Source of the DNA: Candidatus Omnitrophota bacterium
Lineage (GTDB): Bacteria > Omnitrophota > Gorgyraeia > Zapsychrales > Zapsychraceae
Reading direction: 5' to 3'
NCBI GenBank assembly: GCA_035292445.1
Contig: DATDQB010000024.1
Coordinates: 267 to 64,266 of the forward strand
Length of the DNA stretch: 64,000 bases
Shown: one piece after another, positions 1 through 64,000 of the stretch
Numbering within the stretch: position 1 is the first letter of the stretch
How the letters are laid out: each line of letters begins with the position of its first letter
The notes under the pieces: model-generated
The model's input: the letters and a program-made list of their open reading frames with translations, nothing else
Databases searched by the model: none
Told to the model about the DNA's origin: nothing
Translations under genes and position numbers: made by a program

Positions 1-3000
1 TCATCCGCCGGCATCAACTGGGATGAGATCAATACCATGACAGAGGCCGGCATCAACTGGAGCGATATCGGTGTCATGACCGACCAAGGTATCAATTGGT
101 CGGATATCGGCGTCATGAGCGATTCAGATATCAATTGGACGAACATTGGCGACCTCTCAACAGCCGGCATCAATTGGGATGAGATCAACGCCATGACAGA
201 AGCGGGCATCAATTGGGATAACATCGGGGACCTTTCAACAGCCGGCATTAATTGGGATGATATCGAAGCATTGACCACAGCAGGCATTAATTGGACTGAC
301 ATTAACGTTTTGACGCAAGCCGGCATCAATTGGGATGATATCAATGCCATGACGGATGCGGGCATCAACTGGAGTGATATCGGGGTGATGAGCGACGAGG
401 GCATCAATTGGAGCGATATTGGCGTGATGAGCTCTTCCGATATTAACTGGACAAATATCAGTGACCTCTCCAGTACCGGGATCAACTGGAGCGATATCGG
501 GGTCATGAGCGATTCCGATATCAATTGGACCAATATCGGTGATCTTTCAACTGCCGGCATCAACTGGGATGAGATCAATACCATGACCGAGGCCGGCATC
601 AACTGGAGCGATATCGGCGTCATGACCGAGCAGGGCATCAACTGGAGCGATATCGGGGTGATGAGCGATTCAGATATCAATTGGTCGGATATCGCCGATA
701 TGTCTAGCGTTGGCATTAACTGGGAGGACATCAATGCCTTAACGGAAGCGGGTATTAATTGGGATAACATAGAAGAGCTCTCAACGGCCGGCGTCAACTG
801 GGACGGCATCAACGACATGACGGAAGCCGGTATTAATTGGGATGATATCAGCGTATTAAGCGAGGCCGGCATTAATTGGAATGACATCGATGCGATGAGC
901 GAAGTTGGCATTAATTGGACCAATATCGGCGATCTCTCAACGGCGGGCGTTAATTGGTCGGATATCGGCGTCATGAGCACCCGGGGCATCAACTGGGATG
1001 ATATTGGTGTATTAACTGAAACGGGCATCAATTGGGATAATATCGGCGAAATGTCCGATGCCGGCATTAATTGGAATGAGATCGGCGTCATGGCGGAGGC
1101 CGATATCAACTGGGACAACATTTCTGATCTTTCAACCGCCGGCATCAACTGGGATGAGATCAATGCCATGACGGAAGCCGGCATCAACTGGAGCGATATC
1201 GGCGTCATGACCGATCAGGGTATCAACTGGAGCGATATTGGGGTCATGAGCGATTCAGATATCAACTGGTCCAATATCGGTGATCTTTCAACCGCCGGCA
1301 TCAACTGGGATGAGATCAATGCCATGACGGAAGCCGGCATCAACTGGAGCGATATCGGCGTCATGACCGATCAGGGTATCAACTGGAGCGATATCGGGGT
1401 CATGAGCGATTCAGATATCAACTGGTCCAATATCGGTGATCTTTCAACCGCCGGCATCAATTGGGATGAGATCAATGCCATGACGGAAGCCGGCATCAAC
1501 TGGGATGACTTGGCGTTCATGTCAACACAAGGCATCAATTGGTCGGATATTGGCGTTATGTCTGACCAAGGCATCAATTGGAGTGATATAGGGGATCTCT
1601 CCTCGGCAGGTATTAATTGGGATGATATCCAGGAGCTCTCAACCACCGGCATCAACTGGAATGACCTGGATGTGATGACAGAAGCCGGCATTAACTGGTC
1701 GGATATCGGTGCTATGACGGAGGCCGGCATCAACTGGAGCGATATCGGGGTGATGACCGATCAGGGTATCAACTGGAGCGATATCGGGGTGATGAGCGAT
1801 TCTGACATCAACTGGATCAATATCGGTGATCTGTCATCCGCCGGCATCAATTGGGATGAGATCAATGCCATGACGGAAGCCGGCATCAACTGGAGCGATA
1901 TCGGCGTCATGACCGATCAGGGTATCAACTGGAGCGATATTGGGGTCATGAGCGGATCAGATATTAACTGGACCAATATCAGCGACTTATCTTCTGCCGG
2001 AATTAACTGGGGTGATATTACCGATTTAAGTGAAGCCGGCATTAATTGGGATAATATCGGCGATCTCTCATCCGCCGGCATCAATTGGGATGAGATCAAT
2101 GCCATGACAGAGGCCGGCATCAACTGGAGCGATATCGGCGTCATGACCGAGCAGGGCATCAACTGGAGCGATATCGGCGTCATGACCGAGCAGGGTATCA
2201 ACTGGAGCGATATCGGGGTCATGAGCGATTCCGACATCAACTGGTCTGACATTGGTGTCATGTCAACATCGGAGATTAACTGGACCAATATCGGCGATCT
2301 TTCTTCCGCCGGCATTAACTGGGATGAGATCGCTGTCATGGCAGAAACCGGCATCAACTGGGATGATCTGGATGTGATGTCAGATGCGGGCATCAACTGG
2401 AGCGATATCGGCGTCATGACCGAGCAAGGCATCAACTGGAGCGATATCGGCGTCATGACCGAGCAAGGCATCAACTGGTCGGATATCGGAGTGATGTCAA
2501 CATCAGATATCAATTGGACAAATATCGGCGACCTTTCAACCGCCGGCATCAACTGGGATGAGATCAATGCCATGACAGAAGCCGGCATCAATTGGAGCGA
2601 TATCGGGGTGATGACGGACCAGGGCATCAACTGGAGCGATATCGGGGTGATGAGCGGATCAGATATTAACTGGATTAATATCAGCGACTTATCTTCTGCC
2701 GGAATTAACTGGGATGATATTCAAGAACTTTCAACTACCGGCATCAACTGGGATGAGATCAATGCCATGACAGAAGCCGGCATCAATTGGAGCGATATCG
2801 GGGTGATGACGGACCAGGGCATCAACTGGAGCGATATTGGGGTGATGTCCGATCAAGGCATCAACTGGTCTGACATAGGGGTGATGTCAACATCAGATAT
2901 CAATTGGATCAATATCAGCGACTTATCTTCTGCCGGAATTAACTGGGATGATATTCAAGAACTTTCAACTACCGGAATTAATTGGTCGGATATTGGGGTG

Positions 3001-6000
3001 ATGACAGATGCCGGCATCAATTGGTCCGATATCGGGGTCATGAGCGATTCCGATATTAATTGGACTGATCTCAGTGAAATGACTTCCCAAGGCATTAATT
3101 GGAGCGATATAGGCGTCATGAGCGATCAAGGGATCAATTGGAGCGACATTGAAGAAATGAGCACTCAAGGGATCAATTGGTCTGACATTGGGGCAATGTC
3201 CACAGCAGATATCAATTGGACGAACATCGGCGATCTTTCTTCAGCCGGCATCAATTGGGATGAGATCGGCGTTATGGCAGAGGCCGGCGTCAATTGGAAT
3301 GACCTAACGGCTTTGACCGAAGCCGGCATCAACTGGTCGGATATCGGCGTGATGAGCGATCAAGGCATCAACTGGTCTGACATCGGCGTCATGAGCGATC
3401 AAGGCATCAATTGGTCTGACATTGGGGCAATGTCCACAGCAGATATCAATTGGACGAACATCGGCGATCTTTCTTCAGCCGGCATCAACTGGGATGAGAT
3501 CGGCGTTATGGCAGAGGCCGGCGTCAATTGGAATGACCTAACGGCTTTGACCGAAGCCGGCATCAACTGGTCGGATATCGGTGTTATGAGTGAGTCCGAC
3601 ATCAATTGGTCTAATATCGGCGATCTCTCATCAGCCGGTATTAACTGGAATGATATTACGGCCATGACAGAGGCAGGTATCAACTGGTCGGATATCGGCG
3701 TCATGTCCGATCAAGGCATTAATTGGTCTGACATCGGCGTCATGAGCGATCAAGGCATCAATTGGTCTGACATTAACGTCATGTCCGATCAAGGCATCAA
3801 CTGGTCGGACATTGGGGTCATGAGCGATTCGGATATCAATTGGAGCAGTATTGGTGATCTTTCTACAGCAGGCATTAATTGGGATGAAATTACTGCCATG
3901 ACAGAGGCAGGTATCAACTGGTCGGATATCGGTGTCATGTCAGAGCAAGGCATCAACTGGTCGGATATCGGCGTCATGTCCGATCAAGGCATTAATTGGT
4001 CTGACATCGGCGTCATGAGTGATTCCGACATCAACTGGTCTGACATTGGGGCAATGTCCACAGCAGATATCAATTGGACGAACATCGGCGATCTTTCTTC
4101 AGCCGACATCAACTGGGATGAGATCAATGCCATGACCGAAGCCGGCATCAATTGGAGCGACATAGGCGTCATGACCGAGCAAGGCATCAACTGGAGCGAT
4201 ATAGGCGTCATGAGCGATTCCGACATCAACTGGTCGGATATCGGCGTCATGAGCGATTCCGACATCAACTGGTCTGACATTGGGGCAATGTCCACAGCAG
4301 ATATCAATTGGTCTAATATCGGCGACCTCTCATCAGCCGGCATCAACTGGGATGAGATCAACACCATGACCGAAGCCGGCATCAATTGGAGCGACATAGG
4401 CGTCATGACCGAGCAAGGCATCAACTGGAGCGATATAGGCGTCATGAGCGATTCCGACATCAACTGGTCGGATATCGGTGTCATGTCCGAGCAAGGCATC
4501 AACTGGAGCGATATAGGCGTCATGAGCGATTCCGACATCAACTGGTCGGATATCGGTGTCATGTCCGATCAAGGCATCAACTGGTCTGACATTGACATTA
4601 TGTCTGACCAAGGGATCAACTGGTCTGACATTGACATTATGTCCGACCAAGGGATTAATTGGTCGGATATCGGTGTCATGTCCGATCAAGGCATCAACTG
4701 GTCAGACATTGACATCATGTCCGATCAAGGCATCAACTGGTCGGATATCGGGGTGATGAGTTCTCAAGGCGTCAATTGGACTAGTATCGGTGATCTCTCA
4801 ACGGCCGGTATCAATTGGAACGATATTGACATCATGTCCGATCAAGGCATCAACTGGTCGGATATCGGGGTGATGAGCGGCCAGGGCATCAACTGGTCGG
4901 ATATTGGGGTGATGAGCTCGCAAGGCATCAATTGGAGCGATATCGATATTATGAGCGATGCCGGCATCAACTGGTCAGACATTGACATCATGTCCGATCA
5001 AGGCATCAACTGGTCGGATATCGGGGTGATGAGTTCTCAAGGCGTCAATTGGACTAGTATCGGGGACCTTTCAACGGCCGGTATCAATTGGAACGATATT
5101 GACATCATGTCCGAGCAAGGCATCAACTGGTCGGATATCGGGGTGATGAGCGGCCAGGGCATCAACTGGTCGGATATTGGGGTCATGAGCGATTCCGACA
5201 TTAACTGGACCGATCTAAGTGAAATGACTTCCCAAGGCATCAACTGGTCGGATATGGCGGAGATGACCACCGCTGACATCAACTGGTCGGATATCGGGGT
5301 GATGAGCGATCAAGGCATCAACTGGAGCGACATAGGCGTGATGAGTGAAACCGGCATCAACTGGAGCGATATCGGGGAAATGACCACCTCCGGCATTAAT
5401 TGGGATAATATTCAAGACATGACGACGACCGGCATCAACTGGGATGATATCGGCGCGATGGCTTCATCCGGCATCAACTGGACTGATATGGCGGAGATGA
5501 CCACCGCTGACATCAACTGGAGCGATATCGGTGTCATGTCCGATCAAGGCATCAATTGGAGTGATATCGGCATAATGAGTGAAGCAGGCATCAACTGGAG
5601 TGATATTGGGGAAATGAGCGCCTCCGGCATCAACTGGGACAATATCGGAGATATGTCAACGGCGGGCATCAACTGGGAAGATATAACTGTAATGACAACC
5701 CGTGGAATAAATTGGGATGAGATCGGCGTCCTGTCTGATGCGGGTGTTAATTGGGATAATATTTCGGATCTTTCAACAGCGGGGGTGAACTGGGACGGCA
5801 TCAACGACATGACAGAAGCGAACATTAATTGGGACAATGTTGCGGAAATGTCAACAACAGGCATCAATTGGAGCGATATCGGCGTGATGAGCGAATCCGG
5901 CATCAACTGGGGCGATATCAATATCATGAGCGATGCCGGCATTAATTGGGCTGATATAGGCGAGCTCAGTGCCTCAGGCATCAACTGGTCGGATATCGGG

Positions 6001-9000
6001 GTCATGAGTGAAACGAACATTAATTGGGATGATATTGGAGCGCTAACCACTTCTGGCATCAACTGGGGCGATATCAATATCATGAGCGATGCCGGCATTA
6101 ATTGGGCCGATATAGGCGAGCTCAGTGCCTCAGGCATCAACTGGTCGGATATCGAGGTCATAACCGAACAGGGCATCAACTGGTCTGATATCGGGGTCAT
6201 GAGCGATCAGGGCATCAACTGGAGCGATATCGGCGAGCTTTCAGCGGCCGGCATCAATTGGTCGGAGATCGGGGTTATGGCAGAGACTGGTATCAATTGG
6301 GATGACCTTCAGGCATTAAGTACATCAGGCATCAACTGGGATAACATCGGGGATCTCTCTACGGCTGGTATCAATTGGAGTGATATCAATATCATGAGCG
6401 ATGCTGGCATTAACTGGTCGGATATCGGCGTTATGTCCGATCAAGGCATTAACTGGTCAGATATCGGGGTCATGAGCGATCAGGGCATTAATTGGAGTGA
6501 TATCAATGTCATGAGTGAAGCCGGCATTAATTGGGCTGATATCGGAGAACTCAGTTCCTCGGGCATCAACTGGTCTGAAATCGGTGTTATGACCGAAGCC
6601 GGGGTCAATTGGGATGATATCAGCGCCTTAACCACCTCAGGCATCAATTGGGATGATCTGACGTTCATGACCGAAGCCGGTGTCAACTGGGATAACATCG
6701 GGGATCTCTCAACGGCTGGCGTTAACTGGGATAATATCACGGTGATGACGGAGGCCGGCATCAACTGGTCGGACATTGGCGTCATGACCGAGCAAGGCAT
6801 CAACTGGAGCGATATCGGCGAGCTTTCTTCCGCTGGCATCAATTGGAGCGATATCGGGGTCATGAGCGAAACGAATATCAATTGGGATGACCTTCAGGCA
6901 TTGAGTACGACCGGCATCAACTGGGATAATATCGGGGATCTCTCAACGGCCGGCGTTAACTGGGATAATATCACCGTGATGACGGAGGCCGGCATTAACT
7001 GGTCGGATATCGGGGTCATGTCTGACCAAGGCATCAACTGGAGCGATATCGGCGAGCTTTCAGCGGCCGGCATCAATTGGAGCGATATCGGGGTCATGAG
7101 CGAGACCAACATCAATTGGGATGATCTGACTTCCTTGACGGAAGCCGGCATCAATTGGTCGGATATCGGGGTCATGTCTGACCAAGGCATCAACTGGAGC
7201 GATATCGGCGAGCTTTCAGCGGCGGGTATTAACTGGTCTGATCTAAGGGTCATGGGTGATGCGAATATTAATTGGGACAATATCGGAGACCTATCAGCGG
7301 CCGGCATCAATTGGTCGGATATCGGGGTGATGAGCGAGACCAACATCAATTGGGATGACCTCCAGGCATTGAGTACGACCGGCATCAATTGGGATAATAT
7401 CGGGGACTTATCAAGTGCCGGCATCAATTGGGATAATATTGGGGATCTCTCAACGGCCGGTATTAACTGGGGCGATATTACAGTCATGAGTGAACAGGGC
7501 ATTAATTGGGCCGATATAGGAGAACTTAGTTCTTCAGGCATCAACTGGAGCGATATCGGGGTGATGACCGAGCAAGGCATCAACTGGAGCGATTTGACGG
7601 CCTTGACCGAGGCCGGCGTCAATTGGGATAATATCGGGGATCTTTCATCGGTCGGCATTAATTGGGATAATATTAGTGCTATGGCGACGGCCGGTATCAA
7701 TTGGGAAGACATTAGCGCCATGAGCGCCTCGGGTGTCAATTGGGACAGCATTGGCGAACTCTCGGTTGCTGATGTCAACTGGGATAACTTGAGCGAGCTT
7801 TCGGCAGCCGGCGTTAATTGGGATAATCTTAATGTCATGACCGAAGCGGGCATCAACTGGAGCGATATCGGCGCATTAAGTGCTGCGGGCGTGAATTGGG
7901 ATAGTATCGGCAATCTTTCGGCAGCAGGCATCAACTGGGATGATATCGGCGCCATGTCCGATCAAGGTATCAATTGGGCAGACATAGGTGTCCTGACCGA
8001 AGCCGGTATCAATTGGGATGATGTGGGAAGGATGAGCACGGTCGGCATCAATTGGGATGATATCCGGTCTTTAACGCAAGCCGGGATTGATTGGAGCAAT
8101 ATTCAGGAAATGACGGTAGCCGGTATCAATTGGGATGATATCAGCGATATGACGGCTGCGGGCATCAACTGGTCGGATATCGGGGTCATGGCGGCTCAGA
8201 ATATCAATTGGGAGGGCATCGATGTTTTAAGCGATGCCGGCATCAATTGGGAGGATATCGGGAACCTTTCCGAAGCCGGCATCAATTGGGAAGATATCGG
8301 CACCATGGCCGCCTCCGGCATCAACTGGGATGACCTTGAGGCCATGACCACCACCGGCATCAACTGGGATGATGTGGCCTTCATGACGGGTGCCGGCATC
8401 AATTGGAGCGATATGGGTGTTTCCACGACACAAGGCGTCAATTGGAGCGATCTTGCCTTTATGTCCAATGCCGGCGTCAATTGGGACGGCATTGCGTACC
8501 TGGCCGATAACGCCTCGACGCTCATTAGTAACGTCAACACGATCCTTACGACGATACAAAGCCTTGAGAGCATTATCGGAACATCCGCTGACTCGCTGGT
8601 GGATGGGACGCTATTCGGGACGATCAATGAGATCTTGTCTGTTGTCAACGGGCTGAGCCCGGCAGATATCACGGCGATCTTAGCGGCCGTGACGAATATC
8701 GAGGACTTGTTAGGAGTCCCGGGTGATGCGGCCAGCGAAGACACGGTATTCGGCGATCTTTTGCAGACCCAGGAATTCGTCGATACGCTGGAAACGCTTT
8801 TAGGCACGGCTACCGATGCTCCGGAGCTGGAGTCTGTTTTTGGCAAGTTGAACTTTATCTCGGATGCCGCCAACGATGCGGATAACAGTGCCGGAGCCGT
8901 CCTATCCATCGTCACTGAGCTCAGGGATGACGTAGGCGTCAATGGCCAGACACCCAAGCTGTATGACCTTATCCAAAATTTAGCTGTCGAATTGGAAGAT

Positions 9001-9267
9001 CTATCGGGGATCGTCGACAGCATTTCCGACAGTTCGCTCGATTCCAATGCCATTACAGAGGAGATCGTGTCTTTATTGACGGAATTGGTCAACAAGAGCG
9101 CCGAGGCGGCAGGCCTAGAGATGGAAGTCGAAGAATTGGGTCCGGGCGCGGACATGGAAGCAGTTAACGAACGGCTTTCAAAGATCGAGGCCATCCTGCA
9201 GGCCATCCAAGAATCCATTGTCGATGATAAGATATCGGTCAAGACTTACTTTGAAAGCGCTGGTTAG
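1..9267 (+). CDS. Giant acidic tandem-repeat protein, 5'-partial (open from nt 1, continues upstream). It has more than 215 copies of a 13-residue (39-nt) repeat with consensus x-G-I-N-W-x-D-I-G-V-M-x-x, then a ~270-aa non-repetitive acidic C-terminal domain
   Basis: Frame-1 ORF is open from nt 1 and in frame with the track ORF at 37. Strict 39-nt periodicity runs to about nt 8470. The non-repeat tail ends at TAG 9265-9267. All internal antisense and off-frame ORFs are repeat artefacts. Confidence 0.85.
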   Translation, partial: SSAGINWDEINTMTEAGINWSDIGVMTDQGINWSDIGVMSDSDINWTNIGDLSTAGINWDEINAMTEAGINWDNIGDLSTAGINWDDIEALTTAGINWTDINVLTQAGINWDDINAMTDAGINWSDIGVMSDEGINWSDIGVMSSSDINWTNISDLSSTGINWSDIGVMSDSDINWTNIGDLSTAGINWDEINTMTEAGINWSDIGVMTEQGINWSDIGVMSDSDINWSDIADMSSVGINWEDINALTEAGINWDNIEELSTAGVNWDGINDMTEAGINWDDISVLSEAGINWNDIDAMSEVGINWTNIGDLSTAGVNWSDIGVMSTRGINWDDIGVLTETGINWDNIGEMSDAGINWNEIGVMAEADINWDNISDLSTAGINWDEINAMTEAGINWSDIGVMTDQGINWSDIGVMSDSDINWSNIGDLSTAGINWDEINAMTEAGINWSDIGVMTDQGINWSDIGVMSDSDINWSNIGDLSTAGINWDEINAMTEAGINWDDLAFMSTQGINWSDIGVMSDQGINWSDIGDLSSAGINWDDIQELSTTGINWNDLDVMTEAGINWSDIGAMTEAGINWSDIGVMTDQGINWSDIGVMSDSDINWINIGDLSSAGINWDEINAMTEAGINWSDIGVMTDQGINWSDIGVMSGSDINWTNISDLSSAGINWGDITDLSEAGINWDNIGDLSSAGINWDEINAMTEAGINWSDIGVMTEQGINWSDIGVMTEQGINWSDIGVMSDSDINWSDIGVMSTSEINWTNIGDLSSAGINWDEIAVMAETGINWDDLDVMSDAGINWSDIGVMTEQGINWSDIGVMTEQGINWSDIGVMSTSDINWTNIGDLSTAGINWDEINAMTEAGINWSDIGVMTDQGINWSDIGVMSGSDINWINISDLSSAGINWDDIQELSTTGINWDEINAMTEAGINWSDIGVMTDQGINWSDIGVMSDQGINWSDIGVMSTSDINWINISDLSSAGINWDDIQELSTTGINWSDIGVMTDAGINWSDIGVMSDSDINWTDLSEMTSQGINWSDIGVMSDQGINWSDIEEMSTQGINWSDIGAMSTADINWTNIGDLSSAGINWDEIGVMAEAGVNWNDLTALTEAGINWSDIGVMSDQGINWSDIGVMSDQGINWSDIGAMSTADINWTNIGDLSSAGINWDEIGVMAEAGVNWNDLTALTEAGINWSDIGVMSESDINWSNIGDLSSAGINWNDITAMTEAGINWSDIGVMSDQGINWSDIGVMSDQGINWSDINVMSDQGINWSDIGVMSDSDINWSSIGDLSTAGINWDEITAMTEAGINWSDIGVMSEQGINWSDIGVMSDQGINWSDIGVMSDSDINWSDIGAMSTADINWTNIGDLSSADINWDEINAMTEAGINWSDIGVMTEQGINWSDIGVMSDSDINWSDIGVMSDSDINWSDIGAMSTADINWSNIGDLSSAGINWDEINTMTEAGINWSDIGVMTEQGINWSDIGVMSDSDINWSDIGVMSEQGINWSDIGVMSDSDINWSDIGVMSDQGINWSDIDIMSDQGINWSDIDIMSDQGINWSDIGVMSDQGINWSDIDIMSDQGINWSDIGVMSSQGVNWTSIGDLSTAGINWNDIDIMSDQGINWSDIGVMSGQGINWSDIGVMSSQGINWSDIDIMSDAGINWSDIDIMSDQGINWSDIGVMSSQGVNWTSIGDLSTAGINWNDIDIMSEQGINWSDIGVMSGQGINWSDIGVMSDSDINWTDLSEMTSQGINWSDMAEMTTADINWSDIGVMSDQGINWSDIGVMSETGINWSDIGEMTTSGINWDNIQDMTTTGINWDDIGAMASSGINWTDMAEMTTADINWSDIGVMSDQGINWSDIGIMSEAGINWSDIGEMSASGINWDNIGDMSTAGINWEDITVMTTRGINWDEIGVLSDAGVNWDNISDLSTAGVNWDGINDMTEANINWDNVAEMSTTGINWSDIGVMSESGINWGDINIMSDAGINWADIGELSASGINWSDIGVMSETNINWDDIGALTTSGINWGDINIMSDAGINWADIGELSASGINWSDIEVITEQGINWSDIGVMSDQGINWSDIGELSAAGINWSEIGVMAETGINWDDLQALSTSGINWDNIGDLSTAGINWSDINIMSDAGINWSDIGVMSDQGINWSDIGVMSDQGINWSDINVMSEAGINWADIGELSSSGINWSEIGVMTEAGVNWDDISALTTSGINWDDLTFMTEAGVNWDNIGDLSTAGVNWDNITVMTEAGINWSDIGVMTEQGINWSDIGELSSAGINWSDIGVMSETNINWDDLQALSTTGINWDNIGDLSTAGVNWDNITVMTEAGINWSDIGVMSDQGINWSDIGELSAAGINWSDIGVMSETNINWDDLTSLTEAGINWSDIGVMSDQGINWSDIGELSAAGINWSDLRVMGDANINWDNIGDLSAAGINWSDIGVMSETNINWDDLQALSTTGINWDNIGDLSSAGINWDNIGDLSTAGINWGDITVMSEQGINWADIGELSSSGINWSDIGVMTEQGINWSDLTALTEAGVNWDNIGDLSSVGINWDNISAMATAGINWEDISAMSASGVNWDSIGELSVADVNWDNLSELSAAGVNWDNLNVMTEAGINWSDIGALSAAGVNWDSIGNLSAAGINWDDIGAMSDQGINWADIGVLTEAGINWDDVGRMSTVGINWDDIRSLTQAGIDWSNIQEMTVAGINWDDISDMTAAGINWSDIGVMAAQNINWEGIDVLSDAGINWEDIGNLSEAGINWEDIGTMAASGINWDDLEAMTTTGINWDDVAFMTGAGINWSDMGVSTTQGVNWSDLAFMSNAGVNWDGIAYLADNASTLISNVNTILTTIQSLESIIGTSADSLVDGTLFGTINEILSVVNGLSPADITAILAAVTNIEDLLGVPGDAASEDTVFGDLLQTQEFVDTLETLLGTATDAPELESVFGKLNFISDAANDADNSAGAVLSIVTELRDDVGVNGQTPKLYDLIQNLAVELEDLSGIVDSISDSSLDSNAITEEIVSLLTELVNKSAEAAGLEMEVEELGPGADMEAVNERLSKIEAILQAIQESIVDDKISVKTYFESAG

Positions 9268-9269
9268 GG

Positions 9270-10577
9270 ATGAGACGAAACGATCGTATTTTTAAATATG
9301 TGCCATGGGTTGTTGTTTTGCTTCTCATCGGCGTCTTGACGCCTTACGCGTGGGCCGATCTGTATCTGAACATATTGGCCGTTAACGGCTCCGATGTGGC
9401 CAGAGAGAAAGAGATCAGCCAAGTTCTGCCAAAGGAATTAACGGCCGAAGATATTTTGGATACGGATGGATTAAGGCTTGAATATGATGTGGAAACCGGG
9501 GCTTATATGGTCAGCGGCACGGTGGCCTTGGCCCCCAAAGAATCAAAGACGTATAAGATCTTGATCCGCGATCTTTGGAAATTTGACGAAGAGCAAGTTG
9601 GCAAAGTCCGTGAGCAGGTTGAGGTCAGTCTTAAACAGCTTGAGGGCACGGAATATTATGATGTAGGGAAGATCAAGAAGCAGGTGTTATTGCAGAGGCT
9701 TGATTTTCTTCTGCAGGAGCAGGCCAGGTTTGCAGATAACATTGAAAAGCGTATGGATACATTTCGCGTCTATGAGCAGGAAATGGCTACCCTTCGGGAA
9801 CACGCCGGGTCGATCAAATACTGGCGGACAAAGCTCCCGGATACGGAGGATGCGGATGTTTTTTACTTTATTATTGAGCTGGAGAATCCGACGGACGAGC
9901 CGGTCATGAATAACCAGAAATATTATCTTCCTAAAGAGGTAACACCAGAGCATTTCGTTGATTTGCAGGACTTTGATATCCGTTATGATTCGATCAAGCA
10001 GAAATCCTATCTGATAAAAGAAGAGGAATTAAAGCCCAAGGAGGTCAAGCGCTATAATATCGCTCTCATTGATGTATGGAATATTAAGCAGAAAAATTTA
10101 GATAACTTGAAGGAGCGGGCCAAGTATGCGTATCAGTACATTGAGCCGACGAAATATGTAGAGAACGCAAAATATCTGATGGGGAATATCAAGAAGAATT
10201 TTGAGACGATCGAGGGGATTCAGGCCCGGGAAAAGAGCATCAATGAGCATATCAGCGTTTATCGCAGGAATGTCGAACGATTCGCCTCCACCCGCAAAGA
10301 CGTGGAGGCCTTGGAAGAGCTGTTGGAGGTCATCCGCGAAGAACTGAAACGAAGCAAGGTCGAGAATGTCTTGAAGAAGATCCGCGGATTAAGGACGCTT
10401 GTCGACATTGCCAAAAGCATCATGAAGAAACCGGTCGATCAAGTGGCGTGGAATATCATCATGGCCATTCTTATTTTCGTGGGTGTCGTGACCATCATTA
10501 ATTTTGCCATTTGGGGGAGCCGTTCCAAGAATATTGATGAAAAAGAAGAAACGAAAGAAGAGAAAAAAGGATCCTAA
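9270..10577 (+). CDS. Hypothetical bitopic protein: N-terminal signal peptide or anchor (cleavage-like AWA), long charged coiled-coil-like middle, C-terminal TM helix and a KE-rich tail
   Basis: ATG 3 nt after the giant gene stop. Hydrophobic N-terminus VVVLLLIGVLTPYAWA and C-terminal TM IIMAILIFVGVVTIINFAIWG. No recognisable enzymatic motif. Confidence 0.6.
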   Translation: MRRNDRIFKYVPWVVVLLLIGVLTPYAWADLYLNILAVNGSDVAREKEISQVLPKELTAEDILDTDGLRLEYDVETGAYMVSGTVALAPKESKTYKILIRDLWKFDEEQVGKVREQVEVSLKQLEGTEYYDVGKIKKQVLLQRLDFLLQEQARFADNIEKRMDTFRVYEQEMATLREHAGSIKYWRTKLPDTEDADVFYFIIELENPTDEPVMNNQKYYLPKEVTPEHFVDLQDFDIRYDSIKQKSYLIKEEELKPKEVKRYNIALIDVWNIKQKNLDNLKERAKYAYQYIEPTKYVENAKYLMGNIKKNFETIEGIQAREKSINEHISVYRRNVERFASTRKDVEALEELLEVIREELKRSKVENVLKKIRGLRTLVDIAKSIMKKPVDQVAWNIIMAILIFVGVVTIINFAIWGSRSKNIDEKEETKEEKKGS

Positions 10578-10580
10578 CAT

Positions 10581-12143
10581 ATGGAAAATTTGCGTGAGTT
10601 GAAATACACCGAGATCGGCCAGGTCAAAAGCATCCGCGGTTGTATTATTGTCGTGACGGGTTTTAAATCCTGCATCAATGGCCAGTTGGTGCATTTTGGC
10701 TTCGGGACCATGGGCATGATCGTGGGTTTCACTCAAGAAGAAGCCCAGGTGCTTATTTTGAAGGAATCGACGCCAATCAAGACCGGTGATGAGGTGCGCG
10801 CCTCGATGGAGCCGTTTCTGGTCCCTGTGGGGAAAAATTTTATCGGCCGTGTGGTCAACGCCTTGTGTGAGCCGTTTGACAGCTTGGGGCCCATCCAACC
10901 GGAGGCGTTTAATCCGATCTGGCCGAAAGCCCCGGGCATTCTGGACCGCCAGGTCTTAAAGGAGCCGCTGGAAACGGGGACCAAGGTCCTTGATGCCATG
11001 ATCCCTATCGGGTTGGGCCAGCGCCAATTGATATTGGGAAACAAATCGACCGGAAAAACAACGTTTATTACGGATACCATCTTAAACCAAAAACATACAG
11101 GTGTGGTTTGTATCTATTGCGCCATCGGGAAGGCCCGTTCGCAGCTCTTGCGGGCTGTCCATCTTTTTAACAAATACAACGCCTTTGACTACACGATCGT
11201 GGTGGCTGCCCCTTCATCTTCGCCGCCGGGGCAGCAGTACCTGGCGCCGTATGTGGCCTGTTCATTGGGAGAATATTTCCGCGATCGCGGCGGAAGCGTC
11301 TTTATCGGATTTGACGATTACACCAAGCATGCCTGGTGTTACCGTGAGATATCACTTTTGTTGGGGCGGGCCCCGGGGCGCGATTCTTATCCGGGCGATA
11401 TTTTTTACCTGCATTCAAAGATGATCGAGCGGGCGTGCCGCTTAAGCGATAAAAACGGCGGCGGTTCCATGACGTTTCTGCCGATCGTTGAGATATTGGA
11501 AGGCGATCTGACAGGCTACATCCCGACCAATTTGATCTCCATGACCGACGGCCAGGTTTATTTGGATGCGTCGTTATTCGGCGAAGGGCAAAAACCGGCT
11601 TTGGACCTAGGTTTGTCGGTTTCCCGCACGGGGACCAAGGTCCAGTGGTCGATCGTCAAGGATTTAAGCGCGCCCCTTCGTTTGGAATACCTGCAGTATC
11701 GGGAATTGGTCCGTATCTCCCGTTTGCGCGCGGGCAAACAGCCGGAGGAAGTGGCGGCTAAATTGAAAAGCGGGGAGATTTTAACATATTTACTTCGACA
11801 AGATAAAAATTCACCGGTCCGCATGGAGCATTTAATTCTCATCCTTTGGGGATTTCACAAGAAACATTTGCATAAATTGACCATTGAGGAGGTCAAGACA
11901 TTCGAGAAGGACATTTTCCCCTTTGCCCAGGAAAGAAATCCCGAGTTGATCAAGATTATCCGGCAACGCAAGAAGCTCGATGATGAGATCGAGAAGGGGC
12001 TGGAAGAAGTGCTACAGGCCTATATCAAGAAAGTAAAGCCCAAGGCCAAATTTAAGAAGGAAGATGGGGAGGAAGACGCGATTGTTGGTAAGATAGGCAA
12101 GAAAGTCCTGGAAGAAACATCCGGAAGGATGGGGAAAGCGTAA
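10581..12143 (+). CDS. atpA: F-type ATPase alpha subunit, divergent (P-loop GNKSTGKT instead of GDRQTGKT)
   Basis: Collinear with the E. coli AtpA core: CIYCAIGKA vs CIYVAIGQK, QYLAPYVACSLGEYFRDRG vs QYLAPYAGCAMGEYFRDRG, LLLGRAPGRDSYPGDIFYLHS, TDGQVYLD. Confidence 0.85.
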   Translation: MENLRELKYTEIGQVKSIRGCIIVVTGFKSCINGQLVHFGFGTMGMIVGFTQEEAQVLILKESTPIKTGDEVRASMEPFLVPVGKNFIGRVVNALCEPFDSLGPIQPEAFNPIWPKAPGILDRQVLKEPLETGTKVLDAMIPIGLGQRQLILGNKSTGKTTFITDTILNQKHTGVVCIYCAIGKARSQLLRAVHLFNKYNAFDYTIVVAAPSSSPPGQQYLAPYVACSLGEYFRDRGGSVFIGFDDYTKHAWCYREISLLLGRAPGRDSYPGDIFYLHSKMIERACRLSDKNGGGSMTFLPIVEILEGDLTGYIPTNLISMTDGQVYLDASLFGEGQKPALDLGLSVSRTGTKVQWSIVKDLSAPLRLEYLQYRELVRISRLRAGKQPEEVAAKLKSGEILTYLLRQDKNSPVRMEHLILILWGFHKKHLHKLTIEEVKTFEKDIFPFAQERNPELIKIIRQRKKLDDEIEKGLEEVLQAYIKKVKPKAKFKKEDGEEDAIVGKIGKKVLEETSGRMGKA

Positions 12144-12146
12144 GCC

Positions 12147-12428
12147 ATGATCAATTTTAAGGGGACATTTAAGTGCGTGATCTTAAGCCCGCATACCTTG
12201 ATCTATCAAAACGATGTTCAAAGCGTGTTTTTAAGGGGCAATGCGGGAGAGTATGAAATATTGGCGTACCATTACCCTTTACTGGGGGTATTAAGGAAAG
12301 GCGATATCATTATCAATTGGAACGAGCGGGTTAAGATTAATGGCGGGGTCGTCAAATTTTTTGCGAACGAATGTATCATTATGGTGGAGGAGGAAATTCG
12401 CCCGTATAACGAGGCTGAATTCAAATAA
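12147..12428 (+). CDS. atpC: F-type ATPase epsilon subunit, short form (beta-sandwich only, no C-terminal helical hairpin)
   Basis: VILSPHTLIYQNDVQSVFLRGNAGEYEILAYHYPLLGVL matches the epsilon N-domain pattern (SPE...G.GE.GIL..H.PLL). Only 93 aa. Confidence 0.6.
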   Translation: MINFKGTFKCVILSPHTLIYQNDVQSVFLRGNAGEYEILAYHYPLLGVLRKGDIIINWNERVKINGGVVKFFANECIIMVEEEIRPYNEAEFK

Positions 12429-12431
12429 CGA

Positions 12432-12650
12432 ATGGTAGCTGAAACTTTCATTATTATTGCGATCATGTTCGTAGCCGTTATGGGGCCGTCGCTGGTGATC
12501 GCCCTTGTCGGCCAGTCGGTCATTAAGGCCCTGGCCAGAAATCCGTCTGCGGCCTCCAAGATATTTATGGGAATGATTGTTCTATTGCTTTTTGTCGAGG
12601 CGATTGCCATTGTTGCGTTGTTGGTGATTTTTCAGCTGTTCTCGAATTAA
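12432..12650 (+). CDS. atpE: F-type ATPase c subunit (proteolipid)
   Basis: 72 aa, two TM helices, loop ARNPSAAS (compare ARQPE), conserved carboxylate in helix 2 (FVEAIAI). Confidence 0.7.
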   Translation: MVAETFIIIAIMFVAVMGPSLVIALVGQSVIKALARNPSAASKIFMGMIVLLLFVEAIAIVALLVIFQLFSN

Positions 12651-12659
12651 AGGGACAAA

Positions 12660-12893
12660 ATGGAACCGTTTAATTTAGTAAGCGAGGCCGTCATCTTTAT
12701 CGCCGTGTTTTCGATCGTTGTCATGCTACCGTGCTATTTCGTGGTCATGATCGGGCGAGATATGATCGATCAGATCGGGCAGTTCCCGACGATGGCGGCA
12801 AGGATCCAATTGAAGGCGCTGTTTAAACTGGTGGCGGTCGAACTGGTGTCGTTTTTTCTTTTGATCGCCTTTTACCGCGTATTTGCCCATTAA
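12660..12893 (+). CDS. Small two-helix membrane protein, possibly a second divergent c-like proteolipid (Glu in helix 2, AVELVSFF)
   Basis: 77 aa, RBS aaaggga, two hydrophobic helices, located between atpE and atpF. Assignment is by position and topology only. Confidence 0.4.
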   Translation: MEPFNLVSEAVIFIAVFSIVVMLPCYFVVMIGRDMIDQIGQFPTMAARIQLKALFKLVAVELVSFFLLIAFYRVFAH

Positions 12894-12914
12894 AAATAAA
12901 AAGGAGTTGATCCT

Positions 12915-13667
12915 ATGCAATATGAAAGCTTAATCATCGGATTCGTCGTTGTTCAGATATTTATCGTGGGGGTGATCGTTGTCTGGCTGCGGATGGCCTT
13001 GATTTCCAGCACGGAGGGGGCGGTCAACCGGCTCAATGAGGAGATCGCCAAGGCAAATGCCCGGCAGTCGGATTTAAGCAAGAAACTGCGGGAAGCTGAT
13101 GAGGAGCTGAACCGAAGGCGCGCCGAGGCCAAATCACTGACCGACAAGATGCGTGCGGACGCCCAGGAACAATCCAAAGAAGAGCGGGAGAAGATAATTT
13201 CCGAAGCGAGGAAAGAAAGCGAAGACATCCTCAACAAGGCCCAGAACGCGAAGGTCAAGATCCGCCAAGATTTGGAAAAAGAGGTCGATGTCAAGGTCAT
13301 CCAGGTCGGGATGAAGATCGTTAACGGCGTTTTGAGCGACAAGGCCAAAGGGATCTTGCATAACATTTTGGTCGATGAATTTATCGATAAATTAAAAGAA
13401 ACCCGGATGGACCGCATTAATCAGGATATCGGTGCCATTGATGTCGTCACGGTCGAGCCGTTGGATGACACCCGCAAGAACCGGATCAACGAGATCGTAA
13501 AGGAAAAGATGGGGCGGGAAGTCAAATTCAATTATTCAACGGACACCGCCATCGGCGGGGGGGTTGTCATGAAATTCGGCAGCATGGCCTTGGATGGGAG
13601 CGTTAAGAACTTGATTCGCCAAAGCGCCACCAATTTGCAGGAAGAGATCGAATCCAGGTATACGTAA
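12915..13667 (+). CDS. F-type ATPase b subunit fused to delta (OSCP)
   Basis: N-terminal TM and a long charged coiled coil (b-like). The C-terminus has the delta signature TAIGGGVVMKFGSMALDGSVKNLI. Confidence 0.7.
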   Translation: MQYESLIIGFVVVQIFIVGVIVVWLRMALISSTEGAVNRLNEEIAKANARQSDLSKKLREADEELNRRRAEAKSLTDKMRADAQEQSKEEREKIISEARKESEDILNKAQNAKVKIRQDLEKEVDVKVIQVGMKIVNGVLSDKAKGILHNILVDEFIDKLKETRMDRINQDIGAIDVVTVEPLDDTRKNRINEIVKEKMGREVKFNYSTDTAIGGGVVMKFGSMALDGSVKNLIRQSATNLQEEIESRYT

Positions 13668-13671
13668 ACTT

Positions 13672-16055
<2,384 letters not shown>

Positions 16056-16057
16056 CG

Positions 16058-18280
16058 ATGAAACAGCTTAATAAAATAATAGAAGAAGCCCTCATCAAGA
16101 ACAATGTCCTCGCCAAAGGCAGTTTAAAAACCTACCAAGAGCAGGCCCAAAAAAAAGGCGAATCCTTAAGGGATTTTCTCATCGACCAGAACATCGTGAC
16201 GGAGCAGCAGATCCTGGTGAGCCTTTGCCAGCAGCTTAATTTGGAGCGCGTGAGCTTTCAAACCCTTGCCATTGATTCAGCCGCCATCGAAAAAGTCCCG
16301 GTTAAGTTCGTTTGGTATTATAAGATCATGCCGATCCGCCTGGAAGGCGACACGTTGACCGTTGCCAGCGCAATTCCCTTAGACGTTAAAACGCAGGATG
16401 AACTGCGGGTGCATTTGGGATCGGGAATAAAGGTCGTGCTCGCCTCCGAACGGGAATTGACAGAGGCCTTAAAAAAATATTACGGGTTTGCATCCGATAC
16501 CATCGACCGGATCATGACGAAAGAAGGCACGTCTACGGCTGGAATGATGTCATCAATGGAGGCGATCGAAGATATCGAGCAAAAATCCGAAGACCCGACG
16601 GTCTCAAACCTGGTCAATGAGATCATCATGGAAGCGTACCGAAAGAGGGCGACCGACATCCATATTGAGCCGTACCGCGATAAGGTGCGCTTTCGTTATC
16701 GTATTGACGGCGTTCTGGTGGACGCGTATTTGCCGGATAAAGTCAAACATTTCTTGCCAGCGATCCTTTCCCGTATCAAGATCATGGCGAATTTAAGCAT
16801 CACCGAAAGGCGTCTGCCGCAGGACGGCAGCGCGGTCGTCAAGACCAGGGAACAGCCGCTTGACTTGCGCATTTCAACGATGCCCACGCCCCGCGGGGAG
16901 AGTTTGGTCGTGCGCATCCTGCCTTCCAAGGTCATGCTCTTTAGCCTGGAAAAACTCGGGTTTAACGAAGAAGGCGTCAAAAGTTTCAGGGAGCTTATTA
17001 AGAGACCGCACGGCATTATTTTCCTGACCGGACCGACGGGAAGCGGGAAAACGACGACTCTTTACGCCTGCCTGAATGAGATCAGCACGCCGGGTAAGAA
17101 GATCATCACCATCGAAGACCCGGTGGAGTATGAGATGGAAGGCATTACCCAGGTCCAGGTGAACCCGAAAGTACAATTCAGCTTTGCGACCGGGCTGCGC
17201 AGCATTCTTAGGCATGATCCGGATATCATCATGGTCGGGGAGGTCCGTGACCCGGAAACCGCGGAGATCGCGATCAAGACGGCCTTGACCGGGCATCTTG
17301 TTTTCTCGACGCTACACACCAATGACGCCTCTAGCGGCGTCACCCGCCTGATCGATATGGGCATTGAACCGTATCTGGTCGCCTCAAGCGTTGAGGCCTT
17401 TGTCGCCCAGCGGCTGGTGCGGGTGATCTGCCCGCGCTGTAAAGAAGAAGACGCTCATCCTTTGGCGGGCATTGTCGATGAGATCAGGCATTCGCTTAAA
17501 TTCGATGCCAACAGGCCGGTAAGGATATATAAGGGGAAAGGCTGCGAATATTGCAATGGCACCGGCTATTACGGCCGTGTGGCCATTTATGAAAATTTGA
17601 TGCTCAATGACCGCATCCGCGCGGCGATTCTGGAAAAACCGCGTTCCGATTATATAAAAAAGATCGCTATCGAAGAAGGCATGCAGACCTTGCGTCAAAA
17701 CGGCTGGCAAGCGGTCCTGCAGGGCATCACCACTTATGAAGAAGTGATGAATGTCACGACGAAAGATGACGCTTTGGGTGCGGGCAATCTGACGGATAAG
17801 TTAAAAAAGGATGATGCGGAACAAACGCAGGCGTCGCTGCGGCAGGTTAAAATAAAGAAACAGGGAAACTGGTCGGAAAAAAATGATTATGACGGGCGGA
17901 TGTACGAGCGCAGCTATGACCCCATTTCCGTCCGTTACCGGCTGGTGAAAAAAGATGAGCAAAACCACGACACGCTGGTGACCGACGGCATCGAACACTC
18001 GACCGTGACCGAAGATATCAGCGCCGGAGGCTTGCGCTTCACCTGCAAGCAGCTGATCGGCGTGGGCTCGATTTTGGAATTGAACATTCAGGCCGGGGAG
18101 GCAGGGAAAAGCATCGATTGTTTTTCCAAAGTTTGCCGCGTGGAGCAGGATAATTTCGATAATGCCTACACGATCGTGGCGTATTACCTTGATATTTCAA
18201 GCGCGGACCGTGTATTGATCGACCGGCTCGTCAAGAAAAAAGCCAATAAGGGCATCGAAGTCAAAGAAAACGTGTCTTAG
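16058..18280 (+). CDS. Type II/IV secretion ATPase (GspE/PilB family) with an N-terminal GspE_N domain and a C-terminal PilZ (c-di-GMP-binding) domain
   Basis: Walker A GPTGSGKTTT, tetracysteine CPRC...CEYC, and a C-terminal ~190-aa extension carrying RMYER (RxxxR, nt 17897-17911) and DISAGG (DxSxGG, nt 18014-18031). Confidence 0.85.
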   Translation: MKQLNKIIEEALIKNNVLAKGSLKTYQEQAQKKGESLRDFLIDQNIVTEQQILVSLCQQLNLERVSFQTLAIDSAAIEKVPVKFVWYYKIMPIRLEGDTLTVASAIPLDVKTQDELRVHLGSGIKVVLASERELTEALKKYYGFASDTIDRIMTKEGTSTAGMMSSMEAIEDIEQKSEDPTVSNLVNEIIMEAYRKRATDIHIEPYRDKVRFRYRIDGVLVDAYLPDKVKHFLPAILSRIKIMANLSITERRLPQDGSAVVKTREQPLDLRISTMPTPRGESLVVRILPSKVMLFSLEKLGFNEEGVKSFRELIKRPHGIIFLTGPTGSGKTTTLYACLNEISTPGKKIITIEDPVEYEMEGITQVQVNPKVQFSFATGLRSILRHDPDIIMVGEVRDPETAEIAIKTALTGHLVFSTLHTNDASSGVTRLIDMGIEPYLVASSVEAFVAQRLVRVICPRCKEEDAHPLAGIVDEIRHSLKFDANRPVRIYKGKGCEYCNGTGYYGRVAIYENLMLNDRIRAAILEKPRSDYIKKIAIEEGMQTLRQNGWQAVLQGITTYEEVMNVTTKDDALGAGNLTDKLKKDDAEQTQASLRQVKIKKQGNWSEKNDYDGRMYERSYDPISVRYRLVKKDEQNHDTLVTDGIEHSTVTEDISAGGLRFTCKQLIGVGSILELNIQAGEAGKSIDCFSKVCRVEQDNFDNAYTIVAYYLDISSADRVLIDRLVKKKANKGIEVKENVS

Positions 18281-18327
18281 GGTAAGCTCGGTTTCCCCTC
18301 ATTTTTCTTTCCTTACCAATCATTGAC

Positions 18328-19539
18328 ATGGCCACCTATATTTACAGAGCCAAAAAAAGTACCGCCGAAACTGTCACGGGCACGGTCAAGGCCCAAAGCC
18401 AGGATGAGGCCATCGACCTCATTAACCAGCTGGGGCTGTTGCCGATTTCTGTGAAGCCGCAGGAGGAGAGGGAGGAGAGCGGCGCCATTTCCCGGACGAG
18501 GACCGTCTCTTCCAAAGAACGCTACATATTCACCAAACAATTGGCCAATCTGTTAAAATCCGGCGTGACGATCCTGCGGGCCTTGGCGATCATCGGTGAA
18601 CAGACCCATAATCGTTTTCTAAGAAGGGTCATCGAGCATATCGGTCATCAGATCAAAAACGGCAAGTCGCTTTCGCAGGCGCTTTCGGTGTATCCCAATT
18701 TATTTTCCTCTTTGTATGTGACTATGGTCGCGGCCGGCGAGGAAAGCGGCAATTTGCAGTCGATGCTGGTATCGGTCGCCGAGTACCAGTTCCGCGAAGA
18801 GGAGATCCGCTCCAAGGTGCGCATGGCCGTCGCTTATCCTATTTTGATGCTCATTGTCGGGGGCGCGACGATCTATTTTATGCTGTCTTTTGTGCTGCCA
18901 AAGATGTCGGGGTTATTTGCCAACATGGGAGAGCAGCTTCCTTTGCCGACACAGATCTTATTGGGCGTCAGCAAGGCGATCAACCAATGGGGCTTATTCG
19001 GCATCCTGGCGGCGGTGGTCGGCGTATTTGTCGTTTTGCAATGGGCCAAATCGGCGTATGGGAAACGCGTCTTAAGCCAATTTATTTTAGGGATACCTCT
19101 CATCGGCGACATCTTGCTCAAGACGGAGCTGGCGCGGTTTTGCCGGACGCTGGTCCTTTTGAACCAGGGGGGGATCTCATTGGTGCATTCCCTTCATATC
19201 GCGATCCCTATTTTAGAGAATGAAGTGGTCAAGAACCATTTGATCCGATGCAAAGAGGCATTGCTGGCCGGCGGCTCTTTCGGGGAAACCCTTAAAAAAT
19301 CCAGCCAGATCCCCACGATGATGGGTTATATGATCTCGGTGGGGGAAGAGTCCGGGAGCCTTGATGAGGTCCTTATTGAGCTGGCCGTTTCTTTTGAGGG
19401 GGAAACGAACGAACGCATCAAGGTCATGACGACCCTATTGGAGCCGGTCTTGATATTGGCCATCGGCGTTATCGTCGGTTTCATTGTTTTTGCCATGTTG
19501 CTGCCTATCTTTCAGTTGGATATCATGTCTCAAGGATGA
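18328..19539 (+). CDS. Type II/IV secretion platform protein (GspF/PilC family)
   Basis: 403 aa with two T2SF-type repeats and three TM segments. Typical position after the ATPase. Confidence 0.85.
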   Translation: MATYIYRAKKSTAETVTGTVKAQSQDEAIDLINQLGLLPISVKPQEEREESGAISRTRTVSSKERYIFTKQLANLLKSGVTILRALAIIGEQTHNRFLRRVIEHIGHQIKNGKSLSQALSVYPNLFSSLYVTMVAAGEESGNLQSMLVSVAEYQFREEEIRSKVRMAVAYPILMLIVGGATIYFMLSFVLPKMSGLFANMGEQLPLPTQILLGVSKAINQWGLFGILAAVVGVFVVLQWAKSAYGKRVLSQFILGIPLIGDILLKTELARFCRTLVLLNQGGISLVHSLHIAIPILENEVVKNHLIRCKEALLAGGSFGETLKKSSQIPTMMGYMISVGEESGSLDEVLIELAVSFEGETNERIKVMTTLLEPVLILAIGVIVGFIVFAMLLPIFQLDIMSQG

Positions 19540-20351
19540 TGTTGATCAATTCCCTCATGGTCGCACGGCTCTTTCTCATCGGCGCGTTGGTATTTTTCCC
19601 GGATGTTTCCTGGGCCGTTTCCTGGCAGGAAGAAAAGGGAAAGCACTTTATCATTCGTACGGCCGGGGAAGATGCCGAGGTCTGGGCCAAAGAAGTTTTG
19701 CGTCACGCGGAGGATTATTACAGGACCATTGCCCAAGAGATCGATTATCCGCGTTACGATGATTTCTGGACATGGGACGAGCGCGTTTCTATCACGGTGT
19801 ACCCGGATAAGCAAACGTTCCTTGAGGCAACAGGCCAACCCGAGTGGTCGATGGGAGGGGCGATCCACCGCCCGCGGCATGAACATAAGCGCACCATTGT
19901 TACTTATAAGCAGGAAGAAAATTTTTTAGACGGTTTGTTGCCGCATGAGATCAGTCATTTGATGCTCATTGATTATATTGGCGAGAAATACCCTATTCCG
20001 ATTTGGTTGAACGAGGGGGTTGCCCAGCTGCAGGAGAAAGACAGGCGCCCTAAGGCGGATATATTGATGCGCCAGTTGGTAACGGCCAATCAGGCGATTC
20101 CCTTTGATGAACTTTTTGAGACGGATATCCGCCAGGAAACGGAAACACTGCGCGTGGCCGTTTTTTATTCGCAAAGCGTTTCGATCGTTGATTTTCTGAT
20201 CACAGATTATGGCAGCAAGAAATTCGGCCTGCTGTTGCGGCAGCTGCGCGATGGGAAGGATTTTGAGGAGGCTTTGGGCACAACGTATGCGACCACGGTT
20301 CCTTCTATAGAGGAGCTTGAAAAAAAATGGGTAAGTTATATGAAAAAATAA
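19536..20351 (+). CDS. Secreted HExxH zinc-metallopeptidase-like protein (peptidase MA-like / DUF1570-like)
   Basis: N-terminal signal peptide, HEISH at nt 19944-19958 followed by NEG (a possible third ligand Glu). 4-nt overlap with the upstream gene. Confidence 0.5.
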   Translation: MMLINSLMVARLFLIGALVFFPDVSWAVSWQEEKGKHFIIRTAGEDAEVWAKEVLRHAEDYYRTIAQEIDYPRYDDFWTWDERVSITVYPDKQTFLEATGQPEWSMGGAIHRPRHEHKRTIVTYKQEENFLDGLLPHEISHLMLIDYIGEKYPIPIWLNEGVAQLQEKDRRPKADILMRQLVTANQAIPFDELFETDIRQETETLRVAVFYSQSVSIVDFLITDYGSKKFGLLLRQLRDGKDFEEALGTTYATTVPSIEELEKKWVSYMKK

Positions 20352-20396
20352 AATTTCGTTGTATGATGGATTTATCTTCAGGCAAGGAGGATTAGT

Positions 20397-20822
20397 ATGT
20401 TTCTTGGGTCGATCATAAAGAAAAAAGGCTTTACGTTGGTTGAAATCATGCTTGTTGTCATCATCATCGCGGCACTTTCAGCCATGGTGGTTCCGCGGCT
20501 GGTGGGGCGTTCCGAACAGGCCAAGGTATCCGTGGCCCGTTCCGACATTGAAGCCCATTTGTCAACGGCCCTTAAGCTGTATGAATTGGATAACGGCAGT
20601 TTCCCGACGACCGCTCAAGGCTTGCAGGCCTTGAAGGTCCAGCCTACGACCGCCCCCGCGCCCAAGAACTGGAACGGCCCGTATGTCGAAAAAGACCCCC
20701 TCGACCCCTGGGGCAATTCTTATGTTTACGCATCTCCCGGGAAGAACCGGCCCGATTACGACCTTTATTCCACGGGCAAGAATCCCGATTCCCCCGATGA
20801 TGACATAAAAAACTGGGAATAA
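20397..20822 (+). CDS. gspG: Major pseudopilin, GspG family (prepilin N-terminus GFTLVEIM)
   Basis: KKGFTLVEIMLVVIIIAALSAMVVPRL and the GspG signature NWNGPYV...DPWGN.Y.Y. Confidence 0.85.
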   Translation: MFLGSIIKKKGFTLVEIMLVVIIIAALSAMVVPRLVGRSEQAKVSVARSDIEAHLSTALKLYELDNGSFPTTAQGLQALKVQPTTAPAPKNWNGPYVEKDPLDPWGNSYVYASPGKNRPDYDLYSTGKNPDSPDDDIKNWE

Positions 20823-20831
20823 CCTCTTCCC

Positions 20832-21281
20832 ATGATCCGCCCAAACCAACACGATCGAAACGCACCCGCGAAGGGTTTCTTGGCTGCCAACGCGGGATTC
20901 ACTTTTATTGAGATCATGGTGACGCTGGCCGTTTTATCCGGCAGTATCGTCATGATCTACCGGGCCCTTTTTTCTTCGCTGGATCATATGAGCCGCTTGA
21001 ACAGCCGGTTATATGCGGACATTTTGTTGGAAGACCGTATCGCCACGATCGAACGCACCCTGCGGGCCTACAAAGCCCTTCCCTTTGAACTGAATCCGCC
21101 GCAGGCTGTTGACGTGGGTGCCAAAGAGATCCAGTTTACGCCGCAGATGAAAATCAGCGAAGTCAGCGGTTTTATGGATGTTTTTCAAATTGACCTGGCC
21201 TTGCAGTGGCAGGAAGGCCAGCGCCAAATCCAGTTGTCCCGCTCGGCGTATATCTCAGATTTTATTTATGAAAGCCCTTAA
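20832..21281 (+). CDS. Minor pseudopilin (GspH/I-like), prepilin N-terminus NAGFTFIEIMVTLAV
   Basis: Class III signal-peptide motif G-F-T-x-I-E and a hydrophobic helix. Confidence 0.6.
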   Translation: MIRPNQHDRNAPAKGFLAANAGFTFIEIMVTLAVLSGSIVMIYRALFSSLDHMSRLNSRLYADILLEDRIATIERTLRAYKALPFELNPPQAVDVGAKEIQFTPQMKISEVSGFMDVFQIDLALQWQEGQRQIQLSRSAYISDFIYESP

Positions 21282-21879
21282 GAGAGCCTTGATATCTCAA
21301 TCGGCCGGCATGACGTTCATGGAAATCATGCTGGTCGTTTCCCTGATCGGGATGGTGAGCATCGCTTTGTACCAAGCCTTTGCCAACGGCATGAAGGTCT
21401 GGGAAAAAAGCCGTGAGATGGTCGTTGAGGAGGACATCATCATCTTTTTTGATAAATTTGCGCAGGATTTAAGGAATACGTTTGTTTTCTCCACTTTGCC
21501 TTTTGAAGGGGATAGCCAGCGTTTTTCGTTCCCGTCGCTTGTTCGGGCGGCGGATATGAAAAAGTTTTCTGCCGTTAAACAATTTAAAGAACAAATGGGG
21601 CGCGTGGAATATTATTACGACCCTCAAGCGGATAGTTTGAACAGAAAAGTGGCCAACTACAGCCAGGCGCTGAACCGGAGTTTTGAGGAGCCGCAAATGC
21701 TCGTAGCGCCCATCGAGCGGATCCAGTTTCGTTATTATTATCTTACCGATGACGGTGAGCTCTTTAGCGAGCAGGTGCTGGAAGTGATACCCTCGGGCGT
21801 TGAGGTGGTGGTGATTTTCTCCGATCAAAAAGGGACAAGGCAGGTACAACGGTATTTTGCCATTCCGCTTAAGATCTAA
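21268..21879 (+). CDS. Minor pseudopilin (GspJ-like), prepilin N-terminus AGMTFMEIMLVV
   Basis: The track ORF starts at 21178 but overlaps the previous gene. ATG 21268 gives MKALKRALISQSAGMTFMEIM, a typical prepilin leader. Confidence 0.55.
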   Translation: MKALKRALISQSAGMTFMEIMLVVSLIGMVSIALYQAFANGMKVWEKSREMVVEEDIIIFFDKFAQDLRNTFVFSTLPFEGDSQRFSFPSLVRAADMKKFSAVKQFKEQMGRVEYYYDPQADSLNRKVANYSQALNRSFEEPQMLVAPIERIQFRYYYLTDDGELFSEQVLEVIPSGVEVVVIFSDQKGTRQVQRYFAIPLKI

Positions 21880-21881
21880 AA

Positions 21882-22919
21882 ATGTGCATGAGCATCGTTC
21901 ATAGAAAATGCAGGGGTTCGGTTTTGATCTTCGCGCTTTGGATCGTTATGCTGCTGACGGTTTTTGCGACCGCCATAGGCTTACGGGTGCGCCAGCGGAT
22001 GACGGTCCTATCGAGGATCGAAGACCGAAGCCGCCTGCACTATATTACCGAGGCGGGTGCCAAAAAAACCATCGCCGCCATACGTTTTGACAAGGAGCGC
22101 CATCCGCAACAGATGGACGCTGAGTCCAAGGCCTACCGGCACCATAACCAGGATGTGTTTGAAAAAATAACTCTGCCGGAAGGGAGCGCACGGGTCAGTT
22201 ACGAGCTCCATCCTTTGGAAAAAAAGGAAAAAGACCTGCGCTTTGGGGTTGTGGATGAGGAAAGCAAGATCAATGTGAATACATCGGACCGCGCCAGCCT
22301 TACGCGCCTATTCGATCTGGTCACGCCGTTAGATGAGGAAGAAGCCAAGGGGCTGGTCGAAGCCATCATCAGTTGGCGTGAGATCGGCGAAACCCAACTG
22401 GTCGGGTTCGGCAGTGATGAGTATTATACGAACCTTCCTTATCCTTACCTGAATAAACATGCGCCTTTTGAAATCCTTGACGAACTTTTGCTGGTGAGGG
22501 GGATGAATGAGGAAATTTACGAGCGTATCAAGCCATTTATCACCATCTACGGTGATGGGTTGGTCAACATCAACACGGCCTCTGAAGAGGTCCTCTTCGC
22601 GTTAGGGCTGGAGGATCCGGTCATAGAGAAATTCCTTGCCGCCAGGGGCGGCTTAGACGGGGAGGAAGCGACGATGGATGACCATGTTTTCTTGGCCGCT
22701 TATGATGTCGCCAGCGAAGTGCAGAGCTTGGTTTCTTTGGATAAGGAAGAGGTCATTCAGCTCAGTTTTCTTAACGGTGCCGGAAAGATCAAGACAACCA
22801 GCGATTATTACCTGATCCAAAGCTTCGGCCAGCTGGATGAGGGGAAAGAGAAGCTTCGTATTGACTGTATCTACAACGCCAGGGACAATATTATTGAGTA
22901 TTGGAATGAAAATAATTAA
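21882..22919 (+). CDS. GspK-like minor pseudopilin
   Basis: N-terminal RGSVLIFALWIVMLLTVFA and a GspK-type helix-hairpin-helix region LVNINTASEEVLFALGL. Confidence 0.55.
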   Translation: MCMSIVHRKCRGSVLIFALWIVMLLTVFATAIGLRVRQRMTVLSRIEDRSRLHYITEAGAKKTIAAIRFDKERHPQQMDAESKAYRHHNQDVFEKITLPEGSARVSYELHPLEKKEKDLRFGVVDEESKINVNTSDRASLTRLFDLVTPLDEEEAKGLVEAIISWREIGETQLVGFGSDEYYTNLPYPYLNKHAPFEILDELLLVRGMNEEIYERIKPFITIYGDGLVNINTASEEVLFALGLEDPVIEKFLAARGGLDGEEATMDDHVFLAAYDVASEVQSLVSLDKEEVIQLSFLNGAGKIKTTSDYYLIQSFGQLDEGKEKLRIDCIYNARDNIIEYWNENN

Positions 22920-22988
22920 TATTTCTATTAATAACCTCTAGAATTCATATATAATAAAATAAAAATAATAGTATAAGTAAATACCATT

Positions 22989-24464
22989 ATGAATATCAAA
23001 GGCAGTCATTTTATCATCGCTTCTTTCAATGAGGAGACGCTGAAAGTCGCCGAGATCAAAGGCTTAGGCACCTCCACCCGCATCACCAACGTGACTGAAC
23101 AGAACGTCAAAGGGGTCACGGCAGAGGAATTGCCGGGGCTTATCCAAAAGGCGTTTTTGCATTTTAAGGCCAAGCAGGCCAGCCTGCTCTACTCTATCGC
23201 GCCCACTATGCTCACGACGAAAAATATCGAGATCCCCTCGGTGAATCCCGAAGAGATCAAGTCGATCGTCAATCTCCAGGCTAGCCGCCACACGCCCTTT
23301 ACCAGGGAAGAGATCCAGATCGGTTATATCAATATCGGCGTTTATAAGAAAAATTATTCCAAGGTCCTTTTGATCATCGCCAATAAGAATGTCCTGAAGG
23401 ACCAACTCTTGACTTTCCAAAAGGCCGGGTTGAATTTTAAGAATGTTTTGTTCCCCGCGGAGGCCATCGCCGCCTTCTATGCCAGGATCCTCAAGCAAAA
23501 AGCGAAGGCAGCACCGGAGGCCGTCATTGACATTGGCAGAAACTCGACGGAATTTATCGTGATCCATAAGGGCCAGGCGATCACCACCCGCAGCATTCCC
23601 GTGGGCAAATCCCAGCTCAACAAAGAAGGCATGGGCGCCCAGACACGGCTCATCGGGGAGCTGAACCAAACCATCGAATCCTATCAGACCGAAGACATTG
23701 AGGTGCTGCCCGCCCGCTATGTTTTGACCAGCGATGATACGCAAACACAGAGTTTAAAATCCATGCTTAAGGAAAAACTGAACTGGAATGTCGACATCGT
23801 CCCCTACATCGATCACGTGAAAGTCGCTAAGCCGCTTCTTAAGCGCATGGCGACCGAATTCAGCGAAACATCCTTTCTTGATCTGGCCGCCTCCGCCGCC
23901 ATGATCAAAGAGACCAAGGTCAGCTTGGTCCCGGAAGAACTCCAGTTTCAAAAATCGATCGAAGAACAAGGGAAGGAAGTCTTTAAAGCCGCGTTATTGA
24001 GCATCCTGCTTTTGATCCTGGTGGGAGCGGCCTTGGGGCTTAAAATTTATTACAAGAGCAGCTTCCTGCAAAAATTGAAAGATGACAATGCCGTCAACCG
24101 TCAGGCGGTCGAGAAACTGGAGACATTGTCCGAGAAGACAAAGATCGTCAAAAACTTTTTAGAAACACGGATGGACAGCTTGGACACCATCTATGAGCTT
24201 TACAGCCGTATTCCCGATGAGGTTTATTTGACCAGTATCGACATGGATGAATCCGGCAATGTGAGTATTCAGGGCGTCTCCGATGTGGCTTCCATCGTTT
24301 TTAATTTAGGGACATCGCTCAAGGAGTCGGCGTTCTTTAAAAGCGTCGATATTAAATCAACGACATCAAAGAAAGACCGCGGCAAGGATGTTTCGGCTTT
24401 TGAGATCACGTTGACGATCCACTCGAGTCCGTCGGCCAATGAGCCGGCAGAACCAAAGGAGTAA
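22989..24464 (+). CDS. Pilus assembly protein, PilM-like actin-fold domain fused to a TM segment and a PilN-like periplasmic domain (GspL-like architecture)
   Basis: An AT-rich putative promoter precedes it. A TM helix AALLSILLLILVGAALGL lies at about aa 335. Similarity is pattern-level only. Confidence 0.5.
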   Translation: MNIKGSHFIIASFNEETLKVAEIKGLGTSTRITNVTEQNVKGVTAEELPGLIQKAFLHFKAKQASLLYSIAPTMLTTKNIEIPSVNPEEIKSIVNLQASRHTPFTREEIQIGYINIGVYKKNYSKVLLIIANKNVLKDQLLTFQKAGLNFKNVLFPAEAIAAFYARILKQKAKAAPEAVIDIGRNSTEFIVIHKGQAITTRSIPVGKSQLNKEGMGAQTRLIGELNQTIESYQTEDIEVLPARYVLTSDDTQTQSLKSMLKEKLNWNVDIVPYIDHVKVAKPLLKRMATEFSETSFLDLAASAAMIKETKVSLVPEELQFQKSIEEQGKEVFKAALLSILLLILVGAALGLKIYYKSSFLQKLKDDNAVNRQAVEKLETLSEKTKIVKNFLETRMDSLDTIYELYSRIPDEVYLTSIDMDESGNVSIQGVSDVASIVFNLGTSLKESAFFKSVDIKSTTSKKDRGKDVSAFEITLTIHSSPSANEPAEPKE

Positions 24465-25017
24465 TGCGTTGATCCAAAAGTTTGTATCAGGTTTATCGGA
24501 AAAAGAACGGAAAGTCTTCTACATCACCGTCTTGTTTGTTTCCTTGGCTTTGTTCGATCGGTTGTTTATCGGGCCTGTTCTCTCGCACCTGGAGCGGCTG
24601 GATCTGGAGATCGAGAAGCAGAAAGTGGATATTCTTCGGGACCGCCGGTTCCTTGCCTATCAGGACCGTATAAAAAAAGAAAGCGAGATTTTCAGCAAAT
24701 ATTTTTCCGCAGCCGTTCCGGATGACGACGTCGTTAACGCGCAGTTCTTGAGTTTGATCGAAAAATTGGCCACCCTCGGCAAGGTCAGCCTTATCAAAAG
24801 CAACCCTTCCCACACCAACAAACAGGAATTGTTCAACGAATATTTCGCCAGCGTTGACTGCAACGGAAATCTGGAAGACGTCATCTCCTTCATGCATACG
24901 ATCAACACGACCGAAGAACTTCTGAAAGTCACCAAGTTTAACATGTCGCCCCGGCGCGGTGGAAGTGAGAACGAAGTGAAGGTGTCCATGTCCGTCGTCA
25001 AATTGATCTCTCATTAG
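24439..25017 (+). CDS. PilO/GspM-like bitopic protein
   Basis: Short cytoplasmic N-terminus, one TM, a coiled coil and a C-terminal domain. Overlaps the previous gene by 26 nt. Confidence 0.4.
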   Translation: MSRQNQRSNALIQKFVSGLSEKERKVFYITVLFVSLALFDRLFIGPVLSHLERLDLEIEKQKVDILRDRRFLAYQDRIKKESEIFSKYFSAAVPDDDVVNAQFLSLIEKLATLGKVSLIKSNPSHTNKQELFNEYFASVDCNGNLEDVISFMHTINTTEELLKVTKFNMSPRRGGSENEVKVSMSVVKLISH

Positions 25018-25046
25018 TCTCGTTCTTATCAGGGCCTCGAATACAA

Positions 25047-25907
25047 ATGATCAAGCGTTTATTTATTACGAGCACGCTTTTTTGTCTTATTTCCCTCGAT
25101 GCAGCTTTGGCCAATCCTATCCAGGATAAATACGGCGAGGCCATGGCCGCCTTAAGGAACCAGGAATACCAAAAAGCGGTTGAGCTTTTCGAGGAAACGC
25201 TAAAGCTGAATTCCCGATTCGCCCAGCCTTATAATTTTATAGCCATGGCCAAAAAAGAGCTTAGGGCCGACCCGAAAGAGGTCATCGAGCTTTTGAAAAA
25301 ATCCATCGACATTGACCCCAATTTTGCGCTGGCCCATGACAATCTGGGAAAGATGTATTACGGCGAAGGCGAGTTTCAGTTGGCCAAAGAACACGCCCAA
25401 AAGGCCGTTGACTTGGACCCCGCCTTGGTAACGGCGCGTTTGTCCCTGGCGTGGATATGTTTGTTGGGTATGGGGGAAACGGGGGAAGCGATCGAGCAAT
25501 TTGAGGAAGCCATCGCCATTCAAAAGACCGATTACGGGCAGTTCGGGCTGGGCATGGCTTATTTTATGGACCACCAGCGCGGCAAAGTGTTGGAGATGAT
25601 CACCGGTCTTCGCCTGGAGGGGAACGAAAAGTTGGCGACGGATCTGGAAAAGATGATCAGGGAAGGCCACTATTTGCCTCCCAAAGGCCTTCAATCGGTA
25701 TTGGCCCCGCGAACGGCCGCAAAAGAAGAAGAGGCGCCTGCCGAGGAACCCGCTATAGAGAATATCAAGTATCCTGTCCGTTTAAGCGGCCGGCTGGATG
25801 AGAGCCAGTCATCGATGGCGGCAGAACCGGCCCCGAATGCGATGACGGCCGCCGAGCGCATCCGCCAGCTTCAGCGAAATTATATAGATCAAGGCCCTGG
25901 TTATTGA
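25047..25907 (+). CDS. Secreted tetratricopeptide-repeat protein
   Basis: Signal peptide ending ALA-NP and several TPR-like 34-mers (AxxxxxLGxxYxxxGxxxxAxxxxxxA). Confidence 0.6.
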   Translation: MIKRLFITSTLFCLISLDAALANPIQDKYGEAMAALRNQEYQKAVELFEETLKLNSRFAQPYNFIAMAKKELRADPKEVIELLKKSIDIDPNFALAHDNLGKMYYGEGEFQLAKEHAQKAVDLDPALVTARLSLAWICLLGMGETGEAIEQFEEAIAIQKTDYGQFGLGMAYFMDHQRGKVLEMITGLRLEGNEKLATDLEKMIREGHYLPPKGLQSVLAPRTAAKEEEAPAEEPAIENIKYPVRLSGRLDESQSSMAAEPAPNAMTAAERIRQLQRNYIDQGPGY

Positions 25908-28393
25908 AGCCCCTGCCAATCCACTTCGAACACGTAAATGTCGGTCCGGCCCGTCAGGTCGCGCTCATGCACGAAAGGTTTGATGGATTTGAGCCCCTTT
26001 CCTTCAAAGAAATATAATTTGACCAGAAGCGATTGGGCAAGGGGCCTGTCCATGAGGACAACGCCTTTGGTGCCGTTCTTCTCAAACAAAACGGCACTGT
26101 AGGGCAAGCTCGCCATGGGAAGCTTTTGTTCAATGACCTCATCATTTTTAAGGTAGAAAATGCTTTGCGGGATGCCGGTCCCGAATTGGGGGGAACCGAC
26201 GCGGCAGAGCATGGATGCCTCATCCACCGTCACATTTTCCTCGAAGAGAAACTGGTTGCCCACTTTGCCCAGCGAGGCGAGCACCCCGCTGTATTTATAC
26301 GGCCCGCCCGCCAATTTCCACAAAAACTGAATAAACTCCGGTGAACGCGCCGGAGGGACGGCCTTCAGCCGCGCAGGGTCCTGGTTAATGGCTTCGATCC
26401 CCTTGAAGTTCCACCCGGCGATAAATTTTAACTGCAGGTTATTTTCCACGAACTCATTATAGACTAGGATATAGCTCGGCGGCGGCGTGGCGTGGGTCAT
26501 GGCCAATAATCGGTTCGTTAGTTGGTAATTTTTGAACGTTTCAAGAAGGATGCCATGGGCCTCATCCCGCGGGCGAAGGGTGATATCTTTGACAGCCAGC
26601 ACCGCGGTTGCCAAATCCAAGCCTATCGCCTGGAACTGCTCGACAGCCTCGTTGCCGCTGGTATTTAACATTCGTAATATCCCGAAGGCTTCTTTCTCGC
26701 TCGGGCTTAAAAAGAAGGTGGTTATCCAGTACCCCTGGGGAACGCCGATGGACGCACCGTCAAAAGTCACCCGGCGTTTGGCGATGGCCTTGATGAAATG
26801 CCCTGGCGGCCACCAGGTGTTGACGATCGCCTCCGCCGGCGTTTTATCGCGGATCGCCACCAGCGCCTTTTCCCACGTCTGGTTAAAAATAGGGTTTAAC
26901 AGCGTTTGGACCGAACGGTTGAGCCAGCGCACGGGGATAAAAACCGTTGAAAGAAGGGCCAGTACCATGATTCCTTTGGCGATATTCAAAGGAAAATTTT
27001 TGTGAGGCATTCTGGTTAAAAGCCATGAGGCTCCTTGCCAGAGGGCCAGGACACCCAGCGCAAAGCCGAGAGAGAAGGGGATGTGGGATAACGTCACAAA
27101 ACGCTGGGCCCGCAGGGAAACGATGAGCGAAATGAGGGCATAGAGCATCAACGATATCCCTATTTCCTTTTCTCGTCGATAGGCGGGGGAGATGGAAAAT
27201 AGGAACCCAAGCAGGCAGACGCCCATGAAGAAAGGGCCGCCTAATTGCTCGGTAAGAAACGGCCAGCCGGATTCTTTTAACTCGCTCACACCGATATAAA
27301 GGTTCGGCCAGGCGGACAGCTGCGGATGGAGAAATAGGTTCAAAGCGTTCCAGCCCTCCCGGAATAAGACAAAGAATTCTTTTGTTCCAAAGAGCATAGC
27401 GATACCGACGATCGTTCCAAAGACCGGTATGAGAAAATAGGCCTGTTCTTTTGACCAGAAAGGTTTTTTAAGGGCAATATGTCGATAGGCCAAGATGAAT
27501 CCCATACTGGCGGCCACCACGCAAAAGATAAAGATCCATCCTTGCCAAAAATAGGAATAAAGGAGGATGCTTAACAGGGTTAAAAGGGAGAATGTTGCGG
27601 CCTTGTTCTTGGCGATCAACGGTCCGACGCTGTTTAAGAAAAAATACATGATGAGCAAGGGGAACAGGAATGTGTAGGGGTCATTATCGTACCAGGCGAA
27701 CATGCTGCGCTTGACGAAAATGGGGGATAAAAGAAAGAAAGTTGAGGCAACGAAGGTGCAAAGAGGGTTTAACCCCAGAAAAAAACAAAAAAGGATAAAG
27801 ACGATAAGGGTCATGGCGACCAGGACCAGCGGGGTGTAGCTGATGGCGTGCATGAGATCGATGGAGGGGCTCACGATCTTTAAAATGCGGTAGACAAAGG
27901 CGCCGACATAGGGATGAAGCGTCAAGGGTTCCCATTGCCCCTGCGGCGCCTGCATCAGAGGATGGAAATATTTACTCCCCCTTATTTGATCGCTGATCTT
28001 TCCGGTGGATAGAATATGTTCGGTCAATCCGTAATAGTAGTAACCATCCGATGCCAGAAGGTAAGGGGTGGCCCGGCCTTCCTTAATATGAGAGCCGAGT
28101 TCATGGCTAAAGCGGTCGATTGCTTCGCGCACGCTAGATCCCCTCTCGTGAAGATGTTCATCAAAAAGTTTCCTCGCCAAGATCTTTTTCTGCAGTGCAT
28201 CCAATTGCGGGAATTTCTGCTCAACCTGCTGGGTGATGTTTTGCTTGATCTGGGCGATGACGTAAACGCTGGCCAGGTCTTGGGCGCCGGAGCTTGTGTA
28301 AGTCAAAAGAGGATATAATCGAAAATACAACCCGAGCGCGAGGCTTATTAAATAAACAAGGACGTAGGGCAAAAGGCGGGAAATCTTATTCAC
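25901..28393 (-). CDS. Large polytopic membrane protein, STT3/PglB/AglB-like oligosaccharyltransferase fold, with variant motif WWPPGH in place of WWDYG (GTG start)
   Basis: 830 aa, ~13 TM helices then a soluble C-terminal domain. The first-loop motif SDGYYYYG is at 28028-28051. WWPPGH (26798-26815) is followed by R...TFDGAS, which parallels PglB WWDYGY...DGGK. Confidence 0.5.
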   Translation of the reverse strand: MNKISRLLPYVLVYLISLALGLYFRLYPLLTYTSSGAQDLASVYVIAQIKQNITQQVEQKFPQLDALQKKILARKLFDEHLHERGSSVREAIDRFSHELGSHIKEGRATPYLLASDGYYYYGLTEHILSTGKISDQIRGSKYFHPLMQAPQGQWEPLTLHPYVGAFVYRILKIVSPSIDLMHAISYTPLVLVAMTLIVFILFCFFLGLNPLCTFVASTFFLLSPIFVKRSMFAWYDNDPYTFLFPLLIMYFFLNSVGPLIAKNKAATFSLLTLLSILLYSYFWQGWIFIFCVVAASMGFILAYRHIALKKPFWSKEQAYFLIPVFGTIVGIAMLFGTKEFFVLFREGWNALNLFLHPQLSAWPNLYIGVSELKESGWPFLTEQLGGPFFMGVCLLGFLFSISPAYRREKEIGISLMLYALISLIVSLRAQRFVTLSHIPFSLGFALGVLALWQGASWLLTRMPHKNFPLNIAKGIMVLALLSTVFIPVRWLNRSVQTLLNPIFNQTWEKALVAIRDKTPAEAIVNTWWPPGHFIKAIAKRRVTFDGASIGVPQGYWITTFFLSPSEKEAFGILRMLNTSGNEAVEQFQAIGLDLATAVLAVKDITLRPRDEAHGILLETFKNYQLTNRLLAMTHATPPPSYILVYNEFVENNLQLKFIAGWNFKGIEAINQDPARLKAVPPARSPEFIQFLWKLAGGPYKYSGVLASLGKVGNQFLFEENVTVDEASMLCRVGSPQFGTGIPQSIFYLKNDEVIEQKLPMASLPYSAVLFEKNGTKGVVLMDRPLAQSLLVKLYFFEGKGLKSIKPFVHERDLTGRTDIYVFEVDWQGLQ

Positions 28394-28526
28394 GATGAAG
28401 ATTATACTCTATTTCAAAAAATCCAAATAAAGTTTTTTGATTTTGTTGGGTGCAAAGACGTTGGCAGGGCATCAGCTCCTTGATTTATCTTGTCGCTGCG
28501 TTGGCTTTCAAGTAGAATAGGGGCAT

Positions 28527-29084
28527 ATGAGCAAATTGAAAAGGCTAAGAAGGCTAAGAGTACTTATCAGGTACGGCCCCAATTTAGGCATTTTTCTTCT
28601 GTTAATTCTTCTTTTGATCGGGTTTGTCATTAAGAAAGACCCCCTTCATTACGTGAACCGAAAATATCATTACGCTGTCCAATTCCCGCAGGGATGGGTC
28701 AAAGGTTATGAAAATAAACAGGCCGTCTCCTACCACAGTGAAGAGATCATGCCGATCGCGCAAGAGCCGCATGCCGCGACGGTATTCGTCGTCAATGACA
28801 GGATGGACGGCAAGGATTTGACGGGCCATTTTGACGTGATCGTTGCGGACTTATTGGGCCAGGGCGTGCAAATATTGAATGAAGGGACGGCCGCCGTTGA
28901 TCTGGAAGAAGCGCGGTGGGTGGAATTTCGCGACGCCAACGGCTTGAATAACCACATTTGGTATATTTTCTTTATTGATGAGGAGCGGTTCATGATCATC
29001 CAGAACCGCATCTCTGTCTTGCATGTGGACAAATATAATGACGATATCGGCTATATCATCGATAACTTTTATTTCAGGCGCTAA
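28527..29084 (+). CDS. Membrane-anchored hypothetical protein, PsbP/DUF1795-like. Paralog of the 46914 gene
   Basis: N-terminal TM, then YAVQFPQGWV (compare FSIQYPREWA in the 46914 protein). Confidence 0.45.
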   Translation: MSKLKRLRRLRVLIRYGPNLGIFLLLILLLIGFVIKKDPLHYVNRKYHYAVQFPQGWVKGYENKQAVSYHSEEIMPIAQEPHAATVFVVNDRMDGKDLTGHFDVIVADLLGQGVQILNEGTAAVDLEEARWVEFRDANGLNNHIWYIFFIDEERFMIIQNRISVLHVDKYNDDIGYIIDNFYFRR

Positions 29085-29097
29085 AGGCAGACAATAG

Positions 29098-29502
29098 ATG
29101 ATAGGCGATAAACATCCGATCATTTTTTTTGACGGCATATGCGGGCTGTGTAACCGTTTTGTCGATTGGGTCATCAAAAGGGACCGTCAAAACATTTATT
29201 TTTTTGCGCCTATCCAAGGAGAGACCGCCAAAAGGTTTCTGACGCTCCTTCCGGAAGACATCAGCCAGTGGTCGATTATTTTTATTGACCATGAAGGCGT
29301 CCACCAGCGCTCAACGGCGGTGCTACGGATCTTGATCGGCCTGGGCGGATGTTGGAAAGCCATGAAAATTTTTATGCCGATGCCTATGGGTTGGCGGGAT
29401 GCTGCGTATAATTTCATTGCGCGCCGGCGCTACCGTTGGTTCGGAAAACGGGATTCCTGCCGCCTTCCTTCCGTTGAGGAGAAAGAACGGTTCCTCCCCT
29501 GA
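29098..29502 (+). CDS. DCC-family thiol-disulfide oxidoreductase (DUF393)
   Basis: IIFFDGICGLCNRFVDWV carries the DUF393 FDGxCxLC motif. Confidence 0.7.
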   Translation: MIGDKHPIIFFDGICGLCNRFVDWVIKRDRQNIYFFAPIQGETAKRFLTLLPEDISQWSIIFIDHEGVHQRSTAVLRILIGLGGCWKAMKIFMPMPMGWRDAAYNFIARRRYRWFGKRDSCRLPSVEEKERFLP

Positions 29503-29505
29503 TAT

Positions 29506-29536
29506 TTGTCCTAGTTTGTCCTATATTGTCCTAGTA
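29506..29536. repeat. Three direct copies of TTGTCCTA(G/T)
   Basis: tttgtcctag tttgtcctat attgtcctag directly after the DUF393 stop. Confidence 0.7.
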
Positions 29537-29755
29537 GCTATAAAATGAGGCTTTTTTTTAACATGTTGAGAGAATTAAACACGTTTTTTAACGTATCAAA
29601 ACACATTATTAAAAGAAAGTTCTCTCCGCACCAGTATGCTCAACACAACTTATTTCAAATGAATAGGTTATGTAGTTTTGTAATATAAGGGAATTTTTAA
29701 GGTGTTTTGGCATGGTTTTTGCTTATTATTGGCTTAGAAATAGGTACATTTAAGT

Positions 29756-29820
29756 TGTCATATTGTGTCCTATTATGTCCTATTATGTCATATTGACAGA
29801 AAATAAGTGTTGTCCTAATA
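29756..29820. repeat. Four more TGTC(C/A)TA copies overlapping the promoter of the PEP-CTERM gene
   Basis: tgtcatattgtgtcctattatgtcctattatgtcatattgacag...tgttgtcctaat. Confidence 0.7.
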
Positions 29821-29821
29821 T
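29793..29821 (+). promoter_or_regulatory. Consensus sigma-70 promoter (TTGACA-17nt-TAATAT) about 40 nt upstream of the PEP-CTERM gene
   Basis: TTGACA at 29793-29798, a 17-nt spacer, and TAATAT at 29816-29821. An RBS agggagaag precedes the ATG at 29862. Confidence 0.6.
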
Positions 29822-29861
29822 TTGATTCAATTCGTTCTATTAAAACAGGGAGAAGAAAAAA

Positions 29862-30578
29862 ATGAAAAAATTTATTTTATCAGTAATTGCTTTAACCGCT
29901 TGCCTTATTAGTTGGTCAACAAACGCACAAGCTGTGCAATATGATCTATCGCTTGTAACCGATTCGGACACTGATGGAACGGCTATTTTTACGCGTTTCG
30001 CTGAAGGCGGTCAAGGAACGGGCAATTTTGATTCATTTTTACGCGTCCAAGATACCCCACAGGAAGAAGGCTATAATACAGATGGAACGGTAGAATTCGA
30101 TACTAAAGATGATCCGCATACACATTCGATTGAGATCAGCGACATTCCGATCATTGATATTCTCGGCACTGATTATTATGAATTTGTGTTGGACGCTGCT
30201 GAGCCAGCTGGCAATACATTAGAGGTAACGGTTCTTGAAATCTATCTTCTGGGAGCTCCGAATATTACTGATTATGCAACTTGGAGCTCATTAAATACTC
30301 CAAAATATGAGCTAGCTAGCGGCGATTCAATCTTAATTGATAACATCACAGGAAATGGCGTTGCCGATTTATTCGTGTACGTCCCGACCAGCTTATTTAC
30401 TGGTACTAATACTTGGGTATATCTTTATACCGAAATGATTGTCACAGCAGGCTCGTTCGAAGAATGGGGCAGAAGGACTGGTATCGGTGATGTTCCGCCA
30501 GTCATTCCTGAACCGATGAGCATGATCCTTTTTGGAACCGGTTTAGTCGGGATTATAGTCAGAAAAAAGCTTTCATAA
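29862..30578 (+). CDS. Secreted PEP-CTERM-anchored protein (exosortase substrate), AT-rich gene
   Basis: Signal peptide. C-terminus VIPEPMSMILFGTGLVGIIVRKKLS has the PEP motif, a TM helix and a basic tail. Codon usage is visibly AT-richer than in neighbouring genes. Confidence 0.7.
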   Translation: MKKFILSVIALTACLISWSTNAQAVQYDLSLVTDSDTDGTAIFTRFAEGGQGTGNFDSFLRVQDTPQEEGYNTDGTVEFDTKDDPHTHSIEISDIPIIDILGTDYYEFVLDAAEPAGNTLEVTVLEIYLLGAPNITDYATWSSLNTPKYELASGDSILIDNITGNGVADLFVYVPTSLFTGTNTWVYLYTEMIVTAGSFEEWGRRTGIGDVPPVIPEPMSMILFGTGLVGIIVRKKLS

Positions 30579-30606
30579 CGATCGTTTAACCTACCGATCA
30601 GTTGAA

Positions 30607-30639
30607 CCCCGCTGGGTATCGCGCCTAGCGGGGTTTTTT
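30607..30639 (+). terminator. Rho-independent terminator
   Basis: ccccgct-gggtatcgcgcct-agcgggg followed by tttttt. Confidence 0.65.
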
Positions 30640-30640
30640 G

Positions 30641-30793
30641 GTTCGACGCGCTCTTCGCTTCGCTCAGAGCTTGTCCCTCGACTCTGCTCGGGATCCTTCG
30701 AGGGATCCTGAGCTAGCCGAAGGACTCACCATAAATTATAGCGGCGAACCACCCTGAGCGAGGCTGCCATTGGCGGCCGAGTCGAAGGGTTAC
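30641..30793. repeat. Intergenic repeat element, copy 1 (long form with a ~65-nt internal insertion)
   Basis: Shares ggttcgacgcgcTttcgctt.gctca...tcaccat...cgaaccaccctgagcgag...gagtcgaagggt with copy 54579-54667. Confidence 0.55.
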
Positions 30794-30866
30794 TACCACT
30801 TTTTCTACATATCTTTTCAATAAAATCCTTTCAATGGTATACTAATGACAATTGAAAGGATTTTTT

Positions 30867-31595
30867 ATGTCCCTTAAGTTGTCTGATCAAAGAGGGCGGA
30901 TGGCCATCATGGCCCTGGTTGTGATCGCGCTGGTGGTGGTATTCATCAGTTTTATATCCAATAAGCTCCAGCAGGAAGTCACTCAAATAGAGTCGGATAG
31001 GAAGCAAGTCCCCATCAAGGCAGCCATTGTGCCCCAACCTTCCACCCAGCCGCCGAAAACAAACCTTACCGGTCAAGTGACCCGGAAAACCATGGTGGTG
31101 CGCGGCAATGATATGATGGAGCATTGGTTCTATCAGGACGGCCAGATCATTGCCAAACAACATGTATCCAATGCGGGCGTTATCGATACGGAAGGGACCA
31201 TGCCGGAAGGCAAAGTCAAATTCGAGGATTCTTACAAACAAACCTTTGGCGAGGAATTCTATAAAGACGGCGTGCGTAACGGTTATTCAACGACCTATTA
31301 TAAGACAGGGGAGCTTAAAGAGCGCGCGTTCTATTCCAAGGGGATGCTTGTAACCAAAACGGAATTTTATACCGATGGCCGTCCGCGTTTTGAGGTCGAT
31401 TATTCCGATTCCAGGAATCTTGAAGATAAAACGGAAGTTGGCGTTGGCAAACTGTATTGGTCCAATGGTTTTTTAAAGTATGAGTGGAACCTGACGAACC
31501 GGGACCCGATCGGGTTCAAGAAGTCCTATAATCAGGACGGGGCCCTGCGGCATGCCGTATATTTTGATGAATATAATAATATTGTTGAGCGGTAA
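30867..31595 (+). CDS. Membrane-anchored MORN-repeat-like protein (YwqK-like)
   Basis: The track start at 30852 is TTG, so I used ATG 30867. N-terminal TM, then repeated Y-x-x-G motifs (YKDGVRNGYSTTYYKTGELKERAFYSKGMLVTKTEFYTDG). Confidence 0.55.
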   Translation: MSLKLSDQRGRMAIMALVVIALVVVFISFISNKLQQEVTQIESDRKQVPIKAAIVPQPSTQPPKTNLTGQVTRKTMVVRGNDMMEHWFYQDGQIIAKQHVSNAGVIDTEGTMPEGKVKFEDSYKQTFGEEFYKDGVRNGYSTTYYKTGELKERAFYSKGMLVTKTEFYTDGRPRFEVDYSDSRNLEDKTEVGVGKLYWSNGFLKYEWNLTNRDPIGFKKSYNQDGALRHAVYFDEYNNIVER

Positions 31596-31839
31596 AATGG
31601 GCTTAAGGAAACGAAATTGGCTTTTTGGCACACGATATTCTATACTTAAAATGAGACGTAAAAAGCAATTTGACGATAAGGGCAAACCAGGAGTAATCCT
31701 GGGACGCAAAACTATCCCGACGTTTTCTCAGAACGAATTAAGAGGAAGTCGGGACCCCGACCGAAGCGTCGGGGCAGGGTCCTTAAACAAGGATAGCCAG
31801 GTGCCGAATCAAATGTTAAGAAAGATCACATATGAGATG

Positions 31840-31869
31840 GCCTATTCTGTTTAAGAATAGGCTTTTTTT
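31840..31869 (+). terminator. Perfect 9-bp hairpin plus a T7 tract ending 1 nt before the pilin start codon (terminator or attenuator)
   Basis: gcctattct-gttta-agaataggc-ttttttt-A-ATG(31870). Confidence 0.5.
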
Positions 31870-32289
31870 ATGGGTAATGATATGAAAAGGATCATGAAGA
31901 GAATCAGGCAAAGAAGTGGCGCTTCGATGGTCGAGGTCATGGTCGCGGTAGGCGTCATGGTCATCGTTTTTGCGGGGCTTCTGCAGGTATTCTTATACAG
32001 CTCGGTCCTTGGGGAGATGTCGGGCAATATTACAACCGCGGTCAGCGCGGCCCAAAGCCAGTTAGAGGAGATCCGCGGGCATGAATTTGATGACATCACG
32101 ACCGATTATGGCGTAAGCGGCACGCCCGGAGATACCTTTAGTGTGGGAATGAACGGCGGCGCGGGTGCGATCACTATTACATCTGTTGAGACAAATTTGT
32201 TGCAGGTTCAAGTGACGGTCAGCTGGACCGAGAAAAACGGCCGCGCGATGTCGACCAGCATGACCAGCTTGTTGGCTAAACGAAATTAA
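31870..32289 (+). CDS. Prepilin-type N-terminal cleavage/methylation domain protein (pilin-like)
   Basis: RSGASMVEVMVAVGVMVIVFAGL leader/helix motif. Confidence 0.6.
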   Translation: MGNDMKRIMKRIRQRSGASMVEVMVAVGVMVIVFAGLLQVFLYSSVLGEMSGNITTAVSAAQSQLEEIRGHEFDDITTDYGVSGTPGDTFSVGMNGGAGAITITSVETNLLQVQVTVSWTEKNGRAMSTSMTSLLAKRN

Positions 32290-32313
32290 CGTATTGGACC
32301 AAAAGAGCCTATC

Positions 32314-32841
32314 ATGAAAATGATGGTGAAAAATTCGAGAAGCGGTTTTACGCTGGTGGAAGCCATGGTGGCCGTGATCCTGTTTTCGTTGCTATTCGGG
32401 GCCAGTATGCTGATCTACTTATCCGGCAACGAATCTTGGCATACCAATAGCGTCCGGCTCGAGCTGCAGCAGGAAATACGCAAAGGCATGAGCAAGGTCA
32501 TGGATGATCTGCGGCAAGCCGGAACATCAGTTGTCAGCATTAATGCGGATGGCACGTGGAATCCAACGATCTCGTTCCGCACGGTCACTGGGGTCTCCGG
32601 AGGCAGCGCGAGCTGGTCAACGAACCTCATCACGTATTCTGTGAGCAGCGATCAATTGGTCCGTCAGGTCGGTCTTTCTACGCCTGGTGTGGTTGCCATT
32701 GATATCGACTCTGTTCAATTCAGGCGGCAGGCATCAACGCCGGATATTGTTGAAGTGAATTTAGTGGCCCAAGGCACGACCTATAGAGGGCGCACGCTGA
32801 GCATATCGGCTGATTTTTCAATTCAATTAAGGAATGGGTGA
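32314..32841 (+). CDS. Prepilin-type minor pilin (PilW/FimT-like)
   Basis: RSGFTLVEAMVAVILFSLLFGA. Confidence 0.6.
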   Translation: MKMMVKNSRSGFTLVEAMVAVILFSLLFGASMLIYLSGNESWHTNSVRLELQQEIRKGMSKVMDDLRQAGTSVVSINADGTWNPTISFRTVTGVSGGSASWSTNLITYSVSSDQLVRQVGLSTPGVVAIDIDSVQFRRQASTPDIVEVNLVAQGTTYRGRTLSISADFSIQLRNG

Positions 32842-34358
32842 TACCTATGAACTGGGACATGATAATGAGCAAGAGATTAAGCAATGAAAAGGGCAGTTTA
32901 CTGATGATAACGTATATGATCATCGTCGTGTTCGTCGTTTTTGGTGCTATTTTTGTGGTCTCAACAGGCAATGACCGGCTGTTTGCCGAACGCCAGCGGC
33001 TGTCCACACAGGCGTTGTACATCGCGGAAGCCGGTATTGAGCGGGCCATTTATGATCTGCGCGAGGATTTTATTAATGATCCGACACCCGAATGGGATGA
33101 CGGCAATATTAACGGGATGATGATCGGCCCCAATACCGCCAGCTTTTTTACGGTTTCTTACACGGGAACAACGCTGAATAACGGCAGTTATACGGTGGAA
33201 TTGAAAAATGTGGCCGGACAAGATGATATCTGGATCCGCTCAACAGGCACATTAAACGATATCACGGAAACACTCCTTGTTTATGCCTCTATGAGTAACG
33301 TGGCGCCCTGGAATAACGCGATCTTTGGAGGTGCCGGGGCTGCCGGCGGTATGGTCAATGGCAATGTGAATATCCGCGGGTCGGTCCATATTCTAGGAGA
33401 AAATTTGGCGCCCACTGATCTAGCGGTGGACCTAGGCGGAACGGCGGATCTGATCGGAAATAATTATGATGGTCTGTCGGCCTCTTTATTGGCAAAAGTT
33501 CCTGCGTTGCCGACAGTCGATTTTAACGGAGAGACCGTCTCAACACTCAATGCCGAGTTGCGCGTTAAACACGGGCTTGTCGGGTTAAGCGGTTCCGCGA
33601 CCGCCGGTAATCCTGATGTCTTTGGAGACAGTGAAAAGGAAACCATCGATGGGAGCTTTGTTACCGATGGTTTTGGAGGGTCGATGGGCACCGCCAATGT
33701 CTATTCGGATAATGGCTGGTCGAATAATTATGATCTGGGTGATTCGGTCACTTTCCCAAGCTTATCCGATCCGTACGGAGCTTATTCAACATATCAAGCT
33801 TATTTAAAAGCCAATGCTTTGGTCATTAATAATGCGGCCGATTTGGCCCAGTTGTCCAGTATTACGCCGACGTCAAGTTTTAGTTACAGCAATGCCAATG
33901 GGAGCATATCAATGGATGGCAGCGGGAATATGGCCATCAGCGGCATTGTTTATGTCGAAGGCGGTAATTTTAATATGTCTAAGCAAGGCGCTGCTACAAC
34001 TATTAATTATACGGGTGTGGGGTCTATTTTAGTTGAAGGGACCTCCCAAATTGATCTGAATCTCGTTACTCCAGGGAACAGTTCTTATCCCACCAATATC
34101 ATGGCTGTCATGACGCCTAATTCGATCGGGTTCAACGAAGCCAATATCGACGTGATGGGGCTTTTTTATGCTGAAGATACGGTCGTTATACAAAAACAGA
34201 CCGATATCATGGGGACGATCGTCACTAACTATTTTGACATGGGTACGAACGTTCCTTCCATCTTCCAAGTTCCGGAAACAGCCAATAATTTGCCTGCCGG
34301 GCTAATCGGCAACGCTCCGGTTTATTCGTTTCGTATCGTTTCCTGGCAAAAGCAGTAA
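32838..34358 (+). CDS. PilX-N-domain minor pilin or tip protein, 506 aa
   Basis: GSLLMITYMIIVVFVVFGAIFVV...ALYIAEAGIERAIYDL matches the PilX_N pattern. The track start is GTG 32838; in-frame ATGs lie at 32847, 32862 and 32868. Confidence 0.55.
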   Translation: MIPMNWDMIMSKRLSNEKGSLLMITYMIIVVFVVFGAIFVVSTGNDRLFAERQRLSTQALYIAEAGIERAIYDLREDFINDPTPEWDDGNINGMMIGPNTASFFTVSYTGTTLNNGSYTVELKNVAGQDDIWIRSTGTLNDITETLLVYASMSNVAPWNNAIFGGAGAAGGMVNGNVNIRGSVHILGENLAPTDLAVDLGGTADLIGNNYDGLSASLLAKVPALPTVDFNGETVSTLNAELRVKHGLVGLSGSATAGNPDVFGDSEKETIDGSFVTDGFGGSMGTANVYSDNGWSNNYDLGDSVTFPSLSDPYGAYSTYQAYLKANALVINNAADLAQLSSITPTSSFSYSNANGSISMDGSGNMAISGIVYVEGGNFNMSKQGAATTINYTGVGSILVEGTSQIDLNLVTPGNSSYPTNIMAVMTPNSIGFNEANIDVMGLFYAEDTVVIQKQTDIMGTIVTNYFDMGTNVPSIFQVPETANNLPAGLIGNAPVYSFRIVSWQKQ

Positions 34359-34420
34359 TTTGAATATGTGCTTGTAAGGAAATTTCCCGCCCACTATAAT
34401 AAGTAAAAATCGCAATTGTT

Positions 34421-34669
34421 ATGAGCTTATCAACTGAAGAAAAGCAGCTTTTGCTGTCGCGCAGCCGAAGATTTCTTAATTATCTGGTCTTGAAGATCGG
34501 ATTATTTGCCATCGCCTCTGTTTGGGCTGTCGCCGATTTTGTCAACAGAGGGATTGCTATGCGCGTTGTCTACGTTGTGGTCGTTCTGGGGCTAATTTTT
34601 TACATTTACTTTTATTTGGACAGCAGGAAATATTTTCAGCACATCGACAAGATCGTTAAGTCTCAATAA
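34421..34669 (+). CDS. Small two-TM membrane protein
   Basis: 82 aa, two hydrophobic helices. Confidence 0.4.
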   Translation: MSLSTEEKQLLLSRSRRFLNYLVLKIGLFAIASVWAVADFVNRGIAMRVVYVVVVLGLIFYIYFYLDSRKYFQHIDKIVKSQ

Positions 34670-35358
34670 TGAATATTAAAATCATCTCTTCTATGGCGGT
34701 TTTGGCGGGATTGTTGTTAAGCTCCCACGCTCATGCCGCGCCGGCCTACGGGCCCAAATTGCCTGAGCGTAACCAGTTCCATCTGGGATTTCAATCGCAT
34801 ACTGTTTTTGAGCGCGAGCTATACCATGGGCATGGAGAAATGCGCAGCCAGCAGCAGTTCTTGCTCATCACCTACGGCATCACGGATTGGCTGTCGTTGG
34901 ACCTTAAAGCCGGCGGGGGAGATATCGAGCAAGAAAATGATTCAGGAAGCGAGTTCAAATACCCGACATATTTGGCGGGTGGCTATGGATTTCGTATCAA
35001 GCTGCTGGATAAAGAAAATACACGAGGTGTTTTTGGCTTCCAGCATATCAGCGCGCACCCTCGCCATATTGTTGTCAATGGCGTCAAGCACAAAGCGGTC
35101 CTGGATGATTGGCAGTTTTCGTTCTTAATATCGCACCAATTAGGTAAGTTCGAACCCTACGCCGGTGTCCGTTGGTCGCGGATGGATCACATCCATTGGG
35201 CGGATAATGTCCGCAAAAGGGTCAGATCAGACCTTGATAAAAGTACCGGCGCCATCCTAGGATTCAATCTTTATTTAAAGGATAACGTCTGGCTGAACGT
35301 CGAAGGCAACGCTTTCGACACCGAGGCCCTGGCCGCCGGCATCAATTTTCATTTTTAG
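34669..35358 (+). CDS. Outer-membrane beta-barrel protein (OmpW/OmpA-like small barrel)
   Basis: Signal peptide AVLAGLLLSSHAHA, alternating amphipathic strands, C-terminal ...GINFHF ending in Phe. Confidence 0.5.
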   Translation: MNIKIISSMAVLAGLLLSSHAHAAPAYGPKLPERNQFHLGFQSHTVFERELYHGHGEMRSQQQFLLITYGITDWLSLDLKAGGGDIEQENDSGSEFKYPTYLAGGYGFRIKLLDKENTRGVFGFQHISAHPRHIVVNGVKHKAVLDDWQFSFLISHQLGKFEPYAGVRWSRMDHIHWADNVRKRVRSDLDKSTGAILGFNLYLKDNVWLNVEGNAFDTEALAAGINFHF

Positions 35359-35366
35359 AGGTCACC

Positions 35367-36218
35367 ATGAATAACGCCATCCTATTGATCTCCTGCCCGG
35401 ACCAAAGAGGCATCACTGCCGGGATCACGGATTTTATCTACAAGAATAACGGCAATATCCTCCACGCCGACCAGCACATCGATGACCAGCATAACATTTT
35501 CTTCATGCGCGTGGAGTGGTCCTTGGATAATTTTAAGCTGAAAGTCGAGGATATTTCCGCCACTTTCAAGCCATTGGCTCAGAAATTCAAGATGTCTTGG
35601 GAGCTTTATTTTACCGGCGAGAAACTGCGCGCCGGAATTTTCGTTTCAAAACCGCTTCATTGCCTGTATGACCTTCTATCGCGTCAAATGACGGGCCAGC
35701 TGGGCTGTTTGTTCCCCCTTATTATCAGCAACCACCGTGAGGCGGGGGAACTGGCCACGAAATTCGGCATCAAGTTCCACTATCTTCCCATAGACGCCCA
35801 AAACAAAAAAGAACAGGAAAAGAAGGAATTGGAGATCCTGAAGAAAGAAAGGATCGATCTCATCATTTTGGCCCGCTACCACCAGATCCTATCGAGATCA
35901 TTCATTGAGCATTACCCGCACCAGATCATCAACATCCACCATTCGTTCTTACCCGCTTTTGCCGGTAAAGACCCTTACGCCCAAGCGTATGCCAAAGGCG
36001 TCAAGCTCATCGGTGCCACCAGCCATTATGTCAACGAAGAGCTGGACCAGGGGCCCATCATTGAGCAGGGCACGGTCCGGGTGAGCCATCGCGACAGCCT
36101 TGAGGACCTCAAGGATAAGGGGCAGGACCTGGAAAAAATTGTCCTTTATCGGGCGGTGCGCCTTCATATCGAACGCAAGATCCTTTGTTACCATAACAAA
36201 ACGGTCGTCTTCGGTTAA
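35367..36218 (+). CDS. purU: Formyltetrahydrofolate deformylase
   Basis: N-terminal ACT domain plus a formyltransferase core: HQIINIHHSFLPAFAGKDPYAQAY, ATSHYVNEELDQGPII. Confidence 0.85.
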   Translation: MNNAILLISCPDQRGITAGITDFIYKNNGNILHADQHIDDQHNIFFMRVEWSLDNFKLKVEDISATFKPLAQKFKMSWELYFTGEKLRAGIFVSKPLHCLYDLLSRQMTGQLGCLFPLIISNHREAGELATKFGIKFHYLPIDAQNKKEQEKKELEILKKERIDLIILARYHQILSRSFIEHYPHQIINIHHSFLPAFAGKDPYAQAYAKGVKLIGATSHYVNEELDQGPIIEQGTVRVSHRDSLEDLKDKGQDLEKIVLYRAVRLHIERKILCYHNKTVVFG

Positions 36219-36290
36219 TTTTCTTTAATTTTCCCCTTCGCGTCAATTTTTACTTCTCTTCAAGTTTTTTATTTATTCCCTTGATTAGTG

Positions 36291-36328
36291 TTAACCAACA
36301 AATTTATAATTATATAAAAGTTGGTTAA
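36291..36328. promoter_or_regulatory. Perfect 9-bp inverted repeat TTAACCAAC-N20-GTTGGTTAA just upstream of the RBS of the 36345 gene
   Basis: ttaaccaac at 36291-36299, gttggttaa at 36320-36328, RBS aaggagg at 36330-36336. Confidence 0.5.
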
Positions 36329-36344
36329 TAAGGAGGCTTTATCC

Positions 36345-36719
36345 ATGAAAGAGCGTTTGGAGCGTGAGTTGAAAAGGCTGCGGGCCGCTTACACAAGCAG
36401 CCGGCGCTCTTACCAGAGGTTCAAAAAGGGGTGTTTGGTCAAGAAAACCATCAAAGGCCGGCCGTATTATTACTTGGCCCAACGGCAGGGGAAAAAGGTT
36501 TTTTATACCTATCGGGGGAAGCTGGGCAAGAGAGAGATCGAAAGGTATGAGGCGGACAGGTGCCGGAGGAAAGATTGTTCTTGCGCGCTTAAAAACTTAA
36601 GAGAACAGATCGTTTGGCGGGAGCGGTTGATGAAAATTTTGCAGAGGGTGGAAGCTCATCCGCTGGATCTCGGTATTTTTGGGCCCGGCATCATACGCCT
36701 GGAGTTCCCAAAATTATAA
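36345..36719 (+). CDS. Basic hypothetical protein
   Basis: The track start at 36321 is TTG. ATG 36345 has a perfect aaggagg RBS 8 nt upstream. No recognisable domain. Confidence 0.45.
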   Translation: MKERLERELKRLRAAYTSSRRSYQRFKKGCLVKKTIKGRPYYYLAQRQGKKVFYTYRGKLGKREIERYEADRCRRKDCSCALKNLREQIVWRERLMKILQRVEAHPLDLGIFGPGIIRLEFPKL

Positions 36720-36817
36720 GTATTAATATTATAATTAAACTTTACACCTCTTTTCCTCTTTGATATAAATTAAGTTGAATTTAAGATGAAAAGTTGCTCC
36801 TCCACCCCTTAGAACAT

Positions 36818-36844
36818 CCGGAAAATCCATATTGCAATTTCCGG
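36818..36844. promoter_or_regulatory. Inverted repeat CCGGAAA-N13-TTTCCGG, about 40 nt upstream of the cupin gene
   Basis: ccggaaa at 36818-36824, tttccgg at 36838-36844. Confidence 0.4.
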
Positions 36845-36883
36845 ATAAATCTTATAGTATAAAAAGCCGTATTTTTATTAGGT

Positions 36884-37246
36884 ATGCCGACATTCATTCA
36901 AAAACCGACAGAGATCAAAGCGCACGGCAGTATCCCGAAAATCATCAGGGAATATATCGGCCGCGTTAACTCGAAGACCGAAGCCCTTAGCCTTGCCCAT
37001 ATGGTGAGCCCGGGCGGCTGGCAAGAACCGGGGCAAACTCCTGATTTTGACGAGTATACGCTGGTCCTTAAGGGATTGTTACACGTTAAGACCAGGCAGA
37101 AGACATTTGAGGTGAAGGCGGGAGAGGCTTTTGTGGCCCATCAAGGGGAATGGGTGCAATACAGCACCCCCAACAAGGAAGGCGCCGAATATATTGCCGT
37201 TTGCCATCCAGCTTTTTCGCCCGATACGGTGCATCGGGATAAATAA
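36884..37246 (+). CDS. Cupin-domain protein
   Basis: 120 aa, conserved beta-strand motif with two His/Gln positions (GEAFVAHQGEWVQYST...YIAVCHP). Confidence 0.5.
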   Translation: MPTFIQKPTEIKAHGSIPKIIREYIGRVNSKTEALSLAHMVSPGGWQEPGQTPDFDEYTLVLKGLLHVKTRQKTFEVKAGEAFVAHQGEWVQYSTPNKEGAEYIAVCHPAFSPDTVHRDK

Positions 37247-37249
37247 AGA

Positions 37250-37322
37250 TGGGCCATGCAGGACTCGAACCTGCCACCCAGTGATTAAGAGTCACTTGCT
37301 CTACCAGATGAGCTAATGGCCC
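37250..37322 (-). tRNA. tRNA-Lys (anticodon CTT)
   Basis: The reverse complement folds as a cloverleaf: acceptor GGGCCAT/ATGGCCC, D stem GCTC/GAGC, anticodon stem AGTGA/TCACT with loop CTCTTAA, T loop TTCGAGT. No encoded CCA. Confidence 0.85.
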
Positions 37323-37370
37323 GGAGGGTGATATTTATAACAAACTTTAAGGACGCTGTAAAGACATTTA

Positions 37371-37400
37371 AGCAGTAAGTCGTAAGCGGTAAGCGGTAAG
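37371..37400. repeat. Left arm (GTAAGC-unit tandem) of the inverted repeat flanking the four-helix-bundle gene
   Basis: agcagtaagtcgtaagcggtaagcggtaag. Complementary to 37826-37857 (cgcttactacttactgcttacagcttattgct). Confidence 0.7.
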
Positions 37401-37458
37401 TTTTTTAAAAAAAGGTTCATCCCCCTCATAAACAAGAATAAATAAACAGGAGGGGAAA

Positions 37459-37824
37459 ATGAAAGTAAAAACGTTTCAAGATTTGGTTGTTTGGCAAAAA
37501 GCACATGCATTTGTTTTAGAAGTGTATAAATTGACGAGACAATTTCCAGAGGAAGAACGGTTTGGGGTAACTACTCAGGTGCGCAGATCATCTGTTTCAA
37601 TTTGCGCAAATATAGTTGAAGGCTATAAAAAGAGCGATAGAGAGTTTTTAAGGTTTTTAGATATATCCCAAGCCTCGTTAGAAGAAACAAAATATCATTT
37701 AATTTTAAGTAAGGACTTAGGGTACTGTTTGCACAATACGTTCAATGAATTAACGGAAATATGTGATGAGTTGGGTAGAATGATAAATGGATTAATGAGA
37801 GCAATTAGAGCAAGCAAAACTTAA
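37459..37824 (+). CDS. Four-helix-bundle protein (TIGR02436 family, formerly called 23S rRNA intervening-sequence protein)
   Basis: LVVWQKAHAFVLEVYKLTRQFPEEERFGVTTQVRRSSVSICANIVEGYKK is the family signature. The gene is AT-rich and sits inside an inverted-repeat hairpin. Confidence 0.8.
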   Translation: MKVKTFQDLVVWQKAHAFVLEVYKLTRQFPEEERFGVTTQVRRSSVSICANIVEGYKKSDREFLRFLDISQASLEETKYHLILSKDLGYCLHNTFNELTEICDELGRMINGLMRAIRASKT

Positions 37825-37825
37825 C

Positions 37826-37857
37826 GCTTACTACTTACTGCTTACAGCTTATTGCTC
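37826..37857. repeat. Right arm of the inverted repeat flanking the four-helix-bundle gene
   Basis: See the left arm at 37371-37400. Confidence 0.7.
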
Positions 37858-37877
37858 AAATGGCTTGAAGGAGGAAT

Positions 37878-38693
37878 ATGGCTTCTATTAATATTGAGGA
37901 GTTTAAAAGTTTAGCCAAAGATTTCCGTAAACAAATCCTCGAAGTGACGCATGCCGCCGGAAGCGGCCATCCCGGAGGTTCCCTCTCGGCCGTTGAAATT
38001 CTTATAAGCTTATATGGCTATAAAATGAAACATAATCCCAAAGATCCAACCTGGGATGATCGGGACCGGCTGATCATCTCCAAAGGCCATTGCACACCGG
38101 TGGCGTATGTAACCTTAGCCAACTATGGGTATTTCCCCAAAGAGGAACTGAAAAGTTTCAGGAAATTAGGCAGCCGTTTGCAGGGCCATGTTCATATTTA
38201 TGCACCGGGGATTGAATTTAATACGGGTTCGTTGGGGCATGGTTTATCGGTTGCCAATGGCTGTGCGCTGGGCGCACGCCTGCGTCAAAAGAATTTCAAA
38301 GTCTATTGTCTGTTGGGCGACGGGGAATTGCAGGAAGGCTCCGTTTGGGAGGCGGCGATGAACGCGTCTCACCAGAAATTGGATAATATTTGCGCTATTG
38401 TCGATTACAACAAAGTCCAGCAGAACGGGCCCGTCAATGAGATCAAAAATTTGGAACCATTGGCGAAGCGTTGGGAAAGTTTCGGTTGGGAAGTGGAAGA
38501 GATCGATGGCCACGATTTCAATCAGCTTATGAAAGCGTTGGATAAATTCGATTCGGTTAAAGGCAAGCCTTATATGATCATCGCCAATACCTTAAAAGGC
38601 AAGGGCGTTTCGTTTATGGAATTGAATCCGGCGTGGCATGGCAAGGCGCCGAATGATGAAGAATTAAAGAAAGCGTTGGCGGAATTGAAATAA
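37878..38693 (+). CDS. Transketolase, N-terminal (thiamine-diphosphate-binding) subunit of a split enzyme
   Basis: HAAGSGHPGGSLS, GHCTP, GSLGHGLS, LLGDGELQEGSVWEA. Confidence 0.9.
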   Translation: MASINIEEFKSLAKDFRKQILEVTHAAGSGHPGGSLSAVEILISLYGYKMKHNPKDPTWDDRDRLIISKGHCTPVAYVTLANYGYFPKEELKSFRKLGSRLQGHVHIYAPGIEFNTGSLGHGLSVANGCALGARLRQKNFKVYCLLGDGELQEGSVWEAAMNASHQKLDNICAIVDYNKVQQNGPVNEIKNLEPLAKRWESFGWEVEEIDGHDFNQLMKALDKFDSVKGKPYMIIANTLKGKGVSFMELNPAWHGKAPNDEELKKALAELK

Positions 38694-38696
38694 CAA

Positions 38697-38759
38697 TGTA
38701 GGGGCGGGCCTTGCGTCCGCCCAGAAGATATTGGGCAACCGCAAGGGGTTGCCCCTACA
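38697..38759 (+). ncRNA. Structured intergenic element: 9-bp outer stem enclosing two GC-rich hairpins (three-way junction) between the transketolase halves
   Basis: tgtaggggc[gggcgg-gccttgcgt-ccgccc]agaagatatt[gggcaacc-gcaagg-ggttgccc]ctaca. Outer stem tgtaggggc/gcccctaca. Confidence 0.45.
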
Positions 38760-38781
38760 ATATTTCATCTAGGAGAATATT

Positions 38782-39738
38782 ATGTCAGAAATGCTACCAA
38801 CCCGTGACGGCTACGGAAAAGCGTTAGTCGAATGCGGCAAAAAAGATAAAAGGATTGTCGTTGTATCCGCCGACCTGGAAGATTCCACCCGCAGCAAATG
38901 GTTTGCCGAACAATTCCCCGAACGTGCCTTCACCGTCGGCATTGCCGAGCAGGACATGGTCGGCACCGCTGCCGGGTTGACCTTGAACGGCTTTACGGTG
39001 TTCATCAACTCATTCGCCGTATTTATGACGAACCGCGCGTATGACATGCTGCGCCTGGACGTTTGCTATAATAACCGAAATGTTAAGGTCATTTGCTCCC
39101 ATGCGGGGCTTACGGTCGGTGAAGACGGCGCCTCGGCCCAGTGTTTGGAAGACCTGGCGTTGATGCGGGTCCTGCCGAACATGAAAGTCGTCGTTCCCGT
39201 TGATGCCATTGAAGCGGCCAAGGCGACGCGCGCGTTTGCGGAAGAAGAAGGCCCCATGTACATGCGCACCAGCCGCGGGCCGTTTCCGGTTCTGACAAAA
39301 GAAACCGATCCCTTTGAGATCGGTCAAGCTAACGTTTTACGTGAAGGGAAAGACGTTACGATCATCGCCTGCGGGATCATGGTTTCCGAAAGCTTAAAGG
39401 CGGCGGAGCTGCTTAAAAAAGAAAAGATCGATGCCAAAGTCGTTAATATGCACACGATCAAACCTATTGACGAAACAATGATCGTTCAATCGGCCGTTTC
39501 TACTGGTGCGATTGTCACCGCCGAAGAGCACCAGGTCCACGGTGGGCTGGGAAGCGCGGTCGCGGAAGTCGTCACCAGGAAAGCCCCCGTTCCCATGGAA
39601 ATGGTCGCCGTCATGGATACATTCGGCGAATCAGGCAAGCCCGATGAATTATTGAAGGTGTATCACCTGAAAGACGTGGATATTGTGGCAGCGGTCAAAA
39701 AGGTTCTCAAACGGAAATTCGATACGGCCAAGGTCTAG
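38782..39738 (+). CDS. Transketolase, C-terminal (pyrimidine-binding plus C-terminal domain) subunit
   Basis: GIAEQDMVGTAAGL, typical of TktB-type split transketolases. Confidence 0.9.
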   Translation: MSEMLPTRDGYGKALVECGKKDKRIVVVSADLEDSTRSKWFAEQFPERAFTVGIAEQDMVGTAAGLTLNGFTVFINSFAVFMTNRAYDMLRLDVCYNNRNVKVICSHAGLTVGEDGASAQCLEDLALMRVLPNMKVVVPVDAIEAAKATRAFAEEEGPMYMRTSRGPFPVLTKETDPFEIGQANVLREGKDVTIIACGIMVSESLKAAELLKKEKIDAKVVNMHTIKPIDETMIVQSAVSTGAIVTAEEHQVHGGLGSAVAEVVTRKAPVPMEMVAVMDTFGESGKPDELLKVYHLKDVDIVAAVKKVLKRKFDTAKV

Positions 39739-39746
39739 GAGGGCAT

Positions 39747-40880
39747 ATGTCCCAATCAACGATGCAGCAGTTAGCACAGCACGGGCAAAGCGCGTGGCTT
39801 GATTTTATCAGCCGCTCGATGCTGGACTCGGGAAAACTCGAGGAGCTTATCCAAAATGGTTTGCGCGGCATGACCTCGAACCCGTCCATTTTTAACAACG
39901 CCATCGGCCAGACGAACGAGTATGACGAACAGATCATCAAATACAAACATCAGGGCAAGTCAACTTTTGAAATTTACGATGAATTGACGATCAAAGATAT
40001 TCAGGAGGCCTGCGACCTCTTTGCCGAGGTGTACAAAAAGACCAACCGTTTGGACGGTTACGTCAGCCTCGAGATTAACCCCAAACTGGCCAATAAGGTC
40101 GGTGAACAGATCGATGAGGGCCTGCGGCTTTTCAAGAAAGTCAAGCGGCCCAACTGCATGATCAAAGTCCCGTCAACCCAGGAAGGCTTTCCCGTTATCG
40201 AGGAGCTGATCGCCAACAAAGTGAACGTGAACGTCACATTGATCTTTTCGCTGGAACAGTACATGGAGACCGTTCAAGCGTATTTTCGCGGGCTGGATAG
40301 GCTTTCAAAGAAAGTGAACGATCTGAGCGTGGTCCGCTCGGTGGCGAGTGTTTTTGTCAGCCGGATCGATACGCTCGTTGACAAACAATTAAGCGAGCTT
40401 TTATCTAAAGAAAAAGATGAGACAAAAAAAGCCAAACTTCAACAGCTTAAAGGCAAAGCCGCGGTTGCCAACTGCCGCATCATTTTTGAGAAATTTAAAC
40501 AGCTTTTTTTCAGCGATGAGTTCAAGAGGCTATTCGATAAAGGCGCTAACGAACAGCGCGTCTTGTGGGGCTCGACCAGCACCAAGAACCCCGAGTACAA
40601 AGATATCAAATATGTCACGGAATTGATCACCAAACCGACGATCAACACGATTCCCGAAAAGACATTATACGCGTTTTTGGACCACGGCGAGGTCAAAGAG
40701 GCATTTGCCTATCCTGTTGAGGCAGCGGAAGAGACCATCGAAGAACTGCGCCAATGCGGCATCGATATCGATAAGGTGTGCCTGAAGCTGTTGGATGACG
40801 GAGTCGTGGCCTTTGAAGACGCCTTTGAAGCGTTGATGCACTCCATTGAGAAAAAAGCGGCCCAGCTTTCCTTAAGATAG
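39747..40880 (+). CDS. tal: Transaldolase
   Basis: QSAWLDFISR...MTSNPSIF plus a conserved active-site region. Adjacent to tkt and pgl. Confidence 0.8.
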   Translation: MSQSTMQQLAQHGQSAWLDFISRSMLDSGKLEELIQNGLRGMTSNPSIFNNAIGQTNEYDEQIIKYKHQGKSTFEIYDELTIKDIQEACDLFAEVYKKTNRLDGYVSLEINPKLANKVGEQIDEGLRLFKKVKRPNCMIKVPSTQEGFPVIEELIANKVNVNVTLIFSLEQYMETVQAYFRGLDRLSKKVNDLSVVRSVASVFVSRIDTLVDKQLSELLSKEKDETKKAKLQQLKGKAAVANCRIIFEKFKQLFFSDEFKRLFDKGANEQRVLWGSTSTKNPEYKDIKYVTELITKPTINTIPEKTLYAFLDHGEVKEAFAYPVEAAEETIEELRQCGIDIDKVCLKLLDDGVVAFEDAFEALMHSIEKKAAQLSLR

Positions 40881-40887
40881 TTGCGGT

Positions 40888-41658
40888 ATGGACAATCGTA
40901 AAATCCTTATCTTCGAGAATTCATTCACCCTAACCAATTTTTTATTGAAAGAATGGGTAAGGACCGTTAATGAGGCCGTTGAAGACCATAACCGCTTTGT
41001 GGTCGCCTTATCCGGCGGGAAGACCCCGGCCGAGTTTTATACGCGCCTGTCGCACCTCGAAGAGTTCGATCTATGGCATAAAACCCATATTTTCCTGGCC
41101 GATGAGCATTTTGTCCCTTACGACGACCCGGAAAGCAACTTCCGGATGATCAACGATAACCTGCTTCATTACGTCCCTATCCCGCCTCAGAACGTCCATC
41201 CGATCAAGACAAAATATGAAAATGTCCTTATCGCGACCGAAGAGTATAAACATGAATTGATCTATTTCTTCGAATTAAAGGAGCGTAAGTTGCCGCGTTT
41301 CGATCTCATCATGCTGGGCATGGGCGAAGACGGCCAAGTCGCCTCTTTATTCCCCGGCGAGAAGGGCATTGATGACCCCAACCGTTTGACTATCCCTGTT
41401 TCTGCTTATCAAAGCCGGACCGAGCGCGTTAGCCTTTCTTTGCCGGTCATCAATAACGCCCGCACCGTAGTGTTTATCATTCAGGGCTTAAGAAAGGCGG
41501 ATATGGTAAAGAAAGTCCTTGAAGAGAACATTGATGTCCCGGCCCAACATGTCCATCCTGCCGATGGTCGACTGATGTTCCTGTTGGATAGAGAAGCCGC
41601 ATCCCGGTTATCCTCTCCCAGAAAGTTCACCGATCACGGTGAAGCCATTTCCATTTAG
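40888..41658 (+). CDS. pgl: 6-phosphogluconolactonase
   Basis: FVVALSGGKTP...DLIMLGMGEDGQVASLFPG. Confidence 0.8.
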   Translation: MDNRKILIFENSFTLTNFLLKEWVRTVNEAVEDHNRFVVALSGGKTPAEFYTRLSHLEEFDLWHKTHIFLADEHFVPYDDPESNFRMINDNLLHYVPIPPQNVHPIKTKYENVLIATEEYKHELIYFFELKERKLPRFDLIMLGMGEDGQVASLFPGEKGIDDPNRLTIPVSAYQSRTERVSLSLPVINNARTVVFIIQGLRKADMVKKVLEENIDVPAQHVHPADGRLMFLLDREAASRLSSPRKFTDHGEAISI

Positions 41659-41850
41659 TCCTTCGACTCATTAATTTTTTTTATAGCCACTTACCGCTCA
41701 GGACTAATGGTGAGCAATAAAACTGGTGAAAAAATTTAGTTGTCGAACCATTAGCAAAGGCGTTTTTTGTTGAAAAATAAAAATCATGAAATACTTGTAT
41801 CGAGGGGCTTGCTCCATAAGTATAATTGTATTAATAATATTATTATAACT

Positions 41851-43326
41851 ATGGACCCTTGGCGTCATTTAAAAAACCTTAATAAAAGCCAAATCACCGA
41901 GCTTCAGAATAAGAAGCTGCGCGATTTTATCCGCCACTACGTTTATCCCTTCAGCCCTCATTACAGAAAAATTTTTGATGACAATAAGATCGATCCGGAA
42001 TCTATCAAGACAGCCGATGATCTAAGGCGCGTCCCGTTCATTTCAAAGAAGGATTTCCTGGAGAATGAAACAAAATTCCGCGATTGCGTTTTGCAACCCG
42101 ATGCCCAGAAGATCAAAAAATTTTGGAACGCCTCGCGCCTGACCAAGTTCATTTTTGAAAGAACTTTTAAAGGGAAAGAGTACGTTGAGCATAAACTCGG
42201 CTTTGAATTCCGCCCTGTTTTCATGACCTTCACCGGCGGCACGACCAACCAGCCCGTTGTGTTCCTTTATACCAATTACGACATCCAGAACCTGCATACC
42301 TCCGGCGCCCGGATGGTGAATTTATTCGACATCAAACCGGATGAAAGGATCGTCAATATATTCCCTTACGCGCCGCATCTGGCCTTTTGGCAGGTCGTCT
42401 TCGGCGCCTTCGCTTCCAACGTCATGGCGCTCAGTACCGGCGGCGGAAAGACCATCGGCACCGAGGGCAACATCAAAGCGCTTTTGAGGATGAAGCCCAG
42501 CGTCGTCATGGGCGTCCCCAGTTATGTTTATCACGTCTTTCGCACGGCGCGCGAGCAGGGATGCAAAATGGATTTTGTCAAAAAGGTCGTTTTGGGGGCC
42601 GCGCGGGTGACGGTCGCTTTCAAGCAAAAGTTGGCCGAGATCATAGAAGGGATGGGGGCCAGGGACGTTGCCATTTTCGGGACGTACGGCTTTACGGAAG
42701 CGCGTTGCGCTTGGGCGGAAAGCCCATCGCCGTTGGATGTCTCAAGCGGGTATCATCTTTACCCGGACAAAGAGATCTTCGAGGTGATCGACCCTGAGAC
42801 AGGAGAGGTCAAGAAAGAAGGCGAAGACGGAGAATTGGTATATACGGGGCTCGATGCCCGCGGCAGCGTGATGTTGCGTTATCGCACGGGGGACTTTGTC
42901 AAAGGCGGGATCACCTACGCCCCGTCAAAATATTCCCGTTTAAGCGTTCCGCGCATTTCAAGCGACATCACCCGGTTATCCGATGTCAAGGACCTGCAGT
43001 TCTCCAAAGTCAAAGGGGCTCTTATGAATTTCAGCGTTTTTCCCGCTTTGTTCTCGGAGATCAAAGCGATCGATGAATGGCAGATCGAGCTTAAGAAAAG
43101 GAACAATGACCCCTTTGATATGGATGAAATGGTCATTTACGCCACCATCAAGAACCATAACAACCCGGACAAGTTGAAAGAGGAAATTAAAAGCAGGATG
43201 GTGGCGGTGACGGAAGTATCGCCCAATGAGATCCATTTCATCGGCATGGATGAGATGGTGAAGCGCCTGGAGCTTGAGACCGCGAATAAGGAAAGAAGGA
43301 TTTTGGATAACAGGCCGAAGTCGTGA
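41851..43326 (+). CDS. Adenylate-forming enzyme, phenylacetate-CoA ligase (PaaK) / coenzyme F390 synthetase-like family
   Basis: FTGGTTNQPVVF (variant of the AMP-binding TSGTTGxP motif), YGFTEA, PaaK-like length. The track ORF starts at 41767, but its first 28 codons lie in the AT-rich repeat region, so I used ATG 41851. Confidence 0.65.
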   Translation: MDPWRHLKNLNKSQITELQNKKLRDFIRHYVYPFSPHYRKIFDDNKIDPESIKTADDLRRVPFISKKDFLENETKFRDCVLQPDAQKIKKFWNASRLTKFIFERTFKGKEYVEHKLGFEFRPVFMTFTGGTTNQPVVFLYTNYDIQNLHTSGARMVNLFDIKPDERIVNIFPYAPHLAFWQVVFGAFASNVMALSTGGGKTIGTEGNIKALLRMKPSVVMGVPSYVYHVFRTAREQGCKMDFVKKVVLGAARVTVAFKQKLAEIIEGMGARDVAIFGTYGFTEARCAWAESPSPLDVSSGYHLYPDKEIFEVIDPETGEVKKEGEDGELVYTGLDARGSVMLRYRTGDFVKGGITYAPSKYSRLSVPRISSDITRLSDVKDLQFSKVKGALMNFSVFPALFSEIKAIDEWQIELKKRNNDPFDMDEMVIYATIKNHNNPDKLKEEIKSRMVAVTEVSPNEIHFIGMDEMVKRLELETANKERRILDNRPKS

Positions 43327-43392
43327 ATCGTGGATCGTAGATCGCGAATCGTGGATCTTTGACGAACCACGATCCACAATGCACGATCCACG
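43327..43392. repeat. Intergenic inverted repeat built from CGTGGATC units, no cargo
   Basis: atcgtggatcgtagatcgcgaatcgtggatc ... gaaccacgatccacaatgcacgatccacga. Confidence 0.7.
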
Positions 43393-43405
43393 AGAAGGAT
43401 AAATT

Positions 43406-44692
43406 ATGAGCCGTATAGCTGTTGTCGATGGTATTCGAACTCCTTTTTGCAAAATGGGGACGGATTTTAACGACCTCTCCGCCCAAGAGCTGGGGCGTTT
43501 GGCGGCGCGGGAACTCCTGGAGCGTACCGGCTTTGATCCGCATGATCTGAGCGAAGTGATCTTCGGTTGCGTTGGCCAGCCGGCAGATGCGGCCAATATT
43601 TCCCGCGTGGTTGCTTTAATGGCCGGCGTGCCCAAAGAAGTGCCGGCCTATACGGTGCACCGTAACTGCGCTTCAGGGGTTGAATCGGCTGTCCAGGCCT
43701 TTATGAAGATCCAGGTCGGGGAAGGGGATTGTTATCTGGTCGGCGGCACCGAGTCCATGAGCAATATCCCGGTCTATTTGGCCAAATCGCTTCAGGACCA
43801 ATACATGGGGCTGCCCAGGGCAAAAACGTTTGGCCAAAAGGTTGGCAGCATTCTAAAGTTCTATTCCAAGTATTTAAATTTCCAGAAGAATTTAAGGGTC
43901 GGCCTGCAATTAGGCTTGACCGATCCGGTCTGCGGGCTTTTGATGGGGGGCACCGCGGAGGTTTTGGTCAAGGAATTCGGGATCACGCGCAGACAGCAGG
44001 ATGAGTTCGCGCTTCTTAGCCATCAGCGCGCTATCGCCGCAAAAAAAATTTTACGCGAGGAGATCATGCCGATCATTCCCGGTCCCAAATATAAGGCGGC
44101 CGTGCAGGATGATAACGGACCGCGCGAAGGCCAGACGATGGAAGCGCTGGCCAAATTAAAGCCTTATTTTGAGCGTGGCACGGGCTCGGTAACGGTGGGC
44201 AATTCCAGCCAAGTTACCGACGGAGCCGCCGCGTTATTGATCATGTCAGATGAAAAGGCCAGGAGCTTGGGGTATAAGCCGTTGGGTTTTATCAAATCCT
44301 ACGCTTTTGCCGGCGTTGAACCGGACCGGATGGGGATCGGCCCGGCGCACGCGATCCCGAAAGCGTTAAAGAAAGCGCAATTGAAGCTAAGGGACATGAA
44401 AGCCGTTGAGATCAACGAGGCTTTTGCGGCGCAGGTCTTGGCGTGCCTGAAAGCGCTGGCCAGCGACGATTTCGCGAAAAAATTCGGTTATGAGGGATTT
44501 ACGGGAGAGATCAACCGGGAGATCCTAAACGTGAACGGCGGCGCCATTGCCTTGGGGCATCCGGTCGGCACGAGCGGGACAAGGTTGATCCTCACCATGC
44601 TTAAACATATGAACCGCCAGAACCTGGATTTCGGGCTGGTTTCGCTTTGTGTGGGCGGAGGCCAGGGGGCCGCGGTGGTTTTGGAAAGATAA
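43406..44692 (+). CDS. Acetyl-CoA C-acyltransferase (thiolase)
   Basis: NCASGVESAV (active-site Cys), C-terminal GHPVGTSG and CVGGGQG. Confidence 0.9.
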   Translation: MSRIAVVDGIRTPFCKMGTDFNDLSAQELGRLAARELLERTGFDPHDLSEVIFGCVGQPADAANISRVVALMAGVPKEVPAYTVHRNCASGVESAVQAFMKIQVGEGDCYLVGGTESMSNIPVYLAKSLQDQYMGLPRAKTFGQKVGSILKFYSKYLNFQKNLRVGLQLGLTDPVCGLLMGGTAEVLVKEFGITRRQQDEFALLSHQRAIAAKKILREEIMPIIPGPKYKAAVQDDNGPREGQTMEALAKLKPYFERGTGSVTVGNSSQVTDGAAALLIMSDEKARSLGYKPLGFIKSYAFAGVEPDRMGIGPAHAIPKALKKAQLKLRDMKAVEINEAFAAQVLACLKALASDDFAKKFGYEGFTGEINREILNVNGGAIALGHPVGTSGTRLILTMLKHMNRQNLDFGLVSLCVGGGQGAAVVLER

Positions 44693-44708
44693 AAAAGGAG
44701 TATCGAGT

Positions 44709-44775
44709 CGTAAGCCATAAGCTGTAAGCCTTAAAAAAAATTTAAAGCTTACGGCTTAAAGCTTACGGCTTAAGG
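44709..44775. repeat. Intergenic inverted repeat built from GTAAGC/GCTTAC units, no cargo
   Basis: cgtaagccataagctgtaagcc-ttaaaaaaaatttaaa-gcttacggcttaaagcttacggcttaagg. Confidence 0.7.
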
Positions 44776-44781
44776 CTAAAT

Positions 44782-46911
44782 ATGGGCGTTTTTTTAAAAC
44801 AAGATAAAGACATCGCGTACATCGAATTCGACCTTCCTGATTCCAAAGTGAATCTTTTGACCGGTGAGGTCTTAAAGAAATTGGACGGGATCTTGGGCAT
44901 CATAAACTCCGATCAAAAGATCAAAGCGGTCGTCATTTCAAGTAAAAAGCAAAATGTGTTCATCGCTGGCGCCGATATTAAAGAAATAGAGCAGATCACG
45001 GACCCCTCTGAAGGCGCCGAAAAAGCCAGGCTGGGCCAGGATATTTTCAATAAGCTCGAGGACTTAAGCGCCCCCACGATCGCCGTCATCGATGGCGTTG
45101 TTTTAGGCGGCGGCTGTGAGCTCATTCTCGCCTGCACGTACCGCATCGCCACGTTTAACGAGAAGGTAAGGATCGGCCTTCCTGAAGTCAATTTAGGCAT
45201 CCTCCCGGGTTTCGGCGGGACGTACCGCATGCCGCGCACCGTCGGCCTTTCGGACGGGCTTACGTTAATTTTAACGGGAAAGCCCATCGACAGCCGTAAG
45301 GCGTTCAAGATGGGCTTGGTGGACCGGCTCGTTCCCCAGGCCGGGTTAAAGGAAAGCGCGGAGGGTTTTGTCCAGGAGATCCTCCAGTATCAATCGCACC
45401 GGAAATACCGGCCTAAAAAGAAAAAGGGGATCCTTGGATTTATGGAAGGGAACCCGTTGGGGCACAAGATCATTTTTCATCAATCCCGGCAGAACGTGCT
45501 GAAAGCCTCGAAAGGGTTTTATCCGGCCCCTTTAAGGGCCATCGATACGGTTAAAAAAAGTTTCACCATGAGCCGGGAAGCCGGCCTTAAGCTCGAAAGG
45601 AACGCTTTCGCGGAACTTGTTGGCACGAACGTATGCAAGAATTTGATCAAAGTTTTTTATCTTTCCGAAAAATATAAAAAGTTAAGCCTTGAGGGGGCGG
45701 AGAATATCAAGCCGCAACCGGTTCACAAATGCGGCATCCTGGGCGCCGGCGTGATGGGAGGCGGGATCGCGCAGCTTTTAAGCTCCAGAGATATTTCCGC
45801 GCGGTTAAAGGACATCAATTTTGAGGCGCTGGCGAGCGGCCTAAAGGCGGCCAAGAAGATCTATGACCAGGCTGTTAAGAAGAGAGTTTTCACCCAAGCC
45901 CAGGCGCAGCGAAAGATGGCGCAGATCACGACGACCTTGGATTATACGGGTTTTCAAAATGTCGACTGCGTGATCGAGGCGGTCGTTGAGAATTTGGAGG
46001 TTAAGAAAAAGGTCTTTCAGGAAGTGAGCGAGGCGGTTTCTCCCAGGACGATTCTTGCGACCAATACCTCGGCGTTATCCGTGACCAAGATGGCTGCCCA
46101 GGCCAAAGACCCCTCCAAGACAATCGGTTTCCATTTTTTTAATCCGGTGCACCGCATGCCGCTCATCGAGATCATCGTGGCCCCCCAAACTTCATCGGAT
46201 ACGGTCGTGAGCGCTTTGGAGTTGGCGAAGCGTTTGGGCAAGATCCCCATTTTGGTCAAGGACTCCTGCGGATTTTTGGTGAACCGCATCCTTCTGCATT
46301 ATATCAATGAGGCCGGATATCTCTTGGAGGAAACCGGAAATGTTGAGGCTATTGATGAGGCGATCACTAAATTCGGCATGCCGATGGGCCCGTTCTTGCT
46401 TTCCGATGAAGTCGGGCTTGACGTCGGAATAAAAGTTTTGCACATTTTGGAACAAAATTTCGGCGAACGTTTCAAAGTGGCCGCTATTTTTGAGAAGATC
46501 ACCCAGGCCGGGATGCTGGGTAAAAAAGGCGGCAAAGGCTATTACCTCCATGAGAGTGAGAAACGCCACGTTAACCCGGAAATCTCAAAGATGCTGCCTA
46601 ACGTCCATTTCAAGGCATTCGATTTAGCTCAATGCCAGCAACGGTTGGTTTTTGCCATGGTTAACGAGGCGGCGCGATGCCTGGAAGACGGCATCATCAA
46701 AGAGGCGGATACGGTCGATGCCGGCATGATCTTCGGGACAGGATTTCCGCCGTTTCACGGAGGGCTGTTGCGTTATGCCGATCAGGCGGGCATCGGGTCT
46801 ATCGTGGAAAGGCTGGATGAATTTTGCAACAAGTTCCAGACGAATCGGCTTCGCCCTTGCGAATATTTGCGGGATATGGCAAAAAAAGGAAAAAGGTTTT
46901 ATAGCCGCTGA
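44782..46911 (+). CDS. Fatty-acid oxidation complex alpha subunit (enoyl-CoA hydratase / 3-hydroxyacyl-CoA dehydrogenase), FadJ/FadB type
   Basis: Crotonase fold (FIAGADI, GGGCELILAC) followed by an NAD-binding GILGAGVMGGGIA and a 3HCDH C-domain. Confidence 0.9.
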   Translation: MGVFLKQDKDIAYIEFDLPDSKVNLLTGEVLKKLDGILGIINSDQKIKAVVISSKKQNVFIAGADIKEIEQITDPSEGAEKARLGQDIFNKLEDLSAPTIAVIDGVVLGGGCELILACTYRIATFNEKVRIGLPEVNLGILPGFGGTYRMPRTVGLSDGLTLILTGKPIDSRKAFKMGLVDRLVPQAGLKESAEGFVQEILQYQSHRKYRPKKKKGILGFMEGNPLGHKIIFHQSRQNVLKASKGFYPAPLRAIDTVKKSFTMSREAGLKLERNAFAELVGTNVCKNLIKVFYLSEKYKKLSLEGAENIKPQPVHKCGILGAGVMGGGIAQLLSSRDISARLKDINFEALASGLKAAKKIYDQAVKKRVFTQAQAQRKMAQITTTLDYTGFQNVDCVIEAVVENLEVKKKVFQEVSEAVSPRTILATNTSALSVTKMAAQAKDPSKTIGFHFFNPVHRMPLIEIIVAPQTSSDTVVSALELAKRLGKIPILVKDSCGFLVNRILLHYINEAGYLLEETGNVEAIDEAITKFGMPMGPFLLSDEVGLDVGIKVLHILEQNFGERFKVAAIFEKITQAGMLGKKGGKGYYLHESEKRHVNPEISKMLPNVHFKAFDLAQCQQRLVFAMVNEAARCLEDGIIKEADTVDAGMIFGTGFPPFHGGLLRYADQAGIGSIVERLDEFCNKFQTNRLRPCEYLRDMAKKGKRFYSR

Positions 46912-46913
46912 CC

Positions 46914-47474
46914 ATGGACCGGCGCACTAAACAAAAAATCATCTTCGCTCTTATAGGGATCTTGGGCGTTCTTTTGATCAGTTACGCCGGGGTTGTTTAT
47001 TATCAGGGGTACGGTTTTAGAAAATACACGGACCGGCAGGCTGGTTTCAGCATCCAGTACCCGCGCGAGTGGGCGTACGCGCCCAATAAGGACGGGGCAA
47101 ACGTCATTTTTTATACGCCGCTGGAAAGCGATTATGATGCGTTTCAAGAAAATATCAATGTGGCGGTCAAGGATATTTCAGCCAATCCGGTGGGTCTTGA
47201 CGAATTTACAAGGATCGCCATCAGGCAAATGGAAATCGTTTTTAAGGACCGGATAGAAGTCCTGGAGTCGACGCCCTATAATCTCGGGAACCGGTTCGGG
47301 CATAAATTTGTTTTTCAGATCAAAGGCATTGCTTTGTCAGCGAGAATGATGATGGTATGGACGGTCAAGGGTGACAAGGCATTTCAAGTCACCTATACCG
47401 CCCAGACAGATACTTATGGTCATTATATGGATATAGTCGAAAAAATGCTCAAGTCTTTTAAACTTCTAGGTTAG
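46914..47474 (+). CDS. Membrane-anchored PsbP/DUF1795-like hypothetical protein. Paralog of the 28527 gene
   Basis: N-terminal TM, FSIQYPREWAY motif. Confidence 0.45.
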   Translation: MDRRTKQKIIFALIGILGVLLISYAGVVYYQGYGFRKYTDRQAGFSIQYPREWAYAPNKDGANVIFYTPLESDYDAFQENINVAVKDISANPVGLDEFTRIAIRQMEIVFKDRIEVLESTPYNLGNRFGHKFVFQIKGIALSARMMMVWTVKGDKAFQVTYTAQTDTYGHYMDIVEKMLKSFKLLG

Positions 47475-47476
47475 AA

Positions 47477-48544
47477 ATGGTCATGCTTATTTCTCCAAAT
47501 GAGCTCCGGGACGTGAAAGGAACGCAACCCCTTTGCCCGCTTTTCGGTGAATGCGGCGGCTGCGCTTTCCAGGACATCCCTTATGAAGAAGAGCTTCTTA
47601 TTAAGGAGAGGACCGTTAAAGAAGAGCTTTGCCGGTGGATAGATGTGGAGGAAAAGGCCTTTGAGCCTATGATCGGCTCTCCCCAACCGTATCGCTACCG
47701 CCATCGCATCGACCTTAAGCTCCAGAAGACCAGAAACGGCATTTTGATCGGTTTCACGCCAAAGGAGGGATTTGGTATCCTTCCGGTCGATAATTGCCCG
47801 ATCGCCGAGGATAGCATTAACCGGCTCATCCCGGCGATCAAACAGGAGGCGCTGGGTAAGATCACGGCCAAGCACCGGCAGGCCAATTTGGTCATCCGCA
47901 CATCGCAAGACGGCCGCGTCTTTTGGGGCGGGATCGGGCGGAAGTCCTTGAGGATGAAAGAAGAGGATTATTTTTGGGCCGAAATTAATGGCCGAAGGAT
48001 CTTTTACTCATTGGATACTTTTTTTCAGGCGAATTTATCCATTCTTCCCAAGCTGATCCAAACGATGCGCGAGTTAAAGATCTGGTCAAAAGAGCGCATC
48101 TTGTTCGATCTCTACGGCGGGGTCGGCTTGTTCGGGATTTCGCTCGCCGATCTGGTGAAGAAAGTCATTCTTATCGAAGAAGTCGGCGCGTCCATTGAAT
48201 TGGCGCGCCACAATGCCGCCTATCATCGCTACTCCAATATGGATGTTATCGAAGGCCGGGTGGAAGACCGATGGCCCACGCTTATCGAAGGGCAAAACGG
48301 CCAAGGCCATATCATTATCATTGACCCGCCCCGTTCGGGCTTAAGCCCGCAAGCCAAAAATGTTTTGTGCTCGAGCGATAACGTGAAGTTTATTTTATAC
48401 CTCTCATGCAACCCGACATCGCTGGCGAGGGACCTGGCCGATTTCTTAAAAGAAGGGTGGCAGCTGAAAAAAGTCATCCCGTTTGATTTTTTCCCTAAAA
48501 CAAAACATATCGAAACATTGGCCTTATTAGAGAGGCAAACATGA
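47477..48544 (+). CDS. 23S rRNA (uracil-C5)-methyltransferase, RlmD/RumA family (Fe-S plus class I SAM methyltransferase)
   Basis: Four-Cys cluster CPLFGECGGCAFQ...C, SAM motif DLYGGVGLFG, IIIIDPPRSGL. Confidence 0.8.
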   Translation: MVMLISPNELRDVKGTQPLCPLFGECGGCAFQDIPYEEELLIKERTVKEELCRWIDVEEKAFEPMIGSPQPYRYRHRIDLKLQKTRNGILIGFTPKEGFGILPVDNCPIAEDSINRLIPAIKQEALGKITAKHRQANLVIRTSQDGRVFWGGIGRKSLRMKEEDYFWAEINGRRIFYSLDTFFQANLSILPKLIQTMRELKIWSKERILFDLYGGVGLFGISLADLVKKVILIEEVGASIELARHNAAYHRYSNMDVIEGRVEDRWPTLIEGQNGQGHIIIIDPPRSGLSPQAKNVLCSSDNVKFILYLSCNPTSLARDLADFLKEGWQLKKVIPFDFFPKTKHIETLALLERQT

Positions 48545-48840
48545 AACAAAATCCAATGCCCTACCAAAAACAAATTTTTGTTTGCACTAATGATCGAAAG
48601 GGTGAAAAGCCCAGTTGCGGCGACCATCAGGGTGATATCATTTTCCAACAATTACGCCAGATCGCCAAGGACCGGGGGCTGCATCCCAAGATCCGCGTGG
48701 CGCAGGCCAAATGCTTGGGCCAATGCGCGCAAGGGACAACGATCATGATCTATCCGGATAATATCTGGTATTCCAGCGTCCGGTTGGAAGATGTGTCAAC
48801 GATTGCCGAACAATACTTAAAACCATCAAGAACGGAGTAA
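48541..48840 (+). CDS. Thioredoxin-like [2Fe-2S] ferredoxin
   Basis: Four Cys in CTNDRKG...SCGDH...CLGQCAQG. Confidence 0.6.
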   Translation: MKQNPMPYQKQIFVCTNDRKGEKPSCGDHQGDIIFQQLRQIAKDRGLHPKIRVAQAKCLGQCAQGTTIMIYPDNIWYSSVRLEDVSTIAEQYLKPSRTE

Positions 48841-48844
48841 TGCC

Positions 48845-50671
48845 ATGAGCCTATTTGATAAAAATATGAGCGCCGAGAAAAAAGCCTCGCTGGAATTTGC
48901 CGAGGACCAGCGGGAAACGGAGTGGAAGCACCCCTCCTTCGCCTTGCAGCTGTTTCACGGCAACCCCGACTGGCGGCTGATCCATCCTTTTCCGGCGCAG
49001 TCGCAAGAGGATAAACGCACCGGCGATGAATACGTGGCCGCCCTCCAGGATTTCCTTGTCAAGAACCTTGACCCTAATGAAGTGGACCAAACCGGCATCA
49101 TCCCGGAGAAAGTTTATAAAGGGCTTAGCCAGTTAAAGGCCTTTGCCATGAAGATCCCCAAAGAATACGGTGGCCTGGGCCTAAGCCAGGTCAATTATAA
49201 CCGCGCTATCCATCTGGTATCCAGTTACTGCGGGTCAACGGCCGTTTTGCTCTCCGCGCATCAAAGTATCGGCGTGCCCCAGCCGTTAAAATTGTTCGGG
49301 ACCGAGGAGCAGAAAAAAAAATATTTTCCGATGTTCGCCAAAGGCGCGATTTCGGCGTTCGCTTTGACCGAGCCCGGCGCGGGCTCCGACCCGCGGAAAA
49401 TGACGACGACGGCGAACCCCATCGAAGACGGGAAATATTTCCTGATCAACGGGGAGAAGCTCTGGTGCACCAATGGCCCGATCGCCCAAGTGATCGTGGT
49501 CATGGCGGTAACGCCGCCCGTCATGGTCGATGGAAAAGAGAAAAAACAGATCACGGCCTTTATTGTCGAAACCAGCACACCGGGGGTTGAAACGGTCCAT
49601 CGTTGCAAATTCATGGGGCTCAATGGCATTCAAAATGGGCTTCTTCGGTTTACGAACGTTAAAGTGCCGCGGGAGAATATCATCCTTAAAGAAGGAGAAG
49701 GGCTTAAGCTGGCACTGACGACCTTGAACACGGGGCGCCTGACGCTGCCGGCCGCATCCGTCGGTATCGCCAAATGGTGCCTGAACGTTTCGCGCAAATG
49801 GGCCGGCCAGCGCAAGCAATGGGGCGCGGCGATCGGCGAGCATGAAAGCATCGCCCTTAAATTAAGTTATATCACCGGCCACACCTTTGCGATGGACGCG
49901 ATGGCCTGGCTGACCTCGGCCATGGCGGATGATAAAAAGAACGATATCCGCATCGAAGCGGCCATCGCCAAATATTTTTGCACGCATCACAGCTGGGTCA
50001 TTACCGACGAAACGCTTCAGATCCGCGGCGGGCAGGGCTATGAGCAGTACGCATCGCTCAAAGCCCGCGGCACGGACAGCTGGCCGGTGGAGCGGGTGTT
50101 GAGGGACGTGCGCATCAATCTGATCATTGAGGGCACCTCGGAGATCATGCATCTATTCATCGCCCGCGAGGCCTTGGACCCGCACTTGCGCCAACTCAAG
50201 GCGATGTTAAAGGGGAAAATTTTACCTGTGCTCGGGCATTATCTATGGTGGTATCCGGCGCTTTGGTGCCCTTCCATCACTACGTTCCAAACGGTCGATG
50301 GGGGTTTGAAGCGGCATATGCGTTATGTGCAAAATACCAGCAAACGCCTCGCTTTGGAAACATTTCACCAGATGATGAAATATCAAAAGAAGCTTGAGGC
50401 CCGCCAGGCGATCCTTAACCGCATCGTCGATATCGGGACCGAGCTTTTTGCGATGGCCGCCACCTGTTCGTACGCGGACCATTTGGCCAGGACACAGCCC
50501 GAGCAAGCCAACGCCGTGGAACTGGCGGATCTCTTCTGCCGCGCTTCCCGGGCGCGGATCGCGGATCTATTTAAGGAGAACGCCAGTAATTTTGACAAGC
50601 AGAGCATCTCGGTATCCAAAAAACTCTTGGCCGGCCGCTATGAATGGCTGGAGAATGAGATAATTAAATAA
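48845..50671 (+). CDS. Long-chain acyl-CoA dehydrogenase family protein (FadE-like, ~600 aa)
   Basis: ACAD N, middle and C domains (FALTEPGAGSD, LINGEKLWCTNG, IRGGQGY) with a C-terminal extension. Confidence 0.8.
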   Translation: MSLFDKNMSAEKKASLEFAEDQRETEWKHPSFALQLFHGNPDWRLIHPFPAQSQEDKRTGDEYVAALQDFLVKNLDPNEVDQTGIIPEKVYKGLSQLKAFAMKIPKEYGGLGLSQVNYNRAIHLVSSYCGSTAVLLSAHQSIGVPQPLKLFGTEEQKKKYFPMFAKGAISAFALTEPGAGSDPRKMTTTANPIEDGKYFLINGEKLWCTNGPIAQVIVVMAVTPPVMVDGKEKKQITAFIVETSTPGVETVHRCKFMGLNGIQNGLLRFTNVKVPRENIILKEGEGLKLALTTLNTGRLTLPAASVGIAKWCLNVSRKWAGQRKQWGAAIGEHESIALKLSYITGHTFAMDAMAWLTSAMADDKKNDIRIEAAIAKYFCTHHSWVITDETLQIRGGQGYEQYASLKARGTDSWPVERVLRDVRINLIIEGTSEIMHLFIAREALDPHLRQLKAMLKGKILPVLGHYLWWYPALWCPSITTFQTVDGGLKRHMRYVQNTSKRLALETFHQMMKYQKKLEARQAILNRIVDIGTELFAMAATCSYADHLARTQPEQANAVELADLFCRASRARIADLFKENASNFDKQSISVSKKLLAGRYEWLENEIIK

Positions 50672-50680
50672 AGATAATCA

Positions 50681-50761
50681 AGTCATCAGTCATCAGCCGT
50701 CAGTCTTCAGAAGTTATCGGGCTGACAGTTTCTGACGACTGAAGACTGAAGACGGACGACT
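50681..50761. repeat. Intergenic inverted repeat built from GTCATCAG/GTCTTCAG units, no cargo
   Basis: agtcatcagtcatcagccgtcagtcttcag ... ctgacgactgaagactgaagacggacgac. Confidence 0.65.
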
Positions 50762-50767
50762 TTAACA

Positions 50768-52846
50768 ATGGCTAATCTTTCGACCTTCGTCAATAAATTC
50801 AACCTCGTCAAGCAGATCCCCATTTTCAGCAAGCTGAGCTGGTTCGAGACCCAGAAGATCGCCCGCAAATCAGTTGTTGTCGAACACAAAAAAGGAGAGC
50901 TCATCGCCAAGGAAGGCGCTCCGCCGGATTTCCTTTATTGTCTGGTCTCGGGCCGCGTCCAGGCTTATACGATGACCGCTGGCGGTATTAAAGAGAACGT
51001 CGAGTTTATCCATCGCGGGATGCATTTCGGCATTATTTCCCTCTTGACCGGGGAGAACCATTCGCTGAATTTCGAGGCGATCAATGACTCGGTCATCCTT
51101 AAGATACCCCGCGATGATTTCCAAAAATTCTTTAAATCCATCCCACAGCTCGGCCTTGAGCTCAGCCAGTCGCTTTCCCAGCGTGTGCGAAAGCAGGTAA
51201 CGGGCAGCAAATCCATTTTCGAAAGCCACATCATCTCGGTGTACAGCCCCGTGGTGGGCACCGGCAGTTCGACCTACGCCATTAACCTGGCGCTTAGTTT
51301 GCAGCGGGAGACCCGCAAAAAGGTCATCTTTGTCAATATCGCTTCCAGCCGGCAGGAAAGGGAAGAAAAAGAAGGCGTAAAGATCAATTATCCGGTATGG
51401 AAAAAGCCCGCGGCCCGTTTAAATGAGATCGTGGAAGACCAGGACAAGATCTTCACCAGCATCGTGAAAAATGACCTGGCCATTGACCTGTTGAACGTGA
51501 GCTTTGATCCCTCGGATGAAGCAGCCAAGAAGCAGATCGCGATATTCGTGAGCGCTTTGGTGGGCGATTATCATTATGTGATCGTTGATCTGCCCAATCA
51601 TATGGACGATGTGGTGGTGGAAACGCTGACCCAGTCGGATTTGGTGCATTTATTGACCTTCGACCGGCGCAAAGACCTGGATTTGATCAAACATGTGCTA
51701 TCGCGGCTTAAGACGATCCTTAAGGAGAATTTCCGCGCCCAACGCATCCGGGTCGTCATCCGCGGCATTCACGATAAGATCTATCTTTCCTTCGAAGAGA
51801 TCAACAAGTACATCGAGTATGATGTCTACGCGAGCTTGCCGCGCATCTACAAGGCGGAAGAACAGGTACAAACTTGCCCCAGCATTATTTTCCTGACCAG
51901 CAACGAGCAAAGCGATTACGCGAAGCTGATGCGTCGGGTCTCCCGGGAGATCGGGGGCGTGTTGGTCGGTTTGGTCCTGGGCGGCGGGGCCGCGCTGGGG
52001 GTCGCTCACATCGGCGTACTCCGGGTATTGGAGCGGGAAAATATCCTCGTGGATGTTGTCGTGGGAAGCAGCATGGGGGCATTGGTGGCGGCTATTTGGG
52101 CGGTGGGAAGAAGCGCCCAAGAGGTCGAGCAAGTGGCCCGTGAGTTTGAAGACAAGAAAGCGTTGCTTAAGTTGTTTGATCCGGTTATCCCTGTATCGGG
52201 TTTGATCGGGGGGCGGTTGATCAAGCATTGGTTGAGGAAGCATTTGGGGACCAAGACATTTTATAGCACCAAGATCCCTTTAAAGATCATCGCCTATGAC
52301 CTTATCCAGCGTGAAGAAATTATTATCAATAGCGGGTCATTGGTCGATGCGGTGCGCAAAAGTATTGCCATTCCGGGTGTCATGGAGCCGGTGATCGATG
52401 GGGAGCGCGTCATTATTGACGGCGGGGTCTTAAACCCATTGCCGGTCAATGTATTGACGGGCTTAGGCATCAAGAAGATCATCGCGATCAACGTTTTGCA
52501 ATCGCCCGAGGATGTTTCCGCCGGCCATGAGATGGAAAAACAGCAGCAAAAAGAATTAACAGGGGTTTCTTTCTTAAAGAGCCCTTTACAATACCTGGGT
52601 TTCTTGATGTCCAAAGGACTCAAGAAACTGTTGACCCCCAATATATCGGACATTATCGTGCGTACCCTTCAGGCATCCGAGTTTGTCATTGCCGAGCAAA
52701 GCAGCCATCAGGCGGACGTGGTGATCCATCCGGACCTGGTGGGCATCAACTGGTTTGAATTGAATAAAGTGGACCAATTGGTCGCCGCCGGGGAAAAAGC
52801 GGCGGTCGAGGCGCTTGCTGATATCAAAAAACTGATCGAGGAGTAA
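50768..52846 (+). CDS. Cyclic-nucleotide-binding-domain protein fused to a patatin-like phospholipase (bacterial NTE-like architecture)
   Basis: N-terminal cNMP-binding fold (GELIAKEGAPPDFLYCLVSGRV), C-terminal patatin motifs GGGAALGVAHIGVL and GSSMGA plus a DGG motif. Confidence 0.8.
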   Translation: MANLSTFVNKFNLVKQIPIFSKLSWFETQKIARKSVVVEHKKGELIAKEGAPPDFLYCLVSGRVQAYTMTAGGIKENVEFIHRGMHFGIISLLTGENHSLNFEAINDSVILKIPRDDFQKFFKSIPQLGLELSQSLSQRVRKQVTGSKSIFESHIISVYSPVVGTGSSTYAINLALSLQRETRKKVIFVNIASSRQEREEKEGVKINYPVWKKPAARLNEIVEDQDKIFTSIVKNDLAIDLLNVSFDPSDEAAKKQIAIFVSALVGDYHYVIVDLPNHMDDVVVETLTQSDLVHLLTFDRRKDLDLIKHVLSRLKTILKENFRAQRIRVVIRGIHDKIYLSFEEINKYIEYDVYASLPRIYKAEEQVQTCPSIIFLTSNEQSDYAKLMRRVSREIGGVLVGLVLGGGAALGVAHIGVLRVLERENILVDVVVGSSMGALVAAIWAVGRSAQEVEQVAREFEDKKALLKLFDPVIPVSGLIGGRLIKHWLRKHLGTKTFYSTKIPLKIIAYDLIQREEIIINSGSLVDAVRKSIAIPGVMEPVIDGERVIIDGGVLNPLPVNVLTGLGIKKIIAINVLQSPEDVSAGHEMEKQQQKELTGVSFLKSPLQYLGFLMSKGLKKLLTPNISDIIVRTLQASEFVIAEQSSHQADVVIHPDLVGINWFELNKVDQLVAAGEKAAVEALADIKKLIEE

Positions 52847-52850
52847 AAAA

Positions 52851-54401
52851 ATGGAAAGAAGAGAGCATTGGTCATCGCGCATCGGCATCATCATGGCTGT
52901 CGCCGGTTCGGCCATCGGCTTGGGGAATTTCTTGAGGTTTCCCGCCAAGGTCGTCGACAACGGCGGCGGCGCTTTCATGATCCCGTATTTTATTTCTCTT
53001 CTTTTGCTGGGCATTCCTTTAATGTGGATCGAATGGACCCTGGGCCGTTATGGCGGAGCGGAGGGCTCCGGGACAGCGCCATCCATCTTTCACAGGATAG
53101 CTCCCAAGATGCGTTTCATCAAATATTTCGGGATCCTCGGGATCTTGGCGCCCTTGTTGATCTTTTCTTATTATACCTATATCGAATCATGGACCTTGGC
53201 CTATAGCTTTTTCTCGATCACGGGCCAGATCACTTCTATTACGGATCAGCTGGAAATGAAAAATTTCCTTAAAGGTTTCCAGGGGTTGGAACAGAACCAA
53301 TATTTCAACGGCATGGGTACGTCGTATGTATTTTTTTTGGTCACTTTCGCAGCGAATGTTTATATCCTCAACGGCGGGATCAAGGCCGGCATTGAAAAGT
53401 TTTGTAAATGGGCCATGCCGATTCTGTTCATCTTTGCTTTTGCTCTTTTTTTCAGGGTCGTCACGTTGGGCGGTTTTCATTCACCGGAATATACGTGGAC
53501 CGTGCAGGAAGGTTTCGGGTTTTTCTGGAATCCCCAGTATTCTTCTTTAAGATCAGCCAAGGTCTGGCTGGAGGCGGCGGGCCAGGTTTTCTTTACCTTG
53601 AGTGTCGGTACCGGCGTCATCTTGTGCTATGCCAGCTATCTATCCAAAAAGCATGATATCGCGCTTTCCGGTATATCAGCCGCGAGCGCCAATGAATTTG
53701 CCGAGGTCATTTTAGGCGGAAGCATCCTCATCCCGGCCGCGTTTGTTTTCTTCGGGCCCACGGAAATGGCAACGATCGTCAAAGAAGGCATTTTTAACTT
53801 AGGTTTTGTCACGATGCCGCTCGTATTAAATCATTTGCCGTTTCCGGCGTTCTTGGGTTTCTTGTGGTTTTTCCTGCTTTTTCTGGCTGCTGTCACCTCC
53901 TCGGTGTCGTTGGCGCAACCGTTCATCACATTCTTGGAAGATGAGTTCCATCTGGCAAGAAAAGAAGCGGTGTGGATCTTTGCCATCGTGACGTTCATTA
54001 TTTGCCAGCCGGCGGTCCTTTTCTTAAAGAACGGCGTCATCGATGAGCTGGATTTTTGGGGAGGCTCATTCTTCCTCGTTGTGTTCGCGACCGTCGAAAC
54101 CATCATGTTCGGCTGGGTCCTGGGGATCGATAACGCCTGGAAAGAACTGCACGCGGGGGCGGATATCAAGATCCCGAATTTTTATAAATACATCATGAAA
54201 TACGTGACGCCTTTGTTTTTACTGGCCATTTTGGTGATGTGGCTGTGGCAGGAATGGCTGCCTATCCTTTTGTTCCAGAACATCGAAGAAGCCAACCGGC
54301 CGTATATCATCACCACACGCGTTGGGATCCTGCTGTCGATCGCGCTGCTTGTTATTCTGGTGCGTATCGCCTGGCAACGCAAAACCGAAGGGAAGAAATA
54401 A
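52851..54401 (+). CDS. Sodium-dependent transporter, NSS/SNF family
   Basis: WSSRIGIIMAVAGSAIGLGNFLRFP...GGGAFMIPYFI is the canonical NSS TM1 region; 12 TM segments. Confidence 0.9.
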   Translation: MERREHWSSRIGIIMAVAGSAIGLGNFLRFPAKVVDNGGGAFMIPYFISLLLLGIPLMWIEWTLGRYGGAEGSGTAPSIFHRIAPKMRFIKYFGILGILAPLLIFSYYTYIESWTLAYSFFSITGQITSITDQLEMKNFLKGFQGLEQNQYFNGMGTSYVFFLVTFAANVYILNGGIKAGIEKFCKWAMPILFIFAFALFFRVVTLGGFHSPEYTWTVQEGFGFFWNPQYSSLRSAKVWLEAAGQVFFTLSVGTGVILCYASYLSKKHDIALSGISAASANEFAEVILGGSILIPAAFVFFGPTEMATIVKEGIFNLGFVTMPLVLNHLPFPAFLGFLWFFLLFLAAVTSSVSLAQPFITFLEDEFHLARKEAVWIFAIVTFIICQPAVLFLKNGVIDELDFWGGSFFLVVFATVETIMFGWVLGIDNAWKELHAGADIKIPNFYKYIMKYVTPLFLLAILVMWLWQEWLPILLFQNIEEANRPYIITTRVGILLSIALLVILVRIAWQRKTEGKK

Positions 54402-54517
54402 TGCGCTTAGAAGGCTGGATATTCATGATTTTGTCATGGGGGGTCATTTTGATCGCGATGGCCTATTGCATGATCAAGGTCTTAAGGTCAGAAGCGTCCC
54501 GCCATCATAACGAATAA
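54401..54517 (+). CDS. Small single-TM protein (38 aa) immediately after the NSS transporter
   Basis: ATG overlaps the transporter stop, RBS gaaggga. MRLEGWIFMILSWGVILIAMAYCMIKVL. Confidence 0.4.
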   Translation: MRLEGWIFMILSWGVILIAMAYCMIKVLRSEASRHHNE

Positions 54518-54578
54518 GCACCTGCCGCCAATTCATTGGCAACTTAACCTCGCTGTGCTATAATGCCCTCACTTTAAT

Positions 54579-54667
54579 GGTTCGACGCGCTTCGCTTGCT
54601 CACCATTGGATTATATGTCGAACCACCCTGAGCGAGTCTCGCTTTCAGCGAGACGAGTCGAAGGGTC
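54579..54667. repeat. Intergenic repeat element, copy 2 (short form)
   Basis: ggttcgacgcgcttcgcttgctcaccattggattatatgtcgaaccaccctgagcgagtctcgctttcagcgagacgagtcgaagggtc, with internal stems ggttcgac/gtcgaacc and tctcgct/agcgaga. Confidence 0.55.
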
Positions 54668-54701
54668 TTGCGCTGTTTCCAATAGTATTAATATTTATAT
54701 T

Positions 54702-56747
54702 ATGAAATTCAATAAACCAATCCGTGCCGGTACCCGCGGTAGCCTCCTCGCCCTTAAGCAGGTTGAAGAAATCATACGTCTGGTGTCTGTCCCCCCGTCT
54801 GTCCCCTTTAAAGTGGTTATTTTCGATACCAACGGTGATAAAGACAAAAAGACGCCCTTGACCGCACAGCTGCCCGATGATTTCTTCACCGATACGCTTG
54901 ATCAAGCCCTTTTAAAAAGAAAAATTGATGTCGCTGTCCATAGCGCCAAAGACCTGCCCCAAACGCTCGCCGAAGGCTTGTCCATTTTTGCGTTGACTGA
55001 ATCGGTGGATGACAGGGACGCTTTTGTGGGAGTCGTTCCCTTTAAAAAGCTTAAGGCGGGTTCCCGCGTCGGTACCAGCAGCCCCTTGCGCCAAAAAAGC
55101 GTGGAAGAATTGAACCCAAAGATAAACGCGGTCAGTATCCGCGGCACAATTGATGAGCGGCTGGCTCAATTTGATAAAGGTAAACTTGACGGTATCATCG
55201 TCGCGGCGTGCGCGCTTAAGCGTTTAGGCCTTAGCAAACGGATAACAGAAATTATGCCCTGGGAAGCGACACCCTTGCAGGGCCAATTGGCTGTTGTCGG
55301 AAGAAGCGATGACGCACATCTTCAAGAGATGTTTTCCTCGATCGATGCGCGGGCGCATTACGGGAAAGTGTATTTGGTCGGCGCCGGCCCGGGCGACAGC
55401 GAGCTCATCACGCTCAAGGGCATCAACGCTCTTAAGCAGGCGGATGTTGTTTTTTACGACTATCTGATCAATAAAGAACTTTTGCGGCATGCCCAAAAGG
55501 CCCAGAAAATTTATGTCGGCAAACGAAAGGGAGCGCATACCCTACCTCAAAGCGAGCTTAATAAGCTCATCAAGGATAAGGCAGTGGCCGGCAAGAGCGT
55601 TGTCCGCCTCAAAGGAGGCGATCCGCTTGTTTTCGGCCGCGGCGGCGATGAGATCGGTTATTTAAGAAGCTATCATATCGAAGTTGAGGTCGTCCCGGGC
55701 GTGAGCTCCGCGACCGGCATCCCTTCGGGACTGGGTATTCCTTTGACCGCGCGCGGGGTGAGCGATTCGGTCGCCTTCGTAAGCGGCCACAGCGAAGGGG
55801 AGTCCCAAGGAAAAAAAAAGAGGATACAGATCCCCAAGGCGCAAACGCTTATTTTTTTGATGGGGCTTACGAAACTTAAAGAAATCGTTGCACAATTGAC
55901 GCGCCAGGGGTGGAAGAAGCAAACGCCTGTCATCGTTGTTTCCAAGGGGACATTCCCCGATGAAAGGATCGTTGCCGGCTCACTGGAGGACATCATTAAG
56001 AAAACAAAGAGCGAAAAATTACTGCCGCCGGCTTTGATCATGGTGGGGGAAACCATCCATTCTTACCGTCCCCGCCAAAAGAGGTCCAAAACGGTCCTTT
56101 ATACCGGCACCAACCCGCAAAAATACAAACGCCTGGGCAAGCTTGTCCATCTTCCCATGATCGAGATCACCCCGGTTGAATTCACAAGAAACAAGAGGAT
56201 CTCTTTTCTCAAAGCGTTTCAGGCCTCCGATATGGTCCTTTTAACGAGCCGCTTCGCGGTGCGCTTTCTTTTTGATATATTGAAAAAAGAAAGGATTGGT
56301 GCGCGATCGCTGCAGGATAAGCCATTTATCACGATCGGCCGGGAAACGGCCCGCGAGCTCATCGGCCACGGCATTACACCAGAGTTGACAGCTCAGGAGG
56401 AATCGAGTGTCGGCTTGTGGAAGGAGATGAGAAAGAAATATCAGCTTAACGGTAAACGTATCCTTTTTCCGCGCTCGGCGCTTCCCAATCCTTATTTGAA
56501 GCAAGCGTTACGCAAAGCTGGTGCTATCGTTAAAGAAATAACGGTTTACCAGAATCGAATGCCAAAAAAACGTAAATTGCCCCGCGTTTCAATTGATGAG
56601 GTCATCTTCACAAGCCCATCGACGGTCAATAATTTCCTTAAAAGTTACGGGACGATCCCACGTATATGGAGGATCAAAAGCCGGGGGGAGCTCACGAGGC
56701 GAAGTTTAGAAAAGGCGGGGTTTGAGAGTGAAATTATCAAGTATTAA
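54702..56747 (+). CDS. Tetrapyrrole biosynthesis fusion: HemC-like N-domains (porphobilinogen deaminase domains 1-2, no domain 3), uroporphyrinogen-III C-methyltransferase (CobA/SUMT), then uroporphyrinogen-III synthase (HemD)
   Basis: The track ORF starts at 54606 inside the repeat element, so I used ATG 54702 (MKFNKPIRAGTRGSLLALKQ, the HemC N-terminus). Then AVHSAKDLP, SIRGTIDERL, VYLVGAGPGD...GGDPLVFGRGGDE (SUMT), and a HemD-like C-terminal 240 aa. Confidence 0.75.
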   Translation: MKFNKPIRAGTRGSLLALKQVEEIIRLVSVPPSVPFKVVIFDTNGDKDKKTPLTAQLPDDFFTDTLDQALLKRKIDVAVHSAKDLPQTLAEGLSIFALTESVDDRDAFVGVVPFKKLKAGSRVGTSSPLRQKSVEELNPKINAVSIRGTIDERLAQFDKGKLDGIIVAACALKRLGLSKRITEIMPWEATPLQGQLAVVGRSDDAHLQEMFSSIDARAHYGKVYLVGAGPGDSELITLKGINALKQADVVFYDYLINKELLRHAQKAQKIYVGKRKGAHTLPQSELNKLIKDKAVAGKSVVRLKGGDPLVFGRGGDEIGYLRSYHIEVEVVPGVSSATGIPSGLGIPLTARGVSDSVAFVSGHSEGESQGKKKRIQIPKAQTLIFLMGLTKLKEIVAQLTRQGWKKQTPVIVVSKGTFPDERIVAGSLEDIIKKTKSEKLLPPALIMVGETIHSYRPRQKRSKTVLYTGTNPQKYKRLGKLVHLPMIEITPVEFTRNKRISFLKAFQASDMVLLTSRFAVRFLFDILKKERIGARSLQDKPFITIGRETARELIGHGITPELTAQEESSVGLWKEMRKKYQLNGKRILFPRSALPNPYLKQALRKAGAIVKEITVYQNRMPKKRKLPRVSIDEVIFTSPSTVNNFLKSYGTIPRIWRIKSRGELTRRSLEKAGFESEIIKY

Positions 56748-56803
56748 GATACAAGACACAAGAAACAAGGCCCAAGGAAGAAACAAAAACCAAATAACAA
56801 TTA
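56748..56803. repeat. Left arm of a ~55-bp inverted repeat (ACAAGAAACAAG units) flanking the second four-helix-bundle gene
   Basis: gatacaagacacaagaaacaagg...acaaaaaccaaataacaatt. Complementary to 57181-57243. Confidence 0.7.
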
Positions 56804-56819
56804 ACAATTAACGAAAGGG

Positions 56820-57179
56820 ATGGTTGCGATGGAACGGAAATTTGATTTGGAAGAAAGGACAACGAATTTTGCGAAAGGCGTGATTCAATTATGCAGGGAA
56901 TTACCAAGGGACCCGATTAATGATCGTTTGATGGGGCAGGTTGTTGGTTCAGCTGGTTCAGTAGGAGCTAATTATAGAGAGGCTAATGATGCATTGGGAA
57001 AGAAAGATTTTTTACAGAAAATCAAGATTGCGCGTAGGGAAGCCAAAGAAACGCAGCATTGGTTAACTTTGATCGCTGAGGCGAATGCAGCAAAAAGAAC
57101 TACAATAGTTCCTTTAATAGACGAAGTTGTGGAACTTAAGAAAATTCTATCATCAATAGCTATTAAATTAGAAAAATAA
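56820..57179 (+). CDS. Four-helix-bundle protein (TIGR02436 family), second copy
   Basis: NFAKGVIQLCRELPRD...GSAGSVGANYREANDALGKKDFLQKIKIARREAKETQHWL. AT-rich and inside an inverted-repeat hairpin. Confidence 0.8.
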   Translation: MVAMERKFDLEERTTNFAKGVIQLCRELPRDPINDRLMGQVVGSAGSVGANYREANDALGKKDFLQKIKIARREAKETQHWLTLIAEANAAKRTTIVPLIDEVVELKKILSSIAIKLEK

Positions 57180-57180
57180 G

Positions 57181-57243
57181 ATTATATTTGGTTATTGGTT
57201 TTTGTAATTTTCTTGTATCTTGTTTCTTGTATCTTGTTTCTTA
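57181..57243. repeat. Right arm of the inverted repeat flanking the second four-helix-bundle gene
   Basis: attatatttggttattggtttttgtaattttcttgtatcttgtttcttgtatcttgtttctt. Confidence 0.7.
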
Positions 57244-57247
57244 GAAT

Positions 57248-58525
57248 ATGAAAACTATAAAATCCGAACAACTATTTAATGAGGCCACGAAGTATTTGGT
57301 GGGTGGCGTGAACTCTCCCGTGCGTTCTTTTAAGGGCGTGGGCGGGCATCCTTTGATCATGAGAGCAGGCGAGAAGGCAACCCTTTTTGACGCCGATAAC
57401 AATAGCTACACGGATTATTGCCTTTCGTGGGGCGCTTTGATCCTCGGCCATGCCCACCGGAACATTGTTTTGAACGCGAAAAAAACGATTGAGCGCGGCT
57501 CAAGTTTCGGCACAACCACCCGTTACGAGATCGACCTGGCCAGAGCGATCATCGAGCGCATCCCGTCCATTGACCTTATCCGTTTTGTCAACTCAGGCAC
57601 CGAAGCGACAATGAGCGCCATCCGCTTGGCGCGCGGGTTCACCAAACGCGATATGTTGGTCAAGTTCGACGGCTGCTACCACGGCCACTTTGACGATCTA
57701 TTGGCCAAGGCCGGAAGCGGGGTGGCGCAGCTGAAAGAGTCATCCAGTTTAGGGATCCCTAAAACGCATATCGAAAACACGCTCAGTTTACCGTATAATG
57801 ACACCAACGCTTTGGCGCAAACGCTTGAGAAATACAAAGAAAAGATCGCCTGCGTCATTATCGAGCCTGTGGCCGGCAACATGGGCGTCATTAAAGCCGA
57901 AAAGGATTTTCTAAAAACGTTAAGGGACCTGACCAAAAAATTCGGCATCGTTCTTATTTTTGATGAGGTCATGACGGGTTTTCGCGCATCAGCCAATTGT
58001 GTCCAGGGAGAATACAACATTATTCCTGACATGACGTGCCTGGGCAAGATCATCGGCGGCGGGTTTCCCGTTGGCGCGTACGGCGGCAGGAAGGACATCA
58101 TGGAACACCTCGCCCCTTTAGGCGGGGTCTACCAGGCCGGGACGTTCTCGGGAAATCCCATGGTCATGAAAGCCGGGCTTGAAACGTTAAAATTGTTGAC
58201 CAAGGAATTTTACAGATCGCTCAATCAACGCTGCGAAAGCATGGCGCAGGAAGTGAACGAGGCGTTCAAGAAAGGCGGCGTTGACGCCCATCTGGCGCAT
58301 TTTCATTCGATGATGAGCGTGCGTTTCCGTAAAGAAGCGGTTCATAATTATCAGGACGCGCAGGATGCCTCCGGCGGGGAAAAGTACCAGAAACTGTTCC
58401 ATCACATGCTTAACGCCGGCATTTACCTGCCGCCGGCGGACCTGGAAGCGTTTTTTATAAGCGGGATGCACACGCCAGCAGATCTTAAGAAACTCGCGCA
58501 GGAGCTCAAGAAGTTCTTTGCTTAA
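57248..58525 (+). CDS. hemL: Glutamate-1-semialdehyde 2,1-aminomutase
   Basis: YLVGGVNSPVRSF, class III aminotransferase fold, PLP lysine region. Confidence 0.9.
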   Translation: MKTIKSEQLFNEATKYLVGGVNSPVRSFKGVGGHPLIMRAGEKATLFDADNNSYTDYCLSWGALILGHAHRNIVLNAKKTIERGSSFGTTTRYEIDLARAIIERIPSIDLIRFVNSGTEATMSAIRLARGFTKRDMLVKFDGCYHGHFDDLLAKAGSGVAQLKESSSLGIPKTHIENTLSLPYNDTNALAQTLEKYKEKIACVIIEPVAGNMGVIKAEKDFLKTLRDLTKKFGIVLIFDEVMTGFRASANCVQGEYNIIPDMTCLGKIIGGGFPVGAYGGRKDIMEHLAPLGGVYQAGTFSGNPMVMKAGLETLKLLTKEFYRSLNQRCESMAQEVNEAFKKGGVDAHLAHFHSMMSVRFRKEAVHNYQDAQDASGGEKYQKLFHHMLNAGIYLPPADLEAFFISGMHTPADLKKLAQELKKFFA

Positions 58526-58526
58526 T

Positions 58527-60356
58527 ATGATGAAAGACGTCTACATTTTAGGAATATCCGCTTTTTACCATGATAGCGCGGCCGCGCTTATCAAGAACGG
58601 GACGATCGTTGCCGCCGCCCAAGAGGAGCGTTTTACGCGCAAGAAGCACGACCATAACTTCCCGGTGAATGCGATCCGCTATTGCCTGAAAGAAGCAGGC
58701 ATCACGCCCAAAGACTTGACGCACGTTGCCTTTTACGAAAAACCTTTTATCAAATTTGAACGCCTTTTGCAAACATACCTGGCCTACGCCCCCATAGGCC
58801 TTCGTTCTTTCCTGAAGGCCATGCCTCTATGGTTAAAAGAAAAATTATTCATGAAGAATTTGATCTATGAAAAGCTCGAAGGTTATGAAGGCGACATCAT
58901 CTTTCCGGAACACCATGAATCGCATGCCGCCTCGGCCTTTTACCCGTCTCCTTACCAAAAAGCGGCCATTCTTACGATGGACGGGGTGGGTGAGTGGACG
59001 ACCGCCAGTTACGGCATTGGCGAGGGCAATAAGATCGGCCTTTTAGCGGAAATAAAATTTCCCCATTCGCTGGGGCTTTTGTATTCGGCTTTCACCTATT
59101 ATACGGGTTTTCGCGTCAATTCCGGCGAGTATAAACTGATGGGCCTCGCTCCATACGGGGAACCGAAATACGCTGATCTCATCAGAAAAGAATTGATCGA
59201 TATCAAGGAAGACGGTTCTTTTAAACTGAATTTGAAATATTTTAATTTTTGCGCGGGGCTTACCATGACCAATGACAAATTCCATAAGCTTTTCGGCGGG
59301 CCGCCGAGGAGATCTGAAACAAAGATCACCCAGAAAGATATGGACATTGCCCGCTCGATCCAGGACGTTACGGAAGAGGCCATGCTCAAGATGGCGGACC
59401 ATCTGCATGAGGAAACAAAGGCGGATTATTTATGCTTGGCCGGTGGGGTGGCCCTCAACTGTGTGGGCAACGGCCGCATTTTACGCGAAAGCAAATTCAA
59501 GGATATCTGGATCCAGCCTGCGGCCGGTGATGCCGGAGGCGCCTTGGGTGCCGCGTTATTTGTATGGTACAGGTATCTTGATAATCCAAGAGTGGTGGAT
59601 AATGTCCGCGACCTTCAGCAAGGATCTTATCTGGGGCCGCGTTTTAATGAAAATGAACTGCAAGAGTTCTTGAAGACGACAGAAACGCATTTTGAAAAGA
59701 TCAGCTATGAACAGTTGCCTGCGCGCATCGCCCGGCTTATCCGCGAAGAGAACGTTGTCGGGTTGTTCCTCGGAAGGGCGGAATTCGGCCCCCGCGCGTT
59801 AGGCAGCCGCAGCATTATCGGGGATGCCCGTTCCGAGAAGATGCAGTCGGTCCTGAATCTGAAGATCAAGTTCCGCGAGTCTTTCAGGCCGTTCGCCCCA
59901 AGCGTCCTGGAAGAGAAAACAAAGGATTACTTTGAATTGTCGCACAAAAGCCCTTACATGCTTTTGGTGGCGCCGGTCGATAAAAAACGGATCATCGGCA
60001 ACGGGCAGTTGCATCAGGCCCAGGGCCTTGAAAAGTTGCGGGTCAAAAAATCCGAGATACCGGCAGTGACCCATGTGGATTATTCAGCGCGGGTGCAAAC
60101 GGTCTCCAAAGAGACCAACCCGATCTATTACCGGATCATTGAAGAGTTTGACAAATTGACGGGCTGCCCGGTCATCATCAACACCTCGTTCAATATCCGT
60201 GGGGAGCCTATCGTCGGGTCACCGCAGGACGCGTACCGATGTTTCATGTGCACGGACATGGATTATCTGGTCATCGAGAACTATTTGTTCGATAAGAAAA
60301 AGCAGCCAAACCAAGGAAAGTATAAGAAGGAAGATATAGCGCAAGAGTTGGATTGA
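58527..60356 (+). CDS. Carbamoyltransferase, NodU/CmcH family
   Basis: The track start at 58518 is TTG, so I used ATG 58527. YILGISAFYHDSAAALIKNG...EERFTRKKHD (Kae1/YgjD-like N-domain) and a C-terminal carbamoyltransferase domain. Confidence 0.85.
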   Translation: MMKDVYILGISAFYHDSAAALIKNGTIVAAAQEERFTRKKHDHNFPVNAIRYCLKEAGITPKDLTHVAFYEKPFIKFERLLQTYLAYAPIGLRSFLKAMPLWLKEKLFMKNLIYEKLEGYEGDIIFPEHHESHAASAFYPSPYQKAAILTMDGVGEWTTASYGIGEGNKIGLLAEIKFPHSLGLLYSAFTYYTGFRVNSGEYKLMGLAPYGEPKYADLIRKELIDIKEDGSFKLNLKYFNFCAGLTMTNDKFHKLFGGPPRRSETKITQKDMDIARSIQDVTEEAMLKMADHLHEETKADYLCLAGGVALNCVGNGRILRESKFKDIWIQPAAGDAGGALGAALFVWYRYLDNPRVVDNVRDLQQGSYLGPRFNENELQEFLKTTETHFEKISYEQLPARIARLIREENVVGLFLGRAEFGPRALGSRSIIGDARSEKMQSVLNLKIKFRESFRPFAPSVLEEKTKDYFELSHKSPYMLLVAPVDKKRIIGNGQLHQAQGLEKLRVKKSEIPAVTHVDYSARVQTVSKETNPIYYRIIEEFDKLTGCPVIINTSFNIRGEPIVGSPQDAYRCFMCTDMDYLVIENYLFDKKKQPNQGKYKKEDIAQELD

Positions 60357-60754
60357 TGGATAAAGAAAAGAAAAATCTTTTAGTTTTTGGTTACGGCCTT
60401 GCCGTGATCATCGCGTTTTTCGTCTGGCGCCATGGGGCCAAGCTTGGGTTTGATCTATTTTCATGGATATGGCTTGGCGTGGCGGCATTTTTGGCCTGTT
60501 TGACGGCTATCGATCATCAGCGGTTAAGGCCGTTTTACGCAAAATGGATGATCGGCGCGCATTTTATTGGAATGATCATCACAACGGTCATTTTAAGCTT
60601 GTTGTTTTATATCGTTTTCGGGATCGCCGGCATTGTCCTTAGGATCATAAGGAAAGACCTGCTGGATAGGGCATTGGACCCGCACAAGGGCTCTTATTGG
60701 ATCAAAAGGGAACAGGTCCCGTTTGATAAGGCCCAGTACACCAAACAATTTTAG
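60356..60754 (+). CDS. SxtJ-family membrane protein
   Basis: Three TM helices. Conserved position directly downstream of a NodU/CmcH carbamoyltransferase, as in sxtI-sxtJ-sxtK. The track TTG start at 60353 was replaced by ATG 60356. Confidence 0.55.
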   Translation: MDKEKKNLLVFGYGLAVIIAFFVWRHGAKLGFDLFSWIWLGVAAFLACLTAIDHQRLRPFYAKWMIGAHFIGMIITTVILSLLFYIVFGIAGIVLRIIRKDLLDRALDPHKGSYWIKREQVPFDKAQYTKQF

Positions 60755-60763
60755 GAAGGGCAT

Positions 60764-60922
60764 ATGTCAAAAACATCTATCGTTAAGGAATTCTGGGAAT
60801 TCATCAGGACAAGGAAAAAATTCTGGCTGGCGCCGATCATATTCATCCTGTTGGCCCTTAGCGCGCTCATTATTTTCGCGCAAGGCTCGGCGGTCGCGCC
60901 ATTCATTTACACGCTATTCTAA
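60764..60922 (+). CDS. 52-aa hydrophobic protein, SxtK/DUF5989-like, absent from the ORF track because it is under 60 aa
   Basis: RBS aggaaggg, ATG 60764. MSKTSIVKEFWEFIRTRKKFWLAPIIFILLALSALIIFAQGSAVAPFIYTLF. Conserved third position of the carbamoyltransferase trio. Confidence 0.5.
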   Translation: MSKTSIVKEFWEFIRTRKKFWLAPIIFILLALSALIIFAQGSAVAPFIYTLF

Positions 60923-60937
60923 TGAAAGGAGATCGAC

Positions 60938-61333
60938 ATGGTTAATTCTTTTAGAAATACCCTTACGGTTTTACTTTTAACGCTCACGGTGATGACGACC
61001 TCCGGTTGTTTCGCGCTATTACTCGGCGCGGCGGCAGGGGCGGTCGGGACCGTGTACGTGCAGGGAGACCTGCAGAAAAGTTTTGAGCGCAATATCAAGG
61101 ATGTCCATAAGGTGGTTCTGGCCGTAATGAAATCAATGGATATTTTGGTCAAAAGCGATGAACTTAATTATGCCGATGCGAGCGTCAAAGGCGAGTATGA
61201 GGACGGAGAGGCCGTTACGGTCAGCATCAAAGCGCTGACGGAGAAAACGACCAAGGTCACGGTCCGTGTCGGCGTTTTCGGCGATGAGGTGAAGTCGAGC
61301 GAACTTATGAACAAGCTTGACCGGAAGATATAA
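60938..61333 (+). CDS. Lipoprotein (DUF3568-like)
   Basis: Lipobox MTTSGC, then a small alpha/beta domain. Confidence 0.5.
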   Translation: MVNSFRNTLTVLLLTLTVMTTSGCFALLLGAAAGAVGTVYVQGDLQKSFERNIKDVHKVVLAVMKSMDILVKSDELNYADASVKGEYEDGEAVTVSIKALTEKTTKVTVRVGVFGDEVKSSELMNKLDRKI

Positions 61334-61345
61334 GAGATAATACGT

Positions 61346-62443
61346 TTGAAAGCAGATAACTTAAAAATCCTTCAAGTCGTCCACTCCCATGGTGCCGGCA
61401 CGCTGGAGCGGCTGGTCATCCAGCTTTCCCGCAAGCTGGTTGAGCGCGGGCAGGAGTTGGCGATCGTGTTTGTTAAAGAAGAGGGGGCGGATTTCCCCAG
61501 GGAACGGACGGAGGGCCTAAAGACCTATATATTAGAGAAGAAAAAGGGCTTTGACGGGCAGCTGATCGGGCGGTTACGGCAGCTCATCCTCAAAGAAGGG
61601 ATACATCTTGTCCATACGCATGATGCGGAGTCCGCTGTTTTCGGTACGCTGGCGGCGAAACTTTCTTTCAAGCCCTGCCTTCATACCAAACACGTCCGCG
61701 GGTACAGGCACATACCGGATTGGATCTATGGCTTGAATAACTTCGTCATCTGTGTTTCCGAGGACATCAAGAAAGACCTTTTAAGTGCGAACCACGTTGC
61801 CGAGAAGAAGATCCAGGTGGTCTATAACGGGATCGATATCGAGGCGATCGACCGTTCCTTGGATCCCGCCCAAAGGAAAGCGCTGCGTCAAAAACTTGGC
61901 TTCAGCGATGACGCTTTTGTCATCGGCAATATCGCCCGCTGCGTCAAGGAAGAGGACCAGGCTACCCTCATCAAGGCGCTCAAAAAAATGGCCAGCCGTG
62001 AGCTCAACGCCCAGCTTCTCATTGCCGGCGAAGGGCCGCTCAAGGATGAGCTGATGCGCATAGCCGATGAATACCAGGTCGCCTCGCGCGTCAAGATCGT
62101 CAATTATAACGGCCATTCCTCTGACATCCTTAATGCCATTGATTGTTTGATCCTAACGACTTTTAGCGAAGGCCGCCCGTTCACCCTGTTAGAGGCCATG
62201 GCGGCGCGCAAACCCGTGATCGCGACCTCCATAGGCGCCAACACGGAAGTCATTGAAGAGCGAAAGAACGGTTATCTGGTGCCGTGCGGCTTTCCCGAGC
62301 GGATCCATTCGGCCGTGATGCGGCTTAAGGCGATCGATAGTTTGGCATCTGAGATCGGTGAGGCTGGGCGAAAGAAGGTGGAGGAGGGCTTTACGTTAGA
62401 GCAGATGGCTCGTGGCTATTCAGAGCTATACACGCAGGTGTAG
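61346..62443 (+). CDS. Glycosyltransferase family 4 (GT-B, EX7E-type)
   Basis: TTG start (no in-frame ATG after the upstream stop). C-terminal EGRPFTLLEAMAARKPVIATSIGANTEVIEERKNGYLV. Confidence 0.8.
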   Translation: MKADNLKILQVVHSHGAGTLERLVIQLSRKLVERGQELAIVFVKEEGADFPRERTEGLKTYILEKKKGFDGQLIGRLRQLILKEGIHLVHTHDAESAVFGTLAAKLSFKPCLHTKHVRGYRHIPDWIYGLNNFVICVSEDIKKDLLSANHVAEKKIQVVYNGIDIEAIDRSLDPAQRKALRQKLGFSDDAFVIGNIARCVKEEDQATLIKALKKMASRELNAQLLIAGEGPLKDELMRIADEYQVASRVKIVNYNGHSSDILNAIDCLILTTFSEGRPFTLLEAMAARKPVIATSIGANTEVIEERKNGYLVPCGFPERIHSAVMRLKAIDSLASEIGEAGRKKVEEGFTLEQMARGYSELYTQV

Positions 62444-62447
62444 TGAT

Positions 62448-62807
62448 CTATTTCTTTTCCCGCGAATAATCATCTTCGATCCGTTCAATATCATCTTCTG
62501 TCAAAGTCTTTCCGCAAGCAACTTCAATAAATACTAATGGTGTTTTGCCTGTATTGGCCATGCGGTGCACGGAACCGACCGGCACATCAATAATGGAGCC
62601 TGGGCCGATTGACACTTCTTGGCCGTCGATCGTTACAAGCCCGCGCCCGGTGACGACATTCCATTTTTCGGATCGAAATTTATGTTTTTGCAGGCTTAAA
62701 CGTTGCCCGGGATTGACCTCAACGCGTTTCACCCATACGCCTTCTTCCTGAAAGAATTTAATATAATTTCCCCAAGGCCGTTGAGTGATATTTATTTGGA
62801 TATCCAT
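62448..62807 (-). CDS. Cupin-2 domain protein (mannose-6-phosphate isomerase type II C-terminal-like)
   Basis: QKHKFRSEKWNVVTGRGLVTIDGQEVSIGPGSIIDVPVGSVHRMANTG. Confidence 0.6.
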   Translation of the reverse strand: MDIQINITQRPWGNYIKFFQEEGVWVKRVEVNPGQRLSLQKHKFRSEKWNVVTGRGLVTIDGQEVSIGPGSIIDVPVGSVHRMANTGKTPLVFIEVACGKTLTEDDIERIEDDYSREKK

Positions 62808-62827
62808 ATTTATCCTTTATAAGATGA

Positions 62828-64000
62828 TTAATTTTTCCTTAAGTGTGATGGAAGGATATGAAGGTTCTGCCGGTACTTGCTCACCGTGCGCCGGGCCAGG
62901 TTGACGCCCTGGGAGGCGAAGTAGTTCTGGATGTCCTGGTCCGAGAGAGGCTTGGTCTTATCTTCGTCTTCGATAAGGAATTTGATCTCCTCTTTAAGGC
63001 TGCGGTTCGAAACAGGGGACGCCTGGGTCGTTTCCTTGATGCCGTGGGAGAAGAAGTATTTCAAGGGGAGAAGCCCCTGGGGGGTTTGCATGTATTTGTT
63101 GTTGATGGCGCGCGAAACGGTTGATTCGTTGCGGCCGATCGTGTCAGCGATTTCCTTAAGCGTCAGGGGTTTCAGGTCCATATGGTCGCCTTCGAAATAG
63201 GGCTTTTGGTGGCTGACTATGTATTCGGCGATGCGCCTGACGGTCTGGTTGCGCTGGTCAATGCTTTTCATGAATAATAGGGCGTTTTTGATCTTTTCTT
63301 GGATATATTCTTTTTCTGCGGAAGAGCGCATGGGATCATTGAGCATCTTGCGGTAAAACGGGCTGATGCGTAAATGCGGGATGTATTCGTTGTTGATCTG
63401 GATCTTATATTGTTCATCGTCCGTTTTAACGACCGTGATGTCCGGGCGGATGTACGTGTTTGCCTGGAGCGGGCGGTATTTGCGCGCGGGAATAGGTTCC
63501 AGCTGGGCAATGACTTGGGCGTATTCTTTGACCTTTTCAGAGGTCAGTTTCAGTTGCCGCGCGATCTCAATGTATTTTTTTTTGCTTATGTCTTCCAGGT
63601 GGTTATTGATAACCCTAAGGATGGTTTCGGCGCTGCCGTTGAAACGGTGGTTGGCCTGAATGAGAAGGCACTCCTTCAGGTCCCTGGCCGCGATCCCCAA
63701 TGGCTCAAAGTTCTGGATCATATGCAGCACCATCTCGACCGCTTGGGCGCTTTCTAACCCCAGCTTGTAAGCGATATCCTCACAGCTTGATTTAAAGTAA
63801 CCGTTCTCATCCAGGTTGCCGATGATCAATTCCCCGATCTCCAACTCCATCGTATCGCTCAATTCCAAATGCAGTTGCTCCAAAAGATAATCTTCCAAAG
63901 GAACGGCTTGGGCTATCGGCCTTTCTTCCTGCGCATCATCATCCGGTGAGGCCGGGTCATAAATAGGGGTAGGCGTGGATTCTTTCATTCTTTTGAAATT
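62828..64000 (-). CDS. rpoN: RNA polymerase sigma-54 factor, C-terminal two-thirds. The N-terminus lies beyond the window end
   Basis: RpoN box ARRTVSKYRQNL at the C-terminus, HTH TIGRNESTVSRAINNKYMQTPQG, core-binding region. The ORF is open to nt 64000. Confidence 0.85.
   Translation of the reverse strand, partial: NFKRMKESTPTPIYDPASPDDDAQEERPIAQAVPLEDYLLEQLHLELSDTMELEIGELIIGNLDENGYFKSSCEDIAYKLGLESAQAVEMVLHMIQNFEPLGIAARDLKECLLIQANHRFNGSAETILRVINNHLEDISKKKYIEIARQLKLTSEKVKEYAQVIAQLEPIPARKYRPLQANTYIRPDITVVKTDDEQYKIQINNEYIPHLRISPFYRKMLNDPMRSSAEKEYIQEKIKNALLFMKSIDQRNQTVRRIAEYIVSHQKPYFEGDHMDLKPLTLKEIADTIGRNESTVSRAINNKYMQTPQGLLPLKYFFSHGIKETTQASPVSNRSLKEEIKFLIEDEDKTKPLSDQDIQNYFASQGVNLARRTVSKYRQNLHILPSHLRKN

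Follow-up and report, generated by a model that had tools for sequence, protein, structure and literature searches.

A four-helix-bundle protein gene between inverted heptamer arrays, a probable foldback cassette of the rRNA intervening-sequence type upstream of a transketolase operon in Omnitrophota

The open reading frame (ORF)-bearing intervening sequences (IVS) of 23S rRNA, which encode the protein S23p (PF05635), have been known since the 1990s from Coxiella burnetii, Leptospira and other bacteria. The Coxiella IVS ends in a 28-bp terminal stem that is cut by RNase III, and carries two to three tandem copies of the heptamer GACAGAT upstream of the S23p ORF, with a copy number that varies among strains (PMC4990558). 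Separately, heptameric simple repeats have been reported to be in excess in the intergenic DNA of bacteria, for which slippage was suggested as a cause, and each Xanthomonas genome contains 70-75 convergent pairs of GGGAATC arrays, most of which consist of four units (Rehm et al. 2015, PMC4692102). Published work on repeats of the GGGAATC type regards the arrays as simple repeats that form G-quadruplexes or serve regulation, and draws no link to four-helix-bundle genes; in the openly searchable full-text literature, we found no connection between S23p or four-helix-bundle genes and heptamer arrays except for the description of the Coxiella IVS.

The 64,000-nucleotide stretch of DNA from a Candidatus Omnitrophota bacterium analyzed here (hereinafter, the window) contains two cassettes, W1 and W2, in which a four-helix-bundle protein gene is enclosed by complementary arrays of tandem heptamers, as well as three hairpins of the same design that contain no gene (Table 1). 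The initial annotation described W1 as an AT-rich 121-aa TIGR02436 gene with its own ribosome-binding site that is bracketed by complementary arms and adjacent to tRNA-Lys(CTT), and likened this gene-in-a-hairpin arrangement to the 23S IVS, all of which holds on closer analysis. The interpretation stands with respect to the IVS-like architecture, which extends to the stem and upstream heptamers seen in Coxiella (PMC4990558), and falls with respect to targeting of the tRNA. The family-wide design of the arms as tandem heptamers and the gene-less hairpins were absent from that annotation.

Table 1. Heptamer-array cassettes, gene-less hairpins and the neighboring tRNA gene (positions in the window)
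Feature	Position	Strand	Description
tRNA-Lys(CTT)	37250..37322	-	ARAGORN; Rfam 67 bits; neighbor, outside the cassette
W1 outer closing-stem extension	37345..37368	+	37345-37351 pairs with 37864-37870; 37365-37369 pairs just past the right array; from the RNA fold of 37340-37880 and the inverted repeat 37361-37400 / 37827-37866
W1 left (5') arm	37369..37404	+	TAAGCAG TAAGTCG TAAGCGG TAAGCGG TAAG, then TTTT; purine-rich; repeat search, TRF, fold
W1 Shine-Dalgarno-like AGGAGG	37448..37453	+	5 nt before the gene's ATG; in the loop, outside the arm; read from the sequence
W1 four-helix-bundle protein gene	37459..37824	+	121 aa; TIGR02436 / PF05635, Avd-like; GC 0.34, GC3 0.30
W1 right (3') arm	37816..37870	+	CTTAACG CTTACTA CTTACTG CTTACAG CTTATTG and outer stem extension
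Gene-less hairpin	43321..43393	+	ATCGTGG / CCACGAT; left arm holds the TGA of the upstream gene; z = -3.7
Gene-less hairpin	44708..44777	+	GTAAGCC / GCTTACG; z = -8.0; 4 nt short of the following ATG (44782)
Gene-less hairpin	50681..50761	+	AGTCATC / CTGAAGA; z = -3.8; 6 nt short of the following ATG (50768)
W2 left arm	56746..56769	+	AAGATAC AAGACAC AAGAAAC AAG; begins on the stop codon of hemC/cobA/hemD, a fusion gene
W2 four-helix-bundle gene	56820..57179	+	119 aa; PF05635 E = 1e-17, TIGR02436 E = 6e-22; GC3 0.32
W2 right arm	57209..57243	+	TCTTGTA/TCTTGTT x4.6; ends 5 nt before the hemL ATG (57248)

Both proteins score above the curated cut-offs of the family, the W1 protein with 133.7 bits for PF05635 (E = 3.6e-39; cut-off 33.8) and 129.6 bits for TIGR02436 (E = 5.3e-38; cut-off 24) in profile searches, and the W2 protein with 64.7 and 77.9 bits, respectively. 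A database entry 100% identical to the W1 protein carries the name 'four helix bundle protein [Candidatus Omnitrophota bacterium]'. A profile of homologues matches, nearly over the full length, PDB entries 2GSC (E = 9e-25) and 2RLD (E = 1.8e-22), both deposited with five chains; by this sequence comparison, the W1 protein, of about 120 aa, is related to solved four-helix-bundle structures. The same fold and a pentameric assembly are found in the homologous bAvd (PDB 4DWL), an accessory protein of diversity-generating retroelements (PF22296, E = 5.5e-12); the homology of 2GSC with bAvd is discussed in PMC10053308. Searches of phage genomes for homologues of the four-helix-bundle protein retrieved none, and PADLOC yielded no match for the W1 and W2 proteins.

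The W1 arms (37369-37404 and 37816-37851) are 83% complementary over 36 nt and 92% complementary over a 25-nt core, and TRF resolves them into tandem 7-mers, TAAGCGG x4.6 (37369-37400) and GCTTACT x4.4 (37826-37856). The best gapless inverted-repeat score is 19, compared to a mean of 7.7 and a maximum of 10 in shuffled sequences, and the window contains 16 occurrences of GTAAGCGGTAAG when up to 2 mismatches are allowed, where 2.6 would be expected; none of 100 shuffles yields as many. The arms of the cassettes are 430-440 nt apart, with the start of the next gene beyond. Both the minimum free energy (MFE) and the centroid RNA folds show W1 closed by the long-range stem (z = -4.0), and Rfam assigns no family to the hairpins. 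The TAA stop codon of the gene lies inside the first unit of the right arm, and this arm ends 8-20 nt before the tktN ATG (37878), overlapping the start of the tktN Shine-Dalgarno sequence. Identical W1 DNA and protein are present in six independent metagenome contigs, so that W1 is no assembly artefact; all contigs with the identical protein are identical in DNA as well, that is, the arms show no variation among these strains.

The composition of the cassette (GC 0.35, GC3 of the ORF 0.30) is foreign to the host genome, the neighboring genes showing GC of 0.47-0.52 and GC3 of 0.53-0.65. The initial annotation proposed a comparison with orthologous loci, and the cassette is indeed absent from those of relatives whose tktN is 79-88% identical. 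In the relatives denoted L138, L140 and L141, tRNA-Lys shares the strand of tktN and precedes its ATG by 28-58 nt; relative to these genomes, the tRNA is inverted in the window. Because these relatives have tRNA-Lys directly upstream of tktN without the cassette, W1 is an AT-rich insertion. The downstream junction between tktN and tktC is 5-14 nt in length in 26 loci; elsewhere it is occupied by heptamer hairpins whose units differ, by a four-helix cassette (L124), or by a cassette with a GxxExxY gene (TIGR04256; L140), the one case of such a gene seen between inverted tandem arrays.

W2 (56746-57243, unit AAGAYAC) lies between hemCD and hemL and is closed by a stem of about 60 bp in both MFE and centroid folds (z = -4.2). 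It was found through its repeats; with only 21% identity between the two proteins, a phmmer search of the ORFs of the window with the W1 protein missed it. The GTAAGCN unit of W1 reappears in the gene-less hairpin at 44708, and the hairpin at 43321 stops 12 nt short of the following ATG (43406). All five hairpins of the window are located between a stop codon and the next ATG.

Beyond the window, the arms-plus-gene architecture is family-wide. A strict detector of array pairs missed the more degenerate hairpins and was replaced by TRF combined with flank-to-flank alignment. With TRF, tandem arrays of the same period and in reverse-complement orientation were detected on both flanks of 58 of 91 TIGR02436 genes (54 of 84 non-redundant ones) from many phyla. 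The initial annotation proposed to test whether each TIGR02436 gene in the genome is flanked by a hairpin; W2, the second such gene in the window, is, and so are most homologues elsewhere. The period is 7 in 42 of these genes, 8 in eight, 10 in four, 9 in three and 11 in one, and the median copy number is 4.3 (interquartile range 3.5-4.9; range 2 to 23). Flanking inverted repeats with a score of at least 15 occur at 40 of 80 homologous loci versus 4 of 228 control ORFs, where the four include the W1 cassette itself and its neighbors. The unit sequence varies by locus, yet left and right arms are complementary in every case, which is covariation on a large scale; among the Xanthomonadales orthologues, there is also one clean compensatory pair within the arms. 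The upstream gene is co-oriented with the cassette gene in 65 of 73 loci and both neighbors are in 52; the gaps to the neighbors are short (medians 71 and 51 nt) and filled mostly by the arms. The purine fraction of the 5' arm averages 0.72, being at least 0.6 in 42 of the 54 cases and at most 0.4 in none, which is a strand-specific constraint. Cassettes are also carried by conjugative plasmids of Nostoc and Trichormus, and those of the AGGAGTC/AGAATTC type encode proteins with 70-81% identity in many phyla.

Two simple functions of the arms were considered and discarded as general rules. As 7 is coprime with 3, heptamer arrays could supply stops in all three frames; a stop triplet is contained in 32 of 54 left and 27 of 54 right units, and in neither arm of W2. 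Repeated Shine-Dalgarno sites are also unsuitable as a general account, given that GGAG, GAGG or AGGA appears in only 18 of 54 left units; such units characterize the large AGGAGTC clade, not W1 or W2.

The reading that we favor, with a probability of roughly 0.6, is that W1 belongs to a widespread kind of 'foldback' cassette of the IVS type that spreads horizontally, and that it inserted just upstream of the transketolase operon. The cassette, without a promoter of its own, would be transcribed together with the host genes, and the arms would pair into a stem of 35-45 bp that closes off the insert. Such a stem would reunite the upstream stop codon with the downstream start codon, so that the insertion does little harm, by the same logic that permits life in rRNA helices. 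By analogy with the Coxiella IVS, the stem is a likely substrate of RNase III. Nucleic acid is the probable ligand of the pentameric protein, which may recognize the heptamer arrays. Promoter and terminator scans around both cassettes of the window were uninformative and placed neither kind of signal. With tRNA-Lys divergent, the tkt transcript must start within 37323-37877, and a start inside W1 would preclude the RNA stem. Because G.U is not in excess among them, the mismatches in the arms at 60 loci (51 G.U versus 48 A.C) bear no specific mark of selection acting on the sense RNA; a role of the palindrome at the DNA level is equally compatible with these data.

On this reading, the IVS would be the rRNA-resident form of a much commoner cassette that ranges over operon spacers of many phyla and conjugative plasmids and also has a gene-less form. 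W1 shares with the 23S IVS the protein family, the size (about 430-500 nt), the ORF-enclosing terminal stem and, with that of Coxiella, the heptamers in the upstream arm. Unlike the IVS, W1 and W2 reside in spacers next to protein-coding genes, flanked by tRNA-Lys and tktN in the case of W1 and by hemCD and hemL in that of W2, and no insertion in an rRNA helix is encountered in the window, where Rfam detects no rRNA. Excision by RNase III has been demonstrated only for the rRNA copies, whereas cleavage of an mRNA would split the transcript rather than leave fragments held together by the ribosome.

Terminal inverted repeats built of short tandem sub-repeats, the coexistence of gene-bearing and gene-less forms, and a location in transcribed intergenic DNA are shared with the eukaryotic foldback (FB) transposons and with bacterial MITE-like hairpin repeats that are processed in mRNA, such as the Correia elements of Neisseria, ERIC and REP/BIME; the Correia hairpins in operon mRNAs are cut by RNase III. 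W1 combines the two hallmarks of these elements, terminal inverted repeats and presence or absence at orthologous sites. Unlike FB and MITEs, in which a family has a single conserved terminal repeat, each cassette lineage possesses its own unit. Inspection of the sequences bounding the arms of W1 and W2 revealed no direct repeats, the relatives being too diverged to define exact ends. No mobility enzyme is encoded by the cassettes and no target-site duplication was seen, which counts against the favored reading.

The closest parallel among intergenic repeats comes from the GGGAATC arrays of Xanthomonas, with which W1 and W2 share the intergenic location, tandem 7-mers of about four units, convergent pairing and co-oriented flanking genes; the heptamer arrays of Nostoc and Calothrix (STRR) and of Beggiatoaceae (TAACTGA) are related as well. 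The units of W1 (TAAGCGG/GTAAGCG) and W2 (AAGAYAC) differ from GGGAATC in the lack of GGG runs; because the W1 unit has no G-tracts, quadruplex formation is not a general property of such arrays. The orthologue of XCC0516 lies between accB and accC, within one of the published convergent GGGAATC pairs. This cassette is retained at a single site in several genera of Xanthomonadales, which is more reminiscent of a function being retained than of a purely selfish insert, and across these genera, the GGGAATC sequence itself is conserved beyond what pairing alone requires. Its right arm abuts the accC ATG, without a Shine-Dalgarno sequence, so that cleavage by RNase III at this point would leave accC poorly translatable.

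These findings raise a possibility that is compatible with the foldback cassette reading but that we consider only tentatively, namely, that the heptamer arrays are binding sites of the four-helix-bundle protein, with a pentamer ring bound to about five heptamers of one strand, similarly to TRAP. The gene-bearing hairpins would then be 'autonomous' and the gene-less hairpins with the same unit would be targets acting in trans, with the protein controlling hairpin formation, operon expression or propagation of the element. The five chains in 2GSC and 2RLD agree with the median of 4.3 copies per array and with the prevalence of four units in Xanthomonas (PMC4692102), although copy number spans 2 to 23. 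The units of cassette arms are identical to those of other arrays in the same locus in 12 of 52 cases compared to 1.2% across loci; nevertheless, many arrays within single loci have unrelated units. The W1 unit recurs in the gene-less hairpin at 44708, and of the 70-75 GGGAATC pairs per Xanthomonas genome, one encloses the XCC0516 orthologue. The conservation of GGGAATC among Xanthomonadales genera points in the same direction. Protein identity and unit similarity are correlated (Spearman -0.32, Mantel p < 0.0005), but this correlation could reflect mere co-inheritance, and the GTAAGC unit is common to W1 and the L124 cassette, whose proteins are only 37% identical. bAvd, furthermore, has been reported to bind nucleic acid without sequence specificity.

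More speculative still, and doubtful in our view, is the generalization that S23p/Avd-like pentamers are sequence-specific readers of heptamer arrays, one heptamer per subunit, that jointly constitute a pan-bacterial system of autonomous and non-autonomous foldback elements in rRNA helices and operon spacers. If true, an array-reading system would explain the origin of the IVS, the function of a very large protein family and the excess of intergenic heptamers (GGGAATC and the cyanobacterial STRR). The survey joins two puzzles that had been separate, the S23p IVS and the intergenic heptamer excess. XCC0516 of Xanthomonas offers a tractable test system, with a solved structure, a defined site between accB and accC, and a GGGAATC unit in common with about 70 gene-less hairpin pairs per genome.

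An explanation that dispenses with a mobile cassette altogether is that the palindromes arise locally in intergenic DNA, via polymerase slippage and template switching, independently of the gene. The association would then be a by-product that could come about, for instance, if spacers of this kind are where small genes survive best. The slippage proposed for the intergenic heptamer excess (PMC4692102), the quite different units of the hairpins at the tktN|tktC junction in related lineages, and the variable copy number, including that among Coxiella strains (PMC4990558), fit this account. It is, however, improbable in view of the strength and specificity of the association (50% versus less than 2% of control ORFs), the tie between arm orientation and the gene, with the purine-rich arm at the 5' side, the joint travel of arms and gene across phyla and onto plasmids, and the occurrence of the same design within rRNA helices (PMC4990558).

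The initial annotation regarded the tRNA as an integration hotspot, and W1 might accordingly be an integrative element that targets tRNA genes, or mark the border of a genomic island integrated at tRNA-Lys. The distance from the 5' end of tRNA-Lys to the first heptamer is 46 nt, the tRNA flank differs among relatives, with phage-integrase fragments in L138, and the tRNA is inverted in the window. Yet all 60 homologous cassettes surveyed lack a tRNA within 1 kb, W2 lies between hemCD and hemL, neither a transposase nor an integrase is encoded within 6 kb on either side of W1, and the cassette is on the tkt side of the tRNA, opposite the variable side. We regard tRNA targeting as very improbable, and the adjacency of W1 to tRNA-Lys appears to be incidental. 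The variable flank and the integrase fragments of L138 belong to a different, larger island, not to the cassette.

Just as improbable is an ordinary intrinsic terminator or attenuator, or the Avd gene of a decayed diversity-generating retroelement: a stable stem does adjoin the gene ends and W1 weakly matches the Avd model of these retroelements, NF033474, but no T-run follows the arms, the terminator scan is negative there, the hairpins lie inside operons just before the next start codon, the match (39.2 bits) is below the cut-off of 80, Avd genes of retroelements are not described as enclosed by heptamer arms, and among the called genes of the 12-kb locus, which extends 6 kb to each side, no Pfam family of a reverse transcriptase was recorded. 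On the practical side, such hairpins break metagenome assemblies and are easily taken for terminators or simple repeats.

W1, the cassette under study, is a four-helix-bundle gene of the TIGR02436/PF05635 family enclosed by heptamer arms, located beside tRNA-Lys(CTT) and tktN; tktN and tktC are consecutive genes of the transketolase operon 3' of W1. The initial annotation of this site (gene, arms, ribosome-binding site and tRNA-Lys) is borne out in every detail. NCBI lists a protein 100% identical to the 121-aa product as 'four helix bundle protein [Candidatus Omnitrophota bacterium]', and the locus is present in six independent metagenome contigs, with no sequence difference over the cassette. 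Each arm is a period-7 array of ~4.5 copies, as called by the tandem repeat finder (TRF), and the two arms are 83% complementary over 36 nt. The arm motif has 16 matches in the window vs 2.6 expected, well beyond chance. When the 541-nt region is folded as RNA, a long-range closing stem is shared by the MFE and centroid structures (z = -4.0). The cassette is strongly AT-rich, with a GC3 of 0.30 for the ORF vs 0.53-0.65 for the neighbouring genes.

Heptamer hairpins of the window and the surroundings of W1 (window coordinates)
Feature	Position	Strand	Description
tRNA-Lys(CTT)	37250-37322	minus	
W1 left arm	37369-37404	plus	TAAGCAG TAAGTCG TAAGCGG TAAGCGG TAAG TTTT
W1 ribosome-binding site	37448-37453		AGGAGG, between left arm and ORF
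W1 ORF	37459-37824		PF05635 E 3.6e-39; TIGR02436 E 5.3e-38
W1 right arm			begins on the ORF's TAA; CTTAACG CTTACTA CTTACTG CTTACAG CTTATTG
tktN start codon	37878		3' of W1 right arm
Gene-less hairpin	43321-43393		inverted tandem heptamers
Gene-less hairpin	44708-44777		inverted tandem heptamers; GTAAGCN unit, as in W1
Gene-less hairpin	50681-50761		inverted tandem heptamers
W2 arms	56746-56769 and 57209-57243		unit AAGAYAC / TCTTGTW, quite unlike W1's
W2 ORF	56820-57179		second TIGR02436 gene; PF05635 E 1e-17

The intervening sequence (IVS) in the 23S rRNA of Coxiella burnetii encodes a protein of the same family, has a 28-bp terminal stem that is cut in vitro by RNase III and carries, upstream of the ORF, two or three GACAGAT heptamers in tandem, their number differing between strains (PMC4990558). 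The earlier reading of W1 as an IVS-type cassette was right: W1 is built as this genuine IVS is but lies outside rRNA, and is thus an IVS-type element outside rRNA. Following up W1 revealed a foldback architecture of tandem heptamers that is family-wide and links rRNA intervening sequences, intergenic heptamer repeats and a very large uncharacterised protein family, all three of them poorly understood. Full-text searches found no paper joining this gene family with heptamer arrays, the Coxiella description excepted.

A homologue profile scan, with one genome per species, yielded 80 loci from many phyla, which were scored for inverted repeats by the best gapless match between the 200 nt upstream and the 150 nt downstream of the gene. 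A score of at least 15 is reached in 40 of the 80 TIGR02436 loci, shuffle controls averaging 7-8, and by only 4 of 228 control ORFs from those loci; among these four are the cassette and genes directly beside it. According to TRF, 58 of 91 genes (54 of 84 non-redundant) have arrays of equal period with reverse-complement units on both sides, and most of the remaining genes in this set still have an array on one flank. The period at the flanked genes is 7 in 42 cases, 8 in eight, 10 in four, 9 in three and 11 in one; the median copy number is 4.3 (interquartile range 3.5-4.9, maximum 23). Despite the variation of the unit between loci (AGTAGCC, AGAAGTC, GGAGTAA, ATTAGGG, TCAGGCG and others), the right arm is the complement of the left arm in every case. 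At 65 of 73 loci the gene shares its strand with the upstream neighbour, and at 52 of 73 with both neighbours; the spacers around it are short, with medians of 71 and 51 nt, and filled largely by the arms. On the coding strand, the 5' arm is rich in purines (mean 0.72; >=0.6 in 42/54 and <=0.4 in 0/54), which indicates a constraint linked to the direction of expression.

Comparison with relatives argues that W1 is an insertion and that such cassettes are mobile. In three loci with tktN 79-88% identical (L138, L140 and L141), tRNA-Lys(CTT) lies on the tktN strand, and the 28-58 nt that separate it from the downstream ATG contain no cassette; in the window, W1 occupies this interval and the tRNA is inverted. 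The DNA on the far side of tRNA-Lys differs in every relative and includes phage-integrase fragments in L138; this variable flank, together with the inversion, suggests a separate island turnover at tRNA-Lys. The tRNA, initially proposed as an integration hotspot, is incidental to the cassette: across 60 homologous loci, not one tRNA lies within 1 kb of the gene.

The tktN|tktC junction, with a spacer of 5-14 nt in 26 related loci, holds gene-less tandem-heptamer hairpins of 89-182 nt in about eleven others, the unit being lineage-specific and different in each. In L124 (tktN 81% identical), the junction contains another four-helix-bundle cassette, with arms of AGTAAGC x5.3 and CTGCTTA x4.3, the W1 unit, although its protein shares only 37% identity with that of W1. 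L140 (tktN 79% identical) has here a GxxExxY gene (TIGR04256, PDDEXK_3; E 5.7e-38; L140:3817-4360) bounded on either side by a ~20-nt repeat (GATTACACGGATTTT...) in three inverted copies, so that a second small-gene family appears, from its flanks, to use foldback cassettes of this kind. The L134 junction carries a 506-nt insert that is unrelated to these and contains another small ORF. In the window, the tktN-tktC spacer (38698-38759) is filled by a hairpin element of a different kind from the heptamer hairpins, a GC-rich nested palindrome (TGTAGGGGC ... GCCCCTACA) that encloses two internal hairpins. The L141 contig stops in a GTAAGCC/TTAAGCT array directly after tktN (897-926). Many metagenome contigs with these genes or their neighbours, including L141-L143, are only 0.5-1 kb long and some stop inside a heptamer array; heptamer hairpins probably break short-read assemblies.

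Several observations point to horizontal spread of arms and gene as one unit: the foreign composition of W1 and of W2, the second cassette in the window, and the plasmid copies. The gene also occurs on conjugative plasmids of Nostoc punctiforme and Trichormus variabilis, between CAGGAGT/CAGAATT (5-8 copies) and CTGACTC/CTGAATT, and a Calothrix plasmid cassette has GTTAGCT / AGCTAAA arms. Two further observations point the same way: AGGAGTC/AGAATTC-type arms accompany 70-81% identical proteins in Verrucomicrobiota, Victivallales, Geobacteraceae, Nitrospirota, Clostridia, Acidobacteriota and cyanobacteria, and protein identity correlates with unit similarity (Spearman -0.32, Mantel p < 0.0005).

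Xanthomonas genomes contain about 185 GGGAATC heptamer arrays each, mostly of four units, with 70-75 convergent pairs (Rehm et al., PMC4692102); the text of that paper mentions neither the four-helix-bundle gene family nor accB, accC or biotin. Orthologues of XCC0516, the protein of crystal structure 2GSC, were retrieved for flank comparison and lie between accB and accC in Xanthomonas, Stenotrophomonas, Dokdonella and Dyella (L144-L153). In Xanthomonas, the left flank reads GGGAATC GGGAGTG GAGAATC GGGAATC and the right flank CATTCCC CATTCTC GACTCCC TATTCCC. The GGGAATC / NATTCCC unit is unchanged across the four genera, with one clean compensatory change, GGGAGTG/GACTCCC in Xanthomonas vs GGGAATG/GATTCCC in the other three. 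In these Xanthomonadales, the right arm runs exactly up to the accC ATG, where a Shine-Dalgarno sequence is absent.

The most attractive idea for the role of the protein is that a putative four-helix-bundle pentamer reads the heptamer arrays. Consistent with such a reader, five chains are deposited for both PDB relatives (2GSC and 2RLD), the arrays have ~4-5 units, the unit sequence is kept across genera, and the cassette arms share units with other arrays of the same locus (12/52 identical vs 1.2% across loci). However, W1 and L124 share a unit though their proteins are distant, and many co-resident arrays have unrelated units. The retention of the Xanthomonadales copy at one site across several genera speaks against a purely selfish element.

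Besides W1, TRF detects further inverted pairs of period-7 arrays in the window. The W2 protein is only 21% identical to that of W1, and its gene sits between a hemC/cobA/hemD fusion gene and hemL; the left arm begins on the stop codon of the upstream gene, the right arm stops 5 nt short of the hemL ATG, and the closing stem is ~60 bp. All five heptamer hairpins of the window lie between a plus-strand stop codon and the ATG of the gene that comes next, the right arm ending 4-20 nt 5' of that ATG. None of the five is followed by a T-run, and they are therefore rejected as terminators; no Rfam family matches them.

Beyond the documented design, distribution, operon-riding position and patchy presence of the cassette, we infer how it might work. 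The cassette would be transcribed together with the host operon, whereupon the arms would pair and close off the insert, returning the stop codon before the cassette and the start codon after it to each other at the base of the stem. Closed off in this way, an insertion would do next to no damage in an rRNA helix or where adjacent genes are tightly coupled. If the rRNA copies are a guide, RNase III probably cuts the stem. Two points temper this picture: cleavage in Xanthomonadales would leave accC leaderless, and G.U shows no excess over A.C among the arm mismatches (51 vs 48), so that nothing proves selection to act on the sense RNA and not on DNA.

Elsewhere in the window, a very long ORF (over 3000 aa; 1-about 9000), extending past the window start, consists of ~13-aa repeats (GINWxDIxxMT) with a 39-nt period and higher-order periods of 78-390 nt. 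In an AT-rich intergenic region, two 10-nt repeat arrays separated by ~250 nt, 29505-29533 (TTTGTCCTAG x3) and 29756-29794 (TGTCCTATTA x4), may be binding sites, and a c-di-GMP-I riboswitch aptamer (RF01051) is matched at 31671-31730 (+) with 41.5 bits vs a gathering score of 35.

Follow-up and report, generated by a model that had tools for sequence, protein, structure and literature searches.

The 23S rRNA of Salmonella, Yersinia and Campylobacter carries ORF-less stem-loop intervening sequences (IVSs) of ~100 nt, which are excised by RNase III and coexist in nature with ORF-bearing IVSs. The latter, found in Coxiella burnetii, Leptospira, Xanthomonas and Brucella, have terminal inverted repeats that pair into a ~28-bp stem around a PF05635 ORF. 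Small, dispersed MITE-like palindromes that are co-transcribed with their neighbours and form long RNA hairpins include Correia/NEMIS (Neisseria), ERIC, RUP and SMAG; in families of the Correia/NEMIS type the sequence is conserved, the terminal inverted repeats are defined and the target site is duplicated, and RNase III cleaves Correia elements, with an effect on mRNA stability. The REP/BIME sequences of enterobacteria are intergenic, operon-internal imperfect palindromes that stabilise mRNA (REPs being ~35 nt long, conserved in sequence and linked to RAYT transposases), and the STRR sequences of cyanobacteria are tandem heptamers.

The 23S IVS of Coxiella contains an S23p ORF, a 28-bp terminal stem that is cut by RNase III, and tandem GACAGAT heptamers in strain-dependent number (PMC4990558); ORF-less short IVSs are among the systems cited there. 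Intergenic tandem TAACTGA heptamers occur near start and stop codons in Beggiatoaceae, cyanobacteria and Bacteroidetes, are patchy among close relatives, and form 169 direct sets and 1 'indirect' set in the Beggiatoa genome (PMC4679880). That paper on heptamer repeats contains no mention of S23 or four-helix-bundle genes.

Here we analyse three hairpins (H1, H2 and H3) in a 64-kb window, the whole stretch of DNA under analysis, from a Candidatus Omnitrophota genome. Direct reading of the sequence, with the arms placed by string matching, located all three where they had been predicted:

43321-43357, forward strand: H1 left arm, five heptamer units and a partial one (TCGTGAA TCGTGGA TCGTAGA TCGCGAA TCGTGGA TC)
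43364-43393, forward strand: H1 right arm, units of CCACGAT type
44706-44735, forward strand: H2 left arm (GTAAGCC ATAAGCT GTAAGCC TTAAA)
44741-44776, forward strand: H2 right arm (GCTTACG GCTTAAA GCTTACG GCTTAAG GC)
50680-50712, forward strand: H3 left arm (AGTCATC AGTCATC AGCCGTC AGTCTTC AG)
50730-50762, forward strand: H3 right arm (CTGACGA CTGAAGA CTGAAGA CGGACGA CT)

Each hairpin lies, as predicted, in a short gap (79, 89 or 96 nt) between co-directional genes, which belong to a fatty-acid beta-oxidation cluster running from acyl-CoA ligase, thiolase and FadB-like genes to acyl-CoA dehydrogenase and cNMP-patatin genes. The first unit of the H1 left arm includes the TGA with which the acyl-CoA ligase gene (41767-43326) ends; the GAAGGA ribosome-binding site of the thiolase gene is directly 3' of the H1 stem, and its start codon (43406) follows 12 nt past the end of the right arm. 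The FadB-like start codon (44782) and the start of the patatin gene (50768) are each 5 nt beyond the right arm, of H2 and H3 respectively. The loop is ~6 nt long in H1, A/T-only in H2 and ~17 nt long in H3. TAA occurs in all three frames of the H2 left arm, and TGA in all three frames of the H3 right arm.

An ungapped inverted-repeat scan of the window (28-nt arms, at least 22 Watson-Crick matches, loop of 2-30 nt) returned exactly three sites, namely H1, H2 and H3, and none in ten first-order Markov simulated windows. As sense RNA the hairpins fold at -34.7, -37.4 and -32.8 kcal/mol (z = -4.2, -8.0 and -4.3 for H1, H2 and H3) and as antisense RNA at -44.8, -33.9 and -44.1 kcal/mol (z = -7.5, -6.3 and -7.9); in each of the six folds, 0 of 200 shuffles matched the native one, and H1 and H3 are more stable as antisense than as sense RNA.

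The window also contains two cassettes with heptamer arms, each encoding a PF05635 protein (four-helix-bundle, 23S_rRNA_IVP):

37369-37404, forward strand: cassette 1 left arm (TAAGCAG TAAGTCG TAAGCGG TAAGCGG TAAG TTTT), adjoining tRNA-Lys (37250-37322, minus strand)
37459-37824, forward strand: cassette 1 cargo, a 121-aa PF05635/bAvd-like four-helix-bundle protein (PF05635 E = 3.6e-39)
37816-37851, forward strand: cassette 1 right arm (AAAA CTTAACG CTTACTA CTTACTG CTTACAG CTTA), overlapping the stop codon of the ORF
56734-56803, forward strand: cassette 2 left arm (AAGATAC AAGACAC AAGAAAC AAGG ... AACAAAAACCAAATAAC), whose start is the stop codon of a hemC/cobA/hemD fusion gene
56820-57179, forward strand: cassette 2 cargo, a PF05635 protein of 119 aa (E = 1e-17) that diverges from the one in cassette 1
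57185-57254, forward strand: cassette 2 right arm (...TCTTGTATCTTGTTTCTTGTATCTTGTTTCTT), matching the right arm of an ORF-less element in a relative (L002)

A further hairpin (37416-37463) precedes the cassette 1 ORF and sequesters its Shine-Dalgarno sequence, CCCCC pairing with GGAGGGG.

The repeat unit is 7 nt throughout H1, H2 and H3 (TCGTGGA, GTAAGCN and AGTCATC/AGTCTTC), not the 6- or 8-mers of the original prediction, which had given the units as 'CGTGGATC', 'GTAAGC' and 'GTCATCAG'. Both cassettes are likewise built of 7-nt units (TAAGCNG and AAGANAC), so that the architecture claimed to be common to hairpins and cassette arms is real and consists of inverted arrays of one degenerate heptamer. 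At a relaxed threshold, 25 period-7 arrays are present in the window and 14 relatives' loci, compared with at most 11 for any other period from 4 to 13; the window holds 8 of the 25, all within H1, H2, H3 or the tRNA-Lys cassette. Complementarity between the arms is highest, at 0.77, in the best register, is still 0.67 after a shift of 7 or 14 nt, and drops to 0.31 for all other shifts, and the repeat search reported two pairing registers for H1 (I7 and I15). The arms are thus arrays of one unit, able to zip up in several registers. The predicted identity of the H2 unit with that of the tRNA-Lys cassette also holds (GTAAGCC/ATAAGCT against GTAAGCG/GTAAGTC), the H2 left arm and the arms of this PF05635 cassette having a 6-nt core in common, while the units of H1 and H3 match no cassette within the window. 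The H3 unit is of the CAG-containing class, CAG being the commonest trinucleotide of left-arm units across the detected pairs. The strong asymmetry of purines in the 5' arm and pyrimidines in the 3' arm that is typical of cassettes is missing from the window hairpins (0.72/0.29 in cassettes versus about 0.5/0.5).

H1-H3 are not terminators. Stable stems after stop codons could suggest intrinsic terminators, or the unusually long ones that had been proposed, but the stems are ~30 bp long with moderate GC content, there is no T-tract (U-tract in the RNA), and the terminator scan called nothing at these sites. The operon that surrounds them is conserved, with orthologous junctions in relatives spanning only 6-21 nt, and the canonical terminator of the same genome (30605-30639) looks entirely unlike them. 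Hairpins following convergent or operon-terminal genes had been named as the sign of ordinary terminators; the heptamer hairpins avoid such places, none being found at operon ends or convergent junctions in the ORF layout of the window. We give the terminator reading next to no credence.

In syntenic relatives, some orthologous operon gaps are empty (6-21 nt) and the others are occupied by heptamer hairpins, relatives of both kinds having ~70% amino-acid identity. Hairpins are present at the ACS/THL and THL/FADB junctions in about half of the relatives, and H1 shares a CGTGAA core and a TCG-TGA stop context with the hairpin at the orthologous gap of locus L006. This recurrence and sharing could reflect long vertical retention, and hence a host function. 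The hairpins might then be host-selected intercistronic regulators of the beta-oxidation operon, acting as a barrier to 3'-5' exonucleases, as a site of differential decay or processing, or in translational coupling by masking the ribosome-binding site of the next gene until a ribosome comes in from upstream, with their likeness to cassette arms being secondary. The stems border on the stop codon of the preceding gene and on the ribosome-binding site or start codon of the following one (5-12 nt away), and the H2 and H3 gaps have stop codons in all three frames, as would suit such regulators. However, many of the orthologous gaps are empty, two sequences that are 93% identical (L007 and L008) are separated by a clean 83-nt hairpin indel, units at one gap vary between genomes, and members of these hairpin families are also found at unrelated loci (e.g. 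RecG/methyltransferase and plsX/fabH). Furthermore, arm mismatches on the sense strand of 54 cassettes show no excess of G.U over A.C (62 versus 49, p = 0.25); together with the better folding of H1 and H3 as antisense, this leaves the sense RNA with no signature of selection. A role at the DNA level, in cruciform formation or replication, is equally compatible with the data. We regard host-selected regulation as unlikely. At orthologous operon junctions, close relatives differ in whether a hairpin is present.

The ORF-less hairpins form multi-copy families within a genome, some carrying the unit variant peculiar to the cassettes of that genome. The metagenome-assembled genome GCA_001805375.1 (loci L006 and L099) contains three CGTGAAG-type ORF-less elements at three different loci, two of them colinear at roughly 85% identity (by eye), as well as three AGTCAGA-type elements and one GGTAAGG hairpin, whose unit is that of the arms of its own genome's cassette. 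Similarly, L100 holds an ORF-less element with the GTGATCA arms of its own genome's cassette, so that, with H2, a unit variant common to hairpin and cassette is found in this genome and two other Omnitrophota genomes. In L001, all three hairpins are of AGCTNTC type. Consensus units at a distance of at most 1 make up 10 of 55 pairs within genomes and 8 of 155 between genomes (permutation p ~0.01). In the ORF-less L002 element the arm sequence is that of window cassette 2, with its 14-nt super-period (score 65, shuffle maximum 39).

The original prediction had offered empty sites or excision scars as one reading, i.e. attachment sites that PF05635 cassettes have vacated or have yet to occupy. 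The arm architecture is identical in kind, H2 shares its unit with cassette 1 and has an A/T-only loop resembling the A/T runs adjoining the cassette 1 arms, and the L002 element corresponds to the cassette 2 arms without the ORF. Against this, no coding remnant of PF05635 is detectable in any ORF-less spacer, and the occupied orthologous gaps of relatives contain no PF05635 gene; indeed, at least 10 heptamer hairpins but 0 PF05635 genes were found in ~190 kb of sequence from relatives (loci L001-L014). Moreover, scars at independent sites would not be expected to form near-identical, ORF-less multi-copy families of their own. We consider scars or empty sites very unlikely; ORF-less family members, whether non-autonomous or deletion-derived, fit better.

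The hairpin family reaches beyond this genome, into other genomes and other phyla. Inverted arms surround PF05635 genes at 54 of the 68 loci with adequate flanks from unrelated metagenomes (flanking repeats counted at a score of at least 26, the shuffled-control maximum being 22), and most of the 54 have period-7 arms. In 49 of 62 cases the PF05635 gene has the same direction as the gene upstream of it. In finished Nostocales plasmids, inverted heptamer arms are present at two of the four PF05635-type loci inspected, the four-helix-bundle genes of Trichormus variabilis and Nostoc punctiforme plasmids lying between CAGGAGT/CAGAATT arrays and CTCCTGA arrays. Across the biomes sampled, most PF05635 genes thus have heptamer arms on either side, and finished cyanobacterial replicons show the same architecture. 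From Omnitrophota to cyanobacteria, the element family is widespread but barely described.

In 523 kb, the detector found 69 inverted pairs of period-7 arrays, of which 13 have an ORF-less spacer of at most 120 nt and 56 a longer one, and 61 further arrays that are unpaired. The unpaired arrays are what would be expected if the hairpins were by-products of a heptamer microsatellite of the STRR or TAACTGA kind, in which replication slippage expands arrays and template switching makes the inverted copy, with neither mobility nor a functional link to PF05635. Heptamer direct repeats are over-represented in the intergenic DNA of cyanobacteria, Beggiatoaceae and Bacteroidetes (PMC4679880), the arms behave as arrays rather than exact mirror copies, and copy number is strain-variable in Coxiella and in Kappaea (in Kappaea frigidicola populations the arm region is modularly variable, the ORF and 3' arm being identical). 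Nevertheless, a PF05635 gene is enclosed in 44 of the 56 long-spacer pairs, an 83-nt hairpin was gained or lost as a unit, and colinear ~85%-identical copies occupy separate loci of one genome. Whole cassettes are also homologous across genomes at differing host loci, four cassettes from three genomes and four host loci being alignable from end to end with their arms. We consider a microsatellite origin very unlikely.

We favour, with moderate confidence, the reading that H1-H3 belong to an IVS-like element family as ORF-less, MITE-like members, which are co-transcribed with the operon and whose stems are probably cut by RNase III. Such elements would be small dispersed palindromes in which a single degenerate heptamer is tandemly repeated in each arm, with opposite orientation in the two arms. 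The ORF-bearing members would be the PF05635 (S23p, '23S rRNA intervening-sequence protein' or four-helix-bundle) cassettes, including the two in the window, and the classical 23S rRNA IVS would be the rRNA-resident form. ORF-less copies may be deletion derivatives of cassettes or non-autonomous copies, and the mechanism of their mobility is one that we infer. The elements would insert, or persist, directly behind stop codons where one co-transcribed gene gives way to the next, and, transcribed within operon mRNA, would fold into ~30-bp dsRNA stems. Stems of this size would be long enough for RNase III, the enzyme that cuts the 23S IVS stem, and cleavage or exonuclease blockage at the stem could uncouple the fates of upstream and downstream mRNA. 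The element itself may be selfish or near-neutral, its unit sequences drifting while slippage and concerted evolution homogenise units within and between arms.

Among dispersed palindromes, Correia/NEMIS families keep their sequence, whereas what persists here from genome to genome is only the architecture (period 7, inverted arrays), with unit sequences that vary from family to family. At the compared loci, the divergence and A/T-richness of the intergenic flanks prevented any target-site duplication from being established for the heptamer hairpins. REP/BIME sequences have neither heptamer periodicity nor a PF05635 gene. STRR and TAACTGA repeats are described as direct repeats, in contrast to the inverted arrays found here, although CAG/CTGA is present in many units here, the L001 right arm includes TAACTGA itself, and the reverse complement of that heptamer is TCAGTTA. 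The only published parallel that we found is the Coxiella 23S IVS, with its S23p ORF, heptamer repeats and RNase III-cut stem. The two cassettes of the window share the anatomy of ORF-bearing 23S IVSs, and the three hairpins, which lack an ORF, correspond to the arms alone; both lie between protein-coding genes rather than in helix 25 or 45 of 23S rRNA, and RNase III cleavage is proposed for them by analogy. The ORF-less short IVSs, which differ in residing in rRNA, provide the direct analogue of this division into 'cargo-less' and 'cargo-bearing' elements.

Direct reading of the sequence confirms the three inverted repeats claimed by the original prediction, none of which has a gene between its arms (H1, H2 and H3). 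As had also been claimed, they lie in short gaps with co-directional genes on either side. The gaps measure 79-96 nt and belong to a cluster for fatty-acid beta-oxidation (AMP-binding acyl-CoA ligase, thiolase and enoyl-CoA hydratase/3-hydroxyacyl-CoA dehydrogenase, followed further on by acyl-CoA dehydrogenase and cNMP-binding patatin). The window also carries two cassettes, each a PF05635 gene with inverted arms.

Hairpins and PF05635 cassettes of the window
43321-43357 and 43364-43393: arms of H1, inverted repeat
44706-44735 and 44741-44776: arms of H2, inverted repeat
50680-50712 and 50730-50762: arms of H3, inverted repeat
37459-37824: ORF of cassette 1 (beside tRNA-Lys), PF05635, also matching bAvd; arms 37369-37404 and 37816-37851
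56820-57179: ORF of cassette 2, PF05635; arms 56734-56803 and 57185-57254

The arms of H1-H3 are 30-37 nt long and ~76-83% complementary, with loops of 6-17 nt, and so reach the stem length of 23S rRNA intervening sequences (IVSs; at least ~20 bp). Folded as RNA of either strand, they give -33 to -45 kcal/mol (z -4.2 to -8.0; 0 of 200 shuffles as stable). A strict scan without gaps, requiring 28-nt arms with 22 or more Watson-Crick matches around a loop of 2-30 nt, picks out only these three sites in the 64-kb window, and none in ten Markov-simulated windows. The repeat units first proposed had to be corrected, since all three hairpins are built of 7-nt units (H1 TCGTGGA; H2 GTAAGCN; H3 AGTCATC/AGTCTTC). 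The arms of cassettes 1 and 2 likewise consist of 7-nt units, and H2 does have the GTAAGC core of cassette 1, a sharing that had been recognized from the outset. Heptamers within the stem, as in the Coxiella IVS, are thereby found in the three hairpins and in both cassettes. At a strict threshold there are nine arrays of period 7, two of period 10 and none of any other period from 4 to 12; at a relaxed threshold, in the window and 14 relatives' loci, there are 25 arrays of period 7 and at most 11 of any other period from 4 to 13. All eight period-7 arrays of the window are arms of H1, H2, H3 or cassette 1. Within the 64 kb neither H1 nor H3 has a second copy, and all that H2 has in common with cassette 1 is the unit. 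Four other contigs encoding an identical thiolase match the window at 99.97% identity or more, and each hairpin that they span is unchanged (H1 and H2 in all four; H3 in L015, which extends over it). Samples with the identical locus include ERZ27254861 and SRR3989296.

The suggestion that the hairpins are unusually long terminators is rejected: none has a T-run, none of the three is called by a terminator scan, and they are operon-internal. Nor are they REP/BIME elements, defined by a conserved ~35-nt palindrome found genome-wide, as H1, H2 and H3 have no sequence in common beyond their architecture. An Rfam scan of the window at the gathering threshold gives no match to the hairpins and no rRNA, and finds only the tRNA-Lys and a c-di-GMP-I riboswitch aptamer, which lies within or ahead of small ORFs.

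31671-31730, + strand: c-di-GMP-I riboswitch aptamer (Rfam, 41.5 bits; gathering threshold 35)

Several further palindromic or repetitive features occur in the window. A canonical intrinsic terminator (AACCCCGCTGGG...CTAGCGGGGTTTTTT) occupies 30605-30639. Directly after it comes the first copy of a motif, GGTTCGACGCGCT...GCTCACCAT, which lies in palindromic, GC-rich intergenic segments at 30640-30800 and 54579-54605, with 13 nt shared exactly between 30640 and 54579; the motif looks like another dispersed repeat family. An ORF of 3076 aa at 37-9267, which would encode a giant repeat protein, contains many internal repeats of ~39 nt (ATGTCYGAYCAAGGNATYAAYTGGTCNGAYAT) that also register as imperfect palindromes. 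The AT-rich near-perfect palindrome TTAACCAACAAATTTATAATTATATAAAAGTTGGTTAA at 36291-36328, which looks like an operator, and a promoter-like site (36281-36310) overlap just ahead of an ORF without a Pfam match (36321-36719). In the gaps 12429-12914 and 54402-54520 there are apparently short ORFs that went unannotated because they fall under the 80-aa listing threshold, including a small ORF directly after a SNF-family transporter gene.

The gaps at the orthologous junctions differ among relatives. A thiolase search recovers syntenic loci in Candidatus Omnitrophota MAGs at ~66-72% amino-acid identity, and in Verrucomicrobiota at 51%; most of the Omnitrophota loci keep the gene order TKN-TKC-TAL-PGL-ACS-THL-FADB-PsbP-TrmA-DUF1636-ACAD-patatin (ACS, acyl-CoA ligase; THL, thiolase; FADB, FadB-like). 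ACS and THL are 17-18 nt apart in L001 and L002; their gap holds heptamer hairpins of other units in L003, L006 and L013, a GC hairpin in L005 and a 435-nt nested repeat in L009. Between THL and FADB, the gap is 6-21 nt in L003, L004, L007 and L009, with heptamer hairpins in L001, L006 and L008 and a 248-nt ORF-less element in L002. Hairpins are present between TrmA and DUF1636 in L001 and L006, where the genes overlap in the window. L007 and L008, from one MAG bin, are 93% identical and differ by a clean 83-nt indel that corresponds to the hairpin; its flanks are diverged and A-rich, and a TAAA target-site duplication is possible there. The split transketolase genes (TKN and TKC) are separated by a heptamer hairpin in L001 and by 8-49 nt in other relatives. 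In the window, this operon-internal gap has a different, GC-rich hairpin (TGTAGGGGCGGGCCTTGCGTCCGCCC...GGGCAACCGCAAGGGGTTGCCCCTACA, 38694-38781), which at -44.1 kcal/mol is the most stable 90-nt window of the sequence; it includes two internal mini-hairpins and has no heptamer period.

The Verrucomicrobiota locus L010 has an inverted pair of heptamer arrays with a 66-nt spacer between ACS and THL (9855-9994) and a single direct heptamer array, TCTGAAAACTGAAAAC, between THL and FADB (11252-11281), so that the architecture is shared between phyla of the PVC group. The recurrence of hairpins at the same junctions, together with the CGTGAA core and TCG-TGA stop that H1 and the L006 hairpin have in common, leaves room for long retention and host benefit. 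Searches of ~190 kb of the syntenic loci (L001-L014) by tblastn and HMM found no PF05635 gene, as against at least 10 hairpins.

Complementarity between arms reaches 0.77 in the best register; a shift of 7 or 14 nt lowers it to 0.67 and any other shift to 0.31. Repeat search detects two pairing registers in H1. A simple inverted duplication would leave the units in mirror-image order, and the small difference between 0.77 and 0.67 argues against it; each arm is an array of the same degenerate unit, and the two can zip in several registers. No sign of selection on the sense RNA is seen: arm mismatches in 54 cassettes show no sense-strand excess of G.U (62 G.U versus 49 A.C, p = 0.25), and H1 and H3 fold more stably as antisense RNA. 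The 5' arm of a typical cassette is purine-rich and Shine-Dalgarno-like (purine fraction 0.72 versus 0.29 in the 3' arm), an asymmetry that the window hairpins lack, and any orientation bias of ORF-less hairpins relative to host genes, judged by purine content, is weak (12 versus 7, p = 0.09).

The same arms are common around PF05635 genes elsewhere. Cassette 1 has 881 homologues at E <= 1e-10. A profile-guided metagenome scan yielded 80 PF05635 loci from varied biomes, 68 of them with at least 120 nt on both sides, and in 54 of these 68 the gene is flanked by inverted repeats with a score of 26 or more (shuffled-control maximum 22). The repeats are mostly period-7 arrays, with periods 8-11 in a few; units are typically CAGGAGT or AGAAGAC on the 5' side and CTCCTGA on the 3' side. 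None of the 80 loci is embedded in rRNA or has non-coding flanks. The gene upstream is co-directional in 49 of 62 cases, which fits promoter-less insertion behind genes. A detector of period-7 inverted pairs found 69 pairs in 523 kb, 13 of which have a spacer of at most 120 nt and no ORF (among them L039, L041, L047, L053, L075 and L010); the remaining 56 have longer spacers, and 44 of these enclose a PF05635 gene. A large share of the contigs with close PF05635 homologues measures just 0.5-1 kb, roughly one cassette, suggesting that short-read assemblies are routinely broken at the inverted heptamer arms and that PF05635 elements are therefore probably under-represented in MAGs. The arms are not themselves an assembly artefact, since they also surround the gene in two of four finished cyanobacterial plasmid loci inspected (Trichormus variabilis ATCC 29413 plasmid C and Nostoc punctiforme pNPUN01).

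ORF-less hairpins and cassettes draw on a common repertoire of units, and their families are specific to a genome. CAG is the commonest trinucleotide of left-arm units (28 of 69), and the H3 unit (CAGTCTT/CAGCCGT) and units of L001 (CAGCTAT) are also found in the cassette arms of L065 and L085. The MAG GCA_001805375.1 (L006 and L099) has CGTGAAG elements at three loci (two of them colinear and ~85% identical by eye), three copies of AGTCAGA elements, and a GGTAAGG hairpin that matches the GGGATAAG/AGGTAAG arms of its own cassette; several similar copies are thus present at unrelated loci of this related genome, as expected of MITE-like elements. L100 contains an ORF-less element whose GTGATCA arms are the same as in the L100 cassette, and the ORF-less element of L002 has the arm with 14-nt super-period of window cassette 2 (TCTTGTATCTTGTTTCTTGTATC; score 65 versus a shuffle maximum of 39). 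Within genomes, 10 of 55 pairs have consensus units at distance <=1, compared with 8 of 155 between genomes (permutation p ~0.01). HMM searches of six-frame translations of the ORF-less spacers, with heuristic filters off and including the 248-nt L002 and 435-nt L009 elements, detected no PF05635 remnants. ORF-less copies may have arisen from cassettes by internal deletion or may be copies mobilised in trans; a hint of deletion is that the loop of H2, made of A/T, is similar to the A/T runs adjoining the arms of cassette 1.

Four cassettes from three genomes align arm to arm with a common layout (G-N-N-R-T-[A/C]-A-G unit, A-rich run, CCCCC...GGRGG leader hairpin, ORF and 3' arm), and reside at four different junctions: tRNA-Lys/TKN, fabH/fabD, methyltransferase/CDGSH and pterin dehydratase/Rrf2. 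It follows that the cassette, arms included, moved as one unit. Within each array one unit variant is homogenised, which indicates concerted evolution. In these four Omnitrophota cassettes, a CCCCC tract able to pair with the Shine-Dalgarno sequence (GGAGG/GGGGG) is located 10-30 nt upstream of the PF05635 gene, and folding places the leader hairpin as follows.

Leader hairpins (folding, -10.6 to -15.9 kcal/mol, z -2.3 to -3.5)
37416-37463: window
8360-8392: L099
6641-6667 and 9968-10000: L100

The conserved leader hairpin is predicted to sequester the Shine-Dalgarno sequence, suggesting that translation of the four-helix-bundle protein is normally repressed or conditional.

The arms turn over within populations while the ORF is invariant. 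In populations of Candidatus Kappaea frigidicola (L106-L111), the PF05635 ORF, the 3' arm and the sequence downstream through the start of the next gene are identical, and in the 5' arm region whole modules differ, bounded by AGGATTAAG units and each with a mini-hairpin of ~32 nt (GACGCTCACC...GGTGAGCTC), giving gaps of 104, 272 and 299 nt. Three contigs end in this region, which is a population-level hotspot of rearrangement. In composite ORF-less elements (L002 11285-11532; L009 2471-2907; L099 1905-2028; L100 4632-4883), the outer heptamer arms surround small GC hairpins nested within them, a further heptamer hairpin from a different family, or a stem that resembles a terminator and carries a T-run; elements appear to insert into one another.

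As parts of the operon mRNA, H1-H3 would be transcribed and form stems of ~30 bp, a length compatible with cleavage by RNase III. Such cleavage, or stalling of exonucleases, could make the mRNA upstream and the mRNA downstream differ in fate, and the elements themselves may be selfish or near-neutral. A bolder and, in our estimate, unlikely reading is that heptamer-armed hairpins and PF05635 cassettes constitute one unrecognised class of mobile element, with the Avd-like four-helix-bundle pentamer as its only protein. ORF-less hairpins would then be non-autonomous copies mobilised in trans, and arms would be rebuilt and homogenised by heptamer slippage and inter-arm exchange instead of being copied faithfully, which would account for the different unit yet same period in every family. 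If so, 23S rRNA IVSs, cyanobacterial STRR heptamers and TAACTGA repeats would be facets of one system.

The origin, mobility and purpose of 23S rRNA IVSs and of their S23p/PF05635 protein have been an open question since about 1990. These IVSs, in a long form with S23p and a short ORF-less form, are the closest known kind to the elements described here, and the nearest functional analogues are Correia/NEMIS-type MITEs. ORF-less IVSs exist in rRNA. Both the stem of IVSs and the heptamer repeats of the Coxiella IVS recur in the hairpins and cassettes; the window's two cassettes enclose a PF05635 ORF as the long form does, whereas H1-H3 do not, and IVSs lie within 23S (or 16S) rRNA, whereas H1-H3 lie between protein-coding genes. 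PF05635 genes have been noted within cas operons and CPR rRNA insertions, consistent with promiscuous insertion into transcription units, and reports of "cas-associated" PF05635 may merely reflect operon insertion. The 23S IVS of Coxiella has an S23p ORF, a 28-bp terminal stem within which RNase III cuts, and GACAGAT heptamers whose number varies among strains (PMC4990558); on the IVS question, this paper still gives "transposition remnant" and "mobile element whose ORF supplies a mobility function" as hypotheses. In a literature search reaching few subscription journals, it is the only paper that ties S23p to heptamers; within the same scope, we found no account in which PF05635 genes outside rRNA generally have inverted heptamer arms and no description of ORF-less hairpin counterparts, and earlier notes on cyanobacterial genomes may exist. 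The stem-plus-heptamer anatomy around PF05635 genes extends to ordinary operons of many phyla, with gene-less copies as dispersed, genome-specific families, and the IVS question becomes testable by comparative genomics (hairpin versus cassette families per genome), metatranscriptomics and RNase III assays. The elements also overlap with the STRR/TAACTGA type in having tandem 7-nt units in intergenic DNA, here arranged as inverted pairs, and may provide a setting in which to place the heptamer repeats, so far unexplained, of cyanobacteria and Beggiatoaceae.

Follow-up and report, generated by a model that had tools for sequence, protein, structure and literature searches.

A four-helix-bundle gene between heptamer-repeat arms in a haem-operon spacer of Candidatus Omnitrophota: a probable IVS-type cassette outside rRNA

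The stretch of DNA analysed here (64,000 nt, hereafter the window) comes from a Candidatus Omnitrophota bacterium and contains a haem-biosynthesis operon in which a small additional gene separates two host cistrons; all features given with coordinates in this text lie on the plus strand. The upstream host gene, hemC-cobA-hemD (54606–56747), encodes a fused porphobilinogen deaminase/uroporphyrinogen methyltransferase/uroporphyrinogen-III synthase (Porphobil_deam, TP_methylase and HEM4 domains in a profile search). The downstream host gene, hemL (57248–58525), encodes glutamate-1-semialdehyde aminomutase and matches the class-III aminotransferase profile. Between them, and read in the direction of the operon, lies a TIGR02436/PF05635 four-helix-bundle gene (56829–57179, 116 amino acids) enclosed by two complementary arms; the gene and its arms are referred to below as cassette 2. 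The ORF of the cassette spans 56820–57179 (119 amino acids), opening at an alternative upstream ATG (56820), and the database protein begins at the second ATG, 56829. A purine-rich candidate ribosome-binding site, GAAAGGG (56813–56819), can be read between the left arm and the coding sequence, about 9 nt before ATG 56829.

The left (5′) arm (56745–56798; extended arm 56734–56803) is an A/C-rich run of tandem units of about 7 nt (AAGATAC, AAGACAC, AAGAAAC, AAGGCCC, AAGGAAG, AAACAAA, AACCAAA, TAAC...), and the right (3′) arm (57191–57243; extended arm 57185–57254) is a T/G-rich heptamer array (...GTTATTG, GTTTTTG, TAATTTT, CTTGTAT, CTTGTTT, CTTGTAT, CTTGTTT, CTTA). The TAA stop codon of hemC-cobA-hemD provides the first three bases of the left arm, which ends about 25 nt before ATG 56829; the right arm begins 11 nt past the stop codon of the four-helix-bundle gene and finishes 4 nt upstream of the hemL ATG (57248). 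Since the arms thus reach from the upstream stop codon almost to the start of hemL, the whole intercistronic spacer has been replaced by the element. The GC content is 0.36 for the cassette and 0.38 for its coding sequence, against 0.49 for the window, and the 601 bases from 56700 to 57300 are identical across four independent assemblies; the sequencing run SRR3989295 also contains the locus.

The complementarity of the arms is far above what their composition would give. An inverted-repeat search paired 56734–56803 with 57185–57254 (70 nt, 74% complementary), and Smith–Waterman alignment gave the core arms, 56745–56798 and 57191–57243, a score of 56, which was reached by none of 1000 dinucleotide shuffles (maximum 39; z = 9.2). 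The energy of the arm duplex is −55.5 kcal/mol, compared with −24.7 ± 4.3 in the shuffles. When 56730–57260 is folded as RNA, the outer stem joining the two distant arms appears in the MFE structure (MFE −131.5, z = −4.18) and in the centroid structure alike. The original prediction of an AT-rich TIGR02436 gene held within complementary, pairing arms of about 55 bp between hemC-cobA-hemD and hemL is therefore borne out. Its description of the arms has to be amended: the repeat unit, given there as ACAAGAAACAAG, is in fact the heptamer ACAAGAN/NTCTTGT, and the segments quoted as the outer parts of the arms are really the inner, loop-proximal ones.

The protein encoded by cassette 2 matches the TIGR02436 profile (E = 6e-22, 77.9 bits, cutoff 24) and the PF05635 profile, 23S_rRNA_IVP (E = 1e-17, 64.7 bits, cutoff 33.8). 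Its AF2 monomer model has four helices and a pLDDT of 94.6. Using this model, Foldseek retrieved BT_0352 (PDB entry 2rld; TM 0.81), which phmmer also matches to the sequence (E = 2e-12), XCC0516 (PDB entry 2gsc; TM 0.82–0.85) and Avd (PDB entries 4dwl and 8ube; TM 0.75). PADLOC returned no match for the four-helix-bundle protein, and the only PHROG annotation is ‘Avd’. Among the relatives of cassette 2, pN is 0.19–0.27 with pS saturated. The protein is therefore under strong purifying selection and is clearly functional.

We then considered the junction in related genomes. At the hemCD–hemL junction of the Omnitrophota relatives compared, the cassette is absent: in one relative (L162) a gap of 8 nt separates hemL from the fused hemCD gene, and in three others hemB stands between the two genes. 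Two of these three (L163 and L164) carry a gene-less heptamer hairpin in the hemB–hemL spacer, with other repeat units again. None of the HemL homologues exceeds 74% identity to the HemL of the window and no exact empty site was found among them, so the comparison is one of family-level synteny. On this synteny, together with the low GC content and the occurrence of proteins about 70% identical elsewhere, the presence of cassette 2 at this junction is best read as an insertion rather than as an ancestral state. Such proteins of about 70% identity occur in records whose source names are Omnitrophota, Margulisiibacteriota, Dehalococcoidales and Chlamydiota. An Rfam scan of the window found no rRNA, and cassette 2 does not lie inside a 23S or 16S rRNA helix.

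A second cassette of this kind is present in the window. Cassette 1 (37369–37851), which was located through its low GC content, lies between a minus-strand tRNA gene and the gene for a transketolase N-subunit. Its arms (37369–37404 and 37816–37851; z = 11.7) are of the GTAAGCG type, with the left units TAAGCAG, TAAGTCG, TAAGCGG and TAAGCGG, and they enclose a TIGR02436 gene (37459–37824, 121 amino acids) whose product is also bAvd-like. The profile matches of this protein are stronger (TIGR02436, E = 5e-38, 129.6 bits; PF05635, 133.7 bits), and the region folds like cassette 2. The two proteins are only 24% identical, and a tblastn search of the window with the cassette 2 protein did not detect the paralogue.

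In addition, a lag-7 scan combined with folding of the intergenic spacers revealed three hairpins without a gene (MFE values taken along the window in sliding segments of 110 nt were too noisy for hairpin detection). The first (43319–43395; units CGTGGAT/ATCCACG, z = −4.24) has a loop of about 9 nt and lies between the genes for an AMP-binding enzyme and a thiolase. The second (44705–44775; units GTAAGCC/GCTTACG, z = −7.79) lies between the thiolase gene and an enoyl-CoA hydratase/3-hydroxyacyl-CoA dehydrogenase gene, and its units resemble the arms of cassette 1. The third (50680–50765; units CAGTCAT/CTGAAGA, z = −3.78) is flanked by the genes for an acyl-CoA dehydrogenase and a patatin/cNMP-binding protein. 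All three have loops of about 5–11 nt and each occupies a spacer in a co-directional β-oxidation gene cluster.

The architecture is general among homologous genes. Two families of 80 loci each, 160 in all and drawn from many phyla, were assembled, family 1 from species-representative genomes with the cassette 2 protein and family 2 from metagenomes with the cassette 1 protein, and the 150 nt upstream of each gene were compared with the 150 nt downstream, arms being called significant at z > 5. Flanking inverted repeats above this threshold were found at 52 of 74 loci in family 1 and 31 of 61 in family 2 (83 of 135 when pooled), compared with 12 of 219 neighbouring control ORFs; significant arms within 150 nt are missing at roughly one quarter to one half of the homologous genes. 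A period of 7 is the best lag for 43 of 53 left and 47 of 53 right arms in family 1, and for 20 of 27 and 21 of 27 arms in family 2. The upstream neighbour is co-directional at 66 of 73 and 50 of 57 loci in the two families (about 90%). The arms adjoin the neighbouring stop and start codons (about 0–17 nt), with median distances from the upstream stop codon to the left arm of 14 and −1 nt in the two families and about 16 nt from the right arm to the next start codon. These junction distances use local-alignment boundaries; those given by RNAduplex over the 150-nt flanks over-extend and were therefore dropped for this purpose. An Rfam scan of 20 related loci placed one of them between 5S and 23S and none within an rRNA gene.

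At these loci, other pairs of arms 350–450 nt apart mostly enclose a further four-helix-bundle gene or its remnant, including decayed copies that are frameshifted (L094) or truncated (L110); the exceptions are two loci (L119 and L121) in which the arms seemingly belong to adjacent hairpins on either side of ordinary genes. Candidatus Velamenicoccus archaeovorus LiM has two such cassettes, which lie near 0.985 and 1.792 Mb of NZ_CP019384.1. A search of 2.9 million viral contigs gave one weak match to the family, and a phage vehicle is thus unsupported. Searches of the open-access literature brought up no account of heptamer-armed S23p/TIGR02436 cassettes in places other than rRNA.

The arms belong to the element and are inherited together with the gene as a discrete unit with defined ends. 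We aligned the arms of cassette 2 with those of ten relatives (from Planctomycetia, Omnitrophota, Parcubacteria, Saccharibacteria, Yanofskybacteria and Velamenicoccus). CAA in the left arm and TTG in the right arm recur without exception at intervals of 7 nt, and beyond the outer ends of the arms the similarity is lost. The mean pairwise identity is 0.67–0.71 for the arms, compared with 0.43 for third codon positions and 0.37–0.38 for the flanks. Moreover, in both families the arms are the more alike the more alike the proteins are (Mantel test, 0 of 300 permutations). It is this combination, namely arms that align across phyla, follow the protein, lose their similarity at the arm ends and, as described next, pair better within their own locus than with other loci, that makes arms and gene one unit. 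The sequence of the arms is constrained, as its conservation exceeds that of synonymous sites. The arms of a pair also co-vary: the best partner of a left arm is its own right arm at 9 of 76 and 23 of 64 loci (about 1 expected by chance), and the mean pairing score is higher with the arm of the same locus than with that of another (35.9 versus 25.9, and 30.8 versus 16.5 in the second set). G·U pairs outnumber A·C mismatches in the arms by 64 to 38 in family 2 and by 96 to 81 in family 1, a weak bias of the kind that would point to selection on the sense RNA.

This bears on a further point of the original prediction, which had noted that the repeat units of the two cassettes are not the same, as is indeed the case (ACAAGAN type in cassette 2, GTAAGCG type in cassette 1), and had taken the difference as an argument for insertion or selection directed by structure. 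One part of this idea stands, in that complementarity is kept despite the divergence of the arms, as seen in the own-arm pairing. The other part, a hairpin serving as a structure-defined target with its sequence irrelevant, does not agree with arms that are so much more alike than their flanks and that follow the protein. The two cassettes differ in their units because they represent two deeply diverged sub-families of a single type of element, each with its own arms.

The unit of arms and gene appears to spread horizontally. Cassette 2 carries terminal inverted repeats, as transposons and MITEs do. We looked for a target-site duplication and for a mobility enzyme. The longest word shared by the two outer flanks has a mean length of 3.10, compared with 3.04 ± 0.10 after permutation, the arm ends being fuzzy; the four-helix-bundle ORF is the only ORF of the cassette, and neither it nor the adjoining genes encode a mobility enzyme. 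As neither was found, it is from its distribution that we call the element mobile.

Taken together, these results lead us to propose, with a probability of roughly 0.6, that 56745–57243 is a self-contained selfish cassette of the IVS type residing in the mRNA spacer of a haem operon, with a stem that is probably processed by RNase III. Folding of the RNA and RNase III cleavage of the stem are what we infer from the homologous elements of rRNA and from analogous systems. Cassette 2 would be transcribed by read-through from hemC-cobA-hemD, with no promoter of its own; promoter-like and terminator-like sites in the cassette show no excess over chance, and the prevalence of co-directional upstream neighbours speaks for such dependence on the host. 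The 5′ arm is A/C-rich (A+C or A+G being the alphabets of arms on this side) and should be unable to pair with itself, which would favour the long-range duplex: we propose that it stays open until the U/G-rich 3′ arm has been made. The arms may then form an imperfect duplex of about 55 bp, so that the start of hemL comes to lie beside the end of the cistron before it. RNase III would cut this duplex, much as rRNA IVSs are excised by it from the precursor RNA with no religation, and release a loop carrying the four-helix-bundle mRNA. Such a cleavage would separate the two host cistrons, and we suggest that the insertion is tolerated for this reason; cutting a polycistronic mRNA might damage hemL expression instead of being neutral. 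The protein itself would be an Avd/S23p-like, probably pentameric, nucleic-acid-binding bundle serving the maintenance or spread of the element, and it may recognize the arms through their CAA at every 7 nt.

We may wonder whether the arms act as DNA rather than as RNA, that is, as single-stranded hairpins or cruciforms recognized for transposition in the manner of REP/RAYT, IS200/IS605 ends or integron attC sites, the RNA stem being a by-product. The discrete ends of the element and its spread across phyla would fit such a role, as would the gene-less hairpins, which resemble MITE-type derivatives, the symmetry of the complementarity, which holds on both strands, and the near absence of a G·U-over-A·C bias in family 1. 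Yet no transposase, integrase or RAYT-like gene is present in the cassette or in the genes on either side, no target-site duplication signal is seen, a DNA-only role does not need the strong co-orientation with host genes, and RNase III has been proven to cleave the stem of the homologous rRNA IVS (PMC4990558). We therefore consider this explanation unlikely, although less so than the alternatives that follow.

Alternatively, the heptamer hairpins could be regulators of host operon spacers (mRNA stabilizers, processing sites or translational couplers), with the four-helix-bundle gene as a passenger landing in their loops, which is the structure-directed insertion of the original prediction. 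Three other spacers of the window are indeed filled by gene-less hairpins, those of L163 and L164 lie just upstream of hemL with different units, and rRNA IVSs are likewise found at helix tips (10.1101/2024.02.27.582315). However, the arms travel with the gene, following the protein phylogeny with an identity of 0.67–0.71 against 0.37 in the flanks; the arm pairs 350–450 nt apart that are not placed around ordinary host genes all held a four-helix-bundle gene or its remnant; and the unit types of empty hairpins recur as cassette arms (for example at L091, L093 and L101). This makes a host origin of the hairpins distinctly improbable.

The similarity to Avd raises the question of whether the gene is the accessory component of a diversity-generating retroelement (DGR) and the repeats are related to a template/variable-repeat pair. 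The cassette 1 protein matches the bAvd-like profile PF22296 (E = 5.5e-12) and the PHROG entry ‘Avd protein of DGR’, and the fold resemblance noted above (4dwl/8ube, TM 0.75) points the same way. We nevertheless reject this assignment, which has very little chance of being correct: no reverse transcriptase lies beside either cassette, where the neighbours are haem genes, a carbamoyltransferase gene, a tRNA gene and a transketolase subunit gene; the DGR Avd equivalog profile NF033474 reaches only 39.2 bits for cassette 1 (cutoff 80) and does not match cassette 2; the repeats consist of heptamer arrays in inverted orientation and do not form a template/variable repeat pair of about 100 nt; and viral contigs are nearly devoid of the family. 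Finally, chance complementarity of low-complexity AT-rich spacers, or an assembly artefact, is refuted, for although the arms are of low complexity and rich in A or T, no shuffle attains their score, the architecture recurs at homologous loci far more often than at control ORFs and the sequence is the same in the independent assemblies.

If the reading of cassette 2 as an IVS-type element is adopted, a broader and much more tentative picture can be drawn. The 23S rRNA IVSs would be the rRNA-resident minority of a class of transposase-less cassettes that spans phyla and lies mainly in operon spacers; the protein would recognize the periodic CAA/TTG (or AGGAG-type) arms and drive propagation or RNA processing; and the gene-less hairpins would be MITE-like derivatives, the two forms jointly shaping the processing of operon mRNAs. 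IVSs have been in the literature since 1990, and their build in rRNA is already known; what we describe here is a probable IVS-type cassette outside rRNA, with an architecture that is general in the loci examined. Should such cassettes reside mostly in mRNA spacers, the rRNA cases would mark one particular place at which a more general element lands. The sequence constraint on the heptamer arms suggests a binding partner, and the origin and mobility of IVSs and the role of S23p become experimentally approachable. Heptamer-repeat hairpins, moreover, recur without annotation in the operon spacers of Omnitrophota and of the other uncultured-lineage loci examined, where they could influence gene calling and the modelling of operon expression.

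Cassette 2 can be compared with several known systems. Its protein shares a homologous fold with Avd (PDB entries 4DWL and 8UBE), in a family of small, basic, nucleic-acid-associated proteins; unlike the systems in which Avd operates, the cassettes have no reverse transcriptase or template/variable repeats nearby, and the match to the Avd HMM is below its cutoff. With REP/BIME elements and MITEs, they have in common short imperfect palindromes in the spacers of co-directional operons, gene-less copies beside gene-carrying ones, many copies per genome and family-specific sequences. They differ from these elements in having arms of tandem heptamers instead of a fixed palindrome, a four-helix bundle as cargo instead of a transposase and no detected target-site duplication. 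In Haemophilus influenzae, the hmw1 mRNA forms a hairpin with a tandem heptamer array as its left arm; RNase III cleaves this hairpin, and the processing affects downstream expression (PMC12721329). The heptamer-array arm within an mRNA is a shared feature, but the hmw1 hairpin has a single repeat arm, the other being G-rich, and its loop contains no gene; it is a phase-variation device of the 5′-UTR, whereas cassette 2 would be a transferable cassette.

With the S23p-carrying 23S rRNA IVSs of Coxiella burnetii and Leptospira, cassette 2 shares a length of about 430–500 nt and a PF05635 ORF (PMC4990558). The IVS of Coxiella measures 428–444 nt, is closed by a terminal stem of 28 bp and contains an ORF of the S23p family, with two or three GACAGAT heptamers in tandem immediately ahead of its ATG, their copy number differing among strains (PMC4990558); cassette 2 likewise has tandem heptamers in its 5′ arm ahead of the ORF. 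The GC content of the Coxiella IVS is 36%, compared with 42.5% for the genome (PMC4990558), and that of cassette 2 is also below its host's; both have a patchy, horizontal-looking distribution. On the other hand, cassette 2 lies between protein-coding cistrons, co-oriented with them and not within an rRNA gene, while rRNA IVSs are located at the tips of rRNA helices (10.1101/2024.02.27.582315). Its arms are longer, with a heptamer array of about 54 nt against the 28-bp stem of Coxiella, and strong purifying selection acts on its protein, while the ORF of Coxiella is in decay and apparently unexpressed. Like those of the rRNA IVSs, the terminal inverted repeats of cassette 2 are predicted to form a long stem around the whole ORF, and RNase III, which has been proven to excise the Coxiella IVS with cleavage at the first repeat (PMC4990558), would by analogy cut this stem as well.

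Three hairpins built of tandem heptamers without a gene are located in the window (43319-43395, 44705-44775 and 50680-50765), where they occupy the intergenic spacers of a cluster of co-directional beta-oxidation genes. The heptamer unit differs in each of them, and the same unit types are seen in the arms of four-helix-bundle cassettes from other metagenomes. Gene-less hairpins of heptamer type, with units of 7-8 nt, are also present in the hemB-hemL spacer of two Omnitrophota relatives (L163, 2880-2985, and L164, 2905-2995, each in the coordinates of its own locus), at the counterpart of the cassette position in the window.

Decayed cassettes are found at two other loci: the four-helix-bundle gene is frameshifted in one (L094, 277-693) and truncated to about 86 codons in the other (L110, 1633-2062), and in both the heptamer arms still flank the decayed gene. 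A single metagenome contig (L102) carries three four-helix-bundle cassettes (3001-3330, 4519-5001 and 5757-6189) within about 3.2 kb, each with separate heptamer arms. At a further locus (L052, 2825-4046), two rRNA genes of the opposite strand, 5S and 23S, flank the four-helix-bundle gene (2983-3339); of the 20 scanned loci, no other was linked to rRNA.

Cassette 1, the second such element of the window, has its left arm 46 nt from a tRNA gene (37250-37322). With this minus-strand tRNA gene on that side, the cassette has no co-directional protein gene before it. The genes for the N and C subunits of transketolase are separated by a strong G+C-rich hairpin (38693-38780; -44 kcal/mol) that is devoid of heptamer periodicity.

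The window also contains a 3076-residue ORF (37-9267) with near-identical internal DNA repeats (for example, at 3921-4770), which give rise to strong hairpins predicted within its coding sequence. A very AT-rich spacer (29491-29873; GC content of about 0.29) bears at both ends several copies of a repeat of about 10 nt of the TTGTCCTA(T/G) type; this spacer may represent an array of operators or some other kind of repeat element. Finally, a c-di-GMP-I riboswitch aptamer (31671-31730; Rfam RF01051, 41.5 bits compared with a gathering score of 35) is located upstream of an ORF at 31870-32289.
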